Assembly: GCA_965153285.1 (NCBI GenBank)
Contig: OZ229110.1
Reading direction: 5' to 3' (one strand)
DNA length: 64,000 nucleotides
From: Podarcis tiliguerta
Taxonomy: Eukaryota
Shown here in pieces: positions 1-64,000 of the stretch. The position numbers and the translations under genes are program-made. The notes below the pieces were generated by a model. The model was not told where the DNA came from. It worked only from the letters and a program-made list of their open reading frames with translations, and made no database searches. How positions within the stretch are numbered: the first letter of the stretch is position 1; each line of letters starts with the position of its first letter.

Positions 1-1192
1 AACAGGCTGGAATGATCAAATACACCCTGGTGGCTTTTTCTATTGCACATTCATTGCAAAAGGGAGTGCTATTTTTTTTTACACACCTAAAAGGTTATTA
101 TCCTTTCAGATGCCAAGTCCTGTGAAGTCCTCCCACGACAAATGTTCTGTTATTAATCAAGTTTGGCAATGCTGCAATATGTCTCTCCTAATAATTTCAA
201 TGGATTGGACTTTCAGTCATTTATGTAATGTTTAAGTATCCAACAGTGCAATCCTATGCATGCCTAATCAACTGCCATTGATTTCAGTGGGACTTATTGA
301 CAGGTAGTTGCATACAGAACTGCAGCCTATATTTTATAGGCTTTATTTACTGGAAGCTAACATGATGGAAACTAGTAAGGACCATTAAAATTAATGGGTG
401 GTATTTAACAACATTTTACCCATAGCTGCTAAAATTAATAAACACATTATTTATTTTTATTAATTATAATAATATCTATATCACACCTTTCCAACAGAGT
501 GTTGCTTAAGGTGGCTAAAAAAACTGGAAACTAAAACAGATTAAAATACTCTGTGAAAAGCACACACCAAGGAGATAAGCAGCACTCATGAAACAAAGAA
601 GAGCACAAGGCACAGGTACAAGCAGCAGAAAGATTTGCAAAGTTCACCTGCTTGTACAAAAAGAAAAGAATTGGTGTTGGGTGAATCAATACCTTGGCTT
701 TTTCCGAAACAGACAGACCCAGATTAGTAAAAGAGCTAGCATAACTAAGAACCATTTTCAATAGGTCTACTCTGAGTTGAAGTACCACCCAATGGGTCCT
801 ACACAGAGTAGAGCCATTGAAATTGACATCAATATGCCTTGCCTATTCATTTTAATGGGTCTACTCTGAGTTGAAGACATGGCCTATTTCCAGAATCTCA
901 GTCATATTCCAATCATATGCATGCTTATTCAGAAGTAAGTTCCAATGTATCTGCTTGTATCCACATTCACTCCTTATGTCCAGGGTTGCAGCCTAAAGTA
1001 TTAGCTCTTTGTATTTAGCTATTCCTTAACATTTCTAACCAGCTTTCCAATCAAGAGGATTCCTAGTGGCTTTCAGACAAACTGAAAACTGTAAAGCTAA
1101 AATACATACAAATAAAAATGAAATGTTATACTCAGTGATTGAATTCAAATTCAACAACATTAAAATAAATTATAATGAAAGAATACAGATAT

Positions 1193-1315
1193 TAGGGTTG
1201 CCATATTTCAAAAAGTGAAAATCTGGACACAAATGTTGTTGAGCATTTTTTGGCCAAGTTGTTGATGGCCAAATCCCAGCAATGTCTGGGAAATTCCAGA
1301 TGTATGGCAACCCTA
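1193..1315. mobile_element. hAT-type MITE (TAGGGTTGCCA TIR), internally deleted copy
   Basis: TIRs TAGGGTTGCCATA…TATGGCAACCCTA; same family as 16003-16274. Confidence 0.8.
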
Positions 1316-2249
1316 TCATAGATTACTTTCAGTAACAAAATCTATTTCACATTATTTTATCACTGAGGCCAGAGTGGGTGGCACTGATTATAAATTTCCC
1401 ATGCTTTGTCCATATTTCCCCCCCAACTAATTTAAAAACAGTTAAGTCATGAAATATTGAATACTTGCATCATCTTAGCAATGAAAACACCATGGGAGAG
1501 ATATATGAAGAAAAGTGACAAGATAGCAAGAAGCTCATTTTAATGGAAGGGTACTCTCCATTGTACGTTGTATATTTTATTTGACAAATCCTTTTGGATT
1601 TGTGAAGTCAACAGTTATAGTAGTTGTTATGGCCTAAGGATGCAGACCAGGTCAGTGGAGGGGTTCAGTTCATCTCCCATTTGCTATATACACCTAGCAA
1701 AAAGGTACTGATTATTGTTAGGAGTTCAGCCTACACTCGAGTAGGACCCAGTAGGACACAGGAACACAAACATCCTGTAACCATCACTTCCCACTCTGTG
1801 GAGTCAAAACATATACCGTCATGTGAAAGACAAAAATCCCATGACTGCAATCATGGAGCAGGAATTCTAACAATTATGTGGGTCCAGGAGGCAATCCCAG
1901 CTTCAAGAGAGAGGGGGCAGTTTCAGGTGCCTTGAAGGAAGTGCTGGAGCAACGGCTCCTTTAGAGCGCCTCTCTGGATCCAGACGATCGCAACAATTAC
2001 TATCCCATCACAAATACCCCCTTCCTAGACAACAACACTTGAGAGGGTGGTGGCTAGCTAACTCCAAGCTCTTGTAGATTAAATGGACTATTTGCTGAGG
2101 GCACAGAAATAACTTCAGTCAGCCTGATGGAGTGTAATCTTCTGGATTCTCCTTGACTTCAAAGCATGCTATTATGTCTGGGAACAAGACACCAGGAGCA
2201 CTGCAGAATGGAGTTCGCTCAGCATTGCTGGCAGATGTCATGAAAGTAC

Positions 2250-3069
2250 ACATAAGAACATAAGAAGAGCCTGCTGGAGCAGGCCAATGGCCCATCCAGT
2301 CCAGCTTCAAGTTCTCACAGTGACCAACCAGATGCCTGTGGGAAACCAGCAAGCAGGATTCCAGTACAAGAGCACTCTTCCCTCCTTTGGTTTCCGGCAA
2401 CTAGTAGTTGGAGGAAACGCTGCCTTCAACAGCGGAGGCACAGCAAACCCATCATGGCTGGTAGCTATCAATAGTCCTCCCCTTTTGAGAATTTGTTCAA
2501 TCCTCTTTTAAAGTCATTTAGTTTGGTGGCCATCGCTACCTCCTGGGGGAACAAGTTCTATTGTTTAACTATGTGCTGGGTAAGGAATACCGTATTTTTT
2601 GCTCTATAAGACTCACTCCCCCCCCCCCCTAAAATGTAAGGGGAAATATGTGCGCGTCTTATGGAGCGAATGCAGGCTGTGCCTTCACTGCCTTTGTTGC
2701 CTTCACTGCGCAGCAATCCCTCTTGTTGTTCTGGCTTCTGAGGTTCAGAATATTTTTTTTCTTGTTTTCCTCCTCCAAAAACTAGGTGGGTCTTATGGTC
2801 TGGTGCGTCTTATAGAGCGAAAAATATGGCGCTTTATTTTGTCTCTCATAAACCTTTGAATATTTAGTTTCATTGGGTGTCCACAACTTCTAGTGTTATG
2901 AGACAGTGAGAAATTATGCTATGCATAATTTCATAAATTTCCATCATGTCACCTCTTACCTTTTCTCTAAAATTTAAAGTTCTTCATAGGGGACTCGCTC
3001 TATCATAGCCATAATCTTGGTTGCCTTTTTCTGAACCGTTTCCAACTCTACAATAACCTTTTAAAGGTG
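2250..3069 (-). mobile_element. CR1 LINE 3' fragment, interrupted by a MITE
   Basis: Minus strand ends in (TTCTTATG)n octamer repeats (ACATAAGAACATAAGAA on +). Degenerate CR1 ORF2 C-terminus (…QEVAMATKLNDFKRGLNKF…) on the minus strand. Right boundary approximate. Confidence 0.8.
2590..2829. mobile_element. Tc2/pogo-like (Tc1/mariner superfamily) MITE nested in CR1
   Basis: About 27-bp TIRs CCGTATTTTTTGCTCTATAAGACTCAC / GTGCGTCTTATAGAGCGAAAAATATGG. TA lies on the left flank; the right TA is mutated. Confidence 0.8.
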
Positions 3070-5208
3070 AAAATATGTTGGAATGTGAGTTCTTTCGACA
3101 ATTGGCCATGTGTCAGAAGAGTTGCTTTAGATTTCATTACGTGGGATTCATGCACACCCACAGTAATTTTTCTGGGGTGGTAGCAGAATTTATACAGGTA
3201 GAGCAAATTAAACCATTAATTTCTCTCACAAAAAAATTGAGAAGAATGTCTGTACATTTTCTCTCATATCTCAGGTTCTACAAATGTTAGAAACTTCTTA
3301 CACATTTTAAAATGAAAGCTGGGACTGGGGAGGCTATGGTTCTGATGAAAGAGCAACATCCCACCTCCACCCCATCCTCTGAAGATGGCCATGGCGGGCT
3401 CCATGTTTGTATGCATAATATGGCCACACTGAGCAATGACTTTCCCCCATTAGGTTAGGAAAATGGTAGCTTCAGGTCATTTGCCAGTGAAGATGAGATG
3501 GGTACACCGGGCATGAAAACTGCCTAACAATCAGGAGCATGAAAAATGCTAAATAATATATATGGATAGAAATCTGGCAGCCCCAGCTTTCCCTTTGCCA
3601 AGAACACTGCAAGGTCTTACTTGAAATGCAGTACCTGCAATTCAAATATATAAAATTGATAAGGGTTGTAAAAAGATTCAACAAATTCTTGCCAAGAGTG
3701 CCAATAAATATTGGATGTATCATGAAGCATCCATCCCGTTGCTAAAGTTTACTCATTAGATTCTGAAGAAAGTTTGTCCCTCTCTATTTTTTTTTTTAAG
3801 TTGATCCAGCCATATTGTGTATTTGCAATTGGCTTCAAGGTTAATGTGAATGAAGATAACTGAATTGCTAAATACTGCCTGGAGTGCACTTACTGGGGAT
3901 GGAGGCATTGAAAGAGTGTTAGTGGAAGAACAGGAAAATCTTTCCATATACATGGGAAAACCCCTTCCATCTGCCACTGTCATATGAAGTTGGTGATGGT
4001 ATATTATACATTCAAAATTTGAAGTTCTTAAATTGTTTCCCCAATTCCTGCTCTGAGGCCTTCTGTTGATCGACCTGACATTGTGAGCATTGTTGCCCAA
4101 GATATGTTATGGAAATTAGACACACAGAGGTTCTTGTGTTGTTGTGCCGCATTTCACAGCATTGTTGTTTTTCTCCCAGTTGGAATCCCACTGTGGATTG
4201 CTGTTAGAAATACAAAATCCATCCATACAAGAACATTCATCCTCAGAAGAAAAAGAAAACACCAGCCAATCTGTTCACCCACTATTCAGAAAGCCATTTG
4301 GATGCACAAGCAAAATAGTTGTCTCTGGAATTTGAGAAGAATGTGATGATTTAGTTGTCATACAGCTGGTAATGAAATCTACTTCCTTCTGGCTCTCCAG
4401 GGGTGGCAACAATTGCTTGAATATTGATGTGTGCCTTTTGACTATTAACTAAACAAATTTACTTGTCTGACATCTAAGTACCAGTAAATACAAATATTGT
4501 CTTTTTAATGGGCTTTGATAATGGAGCAGTATTATCTGACACTATGTCTGGATTAAAATACGCACCAAACTTTCTTAGTTGCTATTGTGTCTCTTGAAGG
4601 TTATCTTTGCATGTCTACGTTGAATATTGATGTATACAATGTCCAAAAATTCAATGAGAGAGAGCATTACATGGTGGAAGCAATACGAGAACCCCTGTGG
4701 AAGAAGATCTGAAAGATAACATTTTGGTAATTAGCTCTTAAGAGGAACAATGGAATGCTGGCAGCTCTCCTAGAAGCTAAAATCAAGATTTCATGGTATT
4801 TACAGCTAATTAATTGTACAACAAATGCTATTCAGAGAGATTTGCGGGTGTCTCTTGAATAAACGACTGTGTTTGGAGAGAAAGTCAGAATATTTCATGG
4901 TAAATTAATTTGGGCATTTACAATGCTATTTATCATCACTGCTGCAACTATTGCACTTAATGATAAGTGGGCTTGTGCATTATCCCGACCTTATCAAGTT
5001 GTTTGTACTCATTTCATAGTGATTTACTTTTATGGACTCCATTTTGGCTTCACTGACTAATTGCTTATGTCTCTCTTATTGGAAACTGATGACTCCCTTG
5101 TTCCAACTTTTTTGCTTGCTTCTGTGTTTTGAAATTCATGCTGGTCAGTTGCACCCACTGAATTGACCTCCAGGTCACTTGAGATATGCAGGGCATGTCA
5201 TCCTTAGG

Positions 5209-6187
5209 TTACAGTAACTTCCATCATAGAGCTTCAGTATGCTGATGACAATGTAGTGTGTGTACACTCAGAGGATGACCTCCGAACCATCCTAAATATC
5301 TTTGCAGAAGCTTACGAAAAGCTTGGCCTATCACTCAGCATCCAAAAAACCAAAGTGCTGCACCAACAAGTACAAAATAATCCCTTTGCAGCACCACACA
5401 TCCAACTCAATGCTGTAACGTTGGAAAATGTCGATCACTTCTCCTACCTAGGCAGTTATCTTTCCACAAGGACCAACATTGATGCCGAAATCCAGCATCG
5501 CCTGAGCTCTGCAGGTGCAGCTTTCTTCCGATTGAAGTGCAGTGTGTTTGAGGAATGGGACATTTGCAGGGAAACCAAAATGCTTGTTTACAAAGCTATT
5601 GTACTACCAACCTTACAATATGCTATGGACCACTTATAAACACCATCTCCAACTCCTCGAAAGATTCCACCAATGTTGTCTCCGAAAATTTTTTACACAT
5701 CACTTGGGAAGACAGGTGAACTAATATCAGTGTACTGGAAGAAGCGATGATTCTTCAACATCAACTTCGTTGGACTGGTCATGTTGTGCGGATGCCTGAT
5801 GATTGTCTTCCAAAGCAACTATTCTATTCCGAACTTAAAAATGGAAAGCATAATGCTGGTGGTCAACAAAAGAGATTTAAAGACTGTCTCAAGGCAAATC
5901 TAAAAAAATGTAGCATAAACACTGACAACTGGGAAACACTGGCCTGCGAGTGCTCCAGTTGGAGAACAGCCTTTACCAAAGGTGTCATGGGCTTTGAAGA
6001 CACTCGAACTCAGGTCGCAAGGGAGAAACATGCTAGGAGGAAGGCAAATCCACACCATGATCAACTCCTGCCCGGAAGGACATGTGGATCCAGAATTGGC
6101 CTCCACAGTCACTTACGGACTCATTGTTAAAACCGTGTTTATGGAAGACAATCTTACTCGGCCACAAGTGATTGCCAAAGAAGAAGA
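5209..6187 (+). mobile_element. 5'-truncated, frameshifted RTE-clade LINE (different family from BovB)
   Basis: 11-bp TSD TCATCCTTAGG at 5198-5208 and 6188-6198, with a (GAA)n tail. Translation gives ELQYADD, KTKVL, FSYLGS, QLRWTGHVVRMPDDCLPKQLFY, GGQQKRFKD and a C2H2 remnant CGSRIGLHSHLRTH. Split across ORFs 5256-5639 and 5747-6130. Confidence 0.92.
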
Positions 6188-6599
6188 TCATCCTTAGGCC
6201 TCATTTAACTGTGGCCCCAGTTAATGAAAGAGAAATCACCTATGTGGCATTGCACACGGCTAGCACATTGTTGAAACCAGCATGAAGTGTTAGCAAGCTA
6301 AAGCATGGCCACCACCGCATGTAATTGCCCAGGAGCAAGTTGAAATAAGATGTTGGCTGCATGCAATGCCACATGGCTGTTTGTTTATTGTCTGCCTGGT
6401 GTTGAATTTTTAAACTTCAGTGACCCCATTGCAGGAAAAAAGGTCACATTCTGTGGCAAAGGAAAGGTCTTGTGTGTTATATAATGCCAGAAGTTAAAGA
6501 ATGCTTTCTTATAAACATCTGGCCCAAGGTTTCAGGTTTGGAGGCTGGGGGAGAGCTCCCATGTGTGTTTTTATAAGATATAATATTTCTGTACTGCTT

Positions 6600-7170
6600 A
6601 TATTAAAAGAAATCTCACAAGCAGTTTACCAAAGTAAAAACATATATTGAAACAAGTTAAAGCACAGGAATCACACAACAGATAATCGTGCAGAAGGGTA
6701 CAGTGTCGCGGGACAAGGAAAGTCTGAGCAAACAGGGTTTTTATAAAATGATGAAAGCACCTAACAATCTGTGCCTCCTGAATAACAGGGAAGGGCATCC
6801 TAGAGTATTGGTGCAAGCACAGAAAAGGCCTCCCTTTCTTTACTGCCAGCAGATGACACTCAACGAGTCACAGCACAATCTCTGACAATCTTAATGATCT
6901 ACTGGGAAGACAGTGCATTAAGTAAACTGGCCCTGAGTTGCTCATGGCTTTATAGGTTAACAGCAAGACCTTGAAGATGGCTCAGTAGCTAATACGCAGC
7001 CAGTACAGTTCTTTCAACACAGGCATAATGCTTGCCTCCAACCAAGGTGATGGCTGTTGAATTCTTCACCAGCAGCATCTTCCAGGCCAGTCTTAATAAA
7101 GGTCACTACAGTAATCCAATCAGGTGGTTACCAGTGTTAAAATCACAGTGGCTAAGCTACCCCTATCCAG
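6600..7170 (-). mobile_element. Old L2 LINE 3' fragment
   Basis: Degenerate L2 ORF2-like sequence on the minus strand (…PVLKELYWLRISY…FKVLLLTYKA…). Boundaries approximate. Confidence 0.6.
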
Positions 7171-7239
7171 GGATAAAAGACATGCACTTTGCTTTAGAAT
7201 GAGTTTTTCTAAATTTGTATACACTCTTACTTATAACAG

Positions 7240-7470
7240 AGACCTGATTTGCACTATACATATAAAGCAGTGACATGCCAATTTAAACAGAGCCCCTCAC
7301 AGAGCTACAATGCACAGAGTGATTGTTAAATCACTCTGAGAACTGTAGGTCTGTGAAAAGAATAGGGAGTTTCCTAACAACTCTCAGCACCCTTAACTAA
7401 CTAGGTTCCCAGGATTCTTTGAGAGAAGCCAAACTGTTTAAAGTGGTATAAGAGTGTTTTAAATGTATGT
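7240..7470. mobile_element. Palindromic non-autonomous DNA element (possibly PIF/Harbinger-like)
   Basis: Imperfect inverted arms CATATAAAGCAGTGACATGCCAATTTAAACAG / CTGTTTAAAGTGGTATAAGAGTGTTTTAAATGTATG; related copies at about 20430-20595 and 31529-31703. Confidence 0.55.
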
Positions 7471-8220
7471 TGTCACCACAGGCATCTGCTATGAAAGTGT
7501 CTTGTTCTATGTGGAGGGCAGAAATATGAAACTTGATCTTTAAAATACAAGGCCCCCGAAGTCTGTTTTTAAAGGAAACTCTGCACACTGAATCATAAAC
7601 TCCTCTGGTTCTGTAAACTCAAACAAGAAGTCTCATTAGGATGAGATTAGACATTGCTTTTTCACCTCCTCAGCACAATTGGAGAATGCATTGCTCCTCT
7701 GGCACCATTTAGGGCAGCAGGAACATTCTTAATGATGCTAAAGCTGAGTATCCTACTATTTTATTCTTTAAATAAATCTGGCAATGGATGCACAGAGAAT
7801 TGCTTCCAGTATTACACTTTTTGTTGTTAGGGGCAGGCGCTTCTTTTCTAGCTGCTAAAGACCCCAAAGTGATGCTCCAAAGCATCTAGCTGATGGCTAG
7901 ATTTGTCAGGTAAGACAAATGCCAGCTACTGGCATTGGGTGTCCCCAGAAGGAGCTGTCCTCAACCCTGCTGACACTTGCTTTTCTTTGAATGAATGGTA
8001 CAGGGATCCCAAAGAAAGGGAAGCGTACACGACTCACAGAGCACTTCATCTCTCTCAGTACTGTCCTCGGCTCGCACATTCTTCCCTGTGTCAGTTGTCT
8101 TTGCCTCCAGTAGTAGGACTAAAATAGTATGTGCATATTCATACAGGTACATGGATTACACACAATTTCCTGACTAATCAAGGGTTTTCAAGATTATGGG
8201 GACATGGAATCATGACACTA

Positions 8221-8421
8221 TAGTGGTACCTTGGGTTACATACGCTTCAGGTTACAGACTCCGCTAACCCAGAAATAGTACCTCGGGTTAAGAACTTTGC
8301 TTCAGGATGAGAACAGAAATCGTGCTGCAGCGGCAGCAGGAGGCCCCATTAGCTAAGGTGGTGCTTCAAGTTAAGAACGGACCTCCGGAACGAATTAAGT
8401 ACATAACCAGAGGTACCACTG
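8221..8421. mobile_element. Tigger/pogo-like MITE, family A copy 1
   Basis: TA-flanked TIRs (C/T)AGTGGTACCT…AGGTACCACTG; near-identical internal sequence in four other copies. Confidence 0.9.
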
Positions 8422-8504
8422 TACCAGCATGTGATGGCTAAAAACAGGTATGAACTTACAAGCAGAAGTAAAGGAAGGCTCAAAGAGCCAGGACAGCCAG
8501 GAAA

Positions 8505-8610
8505 CAACAGCAGGAAGGAAGAGGAGGGGGAGGAGGAAGATGATGATGAAGGAAAAGGCAGTGGAGAGAGAGGGGAGGTAAAAGGTGGGGGGAATGGAGG
8601 AGAAGCAGGC
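8505..8610. repeat. GA-rich low-complexity tract
   Basis: GAGGAG/GATGAT/GGAGAG runs. Confidence 0.8.
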
Positions 8611-10579
8611 AATGACCACAATCAGTTGAGGTGGTGTACTGTGTTGCATTGGCTTTCCGCTCTTGCAGCCATCAAAATGTGGATCACCAAAAACTTGATC
8701 ATATCCCATTTTGCTGCCTGCTTGCTTTTGGGGAGAGATTCCAGGTTCCTTCCCCACAAGTGAGAGGAGAGAGAGCTTGGTATGAATGTTTTCTACTGAG
8801 GGTATTTCTGTATTGTTGTTTTCTTTGTTTGGCAATATTTGTTTAGGTTCTTCCAGGTCATATGGTACAGACATAACGAGCGGATTGTTGGTTAGGGATG
8901 TGAGATTGACTTAAAGGGAGGGGTTGTGGAGTGTTGATAATGTGATTGGAGAGTGTGCTGGAAGAGTATCTTGCCATATAGTGTTTACGTGCGTTGATTA
9001 TGGAAGGGTGTGTTTCAGTTGTGCTAATTGTTGTAATTATTTTCTTTTGTCTAGTTGCAAAAAAAGCCGGTAATTATGTTGTTCTAAATTATGGAGTTGT
9101 GATTGGTATGTTTTGTAGCTGATTTTCACATTCAGTGTTTTATTCTGATGTTTAAGAAGATGCCGTTTTCTGTTTATCGTGATATTCTAAATTGTTTGCC
9201 TTTGTGTGTTATCTTATCATTTGTTACTATGTTTTAAAATACATTGTAAAGCACATTTTATTTTTTAAAGTTAGTAGTATATAAACTGTCTAACTAAATA
9301 GTAAGGGACAGTGCTGTTTGCCACTGTGGGAGGACTGTTGCATTTATGAGAAAGGAACCCACAGATGTGTATAATGTCTGTCTTAGTTGATCAATGCTCA
9401 CCACAAAGAGGGTTCATGGTACTGCAACATTTCTATGTCTGTAATTGCTAGAGCTGAGTCAAAATTCCTCAGAAGACATTTTTCTGAGGTAACTTCTGAG
9501 GGTTGTATCCAAAGCAGCAGCACCAGCAGCGTTCTGCCGTCACAGTGATATTTGTGTTTTCTTTCCTCCCACTGTGCCCCACCCCAAATCTTCTCTGGAG
9601 GGTTCCCTAGTGCTGCAGAGTTGGTCTTCAGACTGAATAGGGGGCTGCAGGAGTGAAGAGAGAAAGGTTCTGTTCTTCCAGTGTGCTAGTATTATTTAGT
9701 TAAAATTGTATACTGCACTATACCCACAGATCTCAGGGCGGTTCACAACATACAACCACAGTGTACGTCCCTTGTTCTAGCAAAACAGGCACACTAGATA
9801 CCATGTGGAGGTTTTCCTTTTCCTCACCCCCTATAAAATAAGACTACATTGCAGAATTTCCCCTACATTGGGGGGGGGGGGGAATCACCATCTCCCCTCC
9901 AGGCACACAATGCCCAGAATGATGCTTTGTGGAGGTTGCAAAATGGATTCAAAAGTTGTTATTGCTATCTTCTGCAGATGTGCTGGGAGAGGAGGGTGGA
10001 ATGGCTGGGAGGGGAGGGTGGAATGGAGAAAGAAGCTGTGTAAGGGTCAGCCCCACTCCAGAGAAACTGTTGGAGAAATTTAATCTTTAAATTTCCTGGA
10101 TAAATTTAATCTTTAAAATTTAATTTTAAAAAATGCAATTAAAAAAAAATCTATCTAAAGCTATCAGTTCCAAAAGCTAGTTCCTAGCAGAGGTGCTAAA
10201 TGTCCTTCCATAAAATAATTTCTGTCATAGCAGCTTTTTCTGGTTTGTATCTTCCCTTATTTCTCTGCCTGCCAAACTATTTGACAGTGTTTTCCTTTCT
10301 TAAACATGGCTGAATGCTCACCTCTGAAAGTAAAGTCTCTATATTATGTGGCAGGGGGTGCAATTTTTCCTGAAGCCCCTTCCCACTGGCATTTGTCATC
10401 CCAGAAATTTGGTTTCCCTTTTTAATAATCACAAAATGTGCTGTGCTTTTTTTATATTTTAAAACAGGTCTTGGTGCCAATTGTGCAGGACTGAGTCACA
10501 ATTTTTTCCCTTTTCTGTGAATTGGCTTTGGTGGGCAGGTTTCCCCCTCTCATTTACTCTTTACTGCACTGTGGGGAAG

Positions 10580-11010
10580 TGTGGTGAGGAAAGGGTCAGA
10601 TGGTTGGTGTGCATAAATAGGTTGATTTGGTAATATTTTGGCAGGTAGGTATGTGGGAAGGAAGGGTTGTAAGATGAGAGGGTTAACACTCTTTTGGCAC
10701 TCTTAGGCTAGCCCCTCTGGCTTGTGCAGCCTGCGGGGCTAGATACAGAATACTTTTGGGGCTACCCAGTGCCACCTACCCAGAGTTATGTGGCCCTGGC
10801 CTGGAGTCAGGAAGGCATCCTAGTCACCTTAACAGAGAGGCTCAAGTTAGGGGGTTATGAGCAAGTCATGCCCTAGTCCTGAGCAAATGGGTCTCATCTA
10901 AGTTTGGTTGAGTGATGGTTGCTCCTGCAATACTGTTGTACCCTCTGCGGAGATCTGGATTGAATAAAACATGGCCTCAATTCAACCCTTCATACTTGTA
11001 CCTTGCCCCT
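10580..11010 (+). mobile_element. LTR-like (possibly DIRS/Ngaro) repeat fragment
   Basis: GC-richer block ending in AATAAAACATGGCCTCAATTC, resembling the motif at 34627. Boundaries approximate. Confidence 0.4.
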
Positions 11011-11134
11011 TTTTTTACCTACTAATATGTTGTCAGTGCAAACATTATGGCATTGTTGTTCAAGCAGTGCTCACTTGGCTCAGTTACAAATTGTCATATT
11101 ACTTCTTTCTCCCTCCTCCTCAATATGTGACATA

Positions 11135-11489
11135 GGTAAAGGTAAAGGGACCCCTGACCATTAGGTCCAGTCGTGACCGACTCTGGGGTTGCGGCGCTCA
11201 TCTCGCTTTATTGGCGGAGGGAGCCGGCGTACAGCTTCTGGGTCATGTGGCCAGCATGACTAAGCCGCTTCTGGCGAACCAGAGCAGCGCACGGAAACGC
11301 CATTTACCTTCCCGCCAGAGTGGTACCTATTTATCTACATGCACTTTGACGTGCTTTCGAACTGCTAGGTTGGCAGGAGCAGGGACCCAGCAACGGGAGC
11401 TCACCCCGTTGCAGGGATTCGAACCGCCGGCCTTCTGATTGGCAAGTCCTAGGCTCTGTGGTTTAACCCACAGCGCCACCTGCATCCCT
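11135..11489 (-). mobile_element. Sauria SINE, full length
   Basis: 13-bp TSD AATATGTGACATA (11122-11134 and 11490-11502). tRNA-like head GGGATGCAGGTGGCGCTGTGGG with an intact B box GGTTCGAATCC, and an (ACCTTT)n tail. Confidence 0.95.
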
Positions 11490-14400
11490 AATATGTGACA
11501 TACTTTCATGCATTAAGTTTCTGTTGGGAAAGAAAACAACGTAGTTAACCAGTTCTAATTGCTGTACACCTGTGGATCCCTCTTCTTACTACTGTTTTAA
11601 CCAATCCCCTGTGCAATGAGATGCAAAATACATGCACAATATCACCACATCAGCATCTTGAAGGTGGTAACAAAAAGGGCATGTGCAAATTCAGCAAGCC
11701 CTGCATGCATTCCGCATATTTGCAGAAGGGTGTTCTGGGCGTGAATATGTTCACACAAAAAATGGGGAATGTTCTACATAAATGGTGATAGATTGATAGA
11801 CTGGCTGCTGGCTGGAGTTGAGGCTGAGGCATAAATAATAGAAGACAAGATTCTGCAGATCTAAGCTGAACCCCTTTAATAAGACATGCCCATAAGTTAT
11901 ACACTTGCAGACATCCATATGCTCATTAAAGACAGACTCTGATTATTCTTTTTGCAAATACACATAGTTGATGAAGGTGTTTTGTAAGGGAGCCAGGAGG
12001 GTTGTTTTGAAAATGAACACTGAAAGTTGGGGGAAATGGATTGTTTTACTGTACCTTTTACTGAAGGATCATTCAATGCAACATCAGTGGAAATGCACAT
12101 TTCATTTTGATATATGTGTCTTTAAAAAACTCTGTCCAACATCCAAGAAGAATCACTTGCCTTAAGTAATGCCCATTCAGGAACATAATGTTCATTTGAG
12201 TGTAAAGGATAATGGAGAAAACAATCAAATCCATTTGTTTCATATATAGGGAATTTCTGGATTCATAGAACCACAGATATTCAGTGCTGTGAATTTAACA
12301 CTTATTCATTTTAGCAACCAAAATTTACAAGGTATCATACTACTATCATGCTACTGTTGAAAGTGAATATTTAAGCATATAAAATAAAGTTGAGGACTTT
12401 GGGGGCAATCCTATGAACTCTAAGACTGTCAAACAAATATTTGCGACAGACTTCAACTATTGACAGTGTGCTGGCAGTACAAGCTAATGTACAGTGCTGT
12501 GGCAGTATAACAAGACTTACCTGAAAGGAAGGGAATAAGGGGTGGGATACTAACTGGTATAATCTTAACTACTGTGAGACAGAGGGATTTGATCCAGACC
12601 TTGCCTTTTGTGAATGGAAAGGGCCTTCTCTCACTTCCATCAATGAGATTGGTCCACTGGATCAAAAACCTTCTATGGCAGGAGGTGACTTTTAATTTTT
12701 GTTATTAGAGCCTTGCCCACATGTACAAGATAGATCAAAATGGAGCCAAAACTCCAGAGAGAAAGAAAGAGATGCAGGAAATGGAGCCCCACCCACCACA
12801 AGCTCGTTGCACAATTTTGTGACCTGATTCTTTGAGTCAGGAATAGCAGAGTGAGCCAAATGATGTACAACGGCAACAACTTCTTCCTGTATTGGACGTG
12901 GTATAGAAACTAATGGACTTCCCAGGTCATAGGTCACACAGTATTAAGCACTACATTACATCTCCAGTTGCTAGCAAATCTAGCTGAGGTTATAAGTAGT
13001 AAATTATCAGCGGCAAAACGTTTGTAGAGGAAGATGTTTGCAAATGTGTAACAGTATGTCTTGCATACTGTGCTGTGGATCTGTCCTGCAAGATATATTG
13101 GAAACTCCAAATTTTACACTTAAGTGATTAATAGCTTCATAGCTGCGTTGTCTCCCTAACTGCAGAAGCAAGCTTATGAAGCACACACTATTCTGCACTT
13201 TCTACATTTCAGAGTGTGATTATTTCATACATTATTTATGCAAGATTCATGCTGAGTCTTGTAAGGGTCTAATACTTGGCTCTGGGGTTAATGGGATTTC
13301 TCCGCCCTTTCCAGATTACACTTGTTAGCTGGATGTATAGCCATCTGAGCTAAATGCACAAATATACTTTACATGTGTAGAGCACATGGACTTGAGCAAA
13401 GATTATCTGTGAAAGACTAAAGTATATAGTCTGGACCAAGGGCATGTGCAAGAGCAGAAGGTAGATTGGGATCTACAGGTAGATTGATGAGAGAAGATCT
13501 GCAAGCGTTTCCGTTCAGTTGCAGTTCATCCTCCACCAAAAGCTGTGTTATTCATCTCACTTTCCAGTATGGAGAAATTGCATATTTTTTGTTATCATTT
13601 ATGTAAGTTACATATATTATGTTGCCATTATGTTATGTTATTTCACTCCACTCATTTCAATGCAAAGGTAATACATTGAAAATGCGGGGGTGGGGGAGCA
13701 AAATCTGTTATGTATCATTTGCAGACTGAAAGTAACAACAGTTAATACGGATAGTATTTGATAGACTGATTTCTATTCCAGACATGGTGTGAATAAGTAA
13801 CACCAGCAATTTCTGCTCCCATTTTCATTTTCATCGGAAATCTCTGACGTCCCTAGTTCTGGTACTGATTGCCAATTTCTAGGCTGAGTGTATACTCAGG
13901 TGTATCTTATTCCTTATTCCTTAGCATCTTTTCAGCTGTCTGAGCCATAATTTTGCAGGATTTCAGTTGGTAGTCTTGGGGTTCTAAGTAAAAAAGCAAA
14001 GTAGATCTTACAAGCCTGAAGTCTCCCCACCAAGCGTCTAGACTACTAGATTGTAACAAAACTATGTTGCTAGATAACAAGCAGTCTGAGACATAGGTGC
14101 TCTTGCTAGTGAGAGAAATCTGTCATTCTGATGCCATTTGACTTGTGTGGGAAAGTCAATGTGAAGTAATGAATAGAGTATTGGGCTATTGAGATCTGGC
14201 TTCTGAATAACCATGAAGGTCCATGTGGGAGAAAGGAATCCTTATGTGACCCTGGGTCCAGTAGTTTAAGGAGCCATCAGCCCCTTCAGAGAGGCTTACA
14301 ATTGCATGCAAGTTACTAATGTGATTAAACACCTATCTGGTGGGTGCCCAAAAAGAGTTACAACAAACTGGGATTGATGCAAATCCTCAACAACCTATTG

Positions 14401-14529
14401 ATAGATTAGTCTTCTTCCTTTTGTTACCCTAAGCTGCCCACAGTAAAATAATATAAAATCTGAATAACTTGAAAATCTATGGGTAGGGTTGACTCACAAT
14501 ATTTTGCTGAACCTTGGTTTGTTCATAAC

Positions 14530-14580
14530 AAATTTAATTTGTTAGTCTTTAAGGTGCCACAAGAGCTTTGTTGTTCTTTT
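14530..14580 (+). mobile_element. Penelope (Neptune-like) terminal remnant
   Basis: AATTTGTTAGTCTTTAAGGTGCCACAAG motif; an opposite-strand relative lies at about 20195-20260 (GTAGCTGTGTTGGTCTGT…TAAAGACTAAC). Confidence 0.55.
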
Positions 14581-16002
14581 CCTTAGGCCATTTGCTCTTT
14601 TGAAGCTACAATGCTGGTTCTCTCTCTCTCTCTCGCACACACACCCACACCCACACGCCACACACTTTTGTGTGCTTAAGATATTAACTTTATCCAGCAA
14701 GACGTGACAAGATAACAAAGGAAGATGCAGCAGTATAAAAATTGTTATTAGCTTTTGCCTTCTAGAAGAATCCCAAAAAGAAGAAATATTGCTTTATAGA
14801 ATTTACATATCTGCAATGCTCTCAGTCACGGAGACAGCTCCGCAATTACTTTTTCTACTCAATTTAAGCTCTGACATTTGGTGCAATGTCTCACAAAGGG
14901 ATGCAGTAAAATTGGCTTGGCTGAGGAGTAAGAGGGTGGACAAGCAGAATTTAAAACCCAATCAAGCATTGTGTACTTGATATTTTTTGACACAGCTGAA
15001 TCCTTTTGAGGCCAGAGTGTCGTAACCTAATTATCACTCAGACACTGCCCCTGCCCCCTCACTTGTGCTTATTTCATGAATAGCACCTCTGATCCACTGG
15101 CTGTTTGTCAAGTAATGAAGAAAAATAGGGCTGTCCTGTAAGACTGAAAGAGCAGCTCCATCAGGCTTGGTGCGAGACTAGGCTATGTCTCATGCTTTCT
15201 AAGTTTCAATCCATTTCAGCACATTTGCTACTAAAACATTCATGATGATGATAACGCAATTTAAATTGTTATACAACTAACCTATGGCAATCTCTTCATG
15301 ACTTAGTCATGTTTAAAAGCATAAGATCTTGTAAAAACAGCCTTCAAGATTTAACAAATCAACACATACATGGGAAACAAATGAAAAACTGAATCAGCAA
15401 CTGAGGCAGGGCAAAAGAGCCAGTGTTGCTGTATCTGCAGAGAGAAAAACACGACTAGAGGTATCAGACCCTGCTGTATACTATATAGCTTGCCAATTTT
15501 CCATGAATGTCTAATACGAAACACAGTGCTAGAAAGCAACCATAACATTTTATTTTCTGTGCACTACGGTGTTGTATTATTGTCATTCCACAATTTTAGT
15601 GGCCACGTTTGTGAACTTTTATTTTCCTTTTGCGGTTAGTAGATATAAAGCTGATCTAAATAATGCCGAATGAACTGTGAAATAATGGCAAAGAACTGCA
15701 AAAGCTTCAGATGTGTATGATGTGCTTAGCATGCTACGAGAGTCTTAAGTTTTGGAGAACTACTGCCTCAAAGTGAAAAGATTTTGCTGAAAAGTTAGAA
15801 GGATAGATAGAAGGATACTCTATGGGAGTAAATGGACTTTCCAGGCTATGATCCTTTCCAAGCAATATTCCAGCAGCTCTGCTGTACAGCAGCACCCATC
15901 CATGGATATCACAAGCAAGGTTATCACCAGCATTTTAGAAGGTTTTTATACAATTGTACTTAAACTGGGTATCTGACAAGAGCAAATGACACCAGAAGAA
16001 TG

Positions 16003-16274
16003 TAGGGTTGCCATGTTTCAAAAAATGAAATCCAGACACAAATGTTGTTGAGCTTATTTTTTGGGATGGGGGGCAGAGCTGTTGAGCTTTCCTCTTTTTC
16101 AACCAAAGTTGTTGAGCCGTTTTAAAGAAAATTTGGCAAAAACAACACTGCAAACATGGCTCGCCATACGTACAGACATTTCCCCAGACATTTATGCCAA
16201 TTTCCGTCCAGACACTGGTTCCAACTACAGTATTCCAGGTATGTCCAGGAAATTCCAGATTTATGGCAACCCCA
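16003..16274. mobile_element. hAT-type MITE (TAGGGTTGCCA TIR)
   Basis: TIRs TAGGGTTGCCAT…ATGGCAACCCCA; 8-bp TSD GAAGAATG/GAAGATTG with 1 mismatch; internal GTTGTTGAGC repeats. Confidence 0.85.
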
Positions 16275-16918
16275 GAAGATTGCATATACTACGTACATTG
16301 TTGGTGTTACTCTTCCATAGCTATAAGCCACCAAGATTATAGACAGAGGCAGGACCTTCACCGGAGGATTGAGGGGCCCCATGCATAACACCACCTGACA
16401 TCCTGATGCCACCCCTCTGAACATCGAGGGGCCCGCGCCCCTTCAAAAGAAAGATTGGGGGCCCCAGGGCCCCTGCCCCCAGGAGCTGGCACCCTTGTAG
16501 CAAGATGTTAAGACAAATACATTACACTGAAGGCATTTTCAAAGCACAGCAAATGATAAAGACAATGCACACTTATAATGGGACTAAGCAGCCACATTAT
16601 GCAATAGTATAGAATTAGAAATCAGTGAAGAGTGAATGAAGACTCACTTTGCCTGCAGAATTAGCCATGTGTGCTGCATTAAGGTGCAGTAGCACCAGGA
16701 ATGGCCAGCTTGGCGGGATGGTGCTGTGGTGCTGCAACCCAGGTAGCTGTGTCACTACTGTAATGAAGACGGACAACCACGTGGTCAGGGTTGTGCAAGC
16801 AGCCCTGAGTCAACACCAGATTGGCCCTGCTAGTGCACCCATGCAGCCCCGACCTTGCTGTTGCCATGCTCCCACCTCATCCAGGTAAGCACTGCTGTTG
16901 GGAGGCCGATAGCATGCA

Positions 16919-17300
16919 GGTAAGGTGGTGCTGTGATCTAAACCACTGAGCCTCTTGGGCTTGCTGATCAGAAGATCAGCAGTTTGAATCCGCATGACAG
17001 CGTGAGCTCCTGTTGCTCTGTCCCAGCTTCTGCCAACCGAGCAGTTAGAAAGCACACTAGTGCAAGTAGATAACTAGGTCCTGCTGCAGTGGGAAGGGAA
17101 ACAGTGTTTCCATGCACTCTGGCACTTGTCATGGTTCTCCATGCGCCAGAAGCAGTTTAGTCATGCTGGCCACATGACCTGGAAAGCTGTCTGTGGACAA
17201 ATGCCGGCTCCCTTGGCCTGAAGCAAGATGAGCGCCACACCCCATAGTCACCTTTCACTGGGCTTAACCGTTCAGGGGTCCTTTACCTTTTTACTTCACC
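16919..17300 (+). mobile_element. Sauria SINE, older subfamily
   Basis: Head GGTGGTGCTGTGATCTAAACC, core GTCATGCTGGCCACATGACC and tail GGGGTCCTTTACCTTT; probable TSD TAGCATGCA (16910-16918 and 17301-17309). Confidence 0.88.
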
Positions 17301-18689
17301 TAGCATGCACTAACCCACTGTGCCACCCACTCCTGCATCGTGCCAGACAATAATAGCAATCAAACAAGTGAGTAGGGAGGGGGAAGACTTAAATATTAGT
17401 ATTTGATTCACTTGGGTGCTAGAGAGGGATGCTAATATAAAAACAGAGATTGTAGTACACCTGTGCATCTCTCCCCCCCCCCCCAAAAAAAAATGATCCA
17501 GCCCAATAGCCTGTTTGGCAGAATCTGTGCATTATGCTGCAGCCAGACACTCTTGTGGGAATTTCCGAGACAAAACAAAGTAATGACATTAACTCTTGGG
17601 GTTATTTGTAAACATTGCTGCTGCATGCTTTTTCTCCTTGTCCTGTTTGAAAACCAAAGTACCAGGATCTTTAAAACATACAATTTTCCTTGAGTTGCCA
17701 TAGGGAAATAAAATGACTCCCTGTGATCTAAAGCTAATCTAATGAATCTAGCAAGCTTTGGTTCAGTCTGGCAGGGGACGGTTATTTTCACCCCGCTTGA
17801 TCATCACTTTTATTCCTTTATTCTCAACAGATGCACTTTTACTTGTTTAGTAGTAGTACTTTTTCCTCCACAATCTAAGCGACGGAAAGAGGGGGTATGT
17901 AATCTGACTTTCACTACTAGTATAATTAAGTCACACAAAAAAGCATATTTAAGGCGGCATTAAAAGATCCAATTTAAGCTTGCAAAAGAAAAGGGAAATC
18001 AATGGGGATATAATGCTGAAAATCTATCCTTAATGCAGCATGCTTCGTCTTCAATACGTCCTGCTGGGCTGAGCTTGAGCAGAGCATTGAAAGGAAATAG
18101 TAATGCCAACTGCATATTCATGTTCATCTCCAGCAGCATAATGGGTGCATCCAATTCGTCATGATGCCACAGTGAAGATGGCACAGCAGTAGCATGGATT
18201 TATGTCACCTTTACTGCCTTTGGAAGTTGGTGCTTCTTGCTGGGTGGTATTTGTCAAATGAAGCTGGGCCTTGAATCACACCCTGTGGGAAACTTGCAAC
18301 ATGAAAGAACGAAAATATTGCTTACAGAATGTGAGTGGGCTGGCAATATACTTCTAGATACTTTGATTCAAGACCCCGATTTACATCGTACTCCATCATC
18401 GCCTGCTATTCTACCAATGCTCTATGTGATCCCGCAGAATGTATTACTTAAAGCAGCAGTGGGAAGCCTCAAGCCTGTCGGACAAATTAGGCCCAGTCAG
18501 GGTCCTAATTTGGCTCATGGTGCCATTTTCCCTGAATTGTGCCCAGCCAATGTCAGGTGTGAGGAAAGAGAACAAATGGGAGCCTTTAAGTGTGGTCTAG
18601 ATTGTCCCTTGGAAAGTGGGGCTTGAATCTGGTAGCAAATAAAAGCCCCACTGAGACTGCTTCCACTTGGGAGCTCCTGAGGGGTGAGG

Positions 18690-19323
18690 TCTGGGGGTGA
18701 AGTCAAACCATTGCGTTAGCAGCACCAAAGTGACCTCCCCAGGGCACAAGCCTGGGCGATGTGTATGAAGGTCCTGGGCTGCCTAGACAACAAGACCCCT
18801 CTCTCGCCTCACAGATGTGGTCCAAAGGAAAGCAGAGCCATACACTTGGTTCCAGCTTGGCAGCGGAGTTGCTAGAAGGAGGTACACATCATCCAACCAT
18901 CTTAGGGACCCCACTCTGGATTTGTGCAGGGTTAACTCCTTAGCCTTTTCTTTTCCCAAAAGGCAACTGAGGTTTAGGATGAGAGTTTTCCTTCTCCTAG
19001 ATGAGCTACGTTTCCCAGGTTGACAAGCCCCATCTGTTCCTCACTTCCATCTACAGCTGATACAGAAACCGCCTTCTTTACCCTTGGACCCACTATTGGT
19101 CTCATCTGCTCAATCTGCCAGAGCCTGTCTCCACATGCAGGGAAAGTCCCTAGCTTACTGAAAGTTTAAGACTCATCATCTACCCTCAGCTAGTTTAGCC
19201 AACCTGGGGTGTGGCCGCTGTTGCATGCTGACAGCTTCTAAGAGCCACAGGTGAGAACTGAGTGCAGGGTGAGGACCAAAGGCGGACAAACTACCCGAGA
19301 AGGAGCATGAAGTGCCCCCTCAG
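18690..19323 (-). mobile_element. Probable RTE-clade LINE 5'-region fragment
   Basis: Minus strand contains CTAGGAGAAGGAAAACTCTCATCCTAAACCTC, resembling RTE 5' regions as recalled. No ORF; boundaries approximate. Confidence 0.45.
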
Positions 19324-19670
19324 AGGTAAAGGTAAAGGTAAAGGGACCCCTGACCATTAGGTCCAGTCGTGGCCGACTCTGGGGTTGCAGCGCTCATCTC
19401 GCTTTATTGGCCGAGGGAGCCGGTGTACAGCTTCCGGGTCATGTGGCCAGCATGACTAAGCCACTTCTGGCAAACCAGAGCAGTGCACAGAAATGCTGTT
19501 TACCTTCCCACCGGAGCAGTACCTATTTATCTACTTACACTTTGACGTGCTTTTGAACTGCTAGGTTGGCAGGAGCAGGGACCGAGCAATGGGAGCTCAC
19601 CCCATCATGGGGATTCAAACCGCTGACCTTCCGATCGGCAAGTCCTAGGCTCTGTGGTTTAACCCACAGC
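19324..19670 (-). mobile_element. Sauria SINE (extreme 5' end missing)
   Basis: Colinear with 11135-11489; (AGGTAA)n tail on +; no TSD found. Confidence 0.93.
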
Positions 19671-20724
19671 ACACTCCATAAACCCCAACCATTCCCTGCC
19701 AAAAGTGGGGGGGTTGCAATAATTCAATTGGAGACAACAGGTTTCCGATCAGGAGTCCCCGAATGCAGCCAATCCCTGCTAAAAGTAGGGATCCACTTGG
19801 GTGTCACTATATATTTTTAAAAATTAAAATAAAATTAAAACCTTGCTGTTCATTGGCAGTGGAAGAAGTTTTGTGTCTAAGTATTGTTGGCCTATAGTAG
19901 CATCGTATATTTGAAGTGATAATTTGTGGAATGTCTGTCTTAGGGCTGACAGTAGCAGATTCAGACCATTTTGTAGTTGCAGTTGTGATTAAATTTGCCA
20001 TTAACTACAAGCTATATAAATTCATTAGTATCCATTAATGATCAGAGCCTCTGGCAATATCTGTGTTATTCATTCTCCTGAGACTGAGCACTTTGCCTTC
20101 ATTACCGCTCTGTTGATATTTTGATACAATATGCTTTTGTCTTATTTATTTATTTATGCTATCTTCTTGATTAATCATGTGCCTTTTATTCTTCCAGAGG
20201 GGTAGCTGTGTTGGTCTGTTGCAAAAGAACAAGGAGTCTTAGAACTCTTTAAAGACTAACACAACATAAGCAATGCTAAATCCAGGCTTGTTAGACCTCA
20301 TACAGGAACATTAGAAAGAGTCAATTGCCGACATCATTTCTAACTCCTTGTGATAACAAAAGACTTCACAGTGTGACACTACAACCAGAGGTGGATTTTT
20401 GGTATGGTGGGTCCATGAGCTTTATTCAGGCCGCATCTGCACTATACGTTTAAAGCAGTATCATACCACTTTACACAGTTATGTCTTCCCCCAAGAAACT
20501 CTGTACACCCCAAAGAAGTGTACTTTGTTAAGGGTGCTGAGAGTTGTTAGGAGACTCACAGAGTGGTTTAATGATCAATGCTCCCTCCCAGGAAACTGAA
20601 CAGCATGATGCTGTTGAAACCAATTATGCTATAGTCACATTTATACTGCTTCCAAAGAGATTGGGCATATGTGTTTCATCCACTTTACTTCCACGACAAC
20701 CCTGTGTAACAGGTGCATAAATTA

Positions 20725-21090
20725 CAGTGGTGCCCCGCAAGACGAATGCCTCGCAAGACGGAAAACCCGCAAGACGAAAGGGTTTTCTGTTTTCAGAGGC
20801 GCTTCGCAAGACGAATTTCCCTATGGGCTTGCTTCGCAAGACGAAAATGACGAAAATTTTTGAGTTTTTTTCCCGCTCCCCAACCCCTTTTTCTAAAGCG
20901 CTAAGCTGCTAATAGCCTTTTAGCAGCTAAACCGCTAATCCCTTAAGCCTTTAATAGCCGGTAATAGCCCTTAAACTGCCAATAGCGCTAATAGCGTTAA
21001 TCCGTTAATGGGCTTGCTTCGCAAGACGAAAAAACCGCAAGACGAAAAGACTCGCGGAACGGATTCTTTTCGTCTTGCGAGGCACCACTG
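20725..21090. mobile_element. Tigger/pogo-like MITE, family C, with subterminal CGCAAGACG repeats
   Basis: TA TSD; TIR CAGTGGTGCCCCGCAAGACGAA…TTCGTCTTGCGAGGCACCACTG; internal AATAGC repeats; CpG-rich, which suggests a young insertion. Confidence 0.9.
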
Positions 21091-21511
21091 TAGTTTAGCA
21101 AGACTGGCTATCTGGATAAGTTTGTGGCTTTAAACGCTGATCCCCTCAGTCAAAGCCACACATTCTAGTCAGTGTATCACATCACAACGGCTCTTTGAAA
21201 CATCTGATATCTTACACGCCTGCTAAATGTTTGGTGGGCTGCTAATGGTAACACAATACCAATTAATTCATTCACAATATTTGTATCCTTCCTAAAATAC
21301 AAGGGTTGTCTCTCTCTACTGTAACATTCTTGCAAATTGAAAAGGAAAGGGAAATTCACCCTCCTCTCCATAACCTCTCTTTTCTTTCTTCATGTGATGC
21401 TTTCTTGTGGGAGGACCTTATTCAACTCTGACAGCCTCTCAAGTAGAGAGGTGTGTTTCAGGAGAACTGAACATGCCCAATATATATGTGGTGCTAATGG
21501 TTCAATTAGAC

Positions 21512-21614
21512 CAGGCATACAATTCCCATCATCCCTGACCACTGTTCCTGTCAGCTAGGGATGATGGGAGCTGTAGTCCCAAAACAGCTGGAGGGCCAAG
21601 TTTGGCCATACCTG
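21512..21614. mobile_element. hAT MITE (palindromic CTACAACTCCCATCATCCCT family), left arm deleted
   Basis: Perfect 8-bp TSD AATTAGAC (21504-21511 and 21615-21622); CAGG…CCTG ends. Confidence 0.88.
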
Positions 21615-21640
21615 AATTAGACACTGTAAACCAGCTAGAG

Positions 21641-21779
21641 CAGCTGTGGCATACCTGTGGACCTCCAAATGCTATTAGACTCCAACTCCCATCATTTCTA
21701 GCCAGCATGGCCAATGGCCAGAGATTATGGGAGCTGAAGTCTAACAACATCTGGAGGGGCACAGGTTCCCTATCCCTGA
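21641..21779. mobile_element. Older palindromic hAT-like MITE
   Basis: Arms CCTGTGGACCTCCAAATG…CATCTGGAGGGGCACAGG; a related copy lies at about 37500-37633. Confidence 0.65.
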
Positions 21780-23739
21780 GATTGTAGTTCGGAGATAACT
21801 GCATTGATGCAAATGGGCAAAGGAAGCCGAGCTCATTCCACTTCAAAATTATATATGAAAATCAGTATCCTATCCAACTCAAGAAAGATGTCCAGTGTTT
21901 CAACAGTATTTCGAAGCAAAAATGTTCTGTGCTTCCCTTGCCAAGAATAATGGTCAAAGTGATGGATGTGGCAGCTTGCTATAAAAGGTCTCTTCTAGTT
22001 ATTATCCTTTGTCATGTGAATTATCTGCAAAAAAGAATTTGACTATAATTTTATGTTGTTAAATCCAATTTATCACTATCATTTAAGATTATATGGTAAT
22101 TTATCATCAAATACTATCAATTGCAACTTGACACGTCATTTGAATTCCCTCTCCAGTCTTTGCCTAAGGATCCTTTGAATATGTCTGCCTTTAAAACAGA
22201 AGCAGGGAGGTATGATTGCTCTGTTTTGAAGTAAGAAAAAGGCTTGAAAATGAATGATGATTGTCTATATCTTAAATCCAACAAAAGGAGTGCAGCTCTC
22301 AGTGAATTCAATGTAGGCTTACTTTCAGCTTTGCAGCCACAGCTAAACTATCAGCACATTCACTTTGACTGATGGGAAGCTGAAGGAAACATGGATCAAC
22401 TCATGCTTTCCCAGAGGAACAGGTGTCTTCCTGACAGATGAGCTTTCAGGTAGAGCAGGACATTCCTCAAGACTCACCCCTCTGATGTCAGAGCATGAGG
22501 ATAGTCTTCCTTGCTGTGGTACAATGGCTATAATCCTTGTCAAGCATTCACTACATATGATTAACAATCACTCCCTGCCATGCCTACATACCTTCCTATG
22601 AAGTCCCTAGCAAGTCCTGCCCTCTGCTGTCAACGTTATCCTTGGGTGAAACAATGTTCTTGGATGGAACAATGTTCTCCTGAAAGTCCAGAGTTTCCAC
22701 CCACAGGAAGAGTCTACCCCTGGTGCTACAAGGCAGACTTCTATGATCAGTTAATACAATTTTCTGGATGTGAGGGAGAACCTCATCCCCATGGTTTTTC
22801 CTTGGTTCATATGATGAGAAAGAAGCGGCCACAGGAAGAGCATTTGCTTGAATGTAGAAATCAGATTGCCCACTGAAAGAATCCTAAACTTAAGTTTCAA
22901 GTGTTTGAGACTGCACACCTGAAATGGTGGTAGCAACAATGATTTCTTTGATGTGACAATATAATACCAGCAGAAAGCATGATTAGATTTTCAAAGATTA
23001 GAAGCTGCAGGGAGATTGGAATTTAATAGCAATATAGTTTGGGAAGCCTCGAGGAATCTCTGTCCTTCATGTTGAAATTCTAATTTGAAATTAGCAAGCT
23101 GTTTCATCTGCCAGATGAGAGTAATTGAACTTTGGCGCACTAGACATGGAGAACAGAGAAAAACCTGCCATTTGTTTCCCACGTCACCCATTTTATTACC
23201 TTGAAGATCAGAGGCACCAAAAGTTAACACTATTTCATATATGTATGTGTAAAATGTATTTCCTTCAATATTTTCCTTTCCATCTGCCTTCAGAACAAGT
23301 TCTGACCATGAGGAAAGGCTGGAGTGGGAAAATATGGCAGGCCACGTACTTCCTGTGGAATAACATGGGCAACCTGAGGACATATCTAAGGTTACGTAGG
23401 ATAACTAGCAGAGAGGAATATGTGAACCTCAGTCCTTGAAGTGAAATAATATTTGCTACACTGTGCAGTGATGTAATATTAAAATTGGTTTGATCTCTAC
23501 ACAGAAGATAGCTATTTAATGCTAACCCCTGAATCATGATGAAATGTGTATTTGCTTTGAAACTACCTATATAAAGCCAATTGCACTGTTAGTGCATCAT
23601 GGGCAGAAGTTATTTAATCAACAGCTAATTCTTGATGAAACTCATTGACGATTGTGAACTACATGACTAGTCCACCAATCAAGCAACTTCTTTCTTGTTG
23701 GACATTTTCTCCATTTGGCTTAATCCTTGTGATGGTTTA

Positions 23740-24370
23740 CCATATTTACTCGAGTAAATGGTACTGTATTTACCATCCCTCGGTGCTGGCACGAGAAGAT
23801 GTAGGAGATGATATGCCTCTCCTCACTCCAATGCTTGAGGCTATCTGCGTCTTCTAAGCTGCCCTCCATCATCCCATACTCATAACTCCCACCAGCACCA
23901 CCTGAAACTATCATTTCTCCCAGTAGGAGAGCTCTACAAGCCACATTTTTAACACTGGTGGACCAGGTTATAAGAAAGACATACTTCCCCTCAGTTGTTC
24001 AGTAGGGGCATTAAGCTCAACAAATAGAAACCAGTTAGCTCATCACAGCCTGATGATGCCAAGGAGAGGCAGGCTTGTTCTCTGGTGCCACTGGTGTTGT
24101 GGAATGTATTCCCTAATGAAATATGGGAGGCCCCATCTGTACTGGTATTCTGCTGACTTTTGAAGCTGCTTACACATGCATGCCTGTGATATCTTAACCC
24201 AAGCCTCCCGTTTTGCTTTAATAAAACAATATTATTACACATTTTAATAATGGTTGTTCATATTTCAATAGGATTGTGTATTTTAATTATGGACTGTTTT
24301 TAATGAGTCTGTGTTTTAAGCATTTTGTGGAATTGTTGGGCATTAAGTGGTATATTAATTAATTAATTGC
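23740..24370 (+). mobile_element. Old L2 LINE 3' fragment
   Basis: Degenerate L2 C-terminal-like sequence (…LVLWNVFPNEIWEAPSVLVF…) and L2-like tail. Boundaries approximate. Confidence 0.5.
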
Positions 24371-27300
24371 AATTATAATGGCAACACCTGAATTAAATTA
24401 GAAAAATCAGCAAAAATCAGTCACACTTCTTCCACTTCTCTCTGCTTATTAGTTACATTTAAAAATACAAATTATGGACAGCATATAAGAATTAGGAGAC
24501 TGATACACAACAAAACAAAGTGATTTAAAACCTACTAATTACAATTATTATTATTATTTTCCTGCCAAAGACTCCTGCCTACACTTGACAGTATTTTCTT
24601 GGCTTGCATAAATGTTTAAAAGACTGAAGATTATTCTGCATATTGATTTTCCTTCATACTCCACAGATAAATCAATAGGATGTGAAGATGAGGCTCCATT
24701 AAAATGATTTCTGGTGACATCAGTTTTCTCTGAAAGTTTCCGTCAAAATGACCCTTGAATTTCTCTATAAGAGGTCATTTAAACAATAACTACAGTAAAA
24801 TATTATGGTTCTTTCAGTTTTAGATCGTAATTTGTTGTGGGTTTCTTTGGTGGGGGAGGGGAGATGTTGTTCATACATAATGCCCAAGAAGCGTTTGTTC
24901 TCTTGAGAACACAAAGCAGTATGCTTTATTAGGAAATATTTAAATAACCAAACTGCCATGCTTTTTTCCAAGTGCATTATTATTTTAGCACACTACATGG
25001 ATGAGTCTACTGTTAATGATGGTTACTCAGTGGTTGCTTTTTGCCAGAAGAGTCATTCCCCTGCCAAAATGAACTGAGGTTTCATAGTGGAAACCGAACA
25101 ACCCCACATGCTGCAAATTCACCTCCCATTTGGGGTGGTGATATCACCACCACATTTATTCTCAGAGGGGATTTGTGGGCTCTGAGCTACTTAGTTCACC
25201 CAGTTTTGGTGATGTTACAGTGACAGGTGGTGGATTTCATTCCTTCCTACCTTTCCTTTTTTCTGTCCCCGGAATCACATTCTGTGGGTAGAAAGGTTCC
25301 CATAATTCTTGCTCCAAGCACCACAGCTTGAGTTTTAAATTCAGGTGCCACCTCCTTGACTTTGACAGGTGGTAGCTTTTAAAATGTATAAGGAAGGAGG
25401 GCGGGGAAGTCATTGCTACTATGAAAAGCACCCTCGGAAAACAGAACACTCAGCTAAAGTAGCTCAGAGCTCACCAGCTTCCCCCACCAAACCATGGGGA
25501 ATCTAATTGCCCCCTGACCATTGACCCTAGCCATTATATAATCTTCTTAATTTATTATTTTTCTGACTTGTTTTTCCTGTTTGACTTCTTTAAGAAATGT
25601 TATTTTGCAAGTTAAGGGTGGTGAATCTGTGGTTCTCTAGATGTTTGGGCTACTGGTTTACATGTCTGCTTGATATCCAGTGGCTTGTGTGCCTGAATGA
25701 GCCATGCCAGATGAAACATCACAGAGAAAGTGTTTGTATTCCTTCAGCTCATGCCCCAGTGCTTTTAACAGCACCAGCTTTCACTTTCAGCCGCCAGTCT
25801 AGTGCTGAGGAAATCAAGAAGCATATTGAATGTGCCCAACTGAACCTACCTTGTGTTGTTAAGTCTAACTCAGAGAAAGGGCCTTGAAAAACCATTGCAC
25901 AGACTTCATATCCTGCCACCCCAAACAGCTCATGGCAAAGAATGCTTCCAGAGACAGGGGTAAGACTAACACAACTGACAGCCTGTCAGATGCGATGACA
26001 CATTGGCACAGACCACAAAAGCCATGGAAGAGTTGCATTCGGAACATGTTTCCAGAATTCTCAAAAAGGAAATATTTGTTTTGGAAAAGAAATATCTATG
26101 AGGAAGCCTTTCAGAGTGAGTGAAACAGAGTGAGTGAAATAGGGACTACTTAATGAAGGAGTGAATTGTCTGTCCTCAGCTCCACTACACAGGGTCTGGA
26201 AGAAGAAATGAAGAGCTCTACTCACCTAAGTACAAAATGGTGCTTTTTAAGGTAAGCCAGGAAGCACTGATTATACAATTGCGGAAGGAGAATGGGCCCG
26301 AGATCAATTAATTAGCTATTTAATAACTTGGATGGATTAGCGCATTATGGTATGGAGAAAAGTCCATTGGCCTCAGTTTATCGTTTTATCTGCTTCTGCT
26401 CAGGCTGCAAATGATTTTGCCATCTGTTTTCCTCTCTGTTGTCTTGCAGTCTACAAGATGTGCCCTTTGGCATTCTATTTTGGGTGGGGAGAAGAAAGTA
26501 TCAACTCGATATCTGCTTGTGTGTTGATGCTTGCTGCTAGTCATTGGCAGGAGTCCTTACTGGTTTATGCAACCACAGGGTGTTCAGACAAATGACTTCT
26601 GCTTAGCTTTCATTGCCCAAGAAAAATATTGCATACAATTTCCTATAAAATATAACTGGAGTTAACTGCAAAGTCTGGAATGGCTGCCTTGCTTCTACAG
26701 CCTGTTTAGAAGCTTGATTCTTCTACTGAGTGAAGATATGCTTTCATTCTTTTCATTCTTATGACACATGAATTTAAATGACCAGGAAAATCTTGTCTTT
26801 ATGTCCCGAATTTTTTTAAAAAAATATAAGGAAGCATAATTTAAATACAACCATGTTGAGTTGTCCTTATTAGTGTTATAAGCTGCAAAATTGGTATTGA
26901 ACTCTAATGGATTTTAGAACCTAATTTTGTGTAGCCATGGGTATATAGAGCCGTGGACTGAGAATGAGAGAGACATGAGTAGTGTGTCATATATGGATCA
27001 AGGATTTTTAGCGCCCACTTTCTGTTCCAGATCCTCATGATCCCTGTGATGAACCCCTATATTCTTACTGTATGCAATAGCAGCATCTGAACTACCCTGG
27101 GATTTCGCACCCCCTACAGTGAATCCTGAATAAACCGTTATGAGCTATTTTGTTTCTGTATATCTGTTAAACAAGATGAAAATTGAGAGGATAACGGGTA
27201 TAATTACTGATCATTGTGCACATTCACCAGGCATCACAAAGAATGTGCAAATAATCATTCCATGAAGAGGGAATTGTGCACATTTACCAGTCAAGATACA

Positions 27301-27867
27301 CAATCCCCAACAGCCCTTGGGAAATGTGTATATCTCAGCTGAATTTTGTAGAATCTCCAGCTGAAACAGACATCAAAATTATTACAAATTTATGAATATT
27401 ATCCTGAATGACATGCACAAGAGGCAAATTAAATTAATATGTTTACACATTTCTACTCTGTGCTTTTTAGCTGTGTTGTAATTCCCATTCAGTGTTTGGG
27501 GATTTTCAAGGGCATACGATATTGATTTCTATTAAAATATTGTTGACCTATTTTCCTATTTAGATAATGAAGAACCATCATATGTTACACCATCTGAATA
27601 TTTAACATTCAATAAAATGAATGATTGACAAAATCGGCCTTGCCATGAGCACTGATTCTGACAAGCCATAGTGTTGGTTTGACTATATGTTCCATTACTT
27701 TCTGTTATTAACAGGTTGTTTCCCTTCCCCTTTTCAAATGATCTCTAATATTTATTATTATTGTTAAAAACTCCTCCTGTTAACATACAACTCATAAATG
27801 GTACTTTCAGCAGTATTGAGCAATAATATATTATTGCTGATGGTTGAGTAAACACACACACACACAC

Positions 27868-28227
27868 TGTCAGGGAAGTGCAAACGGCTAGAGAGCCAAG
27901 GGGGGAGACTAGCACTTATAGAGAGCCAACAGAGCTAATTAGCAGTTTCTCATCTGATTCGGAAGAAGAGACAGGGAGGGGGGATTCAGAGCCCGGAACT
28001 AGTTATTCACTGAACAGAGGAAGTAAGAGGCGGGTCTTTTGACGATTGGCCTGCTGGGGGAGGAGGAGTAAGAAAAAGCCATTCGAGGCATCTGAGTGAG
28101 ACAGGCATGGACATGCCTTTGAAGCTCTTGGAACCGTTTGAACTTTGTAAATAAATCTTAAAGACAGAAAGTGGCTGCGAGCCTGGAGTTTTATCTATGC
28201 TAGCTTTGGCAGCACCAACCCCTTACA
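27868..28227 (+). mobile_element. Solo LTR inserted in a (CA)n microsatellite
   Basis: TGTCAGG…CCTTACA termini with (CA)n on both sides (TSD CACAC); GC box/ATTGG near 28027-28050; AATAAA at 28150-28155. Confidence 0.75.
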
Positions 28228-30045
28228 CACACACACACACACTCTTAACATAGGATGTTATATTTCATGTATTAAAAGGAACCATTAGGCATTGCACTAT
28301 TCAGCAAAAAGATAGAGCTGTCTTATCTTCCAGGAACTGGTGATATCAGGGATCTGACTACAGGGTCGGAGAGCATCAGTGTAGAAAATAAACCCATTTT
28401 TTTAAAGCATTTGGTTATTAGTTGTTTTAAGGTTATAATAATAACATTTCCCCCCCTGGAACAATTTCAGCTAGACTTTGATACAGAGCTTGAAATACAG
28501 TGATATTCACATGAACACCCCGCTGGCAGCACATCCAGTGAGCATGATATTTCAACTGAGGGCATACAATTCCCATTAGAAATGTTGCAGTGAAAAATAT
28601 ACAAAATGGTCCATGATAAAATGCTTTGGTTTGTCTTAATATTTCAGTTGAGCAAGGTAGACAGGCAAAGCCAGTAAGAGAACCTGCTCCAACTGGACCG
28701 CTCCCCCCTCCGGCCAATTTTACGTTTTTTATCATTTGTTTTAGTACTTTACAACTGCAAACCTCTTTGGCAAAAAGGCAGTATATAAATGTGATCAGTC
28801 AAACAATGGGAGACTTTATGGCAACCATACATTCCAAACAGACAATTCCTATGTATCTGTTGATGGGGTTCATTTGGCTAATATTCTGCACTGCATGATT
28901 TTTTAGCAGCCAACTTGGTGGCAATTGCTGGACTGGAAGGAGTTGGGCATGTGAAAGTGGGTCTTCTCAGTGGCAGCACCCTAACTGTGGCACTCTTGCC
29001 CAACTGCACATTGCCAATAAAGAGGATGAACTAGGACAATGATTTGCATATGCATCACCGCCATGCTTTAGAGGGTTTACAGAAAACAAAGCGGCCGTTG
29101 CTCCCCTTCAGAGTTTTCCACTCTATTGTTGCATTAGAAATAACGAGACATCTTAAGTCTTCATCTGTGGTGGCTGTCAGATGAAGCCAAAGAATATTCC
29201 TTTTAATCGGGAATCCTGCAGCTTTTTTTATTATTATTTCCTTTATTCCAGAGCATGGTGATTTATTTAGAGACTATGGTAAGAGATAACATAGCTTCAA
29301 AGTGACCCCCCCCCCAATCATCCAGTCAAGACGTTGTGTGTTTTCTGTGGCGATATGAATCTTCAGTATTGGATCCATCAGCAACACCCACAGGGAAGAA
29401 GAGTATTCGCAGAGGGTAGCAGAATATCTTACTGTATAGTGTGAAAAGTGGCTAGAGACATTCCAGGTATTTACAGGTTGCCTCGGGCAGTAAAACCCTG
29501 GAGCCAGCCTCATCTCTCTGTTCTTACATAGCCAGGCTAGATATCTCAAGCTACAAAGATCACATATGGCGTGCAGAAGAACACAAAGCAAATAGCAACC
29601 ATCCATCCTGCTTATAGCGAATAAAGGATTTTAGACTGTCAGTTGTCAGAAGGCTCTGATAAACTGTCAGATTTTGCATTGTCAGCACAACTGCTCTCAA
29701 GAATCACTGAAATTACTGAAGATTGCCTGCCTATGCCATGCAGGAAACCAAATCCTTGCCTCGTCAAGCAAAGCAAGGTTTACCCACCCCATCCCAAAAC
29801 AAGTTATTAATTAGGTATTCTCTGCCACCTCACTATCGTCTACTTGTTGCAGTGCCCAAGGGCAAATTTTTCCCCAACAGAGCTCCACTTAACTATTTGT
29901 TTGTAGTAGAATGTGTATGCAAGGGAAGCATGTTGCATTGGTGAGAAGCGTATTCTTGTTCAGCGCATTGTGCAGACAGGATACAAAGACCGAAAAATCA
30001 ATGGCTGCAGTCCTGCTTTCATGCATCAAGTTATAATGTCTAAGC

Positions 30046-30356
30046 CAGGGGTCAGCAAACTTTTTCAGCAGGGGGCTGGTCCACTGTCCATCAGACCTTG
30101 TGGGGGGCCGGACTATATTGGGGGGGGGGATGAACGAATTTCTATGCCCCACAAATAACCCAGAGATGCATTTTAAATAAAAGCACACATTCTACTCATG
30201 TAAAAACACCAGGCAGGCCCCACAAATAACCCAGAGATGCATTTAAAATAAAAGGACACATTCTATTAATGTAAAAACACGCTGACCATCCGCTGGCCAG
30301 ATTTAGAAGGCAATTGGGCCGGATCTGGCCCCCAGGCCTTAGTTTGCCTACCCATG
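30046..30356. mobile_element. hAT-Charlie-like MITE
   Basis: Perfect 8-bp TSD GTCTAAGC (30038-30045 and 30357-30364); TIR CAGGGGTCAGCAAACT…AGTTTGCCTACCCATG; internal duplication of about 64 bp. Confidence 0.92.
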
Positions 30357-30449
30357 GTCTAAGCTTTTAACACTCAAATATGTGGCATTCTGGAAACCAG
30401 ACCTCAAAGAGACAGATAAAACTTGCATTAGCAAAAAAACAAAACAAAA

Positions 30450-30511
30450 CTCTCTCTCTCTCTCTCAGACACACATACGCACACACACACACACATACAC
30501 ACACACACACA
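30450..30511. repeat. Compound (CT)n(CA)n microsatellite
   Basis: Direct read; a similar compound repeat lies at 14619-14665. Confidence 0.95.
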
Positions 30512-30579
30512 AACTTATACACCTGCTAGCTGGGATGAGGCTTTCATGTTTTCCAATTTTCTTTCTGCAATGATTCTAT

Positions 30580-31005
30580 AAGGTTGTCTTGGCTTAATGT
30601 CTCTAAGTCAAATGCTACCAACACACATGAAGATGACTCAGAAACTTCAATTAGCCCTAAATGGAGCAGCCAGATTACTGCCTGGAGTTCCCTTCAGATC
30701 TCATATAATAACCCCCATTTTAAAACAGCTGCACTGGTTTCCAGGTCCAGGTCCAGGTGCTCAAAACTTGAAATGTGGCAGCCCCTGAATTGTGAGCGTC
30801 CCTCATTATGCAGCTTCTGGCAAATGATTAAGATGCTCCTCCTTATGCTGGCTCTTGACACTTAGATGTCTATTTTTTAGGACCCACCTTATTTAGGGAA
30901 TTTGCTTTAAACTGTTTTTTGTTATTATGTTTTAATTGTTGTTACCTACCCCGGAACCTTAGGTTGAAGGGTGGGTCATTAATTGTTATAATAATACTAA
31001 TAATA
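30580..31005 (+). mobile_element. Old L2 LINE fragment
   Basis: Translation QKLQLALNGAARLLPG…HIITPILKQLHW is typical of L2 ORF2; (TAA)n tail. Confidence 0.7.
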
Positions 31006-31765
31006 ATACTTACAAAACTTCATGAATTCTTTAGAATTAAAAAAATGTATTAGAAGTGTCTGCTTGTGACGTAGTTTCCTTCACAGGCCCCTTGCATTGT
31101 GCAGTACTATTTCATAATAAACGAATGGAACAGTGCAGCTGTAGTAGCACACTCACTGCACCAGATCCATAGCATGTAAGCACTTCTGCTCTCGAGGAGT
31201 ACACTACAAGCTTCTTGGCCTCATTACTTATCTCAATGGATCAGCTCCATTCTGCTCCACCCAAGCTGGTTTTAGTTTGCTGGGCCTACAAACCATGGCA
31301 AATGAAGATATTCCCCATGGTCCTTCCATACCAAATGGTAACAAATCAAGCAGAGCCCTATGCCATCTAAGCTGCACCAGCCTTTTGGCAGAAAAGTATC
31401 ATTTTGTTCCGACAGCAGACTTGCTCAGACAGCTTGATAGAAGAGCTCATATTCAGAGGCAGCACTAACAGTCACTTCAGCTGAACCAGAGAATTGATGG
31501 GGAATGGAGTGGCATGCAGCAGAAACAAGGCTGCATACAAACCAGACACTTAAAGCCTGTTCAAAGCACTTGAGAGCTCCCAAACGATCCCGGGAACTAT
31601 AGTTTAAGGATGCTGTGAATTGGAGCTCTGAAAGGGTAAACTACAATTTCCAAGATTCATTGGTGAAAGCAATTTGCTTTAAGTGCATGATGTGTACAGA
31701 GCCCAGGACACAATACTGAAGCAAAAATACTGTAGCAAATATATTTGGACAGCAGCCCTACTATA

Positions 31766-31990
31766 CAGTGGTACCTCGGGTTAAGTACTTAATTCGTTCC
31801 GGAGTTCCGTGCTTAACCTGAAACTGTTCTTAACCTGAAGCACCACTTTAGCTAATGGGGCCTCCTCCTGCTGCCGCGCCGCCGGAGCACAATTTCTATT
31901 CTATCCTGAAGCAAAGTTCTTAACCCGAGGTACTATTTCTGGGTTAGCAGAGTCTGTAACCTGAAGCGTATGTAACCCGAGGTACCACTG
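31766..31990. mobile_element. Tigger/pogo-like MITE, family A copy 2 (inverted relative to copy 1)
   Basis: TA TSD; TIR CAGTGGTACCTCGGGTTA…TAACCCGAGGTACCACTG. Confidence 0.93.
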
Positions 31991-32766
31991 TACCAAATAA
32001 TATTTATGAATAGTTGCTTCAATTTCAAACAGCTGATTATCTGGACCATGTTCATTCCTTTTCATTTATTCACATGACTAGATCTTTTTGTGTTCAAAAT
32101 TGTTCTGGGAACAAAGTACAAATTCCACAATTGCACAGGAAATCATTCCCTTTAGCGACACATTTGCTTTGGTGCTCTTTATTTATTCATTGTCCCTTTA
32201 ATGAATAATCATTTATTCAGGTAGAAGAAACGGTATTAAAGGCTACTGATTGACTATCCACAACATCGAATTTGTGCTATATGATTAAGTTCTGAAAGTA
32301 AACACTGTAATGCATTCATGATTGCTGCATTTAATAGCTTCGATGAAATCTACATAATACAGAAGCTCAAACGTTGTCCTCAGTTCTTCTCTAAGCTGTA
32401 TGGGATAGGGCAGCTTGCTCAGTTTTCCCAAAATGTGACTTAACTATTATGGCTATGACAGCTAGTGGGCTGTTGTTGTTGTTAGAACCTCCAAAAAGAA
32501 AAAGAAAAGTTGCCTGACATTCCCAGGCTTAATGCATTTTTAAAATCCTTATAAGATAATTTTGTGCAGGAGTTCTGCTGGCCCCTTCACAACATGCCTC
32601 TTTTCTGCTGGCGGTTCTTCCTCTCCCTCCCCAATTGTTAACTTCTCTGCTTCCTCTCCCTCTTGAACTTTGCCTCTCACAATCTCATGGGCTCTTCATT
32701 TCTCTTCACTTGTTACATTCTTCCATGCATGAGGCCAGAATTCTGATGGTCAGGGGAGCTGAGCAG

Positions 32767-33417
32767 CAGTGTGGATATGATTTAAATCAAAATCAAATCA
32801 AATTGATTTAAATCACTAGTCAGTAAGACTTGATTTAAATCTCTTTTTTTAAAACAGAAAGGCATTCCTGCTGGTATAATCTTAATATTTTCAACCAGAT
32901 GAAGGTTTCATTTTTGGAATAATAAATTTTCAGAGTAGTTTTTACAGTTATATCAAAGATTACTGATAGACAGATAATTATGAAATTATTGTGAGGTTTA
33001 ATAAGTTAACTGTTTATATTTGGACAACTTTTTTGCTGTACTTCATTGGAAAGAGAAAAATAATCATTTCCTCAATAACAATTTAAACAATTTATTTAAC
33101 TAAAACAATAATATTATAGCATATGTATCCATGTTTGTTAACTGATGTGGTTAAACATTTTTAAAAAACAAACCCTTAGTCTGAGTTTCAGCACACATGA
33201 AAAACTTAAAACAAATCCTTAATTCCTAATGGCCTTTGGACTATAATGTACCGTAACTTAAGTAGAAAACTATCTTTAGAAAGATTTTTTTCCTCCAAAA
33301 GCATTTTATTTTAAAAATCCAATTTAAATTAAAAAACCGATTTAAATAAAAAAATCCGATTTAAAATTTTAAAATCTGATTTATGTTTTTTAAAATCATC
33401 GATTTTTATCCACCCCG
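32767..33417. mobile_element. Non-autonomous hAT transposon, very AT-rich
   Basis: Perfect 8-bp TSD CTGAGCAG (32759-32766 and 33418-33425); short TIR CAGTGTGGATA / TATCCACCCCG; subterminal GATTTAAA(TC) repeats at both ends. Confidence 0.88.
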
Positions 33418-34266
33418 CTGAGCAGTCACTACAGCCTGAACAGATATCAAATATTAAATAGAGCCCTCCCCTTTTGGGTGCTCAATTTCTTCATAACTTG
33501 GGGTTGCACCCAAATTAAAGAATCCTCCTTTTCTAGTTCATTGATGGACTTGTTTCGGCTACAAAGCTATCAGAGGGGAAGTGGGATTGCAGCTACTCTC
33601 CCCTTCCACAGCCTCCACTTGTCCATTGTTTCTGTATGCATAGAAGTTACGCAGGCAATGTAAGCACATAATCTCCAAGTCCACAAAATTGCTAACTCTG
33701 GGAATGTAAGGGATAAGGAAGAAGGCATGGGCCCACTTCTTCCTACCTAACATTATACAGTCTCAGGCCTGGAGAAAAGGGATTCCATGCTACCTGTCTA
33801 GCATTTGTGCAAAAAACCCCAGCAAAGTTAAGTCCATGTTCCTATGTGATTACTTTAACATGAGTCATAAACATTTCTACTCCTTTCCCTTTTTTAATTT
33901 ATCCCTTAGTGGTGAAGCTTTTACTGAAATCTTTTTCTTGTGTGTGTCTGAAGCTCCAAGCCAGGGGACTTTATTGTGTCCCCTGTGTGGCTCCATGTCA
34001 GTATTACACTGTGAAAACATTCCCATTGATCCAATCCTTTGATTATCTGAGCGTTTCAGATGTCACATAGACTGTACAGATAAATGAATCTGTACTGTAA
34101 ATGGCACAGACTTTATGTTAGCGCTGAATGATTTGAAGGCTGGCTTGATGAGTAAGCTTTGTCTTTCTCCAGATCCAGAGACTGACTGTCTTAAAGTACT
34201 CAAAAAATCATAAAAAAGATCTATTCTTGTTGATGTGCAGTATTTGGATTAGAAGCTACAATTATG

Positions 34267-34940
34267 ATATAATGGGGAAAAACTGATTTTAATAAACGAA
34301 ATACAGAATATTTGTCACTTAAGTGAAATGTTGAAGCTGCAAAGAGATAGAGGGAAGTCAACTAAAAAGCAGGGATTCAAAGTAGTTTTCCATGCTTTAG
34401 GGTATGCCGCTAAAGGAATTCAGGGGTCTGGGTCGTGTCCGAAGCCTACAGAGGGGCTAGGGCCATACCATGACCAGGGGAACCCTGAGGTGCTCGAGTT
34501 GGTTCATGGCGGCCGGGCTGCCTCTTCAGGAGTTTACCCTTGCCTGACTTCCAGCAAAGCAGGCAGGAAATCAGATATAGTCTTGCTTGCCAGTGCCTAA
34601 GCCAATAGCGCTCACATTCTGTAATCAATAAAGTTGTGGCCTAAATTCGCCCACCAACATTAACTTTAATCTCTGTGTCCTTGTGTCTTTATTTCTCAGG
34701 AGTGGGCTTGGGGGGCCTCGAAGCTCAACCTGGCGTATAGATTATTCAAATTACTGTTTGTATCCTTTGAACAATTTTGTATACTTGACTAATTCTGTTT
34801 CATTTTTTTATTATTTATTCCTTTTAGGTTTTTTTCCTTTTTATATTTTCAGTTTTTTGTATTTTTCAATATTTAGATGTAATGTTTTCATGCTTTTTCT
34901 GTAATTTTAAAAAATGCAATGAAGATTTAAAAAAAAAAAA
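34267..34940 (+). mobile_element. 5'-truncated L1-type retroposed insert with poly(A) and 17-bp TSD
   Basis: TSD TAGAAGCTACAATTATG (34250-34266 and 34941-34957); A12 tail; T-rich 3'UTR-like segment; TT|AGAA target. Confidence 0.8.
34404..34735 (+). mobile_element. GC-rich LTR-like (possibly DIRS/Ngaro) segment nested in the L1-type insert
   Basis: Abrupt GC shift; CCAAT and AATAAAGTTGTGGCCTAAATTC motif. Boundaries approximate. Confidence 0.5.
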
Positions 34941-35903
34941 TAGAAGCTACAATTATGCTGCTATTAAATGTCCAGCCAGGTGGTTCTCAGAACTATTTCT
35001 TTCTAAATGATTATTCATTAAAGGTCTTCCCCCCCCCCCCAAACCCTCTCATCTGAGGATTGCAAATACAGTTGCAGGTTTCGCTGATCTTGTACCATGC
35101 ATTTTGCCACCCATTCATTGCTATTTTTCATCTAAAATGGGACAGGTTATGGATTGCATTTCTGGGTCATGGAAAGTTTTAATGGCTCACGATAAACAGG
35201 CATGAACAAGTTTGAATTTTAGGGAAATACTTCAGCTACACGCATTGAGGTGCATGTTAATTGGTTTCATTGCCATGAAAAATTGCACTGCCAATCATTA
35301 TTACTAACTAATGGAGGTTGGCATGACACTGTACTAAAATAAATGATTATTCTTGCTAACTACCAAATATTCTGTTTTGTGGTGCATTATGTAACAAGAG
35401 AGGCAAAGTGTAAAGGTACAGGGCGCAGAGTGACAGAGCAATTTAACAAACAGTCAAAAAAAGATAAAGATGACAAATAATTAAAAGTGAGTGGATAATT
35501 GGAAATCACGACTGCAGAGCATCAGGCTTTTGTCAGCTGCCCCTTTTTTTCTTTCATAACACTTAGCCCTCATAAATCTTTTCTCATTAATCATTACCAC
35601 TTCTTTTTAAGCAGTGGGCACAGAACTTGACTCTATTTTTTTGGGGGGGGGGGATCTTAAATGTCTTTCTTTTTTTTTTAACCCAACAACTCTCATTCCC
35701 CAGTATATTAAAGCCCATTTATTTCAACACAAATGCCTAGGAGTTCAATCCTTTTTCCCAAGGGGAAAACATGTCACTTCTGTTAATATGTAAAATAATA
35801 TGTTGCTTCATGTGAAACATCAAGCAGCATACCCTTTCCACCAGGGAAGCTCTGTCCAAAATATATTGCCATTTTCAAGTTGAACAGAGCCATTTAATAG
35901 TTT

Positions 35904-36254
35904 AAAGGTAAAGGGACCCCTGACCATTAGGTCCAGTCGTGACTGACTCTGGGGTTGCGGCACTCATCTCGCTTTATTGGCCGAGGGAGCCGGCGTACAG
36001 CTTCCGGGTCATGTGGCCAGCATGACTAAGTCGCTTCTGGTGAACCAGAGCAACGCATGAAAACACCGTTTACCTTCCCGCCGGAGAGGTACCTATTTAT
36101 CTACTTGCACTTTGACGTGCTTTTGAACTGCTAGGTTGGCAGGAGCAGAGACCCAGCAATGGGAGCTCACCCCATCGCGGGGATTCGAACCGCCGACCTT
36201 CTGATCAGCAAGTCCTAGGCTCTGTGGTTTAACCCACAGCACCACCCATGTCCC
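35904..36254 (-). mobile_element. Sauria SINE, full length
   Basis: TSD ATTTAATAGTTT (35892-35903 and 36255-36266); intact B box. Confidence 0.95.
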
Positions 36255-39136
36255 ATTTAATAGTTTGCAGTACTGATAAAATATGGGTCAGGTGTTACTC
36301 TCCATTCAAAAATACAATTCAATCTATAGAGCTACACCCAAGCAACTGAATTTATAGTAGAAATTTTGAATTACTAAATAAAATGTCAGGCTTGGTCTCT
36401 CTAATGTTCTATAAGTGATGGTTTTATCCAACATTGTCTATCAACAGTGTTTAGCCATCAGTTCCAAGTATAGCTGGTGTCTTTCCCCATCTGTTTATGG
36501 CAGCATGGTTGTTGGATACTACCCAGCTGTGATGTGCCTTGCAGTGCTGAACGAAGAAGTAGCATTGCCATGAGCAAAATAGCTGTTCCACTGGAGAAAT
36601 ATCACTTGGTTTAGTAAGCATATGTCACAGCTGTGAGCGGGTTTCTCAAAAAAGGAAAAGGAAAAAGAAGAAGGGGTGAATTTCCTCAGATGGCATCACT
36701 CCTTGTCAGTTAAAACAAGGCCTCCCTTGTCCACCAGAAGTACTCTGGCTCACTCTCACTTGGAATAAGAAATCTTCCTGCAGCGACATCCACCATGGAA
36801 ACAGCAAATGTATTCCAATTCATCCCTCCCATATGATACATGTCAAACATGAAGTGCTGAATTTCAAGTAAAAACAAAGCAAAATCTGTGTTTTGGATGG
36901 AGATGGTATATGAGATAAACACCCCAAAATAAGATAATTCCGGTCACAAAAATTAAGGACAGGTAAGCCTGAATCTTGTGACTTAAGACAATTTCAAGCA
37001 ATAGACTTCATTTCCAAACAAACAGGGAACAGAAACAGCAGGGAAGAGGTTGTCTTCCTTTAATGATTAAATTAAGAGGTGGGGTGGTTTGCAGATAAAA
37101 CAATGAAAAACCATTCCAAATATAAAAAGCAGTGCAAACATTTAAGTTAAAAATCAGTTCCAGTACAGATGCAGATAGGTATAAAGGTTTTTAGGCTGGT
37201 TAACACTAGGTGTTGACAACAACTCTGTTTATTGCTGCTCAGCAGGCACCCAAGAGAGCTGCACAGCAGTAGGGAGCCACCAACAAGGATGAGAGGCCTT
37301 ATTTGATGGAGAAAGCAATACAGAGTGGAATACAAACATGATTAGCATGCTCTCCTTGTGGTCTAGTCTTCTGATTTATGCCAGCCCTTCTAATGGAAAG
37401 AGCTACTGCTTGGGCTGGTTCATTAATGACAGCTGTAAGAATCATACTGCCTTATGCTGCAAAGCTAAGTAAACTGTTAGATGTATGTGAACTCTAAGTT
37501 AGGTGTGGGGAAACTGTGACCTTCTAGATGTTGCTAAACTACAACCCCATCTTTTCTGGTCACTGGCCATGCTTGCTAGGGATGAAAATATGCAGTTCAG
37601 CAACACCTGGTGGGCCAAATGGTCCCCATTCTTGCTCTAAGACAATAAACTCTTAAGAAGCAACTATGCAAAGCAGCCATATTTATATTCTTAATCACGA
37701 GACCAGTAAGCATGTTCAGAATAACTTCATATAGCAGGAGTGTGTAAGGGAACGTTTTTCTTTCTCATTTGATTTTGATCTTCCATTTCTTTCTAGAGTG
37801 ATTATTGATTTTAGGATGTGCACTTGGTCTTTTTCATTCTGTGCTGCAAAGAATACACAGTTTGGGTCCTAGCATTATCTGTTTCCTGAGACGGTTCACA
37901 TCAGGCCGCCATAGCTTAATGCTTGCAGTCTTAATAAGGTGGACTTTTAAATTAAGGGCATTAGGTTGAACATGAATCTCCCATGGGCAAGTTGTTATTA
38001 GAAGAAATGGGATAATATCAGATATCCTTTGTACCGCTCACTTCCTACGAACTAAGCAATTATGAAAATATTGAATCAATATTCTATTACTTAACAGTAT
38101 TATCATGAACTATATTTATATTCTTAATCATAGTTCCTTCAAAAGTGTGGTGATAAGCACTGCAAATGACTTCAGAACAACTTCATATATCTGAATGGCT
38201 TGGAAGGCTTCCAGAACACTGCAATCAGCCACGGCTGCTTGAAGAACTCCCAGTTTATCAGTCTTGCTTATCTGAAGCTCCCTAGGCCAGAATACTAAAT
38301 TTATTTTTATTTCCTTAGGAAGATTTATACAACACTTAGTTTAATAAAACCCTCTAAGCAGTTTGCACAAACTATTTGTTATTAGGGGCTGCCAACCCTG
38401 CTGGCTTCGCTCACCAACGCCCCCTAGCTATCAACCCCTTGGACAACCCCCTCCCCCGCACCAGTCCGACCCACATCCCTTTACACCTCACCCGTCCCAT
38501 TTCTGTTTGGGTAATTTTACGTGTAAGCACAACTATTTGGGAGTAAGTTTATTAAGACCAATGAGATTTGCTTTCTAATGAGGCTAGTAAGAAAAGGGGT
38601 GTAAGGACCTCTTCATATTGCATTTTAAGGTGTAGATTTTAAAAAAACAACTTAGGTGTGCCTCTAAAATGTAAAGAATAATTGTGGAAAAACAAGTGCA
38701 TATACCTGTATTATACTGGTACCAAGAGAAGCCAGGTTGGCTGCAACAACTGCCTCAAGCACACTACAAAGGCTACACTGTGGCAAACACTTGGGTAAGT
38801 TTTTCCAGGCAGTTGTAGTGCAATAATTTATTTGATATTTGCATTGTGTTTATGTTACTATTTATGTTGTTTCAGTAAGATGTATCATATCATACATTTT
38901 TCTGTTAAAGAGGCCTGCCAAGCAAAATGTAAGCCATGATGATATATAAAGTTTCTCATCTCCAGGGTTGGGTTTTCTCCAGGATAAATAAATACTAGAG
39001 GAAGTTCAATAAATACTCAGTAAGTGCAGCATGACATAAGGATAGGCTGACTTCCCTTGAGACTTGGTATCTGCTGATGTACTTTCCAAACAATCGTTTG
39101 AAATTGCTATCATGCAAGTGGCCACATTTTGCACTA

Positions 39137-39361
39137 CAGTGGTACCTTGGGTTAGATACGCTTCAGATTACATACGCTTCAGGTTACAGACTCCGCTAAC
39201 CCAGAAATAGTACCTCGGGTTAAGAACTTTGCTTCAGGATGAGAACAGAAATTGCGTGGTGGCAGCGCAGCAGCAGCAGGAGGCCCCATTAGGTAAAGTG
39301 GTGCTTCAGGTTAAGAACGGACCTCTGGAACGAATTAAGTACGTAACCAGAGGTACTACTG
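39137..39361. mobile_element. Tigger/pogo-like MITE, family A copy 3
   Basis: TA TSD; CAGTGGTACCT…AGGTACTACTG. Confidence 0.9.
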
Positions 39362-40287
39362 TACTTGTTTTCTGGACACTAGTGGCATTAAGCTGACACG
39401 GGTGCTTTTCAGATTTGATTGCATGTTCCAGTTAACCCTTCCCTCTCAGTTCTATTATTTCTCCATTATTTCTCTCACACACATGCAGGCTTTCTGTGAA
39501 TGGCTCCTGAAAAAAATATGAAAGGATTTCCTCCCACTGTGTGACTCCCATGCCTGCTCAGATTGACTCAGGAGGGTGTCAGGAGAACCTCCAGAACAGC
39601 ACATGGGGGTCAGAAAGGGGAGATAATTTCATCTGGCACAGGAATTATCGCTCCATTTGTGCACATGGAACATACATTTACGCCCCCTAAAATACACGTC
39701 TGTGTTTTATGCACATCTTTTCACCAGAAAATCCACCACAAAAATCATAGAAGTGTGTAATCAGGTTGATAGTTGTGTTCCAATCCACATACACTCTAGG
39801 ACTTGTGAATTATATTAGTTCACTTGAAAATATAAGCTGCATGAATTTCTCCTGCCTCCCTACCTCTGCCTCCAAACATATACCTATGAATGCTTTGATA
39901 AAGACCCTCTTTAATTACTTCAGTCAGCTGAGACAGCCAATATAAATACAGAGATTTGCGATAGTCAGACAAGGAAGATCTTTAAAGCATAAATAGTGCA
40001 TACAAAATGACTTATATCCACTCCTTCACCACCTGCATCCTCTGAGTGCACATTCATTTGTGTTGCATAAACTGTGACACAGAACATCTGCCTCTGGGGA
40101 AGAAAATCCCAACCGTGATATATGCCATTCTCTTTAACTATCTGCTCAGTAGGATGAAGTCTGATTATAAAGAGATTAACTAGGCTTAAGCAGACATACG
40201 AAAACAACCATGAGGGATCCAAAAACTTGTTCTCACTAGAGTGTGAAGTAGCCCTATCTGACTAAAGCTGTGTTCTTCTCTCCCCAG

Positions 40288-40381
40288 CATGCAACGGATA
40301 TTCTTTCACACAGGATGCCTCAGAACGTTGTGGGATTGCAAAGCCGAATTATTTCCCTGGTTCTCAGACCTGCTCTTTAAG
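40288..40381 (+). other. Candidate 94-nt internal exon, gene unknown
   Basis: Acceptor TGTTCTTCTCTCCCCAG| with a CTGAC branch-like motif upstream; donor AAG|GTGAGT. No recognisable protein. Confidence 0.4.
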
Positions 40382-41320
40382 GTGAGTGTTTTACTTTATT
40401 TATTTTGGTTTTATTGCACATACAGTTCAGCCTACTTAAAAGAAACATATGAGACAGACAATGACTTTAAATAGCAGGATATAGTTACCAGATTGTACTC
40501 CTGGTAGTTATTCCAATTGCTATTATCTGAGGGAAAATACTGTGATAATTTAAGTGCAATAAAGTAATTCAAGAGAAGGCAGCACATCCAATACTTTATA
40601 GTGAGCAGAATCATGATGGAGTTTGCGGAGTGAATGTTAATTCAAGCACCTTATTGTACCTCTGGTTTTCGTTAAAAAAAATGATTGTGAGTTAGTTAAG
40701 GAACATGGCAAGCATTATAATAAGGTTTTGACTTACTTATGGAACTGGAATGGGCCAATCCAATGGCATGATTCATTATTAATCAGTGTTTTACATAACC
40801 TAGTTACCTAAAAGCCACATAAATAGTATTATGTTCTTGCCTATAAATTGATCCGTACAGGTTTGTGTGCTACAGTCAATAAGCTACCATCTCTTAATTA
40901 TGGCATAATTCTGGATAAAGAAGAAATCATTATCTGTTTACTATGGACATTGCATACAATCAAGATAGAGATTACTCTCCAACATACAAAAGGAGACCAT
41001 CCAGACAAAAGAAAATATTCTGGTACATACTCAATTCCATTTTGAAACCTATGACATTTTGCAAAATGCACAGGCCACATCCAGTGATGTCTACCCACTT
41101 CTGCATTTGGGCTGCAGGTGGAGTAGATGAAGGAGAAGCCCCATTGTAGCCTGCTTATGCTACACTGTACTTCACGCTGTAACTCTGGCTGGATTGTTTC
41201 CAGAAAATCCATGTTACAGGAGCTTAGCTGCCTCCACACCGTAGAATAGTAAATGGGATATTTGAAAGACATCATGAACAAAGCACACACACCCCTTCTT
41301 ATTTTCCCTATTGCTTATAC

Positions 41321-41438
41321 CAGGCAGAGGCAAACTCAGCCCTCCAGATGTTTGGGGACTACAACTCCCACCATCCCTGACAACTGGTCCTGTTAGCTAG
41401 GGATGATGGGAGTTGTAGTCCCTCTGGAGGGCAGAGTT
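41321..41438. mobile_element. Palindromic hAT MITE, right end lost
   Basis: AACTCAGCCCTCCAGA…GGGACTACAACTCCCA / TGGGAGTTGTAGTCCC…TCTGGAGGGCAGAGTT. Confidence 0.8.
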
Positions 41439-41677
41439 CCGGGTCATGTGGCCAGCATGACTAAGCCGCTTCTGGCAAACCAGAGCAGTGCACGGAAACG
41501 CCGTTTACCACTGGAGCGGTACCTATTTATCTACTTGCACGTTGACGTGCTTTCGAACTGCTAGATTGGCAGGAGCAGGGACCGAGGAACGGGAGCTTAC
41601 TCCGTCACAGGGATTCAAACCGCCGACCTTCTGATTGGCAAGTCCTAGGCTCTGTGGTTTAACCTACAGCGCCACCT
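41437..41677 (-). mobile_element. Sauria SINE lacking its 3' third, fused to a hAT MITE
   Basis: Colinear with other copies from TTCCGGGTCATGTGGCC to ACAGCGCCACC; no tail. Confidence 0.9.
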
Positions 41678-42618
41678 TTCCCCTTTACACGCCTGAGTTA
41701 TCCTTAGACTGAGAGAGAAGACATCTACAGCTGTAGATGCAATATACTTCGAACTAGTCACACATGAGACTGAGGGCTGCTCCGGATGAACTGCTTATTC
41801 AGCATTCATCCTGCTTTGCTTGCACAAAATTTACACAGTGATTAGATGATATCCATACACTCTGATTTGTTTACCGGGCAGTTATATGACAATGAGCATT
41901 CATCTCGCATTCGTCCCAATTTGCTTGAGGGGTATTTACTTGACTTCCTCTCAATCATTCCTGCATCTCATACTTTTCAACGCCTTTCCCCATCACTTTC
42001 CAAACCACAAAACATTTTATTTTATTTTTATTTTGCGTATTTTTAAATAGGCAAACCTAAAGTTCTGGAAGGCACCTGAATCCCATCTCCCAAAATACTG
42101 ACAGACTGGTGATCCCCTGAAAGAGAGGGCTCGCCTTTCACACACTTTAAGAACCTTTATATTAGAAGAGAGTATTTTTGCGATAGCTAGGAAAGCTATC
42201 AAAACTCTGCGAGCAGAAGTGAATCATTTACAAGTATCTTCAAAACCAGGAAGATTCTGAAATTGTAACACCTCAGGTTGTGATCTTAACAGAAACCACA
42301 CATTCTTTAGCTAGCTATAGTTTGAGTAGGAGGCCTCATAAGGTAACCTTGTGCACTGCAGGGAATAGTTGCTGCTGAAAGGCTCTGCCATCTGTGTCAG
42401 TTCTGTGGTAATTCCCTTGCACACCACTTTTAGCAGATGCTACCTTTTGAATAAGATATAAATTGAAGCCCTGACCAGGCGTAATCTCTAGAATCCCCTT
42501 TGGTGTTTGTTGCAGCAGGTATAAGATTATTCTTGCAGTCTGTGCCGTGATAAAAAGAAGTATAATTTGGGCCATCAATATTCACTTCAAACTGCCCCCA
42601 ATTTAAACCTTACATATA

Positions 42619-42844
42619 CAGTGGTACCTCAGGTTAAGAACTTAATTCATTCTAGAGGTCCGTTCTTAACGTGAAACTGTTCTTAACCTGAGGTACCACT
42701 TTAGCTAATGGGGCCTCTCACTGCTGCTGCACTACTGGCATGCGAATTCTGTTCTCATCCTGAGGTAAAGTTCTTAACCCAAGGTACTACTTCCGGGTTA
42801 GCAGAGTCTGCAACCTCTAGTGTCTGTAACCCGAGGTACCACTG
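42619..42844. mobile_element. Tigger/pogo-like MITE, family A copy 4 (inverted)
   Basis: TA TSD; CAGTGGTACCTCAGGTTA…TAACCCGAGGTACCACTG. Confidence 0.9.
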
Positions 42845-43273
42845 TATAGGGCTTCCTTTCATATTTCCCAGTGGACTGTAGTTGCATCACTGATTTTAGA
42901 AGGAAAATTCACCAATACAGTACAGGAGAATCGCCGCAGTAAACTTGCCTCTGCACTTAATCCATTAATAATGTAGTAAGAAGGAACAGTCATATTGTAG
43001 CATTATTAAGGGGAGTGCAACCACTCCCCCACCACTTATAAATTTGTCAGAAATTTCACACAGAGAGAACAGAAAAATGGTCATATTTTGTTGGTGTTAT
43101 ATGTGTGTATGTATAAAGGAGAATTCCTGGATGCCAAGAACAAAGTCTGGGGCAAGTACTATCTGGTAACAGAACCCCAGCATAGATTTAAAGTCACAAA
43201 ATATGCAGCAAAGTGTGGAATTATTGGCTGTTAGATCTTTAAAATATGTGCCCCTCCAAGTGAGTTGCAAAAA

Positions 43274-43594
43274 TGTCCCCTTAAAAGGTTTCCTTGAAAT
43301 TATCCTAGTTCCCTCAGCATGGGAAAAAGACCACGTGTTTGGCAAATAAAAGAATGGTTTACTTACAAACGCTTCAAAGGTCAGGTTCACGTCCTTCGGA
43401 AAAGTTGCACAGGCAGCAGAACTTGGCTTAGTTACAAAGTGGTGAAAGTTCCTAAATTATTGCTGTAAGAACTCAAGAATTGCTGATGAGAGCCAAGCAG
43501 CTCAAACCTCCTCACACAGCTGAGCTTCTCAGGTGGACAGGTGTGCAACAATAAGCTTGATTACCCATTTCCTCTTAAGGTAAGGGGAGTGACA
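43274..43594 (-). mobile_element. Probable solo LTR
   Basis: TGTC…GACA termini; AGTAAA poly(A)-like signal on the minus strand; no matching TSD. Confidence 0.45.
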
Positions 43595-44929
43595 TAGCTA
43601 AGCCTAGCTGAACAGCTTGCTCTATGGTATTAACTCCTTCATGCATTAATTAGATTTAAGCATGTTTGTTATATGAGGCTGCTAATCCCACATTCCCCCC
43701 CCCCCAAATGTGTGTGTAGAGGTGGGTTCAACAGATTCAACAGACCATGCAAAAGGCAGGCTCCTCAACTTGCAGTCAAAGTAGGTCTTTTTCTACCTGG
43801 CCTGGAAGGGCAGGGCCCTGACTGACTCCAGCTGCAGCTGCTAAAGAGGCCAGAGGCCCTCTTAGTTGTGAATTCTGGAAGACCTGCTCCCTGCCTTGCA
43901 GGCCTTTTCCCACAATTTGTAGAAATTGTTCAGTTTTGTTGCGTACTTTTTATGATTTATTTATTGTTTATGACTACTTTTGTTTGTAATTATATAAGAT
44001 GCCTTGAGCATGGTTTTAACTATGCTAAGGTGAAATTCCTATAAAATTATGGATGTATGTATCTATGAGTTTGGGGACTGACACTGCATTCCTGCACGCC
44101 AACGCCATAGAATTAATCTGTGGTACAGAACAACAACAACAACAATTTATTATTTATACCTGACCCAAAAACATGTTGTTCTCTGAAAGGGACTAAGTTG
44201 TTGGTTACTGGGGAGAAATGACACGGTTCTCCTCAGGAGACTTACCGGTAATTCTGTAACAAAGACAGATGCATGGGACTGTATATTGGTCAGTCAAGAG
44301 AACAAGGGAACAGCCAGGGTTATTTAGAAAAGGCTTTGCTACTATAGCAGTGTGATTGCCACTAGCAGCACGCAACTTTGTGCATGTAGACACATACAAT
44401 CATTTTTTGTTTGTCAAGTGGCATCTTTGTGGTTCAACTGCTGATCGTTGAAAGAAATAATTTTGCTGGCGCAGTTAAAACTGAATCACAGTTTGGGGCA
44501 TTTTGCAACAGGCATCAGTGGACAGTGAATCAAATCCTAGGTCCCATAAGCAAACATTCCTGTCATATGGGTAAAATGCCAATAAGGAAGAAAACCCTTC
44601 ACCATACCATCTTACTGATCCCAGAAATATATATATGGATTTCATGTCACCTGCTTCATTGAGTCAGGCAGATTACAGAGCAGCCCAGGTTGAAAATCCT
44701 GTCCTCACCTTCCCCTGCCAATCTATTTGCTATAGCTACACTTCAAACAAAAACAACACAGGCTGCCTCAATTCTAGAATATCATTTCAGAGTAAAATAC
44801 AGGTGACAACCAATGCCACACAGCACACTGTTGGAAGTGTATCTTTGGTGTGAGTGTGTGTGCACCACCCTAGCATTTGGCTTAAAGGCTTGAAAAATAT
44901 CAGAAACATTCTACATTGCAAGGTTATTG

Positions 44930-45067
44930 CAGTGGTGGCCAAACTTGGTCCCCCAGCTGTTTTGGGACTACAACTCCCATCATCCCTAGCTAACAGGACC
45001 ACTGGTCAGGGATGATGGGAATTGTAGTCCCAAAACAGCTGGAGGGCCAAGTTTGGTCACGTATCTG
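44930..45067. mobile_element. Palindromic hAT MITE
   Basis: Near-perfect hairpin of about 60-bp arms: CCAAACTTGG…TTTTGGGACTACAACTCCCATCATCCCT / AGGGATGATGGGAATTGTAGTCCCAAAA…CCAAGTTTGG. Confidence 0.85.
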
Positions 45068-45119
45068 TTGCCAGCACAGCCCTCCAACCTGCAACTGGGC
45101 TCTAACACTAAACTAGATA

Positions 45120-45357
45120 CAGTCATACCTCATGTTACATTTGCTTCAGGTTGTGTTTTCAGGTTGTGTCCCACGGCGACCTGGAAGTACTGGAAAGGGT
45201 TACTTCCGGGTTTCGCCGCATGCACAGACACACAAAATGATGTCACATGCATTCACAGAAGCATCGAGTCGTGACCTGCACAGAGGCGGGTTGCATTCCT
45301 TTCAGGTTGCGAACAGGGCTCTGGAACGGATCCCGTTCACAACCAGAGGTACCACTG
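45120..45357. mobile_element. Tigger/pogo-like MITE, family B
   Basis: TA flanks; CAGTCATACCTC…GAGGTACCACTG; related to 49415-49629 in the opposite orientation. Confidence 0.8.
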
Positions 45358-47000
45358 TATAGCTTCCAGCTGAGAGCCCCATCAAACAAAGCTACCAGCT
45401 GCCATTGCTGAGGCCATAAGAGGGAGAGGAAGGCTCATTCTTGCACCCCTCTAATGTGCCTGGATAGATACCGCTGCAGCTCAGAGCCACTGCTATGTTT
45501 ATGGAGACAACTTGTCTTGCATTTGTATGAATCTAATTTTTTTTTATATATAAGCTGCCTTGTGGTGTGGAGGGTACTTTGCCCTGAAAGGTTGTTTGTA
45601 AGTACTAAGAATGAATGTGATGGATGAAAAATCAAACACACCCACACCCATAGGTTTGTTGTATTCTGCTCTCTCAACCCAACTTTCAATACGAGGATAA
45701 AAGCAGCGGATACCACTGCAGGGTTGTTGTAAGCTGTTCAGGGTCTGATCTTGTATTCAGAGCTGAGCTGCCGTAAGCCAGCACTTTCCAAATCACAGTT
45801 GCTTGAAACCTTCAATGTGGAGAACCCACTGCATCTGCTTCGGAATTTACATTCAAATGGAATATTTTAAAAAACGTTTCGCACTAGATAAGTGAGAAAG
45901 TGCATGGATTCTCTTTGCTGCTATTTGGGGTTGGGGTGCAGATGTTAAACACACTGGTGCCCAATTCTACCTACATTGCATTGCTTCATGGATTTTTTTT
46001 TCAGCTTCTGAGTGTGATCCAGGAAGTGACTTATCTGGGCAATGATACTGTTCTCTCTGCACCCTTTTAATCTCTATGCGCTTCTTCCTGCTTCCTTCTT
46101 TTCCACCTACTTCATTCCATGTGTTGTCAGCCCCCTCCTCAAATCAACATTCTGAATCGTTATGGGGCAGGTTTGCAGGGCTTCCCAACCTAGGCTTCAC
46201 CCATAATTACATTGTATTTCTGAAACCCTTGGGGTTCTCCCCAGTTTCCCCCCACTTCTCTCTTGCGTGTGGGTGCTGCCATTGTAATTGTATATATGAA
46301 GGCACTCTCCTCTAGTCTGGGAAAAATTGAATCACTATTTTATCACAGAAACCTTGCTTCCAAATGTAAGAACCATATCCTCATTTCATCTAAGCGTGCC
46401 AGCTGGATACTCTAGCTATCTATTTTCTGCTTTACAATTTTCAAGAATCACTCCTGAAGCAGGTGAACTTTTCTAAATGTCAGCTGAAGGTCCACTGAAT
46501 CCCCAGTTCACTTTCTTCAAAGCTAATATATGTACATGTTATCTTGACCTGATCTTCTATCTAAATGCATCTTGCCATTTCACAGCAAAGTCTCTTGTTC
46601 TCTATAATTCTCTGCAGCGCCATTGTTTCTAGGTCATCTTCTGTTGTCTGTTGAAAGCTGACCCTTGACTTAGCCAGAAGCCTAGCAGCAGTATAAAATA
46701 AGTATTCCTATAGACTGTGCTCTTTAAAAAGCCACAAACTAAGATGTTCTCTGTGTTCACTGTCAGGTTCTATAATACATATTTGACAAGTACCCTAATT
46801 ATGCAGCCTTCAGAACACTTGCAACCATGTCATTGCGTACCGCCCCATAAAATCCTGTTAAGATTTTATCACCTAAAACAGGGAAAGAGAGGGAAGGGGC
46901 AGGCAGACACTAAAAAATAGATAAAGGCATCCCAGTATTTAACTGATTCATCCACTTTTAGGTCAAGTTTATTTCAATGGGAGAAACTTAAGCAACATAC

Positions 47001-47715
47001 TGTTATAAATTGTGGGTGCTAGATTTCCCTAAATTCCTGGAGAGTTAAACTGGAAATCAGACTCTTAATAGTTGGTCTCAGCTTCCTGTGTTCAGGTGAT
47101 CGCTTGAGCCATTAAAAGAGAACAAAGACAGGGGGATGGGACATAAGCAAAGACAGTGTGCCAGCTGGCAAATGGTGGGAGCTGTACCCTGAGATCTAAA
47201 TCAGCACGGAGTGGAATTTAGGATTGCTGTTGGGGATGATATAGGATGGACAAAAAGTGGCATTCAGTTAAATGCCGCAAGCTACACAGAGTCGGAGCCA
47301 TGGCTGGGGTCTATTTAGATCCAAGGCTACAGCTATGGAAGAAGCAAGATTCTTTTGAAGTGTAATGATGGGAGGCCCTCCATCACTGGCTCAGGTTGTA
47401 TATATGTGTAAATAAACCATGTTTCATAAAGACTCCACAGTCTCCGCTGTGCCTTATTTTCCAAAAGGAAACATAGACCTTGGGTAAAGGTAAAGTACCC
47501 CTGGACCGTTATGTCCAGTCAAACTGGACTATGGCGCTCATCTAGCTTCAGGCCAAGGGAGCTGCCGTTTGTCCACAAACAACTTTCTTGGTCATGTGGG
47601 CAGCATGACTACACCACTTCTGGCGCAATGGGACACCGTGGCGAGTGCCAGAGCACAAGGGTGCTTGGAACCCCTGGAATCTTGCACCGCTCAGAGACTG
47701 GGGTGGCATGCAACA
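47001..47715 (+). mobile_element. Solo LTR (Gypsy/ERV-type)
   Basis: TGTT…AACA termini; 4-bp TSD ATAC (46997-47000 and 47716-47719); AATAAA at 47411-47416. Confidence 0.75.
47483..47656 (-). mobile_element. 5'-truncated older Sauria SINE nested in a solo LTR
   Basis: GGTAAAGGTAAAG tail; GGCGCTCATCT and GGTCATGTGGGCAGCATGACT core motifs. Confidence 0.8.
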
Positions 47716-48394
47716 ATACTTAACTCTCCCACTAGAAGTGACGTTGTGATGGGAAAATGCTTAACTATTTATCCATAGGCTTTCTTGGTGGCTTGAAGTA
47801 TAACATGAGGCTCTTTTATACCAAAATGTCAGTGAAACACAGTGACAACATTAAACCTATCCTCCAATTTCTCACATGCTTTCTGCTTCGAAGTACTTCA
47901 GAATTTTAGTGGAGCACAGGGCTCACTTTACCTTACAATTGTGAGGTAGCCAAGGATGGATAAGTGAGTTGAATCTCTTCGGCTCCCCATACCCTTTAAT
48001 TCAAGAACTGGATTTCAGACTACTATCAGTGCAATGCTATACAGTACATGTCTGTTCAAATGTAAGCTGCTTTACTCCCAGGTGTAGGGTGTGTGTGTGT
48101 AGGATTGCAGCCTGCAGGGTTTTTTGACATGTACTAAAGCTACGGCGCTTACTGCTATATTGCTGTGTTCTCTGAGGACTCTCATCAGCATTTTAACCAG
48201 CTGATAGAAAAGTTCTGCCAAAGAAACCTTTTGCAATCAATATTTCATAGGAAACTCTGAATTCTCATTGAGCTCAAATTGCATATCTCAAACAGCCTGA
48301 GTTTCTGAGAGCACCAGCAAGGCAATCTGTTCTTATTGCTACACAGTGAATATGTCGTTTTATGCATAGTAGTAATTTTGTGCAGAAAGCTTAC

Positions 48395-48419
48395 CTGATG
48401 TCCGAGTTTGTCCCAGGTA
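48395..48419 (-). other. Candidate 25-nt micro-exon, gene unknown
   Basis: Minus-strand acceptor CCTTCTTTTCTTTTTTTTAG|; donor CAG|GTAAGC. Confidence 0.35.
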
Positions 48420-48798
48420 CTAAAAAAAAGAAAAGAAGGTATGGTCACAATATCTTTTTATTCCATCTAAACACCTGAGAAATCTCACCATCCTTTAATA
48501 TAAAACGGAAAGGATACCCAACTACTAGAAAGAAGAACTTTTATAAAAGAAAGAATGTGGAATAGTACGAAAAGAAAGGCATATTCCTTGAGTTAAAAAT
48601 AAATAAATATTTCTGCAAAAGCATGCAATCATATTTGGTCCCTAAAGCAGCTATTTCTTATATGTTCTTTCTCTGTCACTCCTTTCTCTGTGGTAATTCT
48701 CAGTTGGGCTGTCATAGAATAGGATATAGCCCAGTACGATGCTGAAGCAGCCTTTTTTTGAGGGGGGAATTGAATATATTCATAACAGGTTAGGCTTA

Positions 48799-48800
<2 letters not shown>

Positions 48801-48836
<36 letters not shown>
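48801..48836. repeat. (AT)18 microsatellite
   Basis: Direct read. Confidence 0.99.
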
Positions 48837-48839
<3 letters not shown>

Positions 48840-49235
48840 GGTTTTGGTGTCCTCGGGTGTCTTCCCGTGTAAAAGTTGGGGTGTCTAGGCGACGTTTCGA
48901 CGAGGTCTCACTCGTCATCTTCAGGCTGGTGCTTTCGGCTTCTTGTTACTGGAACAGAGCAGGATCTCAGTGTTTGAGTTCCTATAAATACTGTTGAGGA
49001 GGTGTGGTGTATAGCCTCCAATGTTCTGGGCAGAGAGGAGGTTCCCAGGCTAGTGTGCCTTTTCTTCTTTTGTTCCTTAATTACTTGAGGGATATCTTGA
49101 GTGATTTCTTGAGTGATTTCCTGAATCCCACTTAGGTGGGTCATTAGGTGTGGATTAGTTGCTAAAGCCTTCGTGTCTTGAACTCTTGAACTTTGTGAAG
49201 AGTTTTTCTGAGAAGATGGCTGTACTGCACTTGGT
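48837..49235 (-). mobile_element. Penelope-like element (PLE) 3' end / pseudo-LTR
   Basis: A minus-strand open frame ending …HQPEDDE* overlaps a hammerhead-like core; the element abuts (AT)18. Confidence 0.75.
48885..48931 (-). ncRNA. Minimal type-I hammerhead ribozyme-like motif
   Basis: Minus strand reads CUGAAGA-U-GACGAG-(UGAGAC)-CUCGUC-GAAAC-GUC: conserved core, perfect 6-bp stem II, palindromic ACGU stem III and GUC cleavage triplet. Stem I is weak. Confidence 0.65.
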
Positions 49236-49289
49236 ACACAGACACATCATGAGTATTAATTACTCATTAGTCACCTGGAATCTCTTTAT

Positions 49290-49798
49290 TTGAAATGTTA
49301 ATCTGCCATTTCCCCCATTGCAAGGAGTGAAATTACAGGGAACCAAGCAGAGGGCCTTCTTGGTAGTCATGCCTGCCCTGTGGAACACTTCCCCGTCAGA
49401 TGTCAAGGAAACTACAGTGGATGCTCGGGTTGCGAATGTGATCCGTGTGGGAGGCACGTTCGCAACCTGCAGCGTTTGCAACCCGCAGCGCCACGTTTGC
49501 ACACACACAAGTTGCGATTCAGTGGTTCTGCACACGTGTGAGTGCTGAAACCCAGAAGTAACCTGCTCTGGTAGTTTCGGGTTCGGCGCGGTGCGCAACC
49601 CGAAGCATCTGTAACCCGAGGTATGACTGTATCTGACTTCTAGAAGACGTCTGAAGGCAGCTCTGTATAGGGAAGTTTTTAATGTATCTGATGTTTTACT
49701 GTGGTTTTGTAATTTGTTGAAAGCTTCCCAGAGTGACGGGGGCACCCAATCTGATGGGTGGCAGATAAATAATAAATCATTATTATTGTTATTATTAT
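49290..49798 (+). mobile_element. L2 LINE 3' end, interrupted by a MITE
   Basis: VKLQGTKQRAFLVVMPALWNTSPSDVKE…[MITE]…YLTSRRRLKAALYREVF; (TTA)n tail. Confidence 0.8.
49415..49629. mobile_element. Tigger/pogo-like MITE, family B, nested in L2
   Basis: TA flanks; CAGTGGATGCTCGGGTTGC…GTAACCCGAGGTATGACTG; interrupts the L2 reading frame. Confidence 0.82.
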
Positions 49799-50562
49799 AA
49801 GCATCTGGCCAAAGAACACCCCCCCCCAACACAGAGAGAGAGAGACTAGAAGCTGCTGTCCCTGCTCAATTGCCTGTCAATGCTGCCTACCTCCCACTCC
49901 TTGCCAACTTCTCCTGTTACATTTCACTCCAAAACCCCATCCTTTCCCAGCTCCTTTAAGCCCCACCATGTTTCCACAGTTCATTTGTGTCCCTCCAGTC
50001 CTGCTTTATTCAACCCTCTGATGTTTTGAACTGCCATTTTAAAACCTGCCTTCTCTTGTGCTCCCCTCCCCATCCCCGACTTCTTTCAAATCCGGGACTG
50101 TGATGCAGCACCACAAACCCTCAAATTGGAACTGCACGTTGAAAACCGTAAATTTGTATGTATATGAGAATGTGTGTTTATGTGTTTACTGTGATCGACA
50201 AAACAGTAGGTGTTGGGTTTTTTTAATGTGGAAAAAGGTTAGAGCTCTTGTCATCATCAGCTGCTCTGATAAAGATTAAATGATGCCATTTCCAAAGTAG
50301 CAGTGATAAAGCTTTGAGGATGGAATGCTTTCAGAAGGGCTTTATTCAGTAAAGCCAAACATTGCTCCAGACTAAGGACATATTAACAATGCATGTCTTC
50401 AACCTGCCACCTTGGAAACTGCTTCATTCTCCTTTTATCAGAGTAGCTGATGAAGGCAGAAACCAGAACATTTTGCAACATTTAAAAAATGCTTTGTTTT
50501 ATTAATCAGAGGAACATAGAGATTATTTTAATGCAAGATCCTGAGTGATTGTGTGTGAAGTA

Positions 50563-51049
50563 NNNNNNNNNNNNNNNNNNNNNNNNNNNNNNNNNNNNNN
50601 NNNNNNNNNNNNNNNNNNNNNNNNNNNNNNNNNNNNNNNNNNNNNNNNNNNNNNNNNNNNNNNNNNNNNNNNNNNNNNNNNNNNNNNNNNNNNNNNNNNN
50701 NNNNNNNNNNNNNNNNNNNNNNNNNNNNNNNNNNNNNNNNNNNNNNNNNNNNNNNNNNNNNNNNNNNNNNNNNNNNNNNNNNNNNNNNNNNNNNNNNNNN
50801 NNNNNNNNNNNNNNNNNNNNNNNNNNNNNNNNNNNNNNNNNNNNNNNNNNNNNNNNNNNNNNNNNNNNNNNNNNNNNNNNNNNNNNNNNNNNNNNNNNNN
50901 NNNNNNNNNNNNNNNNNNNNNNNNNNNNNNNNNNNNNNNNNNNNNNNNNNNNNNNNNNNNNNNNNNNNNNNNNNNNNNNNNNNNNNNNNNNNNNNNNNNN
51001 NNNNNNNNNNNNNNNNNNNNNNNNNNNNNNNNNNNNNNNNNNNNNNNNN
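50563..51049. other. Assembly gap (487 N)
   Basis: Run of N. Confidence 1.
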
Positions 51050-51999
51050 ATGTGAAAAACTGGAGCACGGCCCAGCCTGTGAGAACAGAACTGTAATACC
51101 CACCCCAGTAGGAAGCAGTCAACACAAGAAGGATTATGCAAAAGCTGTAATTGACAACTAATTATTGGCCTGTCTACTTTTTAAAAGTAAGTATAGTTTA
51201 ACACACACACATACACACAGCTTTTTCAGGAGTTTGTATCTTATATTTTCTAATAGTAAATCTTTTGAAATATATTAATAAACCAACCCAAAGTGCACAT
51301 TATTCAAAAACTGTATATGTTTAACTCCTAGCATTTGATACTGAATAAATATTCTTTATTAGAAAACTACAAATTGTGTGGGAAATGGCATCTTAAAATC
51401 CTTGGATCTTGGTGTGTTGACACTTTTTATATACGCAATAAATTTTCACTGAGCAGAAATAAATCTCCAATCCATGCAGCAATGTAAGGAACCATAGATG
51501 CCTAAGGCCTTCTCTCTCAAAAGGCTATAAATTTCTGTCACCTAACTTTTTCTTTAAATAAAAGAAACCCAACAAAAAACCCTCTCTCTATTTCATTTAG
51601 ACAGAAACATATTGTGGCACGATAACAAAAGGCATCCATATGCTTGGCAAGTTAATTAGTGTGTCAGACATCTCGTGATCATATTCAAATCTTAGTTCAT
51701 CTAATAAAGATTAAATATATCTTGCTGTTCACTATTTCCGCTAAGCGCCATCTGAACAAATGGTGTGTACTTCGTTAAACACCCACTCACAAAACATTAC
51801 AGTTATCTGAAGCTGATCTAATGCCACCTCTATATCACTCTAATGTCAAGCATTATTCAACAGTCACTTCTTTGCATTCCTAGATGGTAAAATAACACTT
51901 TTTAAATACTTTAAAGAAAATACGTTGCTTCACAACTACTGCTACTGTTCAGCCAGTGCCTTTGGACAACCGTTTTTGCAACTTATACTACAATCCAAA

Positions 52000-52172
52000 G
52001 AGCTAGGAAAGTCGTCTTATACCGAGTCAGACCACTGATCCAAGTAGCTGAGTATTGTGGTTAACCCATTTTTTTTTCAGGTAGGGGGTACTCCCACAGC
52101 CCCCTCAAGACTGAATCTGGGGCTTCTTGTATGCAAAGCAGATGATCCACCACTGAGCCATAACTCTTTCCC
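52000..52172 (-). mobile_element. tRNA-derived SINE (Squam2-like, CR1-type tail), degenerate
   Basis: Minus-strand head GGGAAAGAGTTATGGCTCAGTGGTGGATCATCTGCTTTGCAT…; tail …GGTCTGACTCGGTATAAG. Confidence 0.65.
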
Positions 52173-52218
52173 AGTAAGTTCATACTAGTTCACAGGCTAA
52201 GGCTGAAGCATCTCAGTA

Positions 52219-52444
52219 CAGTAGTACCTTGGGTGACAGAAGCTTCCGGTTACAGACTCCGCTAACCCAGAAATAGTACCTCAGGTTAAGAACTTTGCTT
52301 CAGGATGAGAACAGAAATTGTGCTCCGGCGTCGCGGCAGCAGCAGGAGGCCCCATTAGCTAAAGTGGTGCTTCAGGTTAAGAACAGTTTCAGGTTAAGAA
52401 CGGACCTCCGGAATGAATTAAGTTCTTAACCCGAGGTACCACTG
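52219..52444. mobile_element. Tigger/pogo-like MITE, family A copy 5
   Basis: TA TSD; CAGTAGTACCT…AGGTACCACTG. Confidence 0.9.
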
Positions 52445-55400
52445 TACTGTTGGAAAATGTAGCTGTTTTCCTCATGCCTCTACCAGAACTGTATCAAAGC
52501 ATCAGTAGCCATTGCAATGCCAAAATTTGCTTATACCATAGTGTACAGATACTCTGTAGTGAGAGTCCTGTATTAACCATGGACAATGAGTACATTATGC
52601 ATAGAGATGTAAGAAGGCAGTGACTTCTATTCCAACTTGTTTTCATCATAATCAGTGATGTTCCCGTTCTTCTGCATTTCAGTTTTTGCCGTAATTTCCA
52701 TTTCCATTTCAGTTTTCAACAGAATTCTTCAACCTATTATTATAAATTGATTTTACAAATATATTCCAAAAACTTAATTGCTCATAATTTTCCTTTTGGG
52801 CAAATTTTTTGTTCTTTGATGTACACAATCTCTTCTGAAAAGCTTTTAAAAATGCTGATCATTAGGTAATCAATGCAGCCACCTGAGCATTATGATTTAC
52901 ATACACAATTTGATACCTTTCTACAAATAATAAAATGCTGCACATGAAAATGAGCAATAATAAACTATTTAACTGATAGTTAAATCATTACTCATACCTA
53001 GCAGCATATTTAAAAGGCTATTGCAAAATTTTAATTACTGTACAGTAGATCTACCTATCTACTGATGGACTAATATAGAAGCAGACAGAAACCAAATCAT
53101 TCATAGCTTTGGGTGGATGGCGGAATGACAGAATCCTTCATTTATAGTGGTGGTAGCTCTAACAAGATGTAAGATTGATTGATTCAGTTGTGAGGTTCAT
53201 ATAGTCATTTTTCTCTCTAAGCCAAGGCTAGGGATATTTGAGAACATCTTCAGTAAGCAGCAGATGGGACAGCTTAATAAGGATTTTCAGCTATTTAGAA
53301 ATGAGAGGATATAATGTAAATATTTATTTTTAGTTTTTCTGTTCTAATGGAATGAGTTCCACAGTGAATAGGCAAGGCAGCTAATGTCTTTGGTCACCTA
53401 GGTTTCATTTTCTGCTGCACATTCAATCCATATAGTCTAAGCTCCTAGAGTTCTTTCAGACTGACAAGAGACACTTTGGTTGAGGGGATCCCTCCCCTTC
53501 TTCTACATTGCTGTGCACTGAATTTCTGTACCACTGTTTTGCTATCCTGATGTTGGTGGTGTGCTTTTTTGTGGGGATTTTATTTGGTGAATCTATTGTA
53601 AATTGTATTCATTTTAATTGCTATATTTTTTTGTCTATATGCACTGCACAAATTCTGCCCGTGAAGTTCCCTAAGGAATATGCATTCCCCAGTTTTGGAC
53701 TGTTAGAATTTGTGTCCTATTTAAATATCTACTGGGTGTGTTTAAATTGCATAGAAAGAAGATGTATCACAAAAGAAGATGCAATTTTCTTCTGCAACCG
53801 TTTAAAAGAGAGAGGCATAAATACCTTCCATTTAACTAATAGAACATGAAGTTTCTCAAATGGTTTTCTTATTTTTTAAATGGCTTGTTTTCTATAGATA
53901 GCTGGTTGAGGATACCTGTCAAAAATGAGATGCTTCAATGCTGCCAAATATTATAAATATTCATATTTATGAATGAAAAATGTCTGTCAGTTACTATAAG
54001 TTTATGTAATGATTGGCTGAGATCCAGCAGTTGATATGCACACATTGAGACTTCCTCTTCCCTGAGCACAGTAACTCTGTGTATGCAGAGCAGGATATTC
54101 CTAAAGGCACATGAAACATTCCCTTATTAAACAGAAACAAAAGAAAGGCCCCTGTACATGCAAAGCTTTGAATTACCCCCATCGTTCAACACCATCTTCA
54201 GTAAGTGAAGGAATTTTCTTCTAAGCAATTTTCTTCTACCATGGAAAATGAACAGTACTGCACAGCTAGTTTCGATGGTGGCCTTTGGTGGGTTCTCCCT
54301 TGGGTGAAATGAAAGGCTAGTCACAGCATGAAATAGGATTTTCACTCACGAGCAGTTCAGAGCTTTCCCCCCAGTCTTTTCATGGTACTTTCCTCAGAAC
54401 TGGTGTCAAATAATTGACCTTTCCCACAACATATGCCAGGTAATATTTTCATCTATGTGAGCACTTATTGAATTCCAAACAACTTCCCAGTCTCCTCTGC
54501 TTACACAGTCTACTCCAGATGCCTCCTTATTTTACTAGTTGACTATTCTATGCATGGATTCTATTTCTTCATTATATAGCTTATCCTTGTGCTCATCGGA
54601 GACTCATTAGGCAGTAACAGAGAAACCGAATCCCCACATCCAACCTACATCCGGAGCCAGTGTCAAGATACTCAAAGACTAGGTGTTTGCAAAAGATGGA
54701 CTTCCATTTTCAGTTGCATTAACAGGCACAAACAATGGATTCCACCTATCTGAGACTGAGCCAGTTCTGTCTACACTCCATTTCCTTCATTACTGTTAAT
54801 GGCTCACTTTGTTTAAAAGATGTAACCATAAGATAATATCTTATTGCTTTTATGAGCACATTTTGGTCAGCCACAGCTCAATGTCTTGTTTTTACTTTCA
54901 AAGCTACATACTCATTCTCCAAGGATGCAGCATTTTCCATACATCATTGGGAATGGGGGGTTGACAGTTCAACAAAAAGAAGTCCACCACAGATGCTGTA
55001 ATCCCTTATTACATCACAGATGGTGGCATATGAATGCAACATTGATGTAGATGTATAATGCAAGGGAAAAAAATAAGACACATGATTCCTGATCCAGAGC
55101 CCTGCATACACTCCTCCACACATACACACAGAAGCCCTAGTACACCACACCTCTCCTCTCATCGTGTTCTAATATTGGAGAAGAAATCCAGGTTTGTTTT
55201 GTACTAGACTCATTGTGTCTGCATGCCAGAGCCAGGAGGTGACAAGGAGGAAAAGGAGAGAGAAGCTTTTCGAGCCCATGATCATCCCAAAGGTCATAAA
55301 CCACAGTTTGTGAAGCTGCGAATGAACATCTAAACCAGACCAGAGTTTACCCAGCCATGAGGACATTTTCTTTCCTCCTAACTACTCAACTGAGCTGAAT

Positions 55401-56562
55401 TACTGCAGGCAGGTAAGCTCTGGGAAAGCAAGCAGATGTCATAACATTGCAGTGGATCATGTTCCCCCTTCCAGGAAGACTGAGAAAATAAATCTGTTTG
55501 GTGGCTGTTGAAAGTTCAGCTATCTTCTACTCAAAACACAAATACGCATAACACCAGAGAAGAGGCAAGGACATTTCAAGATAAACAGAGTTAAGAGCTC
55601 AGCAGTGTTTCATATTCAAGGCTACAAGAGCAAAGCAGATGAGTGCGAGGCCTCCATTCAAAATGAATGGATAAATATATGCGAGTAGGTCTCTCAGCGT
55701 GGGGTTTTTTTAAAAAAAAGCCTAACACAGAATTTTCTGTATGATTCAAGGGCAGCAAATATAAACTAAAGCAACAAATGAAGGGCTAAAATAAATTAGA
55801 ATATTAATTCTATGGAAAAAGGTATCATTCTCCTTAGAGTTGAGGATATATTATTTGTCTGTGGTTACTCAGTCCCATATGCTTGCATGGGAGAGAGTTT
55901 CCCCAAGCTAATTTTTATTTCACTTCTCTCCCCTCCCCCCTCCAGTGGTGCTGGCAACAATCACTGAATATGGTTTGGTGTGTATTTTTATATCTAGCTC
56001 GTCAGCAAATATAACCCAGTAACCACTTCTGAAATTGATGGAGTTCTGCTTATATACATCCCAACAGCAGAATAATTGGCCTATAGTTCCTTCTCTCTTC
56101 AGCTTTATGTTTGACAATATATAACACTTCCATGACAGCAAACTTTTTTAAGCAGAGTAATCCACATATCTGAAACATAGTAAAAGTTTACATCCTACAC
56201 TCAAGGGAAATGTAGGACAACCAAAAAAGGACATGTATTTATAAGGGGAAAGCTGAAAAAGAGAATATCACATACAATATGAAAAGGATAAAGTGTTCAC
56301 AAGCATTTCAGAGAAATCACATCCATTAGAAAAAAATAAATACAAATGCTTTCAGGGCAAGAAAGAAGAAACAATGGGACAAAAAGGGACATGTATCCCA
56401 CTCCCTTTTCTGGGTCTCTAAGCTTTTAAGTCCCTCCCTCCTGGAGTATCTGTTTTGACCATCTTCAGATGCAAATACTGTCTTGGCCTGACCATTGTTG
56501 CAAGCTATTATGCTAATAATCTGCTATCCAGATCTTATTTGAAGGCATATAGCTTAAGACGA

Positions 56563-59500
56563 CCCCTTCATGGATCACTGCCTTGCCGTGGCGAAGGGGC
56601 TTGAAGAACTCAGAGAAGCTATGAACTAAGCCGAGCAGGGCACCCAAGATGAACAGGTCATAGTGGAGAGTTTTGACCAAACGTGATCCACCTGGAGTAG
56701 GAATCGGCAAGCCACTCCAGTATCCCTGCCAAGAAAACTCCATGGACAAAGACAACAGGTATATAAAAGTTATGACGCTGGAAGATGAGCCCCTCAGGTC
56801 GGAAGGCGTCCAACATGCTACTGGGGAAGAGCGGAGGACAAGTACAAGTAGATCCAGAGCTGATGAAGCGGCTGGGCCAAAGCCGAAAGGACGCTCAGTT
56901 GCGGATATGCATGGAAGCGAAAGGAAAGTCCAATGCTGTAAAGAAAAATATTGCATAGGAACCTGGAATGTAAGAACCATGAACCTGGGTAAGTTGGATG
57001 TGGTCAAAAATGAGATGGCAAGAATAAACATTGACATCTTGGGCATCAGTGAACTAAAATGGACGGGAATGGGCGAATTCAGTTCGGATGACTATCATAT
57101 CTACTACTGTGGGCAAGAAACCCATAAAAGAAATGGAGTGGCCCTCATAGTCAACAAAAGAGTGGCGAAAGCTGTACTGGGATGCAATCTCAAAAATGAT
57201 AGAATGATCTCGATACGAATCCAAGGCAGACCTTTTAACATCACAGTAATCCAAGTTTATGCACCAACTACTGGTGCTGAAGAAACTGAAATTGACCAAT
57301 TCTATGAAGACTTACAACAGCTTATAGAAGTGACACCAAAGAAAGATGTTCTTCTCATTATAGGGGATTGGAATGCTAAAGTAGGGAATCAAGAGATAAA
57401 AGGAACAACTGGCAAATTTGGTCTTGGAATTCAAAACGAAGCAGGGCAAAGGCTAATAGAGTTCTGTCAAGAGAACAAGCTGGTCATCACAAACACTCTT
57501 TTCCAACAACACAAGAGACGACTCTACACATGGACATCACCAGATGGGCAGCATCGAAATCAGATTGATTATATTCTCTGCAGCCAAAGATGGAGAAGCT
57601 CTATACAGTCAGCAAAAACAAGACCTGGAGCTGACTGTGGCTCAGATCATCAGCTTCTTATAGCAAAATTCAAGCTTAAACTGAAGAAAGTAGGAAAAAC
57701 CACTGGGCCGGTAAGATACAATCTAAACCAAATCCCTTATGAATACACAGTGGAAGTGAGGAACAGGTTTAAGGATTTAGATTTGCTGGACAGAGTGCCT
57801 GAAGAACTATGGATGGAGGCTCGAAACATTATACAGGAGGCAGCAACGAAAACCATCCCAATGAAAAGGAAATGCAAGAAAGCAAAGTGGCTGTCCAATG
57901 AGGCCTTACAAATAGCGGAGGAGAGAAGGCAAGCAAAATGCGAGGGAGATAGAGAAAGATACAGGAAATTGAATGCAGAATTCCAAAAAATAGCAAGGAG
58001 AGACAAGAAGGCCTTCTTAAATGAGCAATGCAAAGAAATAGAGGAAAACAACAGAATGGGAAGAACAAGAGATCTGTTCAAGAAAATTGGAGATATGAAA
58101 GGAACATTTCGTTCAAAGATTACCATAATAAAGGACAAAAGTGGTAAGGACCTAACAGAAGCAGAAGACATCAAGAAGAGGTGGCAAGAATACACAGAGG
58201 AATTATACCAGAAAGATATGGATGTCTCGTACACCCCAGGTAGTGTGGTTGCTGACCTTGAGCCAGACATCCTGGAGAGTGAAGTCAAATGGGCCTTAGA
58301 AAGCATTGCAAATAACAAGGCCAGTGGAAGTGATGGTATTCCAGCTGAACTATTTAAATTTTTAAAAGATGACGCTGTTAAGGTGCTACGCTCAATATGC
58401 CAGCAAGTTTGGAAAACTCAGCAGTGGCCAGAAGATTGGAGAAGGTCAGTCTACATCCCAATCCCAAAGAAGGGCAGTGCTAAAGAATGCTCCAACTACC
58501 GCACAATTGCACTCATTTCACACGCTAGCAAGGTTATGCTTAAAATTCTTCAAGGAAGGCTCAAGCAGTATGTGGACCGAGAACTCCCAGAAGTGCAAGC
58601 TGGATTTAGAAGAGGCAGGGGAACCAGAGACCAAATTGCAAACATGCGCTGGATTATGGAGAAAGCTAGAGAGTTCCAGAAAGACATCTACTTCTGCTTC
58701 ATTGACTATGCAAAAGCCTTTGACTGTGTCGATCACAGCAAACTATGGCAAGTTCTTAAAGAAATGGGAGTGCCTGATCACCTCATCTGTCTCCTGAGAA
58801 ATCTCTATGTGGGACAAGAAGCTACAGTTAGAACTGGATATGGAACAACTGATTGGTTCAAAATTGGGAAAGGAGTACGACAAGGCTGTATTTTGTCTCC
58901 CTGCTTATTTAACTTATATGCAGAATTCATCATGCGAAAGGCTGGGCTGGATGAATCCCTAGCCGGAATTAAGATTGCTGGAAGAAATATCAACAACCTC
59001 AGATATGCAGATGACACAACCTTGATGGCAGAAAGTGAGGAGGAATTAAAAAACCTTTTATTGAGGGTGAAAGAGGAGAGCACAAAATATGGTCTGAAGC
59101 TCAACATCAAAAAAACGAAGATCATGGCCACTGGTCCCATCACCTCCTGGCAAATAGAAGGGGAGGAAATGGAAGCAGTGAGAGATTTTACTTTCTTGGG
59201 TTCCATGATCACTGCAGATGGTGACAGCAGCCACGAAATTAAGAGACGCCTGCTTCTAGGGAGGAAAGCAATGGCAAACCTAGATAGCATTCTAAAAAGT
59301 AGAGACATCACCTTGCCAACAAAGGTCCGTATGGTAAAAGCTATGGTTTTCCCAGTAGTGATGTATGGAAGTGAGAGCTGGACCATAAAGAAGGCTGATC
59401 GCCGAAGAATTGACGCTTTTGAATTATGGTGCTGGAGGAGACTCTTGAGAGTCCCATGGACTGCAAGAAGATCAAACGCATCCATTCTTAAGGAAATCAG

Positions 59501-59790
59501 CCCTGAGTGCTCACTGGAAGGACAGATTGTGAAGCTGAGGCTCCAATACTTTGGCCACCTCATGAGAAGAGAAGACTCCCTGGAAAAGACCCTGATGTTG
59601 GGAAAGATGGAGGGCACAAGGAGAAGGGGACGACAGAGGACGAGATGGTTAGACAGTGTTCTCGAAGCTACAAACATGAATCTGACCAAACTGCGGGTGG
59701 CAGTGGAAGACAGAAGTGCCTGGCGTGCTCTGGTCCATGGGGTCACGAAGAGTCGGACACGACTGAACGACTAAACAACAACAACAACAC
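56563..59790 (+). mobile_element. Full-length BovB (RTE-clade) LINE retrotransposon
   Basis: 12-bp TSD AGCTTAAGACGA at 56551-56562 and 59791-59802. Length is 3228 bp with a (CAA)n tail. A Bov-A-like 5' segment GGAGTAGGAATCGGCAAGCCACTCCAGTAT...CCATGGAC lies at 56694-56747, and the 3' end GTCCATGGGGTCACGAAGAGTCGGACACGACTGAACGACTAAAC is typical of BovB. Confidence 0.97.
56673..59774 (+). CDS. BovB ORF: APE endonuclease + reverse transcriptase, uninterrupted (first in-frame ATG at 56742, about 1010 aa)
   Basis: APE motifs IGTWNVRT, ILGISE, IQVYAPT, IIGDWNAKVG, IDYIL and GSDHQLL. RT motifs YRTIALISHASKV, QAGFRRGR, FIDYAKAFDCVDH, GVRQGCILSPCLFN and LRYADD. No stops or frameshifts. The track's start at 56673 is a TTG. 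Confidence 0.97.
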   Translation: MTKRDPPGVGIGKPLQYPCQENSMDKDNRYIKVMTLEDEPLRSEGVQHATGEERRTSTSRSRADEAAGPKPKGRSVADMHGSERKVQCCKEKYCIGTWNVRTMNLGKLDVVKNEMARINIDILGISELKWTGMGEFSSDDYHIYYCGQETHKRNGVALIVNKRVAKAVLGCNLKNDRMISIRIQGRPFNITVIQVYAPTTGAEETEIDQFYEDLQQLIEVTPKKDVLLIIGDWNAKVGNQEIKGTTGKFGLGIQNEAGQRLIEFCQENKLVITNTLFQQHKRRLYTWTSPDGQHRNQIDYILCSQRWRSSIQSAKTRPGADCGSDHQLLIAKFKLKLKKVGKTTGPVRYNLNQIPYEYTVEVRNRFKDLDLLDRVPEELWMEARNIIQEAATKTIPMKRKCKKAKWLSNEALQIAEERRQAKCEGDRERYRKLNAEFQKIARRDKKAFLNEQCKEIEENNRMGRTRDLFKKIGDMKGTFRSKITIIKDKSGKDLTEAEDIKKRWQEYTEELYQKDMDVSYTPGSVVADLEPDILESEVKWALESIANNKASGSDGIPAELFKFLKDDAVKVLRSICQQVWKTQQWPEDWRRSVYIPIPKKGSAKECSNYRTIALISHASKVMLKILQGRLKQYVDRELPEVQAGFRRGRGTRDQIANMRWIMEKAREFQKDIYFCFIDYAKAFDCVDHSKLWQVLKEMGVPDHLICLLRNLYVGQEATVRTGYGTTDWFKIGKGVRQGCILSPCLFNLYAEFIMRKAGLDESLAGIKIAGRNINNLRYADDTTLMAESEEELKNLLLRVKEESTKYGLKLNIKKTKIMATGPITSWQIEGEEMEAVRDFTFLGSMITADGDSSHEIKRRLLLGRKAMANLDSILKSRDITLPTKVRMVKAMVFPVVMYGSESWTIKKADRRRIDAFELWCWRRLLRVPWTARRSNASILKEISPECSLEGQIVKLRLQYFGHLMRREDSLEKTLMLGKMEGTRRRGRQRTRWLDSVLEATNMNLTKLRVAVEDRSAWRALVHGVTKSRTRLND

Positions 59791-60685
59791 AGCTTAAGAC
59801 GAAGCATGGTGGCATCTTGAAAAGGGATGGGAAGTGGAGAGAGAACAGAAGAACGTTTCCTAGATAAAGGTAGGAGGAGAAAGTCATCAAGAGCTCATGC
59901 TGGTAAAATTGCAGGTTCAGAGTGGTGGAGAAAGGCAAAAGACAGACTTATCAGAATTTGTCATCACGGCGTTTTACTGAAATTAAGAGAACTTGAAAAT
60001 CAAAGGAGCCAATTTTAGAGAGGCCATGAAAAGAGAATCATTTCAGAGGGTAACTTCCTTGTTTTGCAGTGCAAGAGCAGATGCTATAGTGTCAGAGGGT
60101 GAAAGAGGGCAAGGCAAGGAAGGGGGCAAAGAACACTTTTCAGCCACTACAAAGGGGCTTCTGTGCATATTGTATCTCATTCGGAAACTAGCCTATGAAT
60201 CAAACCAATGGGCTTTTGGTATGTTAACTGTTGTTCTTTAAGAAAGCTTAGAAATATGTTTTTAAAAACTGTCAAATAATTGCCTGCGCATGATTGATGC
60301 ATTTTATTTCAAGAAAATGCAAAAAATAATATGAAAGCCTCAGGGGACAGTGTCTTTTGGCATATGCTCTTCTTGCACATTTCTAAAAAATGTGGTGGTA
60401 CACACCATCTCGAGGAGTAAGAAAACCGCTAAGACTAATCGAAACTGTCAGAAATGTGGCACTTCCATTTAAATCATGGAATTTACATTTTGCTGCTTTA
60501 TTACTGCATGATCCTAAGGACATCCCACTGAGTTCAATAGGGTTTACTATTCAGTATGCGTGCTTAGGATTGTGGCTCTTGAACAGATTGACTTGCAAAA
60601 CAACTAATATGCCACCACATTTCCACAAAACTCAAACGTTTCCATTGGGATTTTTAAATTTTTAATCAGATGTCAGTTTTCTTAC

Positions 60686-60735
60686 CTTGGTGGCAGTATG
60701 ATATAGCAAGCCCAAAGTGGTTGTTTTTACATCCC
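60686..60735 (-). other. Candidate 50-nt exon, gene unknown
   Basis: Minus-strand acceptor CTCCCCCGATCTCATTCCAG|; donor AAG|GTAAGA. Confidence 0.3.
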
Positions 60736-61327
60736 CTGGAATGAGATCGGGGGAGATCAGGGGAATGCAAATATCTGTCTACATATAATAAAACCTACTA
60801 GTGAACTACCATAGTGCACCATGAGAACAATAAGAAGAGGACAAATGGGGGGGGTGAAGGACCACCTTCGCACTTTAAAGCAAAGAGTTATGAACTGAGA
60901 GGAGCAGATGAATTGGAGAACGCAGGGAGTTATGAACAGACACCTGCAATTTGACTCTCCCCCCCCACCTCACAAAGCCATAATGGATGTGAATAAAGCT
61001 CAGGACCACAATATCTCAAGGACTTTGCCTTAACAACTTAAGAAAACTGCAGTGATTTGAAAGCAAACTTGAGAAATTTCACTGTTTACTCCACTGTTCC
61101 AGGTAGACTTGTCCACTTTTGTTAAGGCCTCTGGAGTTGCGCCTTTGACAGCCATTTCATGTTCAGCCATTATCAGATAATAATGTTATCTGCAAATCAA
61201 CCTGTAGTTTGAGTCCTAGGAATACCCCAAACTAGTCTGTTTAGTGATCAGTTGTCAACCCAAAATCAAGGCACAGCCAAAGTTCTCTGCTTCAAATCTC
61301 CCCATGGCTTGACAATTTTATATTGTC

Positions 61328-61484
61328 ACACCTGCTTTGCATGTGGAAGATCCCTGGTTTATCTCTTGGTAGGGCTGGGAATACTCCCCCCCCCACCTGA
61401 AACCCTGGAAAGCCTCTTCCAGTTAGTGTGGACAGTACTGAAGTGGATGGATGAACAGTCTGAATCAGTATAAAGCAGATTCCC
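61328..61484 (+). mobile_element. tRNA-derived SINE (Squam2-like), degenerate
   Basis: CACCTGCTTTGCATG…GGTAGGGCTGGG…CTGAAACCCTGGA…GTCTGAATCAGTATAA. Confidence 0.65.
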
Positions 61485-61782
61485 ATTTTGACTATTCGGA
61501 AATGAGGCAGCTGCCTAAGGCAGCTGAATTTGAATGTCACCAAAGTGCAGGCAGCAAATGGTTAGTTACTGAATTTATTATTCCTATAATGTTACTGTCA
61601 GGAAGAGGAAAGTAGGGATTTTCTGCCTCAGGGGCCAAAATAACTTGCCTGGCCTTTGGTACTATGCATCATAATTGGGACGGGAGTCCCAATTTGCTCT
61701 TCACTTCAGGCAGCAACACGTTTTCATCAGGCTCTGTGGAAAAGCTTCACGTGATATATTTTTGCCTGTTTTGAAGTCCACA

Positions 61783-61946
61783 CTGTCTTATACAAATTAG
61801 ACCATTGGTCCATCTAGCCCAGTAATGTCTACATTGATGTTTCAGACAGAGCAGATATCCAGCCCTATCTGGAGATGCTCACAACTGAACCTGGCACCTT
61901 CTGCATGCAAAGGAGATGCTCTCATCACTGAGCGATGGCCCTTCCC
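61783..61946 (-). mobile_element. tRNA-derived SINE (Squam2-like), degenerate
   Basis: Minus strand reads GGGAAGGGCCATCGCTCAGTGATGAGAGCATCTCCTTTGCATGCAGAAGGTGCCAGGTTCA…GCTAGATGGACCAATGGTCT. Confidence 0.7.
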
Positions 61947-64000
61947 TAAGCTCTGCTTTCAATGCCCTCCCACGTGCTGGCTCTGCTTCAGACCTAACTC
62001 CAAGCATTTCATGTGGGTTAAAAAAATGACATTCGTCTTCAGGTCCTATGCTCAATGTCTCTAGGTGTGGTGTCTACGACTTTTGGTTCTCCAGACTTAA
62101 TATTCACTTCTCCAGATATCTGCAGCAATCTCCTAAAATCAAATCCTCACGATAGTTGATCAGCATTTTAATGTAAATTTCTCCCAATCAATACTGCTTT
62201 ATATGCAGTTCTGACTAATATACAGATATTTGCAAGCAATTTTTCTGAATGGCCCGCATTTTTAAAGGCTATTTTCACTAATATATATGTATTTTTATGC
62301 ACACTTTTCACTAAAATAAGCTTCTTCTTCTTCTTTTTTGCAAACTTTGGTTGGAGAATTGCAACACATCAGAGAAGTGGAAAAGATTACTGTATTTCAA
62401 GTTTGCTACAGTCGCTTTTAAATGCAAACTGAATCAAAGACCTCTCCATGTCTGTAGCTATCATTTTTAATTATTCTGGCATTCCAAATCACAGGGAGAG
62501 AAAATACATTCTGTACGTATTCTATTTTATTTATTTATTATTTATTGAATTACTCTCCTGCCCTTCATCAAAGCAGTTTCCAATATAAAAAACAAAAATA
62601 TGTAACAAGCTATACATTATTTAAAAGAATCACACCCATATATATATGAATAGCCAGATTGTAACAAATGACAGCTGTCAATTCTATGGTATGTAAGTTA
62701 TGGAACTTCAGACACCAGTGACTTGAAGGGTTGGGAGGTGGAATGGGCCCCATGGGCAATGGGGGCCTAATGTTATATAAGTCCTGTATCACTAACTGTA
62801 GTATTGGGTAGTGGGAATGAGGGTGTCATCCACTGTAAAAAATAAACAACAACAGCAACAGAATGCTGAGTCTAAAGAAATTTATGTTATTTTGCTTTTC
62901 GATTTCCAGCACCATATAGTTAAGGTCAAGGTTAAGTCTAAAGGGGCAGTGAGGGTATGCAAGGGGGCGGTAGAAGAGAGATTTCCAATGCAAGAATTAT
63001 AAATTGCTGGCAGAAACTTAAGAGGGAAGAGCACTACTAACAAGAATATCTCAAGTCTGCTTTTAAATCACTGCAATTCTTTAAAGGTGACAGGGCAGGA
63101 GGTTATTTATTTTATTACTCTTATTTATTTCATTCCTGAATGGCTTCCTATGAAGCATCTCAAAGCAATTTCAGAATGCAATAAAACACATATAAAACAA
63201 TGGCACTTATAAAAACAGTTAAAGCATTTGCGTATTTAGAAAGAGTTTTGAACCATTGTGTCTCTAAAAACACAGTTTCACACACCCTCCTTCCTCTCCT
63301 CAATAGGAAGAAGAATAAATAAGTGGGAAAGACAAATAAGTCACCGCTTAATCATTTTCATGTCACCAGAATCTTTTTACAGATGAGGATATGCCAAAGA
63401 GACAATGTTCCTCTCCCTCCTTGGTGTAACTCTGACTGTAATGAGATCCTTTCAGTGGCTGGTGGCGTGAAAATGATAATAAATGCAGAATTTACATGTC
63501 CAAAGCAGCAATAGACATTAAGGAGGAGGAGGAGGAGGGGAGAAAGGGAAGGTTTGTTGTCCATGTATTCATACTAAAAGGAATGTTGAAGCCTCAGTCA
63601 TTAAAGTGACTAGACATTTCTCTCATTTCCACAGGTGCTAATGAACAGAAGGCTGGAATCTCTGCTTCTTGCCAATAAATCTCTTTCAGTTCGGAGAGAT
63701 GTGAATCACTTTCATACAAGACAAAGTAGGATGGAAAGAAAATGGAAAGAGAAAACGAATTTTGTGATAAAGGTGCAAAAATACTGAACTCTTTCCCCAG
63801 AAACTAGAATGTAATGAAACGAAGTCCTATTGAGTATTGGCTTCCTGATACATTAAGGAAGCCTGCAGAACATCTTGAGCTGTCATTCAAGGTGAAACTG
63901 GAGACATCTAAGTCTGGTGAAACATCTTCTGCGGGAGAAGCCAAATACAAGAAAATATAAGGGGATGGGGTGAAATAACAAGATATTCAAGCAATATTTC

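What the first reader, a model, noticed from the sequence alone, without database searches (positions are those of the whole stretch)
56563..59790. Intact, full-length, probably retrotransposition-competent BovB LINE
Seen: 3228 bp between 12-bp TSDs, a single ORF of at least 1010 aa with all recognisable APE and RT catalytic motifs, and a clean (CAA)n tail. Known: BovB is a classic horizontally transferred LINE shared by squamates, ruminants, marsupials and ticks, and most genomic copies are truncated. Inference: this is a very recent insertion, possibly polymorphic and a source element, and is useful for horizontal-transfer phylogenies.
Basis: partly seen in the sequence, partly recalled or inferred. 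Interest (0 to 1): 0.7.

Follow-up and report, generated by a model that had tools for sequence, protein, structure and literature searches.

The report
Ribozyme-headed young BovB jumping gene
This is an intact, recently inserted copy of the lizard BovB jumping gene, one of likely more than a hundred such copies and with no sign of being a parent copy; its first 128 letters are predicted to fold into a self-cutting RNA, and broken sister copies keep restarting at one spot just behind that head, which would explain how this family spawns short two-part elements.

Summary
Observation confirmed: 3228 bp, 12-bp TSD, one 1010-aa APE-RT frame, (CAA)n tail; BovB clade, 96% to Podarcis BovB protein. 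Recent: the site is empty in a related species and probably in some conspecifics. Not special: of the first 100 listed of 674 copies with an exact 5' end, 45 are full length and 21 have an open frame; its private variants occur nowhere else in the assembly, so 'source element' has no support. (2) In 35 of 69 rearranged copies (inverted or internally deleted) the 5' piece ends at nt 184-211, behind a conserved hairpin, where ruminant Bov-A-type SINEs also join. Ribozyme-headed RTEs are known; I found no report for BovB or of the hotspot, but could not read the key 2011 paper.

The parts
56551..56562 (+). Left target-site duplication (12 bp), starting T|A with TTT about 11-13 nt upstream (Tn-TA signature)
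   Evidence: signature as described in PMC13295347
56563..59790 (+). Full-length BovB (RTE-clade) LINE, 3228 bp
56563..56690 (+). Predicted HDV-like ribozyme: P1 56563-69/56593-99; P2 56571-78/56683-90; P3 56580-82/56590-92; L3 56583-89; P1.1 56585/56600; extended P4 region 56602-56676
   Evidence: descriptor with controls; covariation with L142, L151; RNA 5' ends; cleavage not tested
56677..56681 (+). J4/2; likely catalytic C at 56677 in a C-N-A-A register
   Evidence: C kept in 142 of 143 copies, next base C/T variable (22 T), next A 143 of 143
56628..56663 (+). Short upstream frame inside P4; the family has an ATG here, this copy has lost it through its private change at 56629
56692..56720 (+). 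Conserved 5'-UTR hairpin shared with a rotifer-type RTE and ruminant bipartite SINEs
56746..56773 (+). Breakpoint hotspot (element nt 184-211) in rearranged sister copies; intact in this copy
   Evidence: same joints in other species
56742..59774 (+). Single ORF, 1010 aa from the first ATG (frame open from 56664)
56958..57650 (+). APE endonuclease domain
   Evidence: (PF03372)
58461..59204 (+). Reverse transcriptase domain, YADD at 59004-59015
59776..59790 (+). (CAA)4CA tail plus one C, directly behind the stop codon
59791..59802 (+). Right target-site duplication

Best explanation
This is an intact, recently inserted BovB LINE whose RNA is likely released from longer transcripts by a predicted HDV-like ribozyme in its first 128 nt and would then be copied back into DNA by its own endonuclease and reverse transcriptase. 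Shown: structure, TSD, open frame, empty site in a relative, family-wide 5' end at P1 nt 1, RNA 5' ends at nt 1 in a relative, breakpoint cluster at nt 184-211. Inferred steps: (1) transcription from upstream reads into the element; (2) the ribozyme cuts before nt 1, leaving an uncapped end; (3) the 1010-aa protein is made from the ATG at nt 180; (4) APE nicks at T|A behind a T run and RT primes on the CAA tail (established for APE-type LINEs; signature met here); (5) the protein likely also holds the 5' module (ribozyme plus the conserved hairpin), so that when RT drops off early the cDNA end (giving internal deletions) or the second target strand (giving inversions) restarts just behind the hairpin. 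This copy is a member of an active young lineage and has left no detectable daughters.
For: Intact protein; AF2 model pLDDT 80.7 whose best matches are L1 ORF2p and R2. Young: terminal branch 0.0016, 4 private substitutions among 68 full-length copies; shared variants pN/pS 0.18-0.21, so the sources were under selection. Empty site: one 3232-nt contig of organism B runs 55800-56560 straight into 59802-60400. Ribozyme: strict descriptor hits once in the window on both strands, exactly at nt 1, against 4 hits in 150 x 63.5 kb of control sequence; the same fold with paired changes in P1, P2, P3 and P1.1 lies in the 5' UTR of L142 (91% to a Rotaria RTE protein) and L151; TSD ends within 1 nt of P1 nt 1 in 47 of 48 copies with a TSD; C1-G37 and a one-pair P1.1 match the active L1Tc ribozyme (PMC3185411, passages). 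RNA: 59 and 76 reads in two single-cell runs carry 24 loose letters = Smart-seq3 tag + 8 variable + GGG + 2 element letters (TSO design PMC9546772), and a cap would mostly add one more G (PMC6885630). Hotspot: 35 of 69 independent events, 19 of 25 inverted and 11 of 26 deleted, with 31 different 3' partners from nt 2008 to 3168; 16 of 22 inverted copies have a TSD, 13 of those 1-7 nt microhomology; five ruminant-type bipartite SINE copies join at about nt 186.
Against: No cleavage or retrotransposition assay. Rfam gave no match at E<=10; the MFE of nt 1-118 is no better than shuffles (z 0.13), and with 40 nt of flank the MFE does not form P1. The strict descriptor was tuned after seeing the element; the loose one gives 17 chance hits in 12 x 63.5 kb and 6 other hits in the window. 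Only 2 of 27 outside loci scanned showed the fold (many lack the 5' UTR or are distant), and 4 of the 29 closest copies fail the strict one. U17 and C120 leave an irregular P2/P3 junction. In bulk run X24, 71 reads run on upstream of nt 1, no start pile-up was listed there in any run, and the RNA comes from another species, not this copy; I saw only a consensus and a median length, and TSO strand invasion was not excluded. Protein binding to the 5' module is pure inference. No host gene or promoter was identified around this copy, so it may be silent.
Confidence: 0.68

Rival explanations
1. The element has an internal Pol II promoter that starts at nt 1, as L1 does; the HDV-like fold is a slow or dead relic.
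For: Exact 5' ends in DNA and RNA fit a start site too; read-through reads uncut at nt 1 exist; ruminant BovB lost P3'/P1' yet amplified hugely; no Rfam hit.
Against: Most tagged reads lack the cap-derived extra G (with PMC6885630); all core elements including the candidate catalytic C are kept across subfamilies and covary with RTEs at 51-60% protein identity.
Confidence: 0.2
2. The hotspot reflects a stable free 5' RNA fragment of about 190-205 nt, or the tail-like ACAACA at nt 190-195 acting as a second priming site, with no protein tether.
For: ACAACA lies at nt 190; L060 is a 5' piece of 193 nt inserted alone with a TSD; breakpoints sit 5-30 nt behind the start codon, where a bound ribosome or protein would protect RNA.
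Against: ACAACA also lies at nt 752, 944 and 1486, and none of the 69 events ends there; no RNA ends piled up near nt 195 (contigs and short reads are weak for this). Splicing is unlikely: 2 of 11 deletion junctions look splice-like and it cannot make inversions.
Confidence: 0.3
3. This copy is a source (master) element that is producing new insertions.
For: Open frame and all motifs intact; short daughters under about 1.4 kb would not carry its private markers; only one assembly was searched.
Against: Private alleles are found once in the genome, in this copy; nearest copy L002 differs at 13 sites; other copies have closer partners, e.g. L017/L026 differ at 1 site.
Confidence: 0.07
4. The copy looks intact but is inactive through one of its amino-acid changes or through silencing.
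For: Five residue differences from the family majority, one private; loss of the upstream ATG and of one P4 pair at 56629; no daughters; no host gene found nearby.
Against: All five changes fall in columns that vary among 33 homologues; three are shared with sister copies, so they passed through a transposing source.
Confidence: 0.3

Closest known systems
Squamate Bov-B / BovB LINE (RTE clade), e.g. Podarcis muralis Bov-B (PMC13295347: abstract, Results, Discussion, first part of figures and tables read; supplements not read)
   Same: Single APE-RT ORF, (CAA)n tail, C-run at the 5' end, Tn-TA target signature, 96% protein identity to a Podarcis entry.
   Different: Nothing at family level. This lineage is younger (99%+ between copies against 3% mean pairwise reported for P. 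muralis). The sections I read mention neither a ribozyme nor a breakpoint hotspot.
HDV-like ribozymes of non-LTR elements: L1Tc (PMC3185411, passages), R2 (PMC3774820, passages), RTE and Baggins (Ruminski et al. 2011, not held; known only through PMC5786205 and PMC6765202 passages)
   Same: Nested double pseudoknot at the exact 5' end; 7-bp P1, 3-bp P3, one-pair P1.1, C1-G37 as in L1Tc.
   Different: P4 region of about 75 nt with side hairpins; G-C rather than C-G or U-A at P1.1 compared with L151 and L142; irregular P2/P3 junction; vertebrate BovB host; activity not shown.
Bipartite non-autonomous RTE elements and SINEs: Bov-A, Bov-tA, AfroSINE, WALLSI (PMC5786205, passages and one section)
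   Same: 5'-UTR piece joined to the 3' end; conserved mid-UTR domain kept. An amplified 290-bp family of this kind exists in this genome.
   Different: Here dozens of single, unamplified insertions show the same 5' boundary with different 3' partners, and inversions share it; that paper leaves the cause of the bias open and proposes transcriptional reasons.
L1 twin priming (recalled; PMC2912911 seen in a search listing only)
   Same: Inverted 5' segment, TSD, short microhomology at the second priming site; L128 is a classical case with adjoining breakpoints.
   Different: In most copies the second priming site is fixed near nt 195 and about 2.5-2.9 kb of the element are skipped, while the complete 5' end is recovered.
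Ruminant BovB (loci L138, L139, L145; 92-95% to Bos and Moschus proteins)
   Same: P2 strands kept with a paired change, conserved hairpin kept, about 80% protein identity.
   Different: P3' and P1' strands deleted and a long new 5' extension gained, so the ribozyme is predicted dead there.

Membership tests
RTE-clade LINE | Single ORF with N-terminal APE and RT, no ORF1 | tested here: met
RTE-clade LINE | Short microsatellite 3' tail instead of poly(A), TSDs, Tn-TA target signature | tested here: met
   TSD in 48 of 52 full-length copies, 11-13 bp in 42, T|A start in 40, TTT upstream in 23
BovB | RT groups with squamate and ruminant BovB | tested here: met
   with Podarcis 100/99; in a 15-row group with Varanus, Anolis and ruminants (93/95, not starred); labels are database names; two rows were dropped for short overlap
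BovB | Match to the Repbase/Dfam BovB consensus | not testable with these tools
   no repeat library held
Active (source) LINE copy | Daughter copies share its private variants | tested here: not met
   daughters under about 1.4 kb not testable
Active (source) LINE copy | Retrotransposes in an assay | not testable with these tools
   bench test needed
HDV-like ribozyme | P1, P1.1, P2, P3, P4 in nested double-pseudoknot order | tested here: met
   P2/P3 junction has one unpaired base on each side
HDV-like ribozyme | 7-nt L3 with U first and G sixth; catalytic C and A in J4/2 | tested here: met
   the consensus pattern itself is recalled, with the L3 G, catalytic C and constrained A also named in PMC3774820 passages
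HDV-like ribozyme | Covariation of helices in homologues | tested here: met
   window, L142 and L151 keep all helices with different letters; only three independent lineages
HDV-like ribozyme | Match to an Rfam HDV/CPEB3-type model | tested here: not met
   no match at E<=10; Rfam models are family-specific, so this bars filing it under an Rfam family, not under the fold
HDV-like ribozyme | RNA 5' end at P1 nt 1, uncapped | tested here: inconclusive
   tagged reads start at nt 1 without extra G in two runs of one study of a relative; read-through reads also exist
HDV-like ribozyme | Self-cleavage in vitro, lost on changing the catalytic C | not testable with these tools
   bench test needed

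The most novel reading that the evidence does not exclude
BovB carries a portable 5' module: an active HDV-like ribozyme that frees it from any host transcript, so it needs no host-matched promoter after horizontal transfer, followed by a hairpin that the element's protein holds at the insertion site and uses as a fixed restart point near nt 195. That one module would explain exact 5' ends, the many 5'-intact copies, a new kind of long-skip inversion, and why RTE LINEs repeatedly give birth to bipartite SINEs such as Bov-A with the same junction.
Probability: 0.35. Interest if true: 0.75.

Novelty: new member of a known kind. Interest (0 to 1): 0.5.

Why it matters
As a single intact BovB copy it is ordinary. 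The family-level anatomy matters more. Two questions are stated as open in papers I read: why RTE LINEs establish so easily after horizontal transfer (PMC13295347) and why almost only RTE, Ingi, Vingi and R2 make bipartite non-autonomous elements (PMC5786205). A 128-nt ribozyme candidate with a named catalytic base and a 28-nt restart hotspot make both testable with simple assays. RTE-1 and Vingi proteins with their own 5' and 3' UTRs are being used as RNA-only gene-insertion tools (PMC13708176, passages); a fixed restart site predicts a class of internally deleted or inverted products that keep both ends and would pass end-only PCR checks.

Tried and rejected
Rfam search of 56450-56900: nothing. 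Plain MFE folding: not above shuffles. Viral contigs: no relative confirmed among 104 stretches. The 42 genome-contig hits are mostly short contigs in bacterial assemblies; two bacterium- or parasite-labelled proteins nest inside ruminant BovB at 100/100, which I read as contamination, not transfer. A 64-mer thought to mark this copy's sublineage matched 434 places, but the 12 fetched were older 91-97% copies, so it is no daughter marker. Searching the own genome with the L142 5' region returned only the same family. A pattern for older 5' variants gave no new P1/P3 covariation inside the genome; positions 4-41 or 14-40 were fixed by my search patterns, so their conservation is not evidence. 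First guess of 56678 as catalytic C was dropped because older subfamilies carry T there. Splicing as cause of the deletions rejected. Host-gene search: 150 of 242 frames of 62 aa or more scanned against Pfam, only an old RT fragment hit; short exons would be missed, so intronic or intergenic position stays open. Bulk RNA gave no start pile-up at nt 1. Ruminski et al. 2011 not held; its text and supplement may already list BovB. Searches behind 'not found in print': ribozyme; hotspot; lacertid activity; subscription journals, Repbase and patents are not covered. Earlier scan findings by sequence, place and first word search: none.
Full report
Observation. The element runs 56563-59790 between identical 12-bp repeats. 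One frame is open from 56664 to 59774; the first ATG at 56742 gives 1010 aa, and a fluke RTE protein starts at the homologous Met. APE and RT domains score in Pfam, all 15 motifs checked are present, and no highly conserved column is altered. The AlphaFold model (pLDDT 80.7, first 65 residues disordered) matches L1 ORF2p and R2 best. The stop codon abuts a (CAA)4CA tail.

Identity. The best protein hit is a Podarcis muralis entry at 96%, with Zootoca 93%, Varanus about 78% and cattle 76-79%. In an RT-region tree of 23 rows the window groups with Podarcis at 100/99, inside a wider squamate and ruminant group. It is lacertid-type BovB; nothing points to a recent transfer. TSDs of 11-13 bp starting T|A match the published Tn-TA signature (PMC13295347).

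How special is this copy? The assembly holds 674 exact matches of the 5' 38-mer, 893 of a mid-element 32-mer and 3012 of the 3' 37-mer. Of the first 100 listed 5' matches, 7 were already held and 93 were fetched in 92 loci: 45 are full length and 21 have an open frame of 1000 aa or more, one of them with a 1-bp gap. Scaled to 674 this suggests about 140 open copies (inference; two contigs sampled). Among 68 full-length copies this one has 4 private substitutions and a terminal branch of 0.0016, at most about 1.2 My with the rate used in PMC13295347. Shared variants show pN/pS of about 0.2, so the lineage has been transposing under selection. The private alleles occur only here, so no daughter longer than about 1.4 kb exists in the assembly.

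Polymorphism. One contig of organism B crosses the site without the element. In runs X1 and X2 of organism A the left contig stops exactly at the end of the TSD and the right contig begins with 18 letters that do not align to the tail; 18 + 12 = 30 is the overlap expected of 31-letter words if those letters are left flank. X4 gives 19 + 11. I read this as an empty allele in all three, with a branch into the element in X1 and X2; I did not see the letters, so this is inference.

The 5' ribozyme. Nt 1-128 fit an HDV-like fold: P1 of 7 Watson-Crick pairs, P2 of 8, P3 of 3, a 7-nt L3, one-pair P1.1 and a C-N-A-A linker. A strict descriptor, tuned after seeing the element, hits once in the window, at nt 1, and 4 times in 9.5 Mb of control sequence. 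Two distant RTEs (L142, 60% and L151, 51% to the Podarcis protein) carry the same fold upstream of their ORF with different letters in every helix; 25 other outside loci scanned did not, many lacking the region. C 56677 is kept in 142 of 143 copies while its neighbour varies. The TSD ends within one base of P1 nt 1 in 47 of 48 copies. The active L1Tc ribozyme also starts with C1 paired to G37 (PMC3185411). In two single-cell runs of a related lizard, 59 and 76 reads carry 24 loose letters that read as Smart-seq3 tag, UMI, GGG and the element's first two bases (PMC9546772); capped RNA would mostly show one more G, uncapped about 90% none (PMC6885630; PMC9245221 uses the same mark). Against: no Rfam hit, unremarkable MFE, read-through reads in bulk RNA, and no assay. 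Ruminant-type loci keep P2 with a paired change but have lost P3' and P1' and gained a new 5' extension.

The restart hotspot. Among 122 5'-intact loci from three samples, 69 independent events were neither full length nor cut by the locus end, after collapsing an amplified 290-bp bipartite family and one duplicate pair. In 35 the 5' piece ends at nt 184-211: 19 of 25 inverted, 11 of 26 deleted, 4 of 17 other, plus the family (L259 is probably a family member counted apart, and L282 was scored at 42 although one search shows 196). Among the 52 breakpoints between nt 42 and 500 this is P about 4e-29 after correcting for the choice of window. The 3' partners are all different (nt 2008-3168), so these are separate events. 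Of 22 inverted copies checked, 16 have a TSD and 13 of those a 1-7 nt microhomology, so they formed during insertion. The same joints appear in other species' contigs and RNA (nt 186, 191, 197). The hotspot lies behind a hairpin (nt 130-158) conserved in a rotifer-type RTE and in five ruminant bipartite SINE copies that join to the 3' end at about nt 186 (the name Bov-A is recalled, its origin by internal deletion is stated in PMC5786205). Splicing and the ACAACA motif alone do not explain it. My preferred reading is that the protein holds the 5' module so that priming restarts there; a protected free 5' RNA fragment is the main rival.

Comparison and novelty. Intact BovB in lacertids is known. 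HDV-like ribozymes in RTE elements are known in general (PMC5786205, PMC6765202), so a BovB example is a new member at most; my searches found none named, but the primary paper was not available. I found no description of the hotspot. PMC6036668 (passages) served as background only.

Verdict. Real, intact, recent, probably polymorphic, not a demonstrated source. The copy alone would score about 0.2; the ribozyme with RNA-end support and the restart hotspot raise it to 0.5.

Noticed in passing
window 5208-6127 (+): Old, broken fragment of a different RTE-like LINE: RVT_1 hit E 5e-7, 30% to the BovB protein, ending in a His-rich knuckle-like motif.
   Followed up: partly
window 11134-11481, 19330-19672, 35903-36259, 41437-41687, 16919-17290, 47483-47653: Six copies of a 340-bp repeat with a 20-nt antisense match to the BovB 3' end; likely Sauria SINE (label recalled).
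   Followed up: partly
window 8207-8424, 31762-31993, 39168-39365, 42615-42846, 52205-52448: Five copies of a 200-230 bp repeat whose ends look like inverted repeats; likely a MITE.
   Followed up: no
window 21518-21778, 41321-41422, 44929-45059: Short palindromic repeat family, present in both orientations.
   Followed up: no
L037, L261, L265, L267, L269-L273, L275, L281, L284, L285: Amplified non-autonomous bipartite family of about 290 bp (nt 1-186 plus 3' end, 83-88% to the window copy) that keeps the ribozyme head; L270-L273 share a flank and look like segmental duplicates.
   Followed up: partly
element nt 66-89, 126-128 and 409-431 in sister copies: Smaller breakpoint clusters; 126-128 coincides with the predicted ribozyme's 3' end.
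   Followed up: no
L138, L139, L145 upstream of the ORF: Ruminant BovB has lost half of the ribozyme core and gained a GC-rich repeated 5' extension, suggesting a switch to a promoter after transfer.
   Followed up: partly
L207-L221, L227; P0018, P0041, P0050, P0081: BovB-like sequences at about 80% identity sit in bacterial and parasite assemblies on short contigs; the two tested nest in ruminant BovB, so likely contamination.
   Followed up: partly
window 50563-51049: 487-base N stretch; the three 'ORFs' listed across it are artefacts of the N.
   Followed up: no
window 56549-56550 and 59789-59790: The duplication extends two more bases with one T/C mismatch, which would put the nick about 10 nt from the upstream T run.
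   Followed up: no
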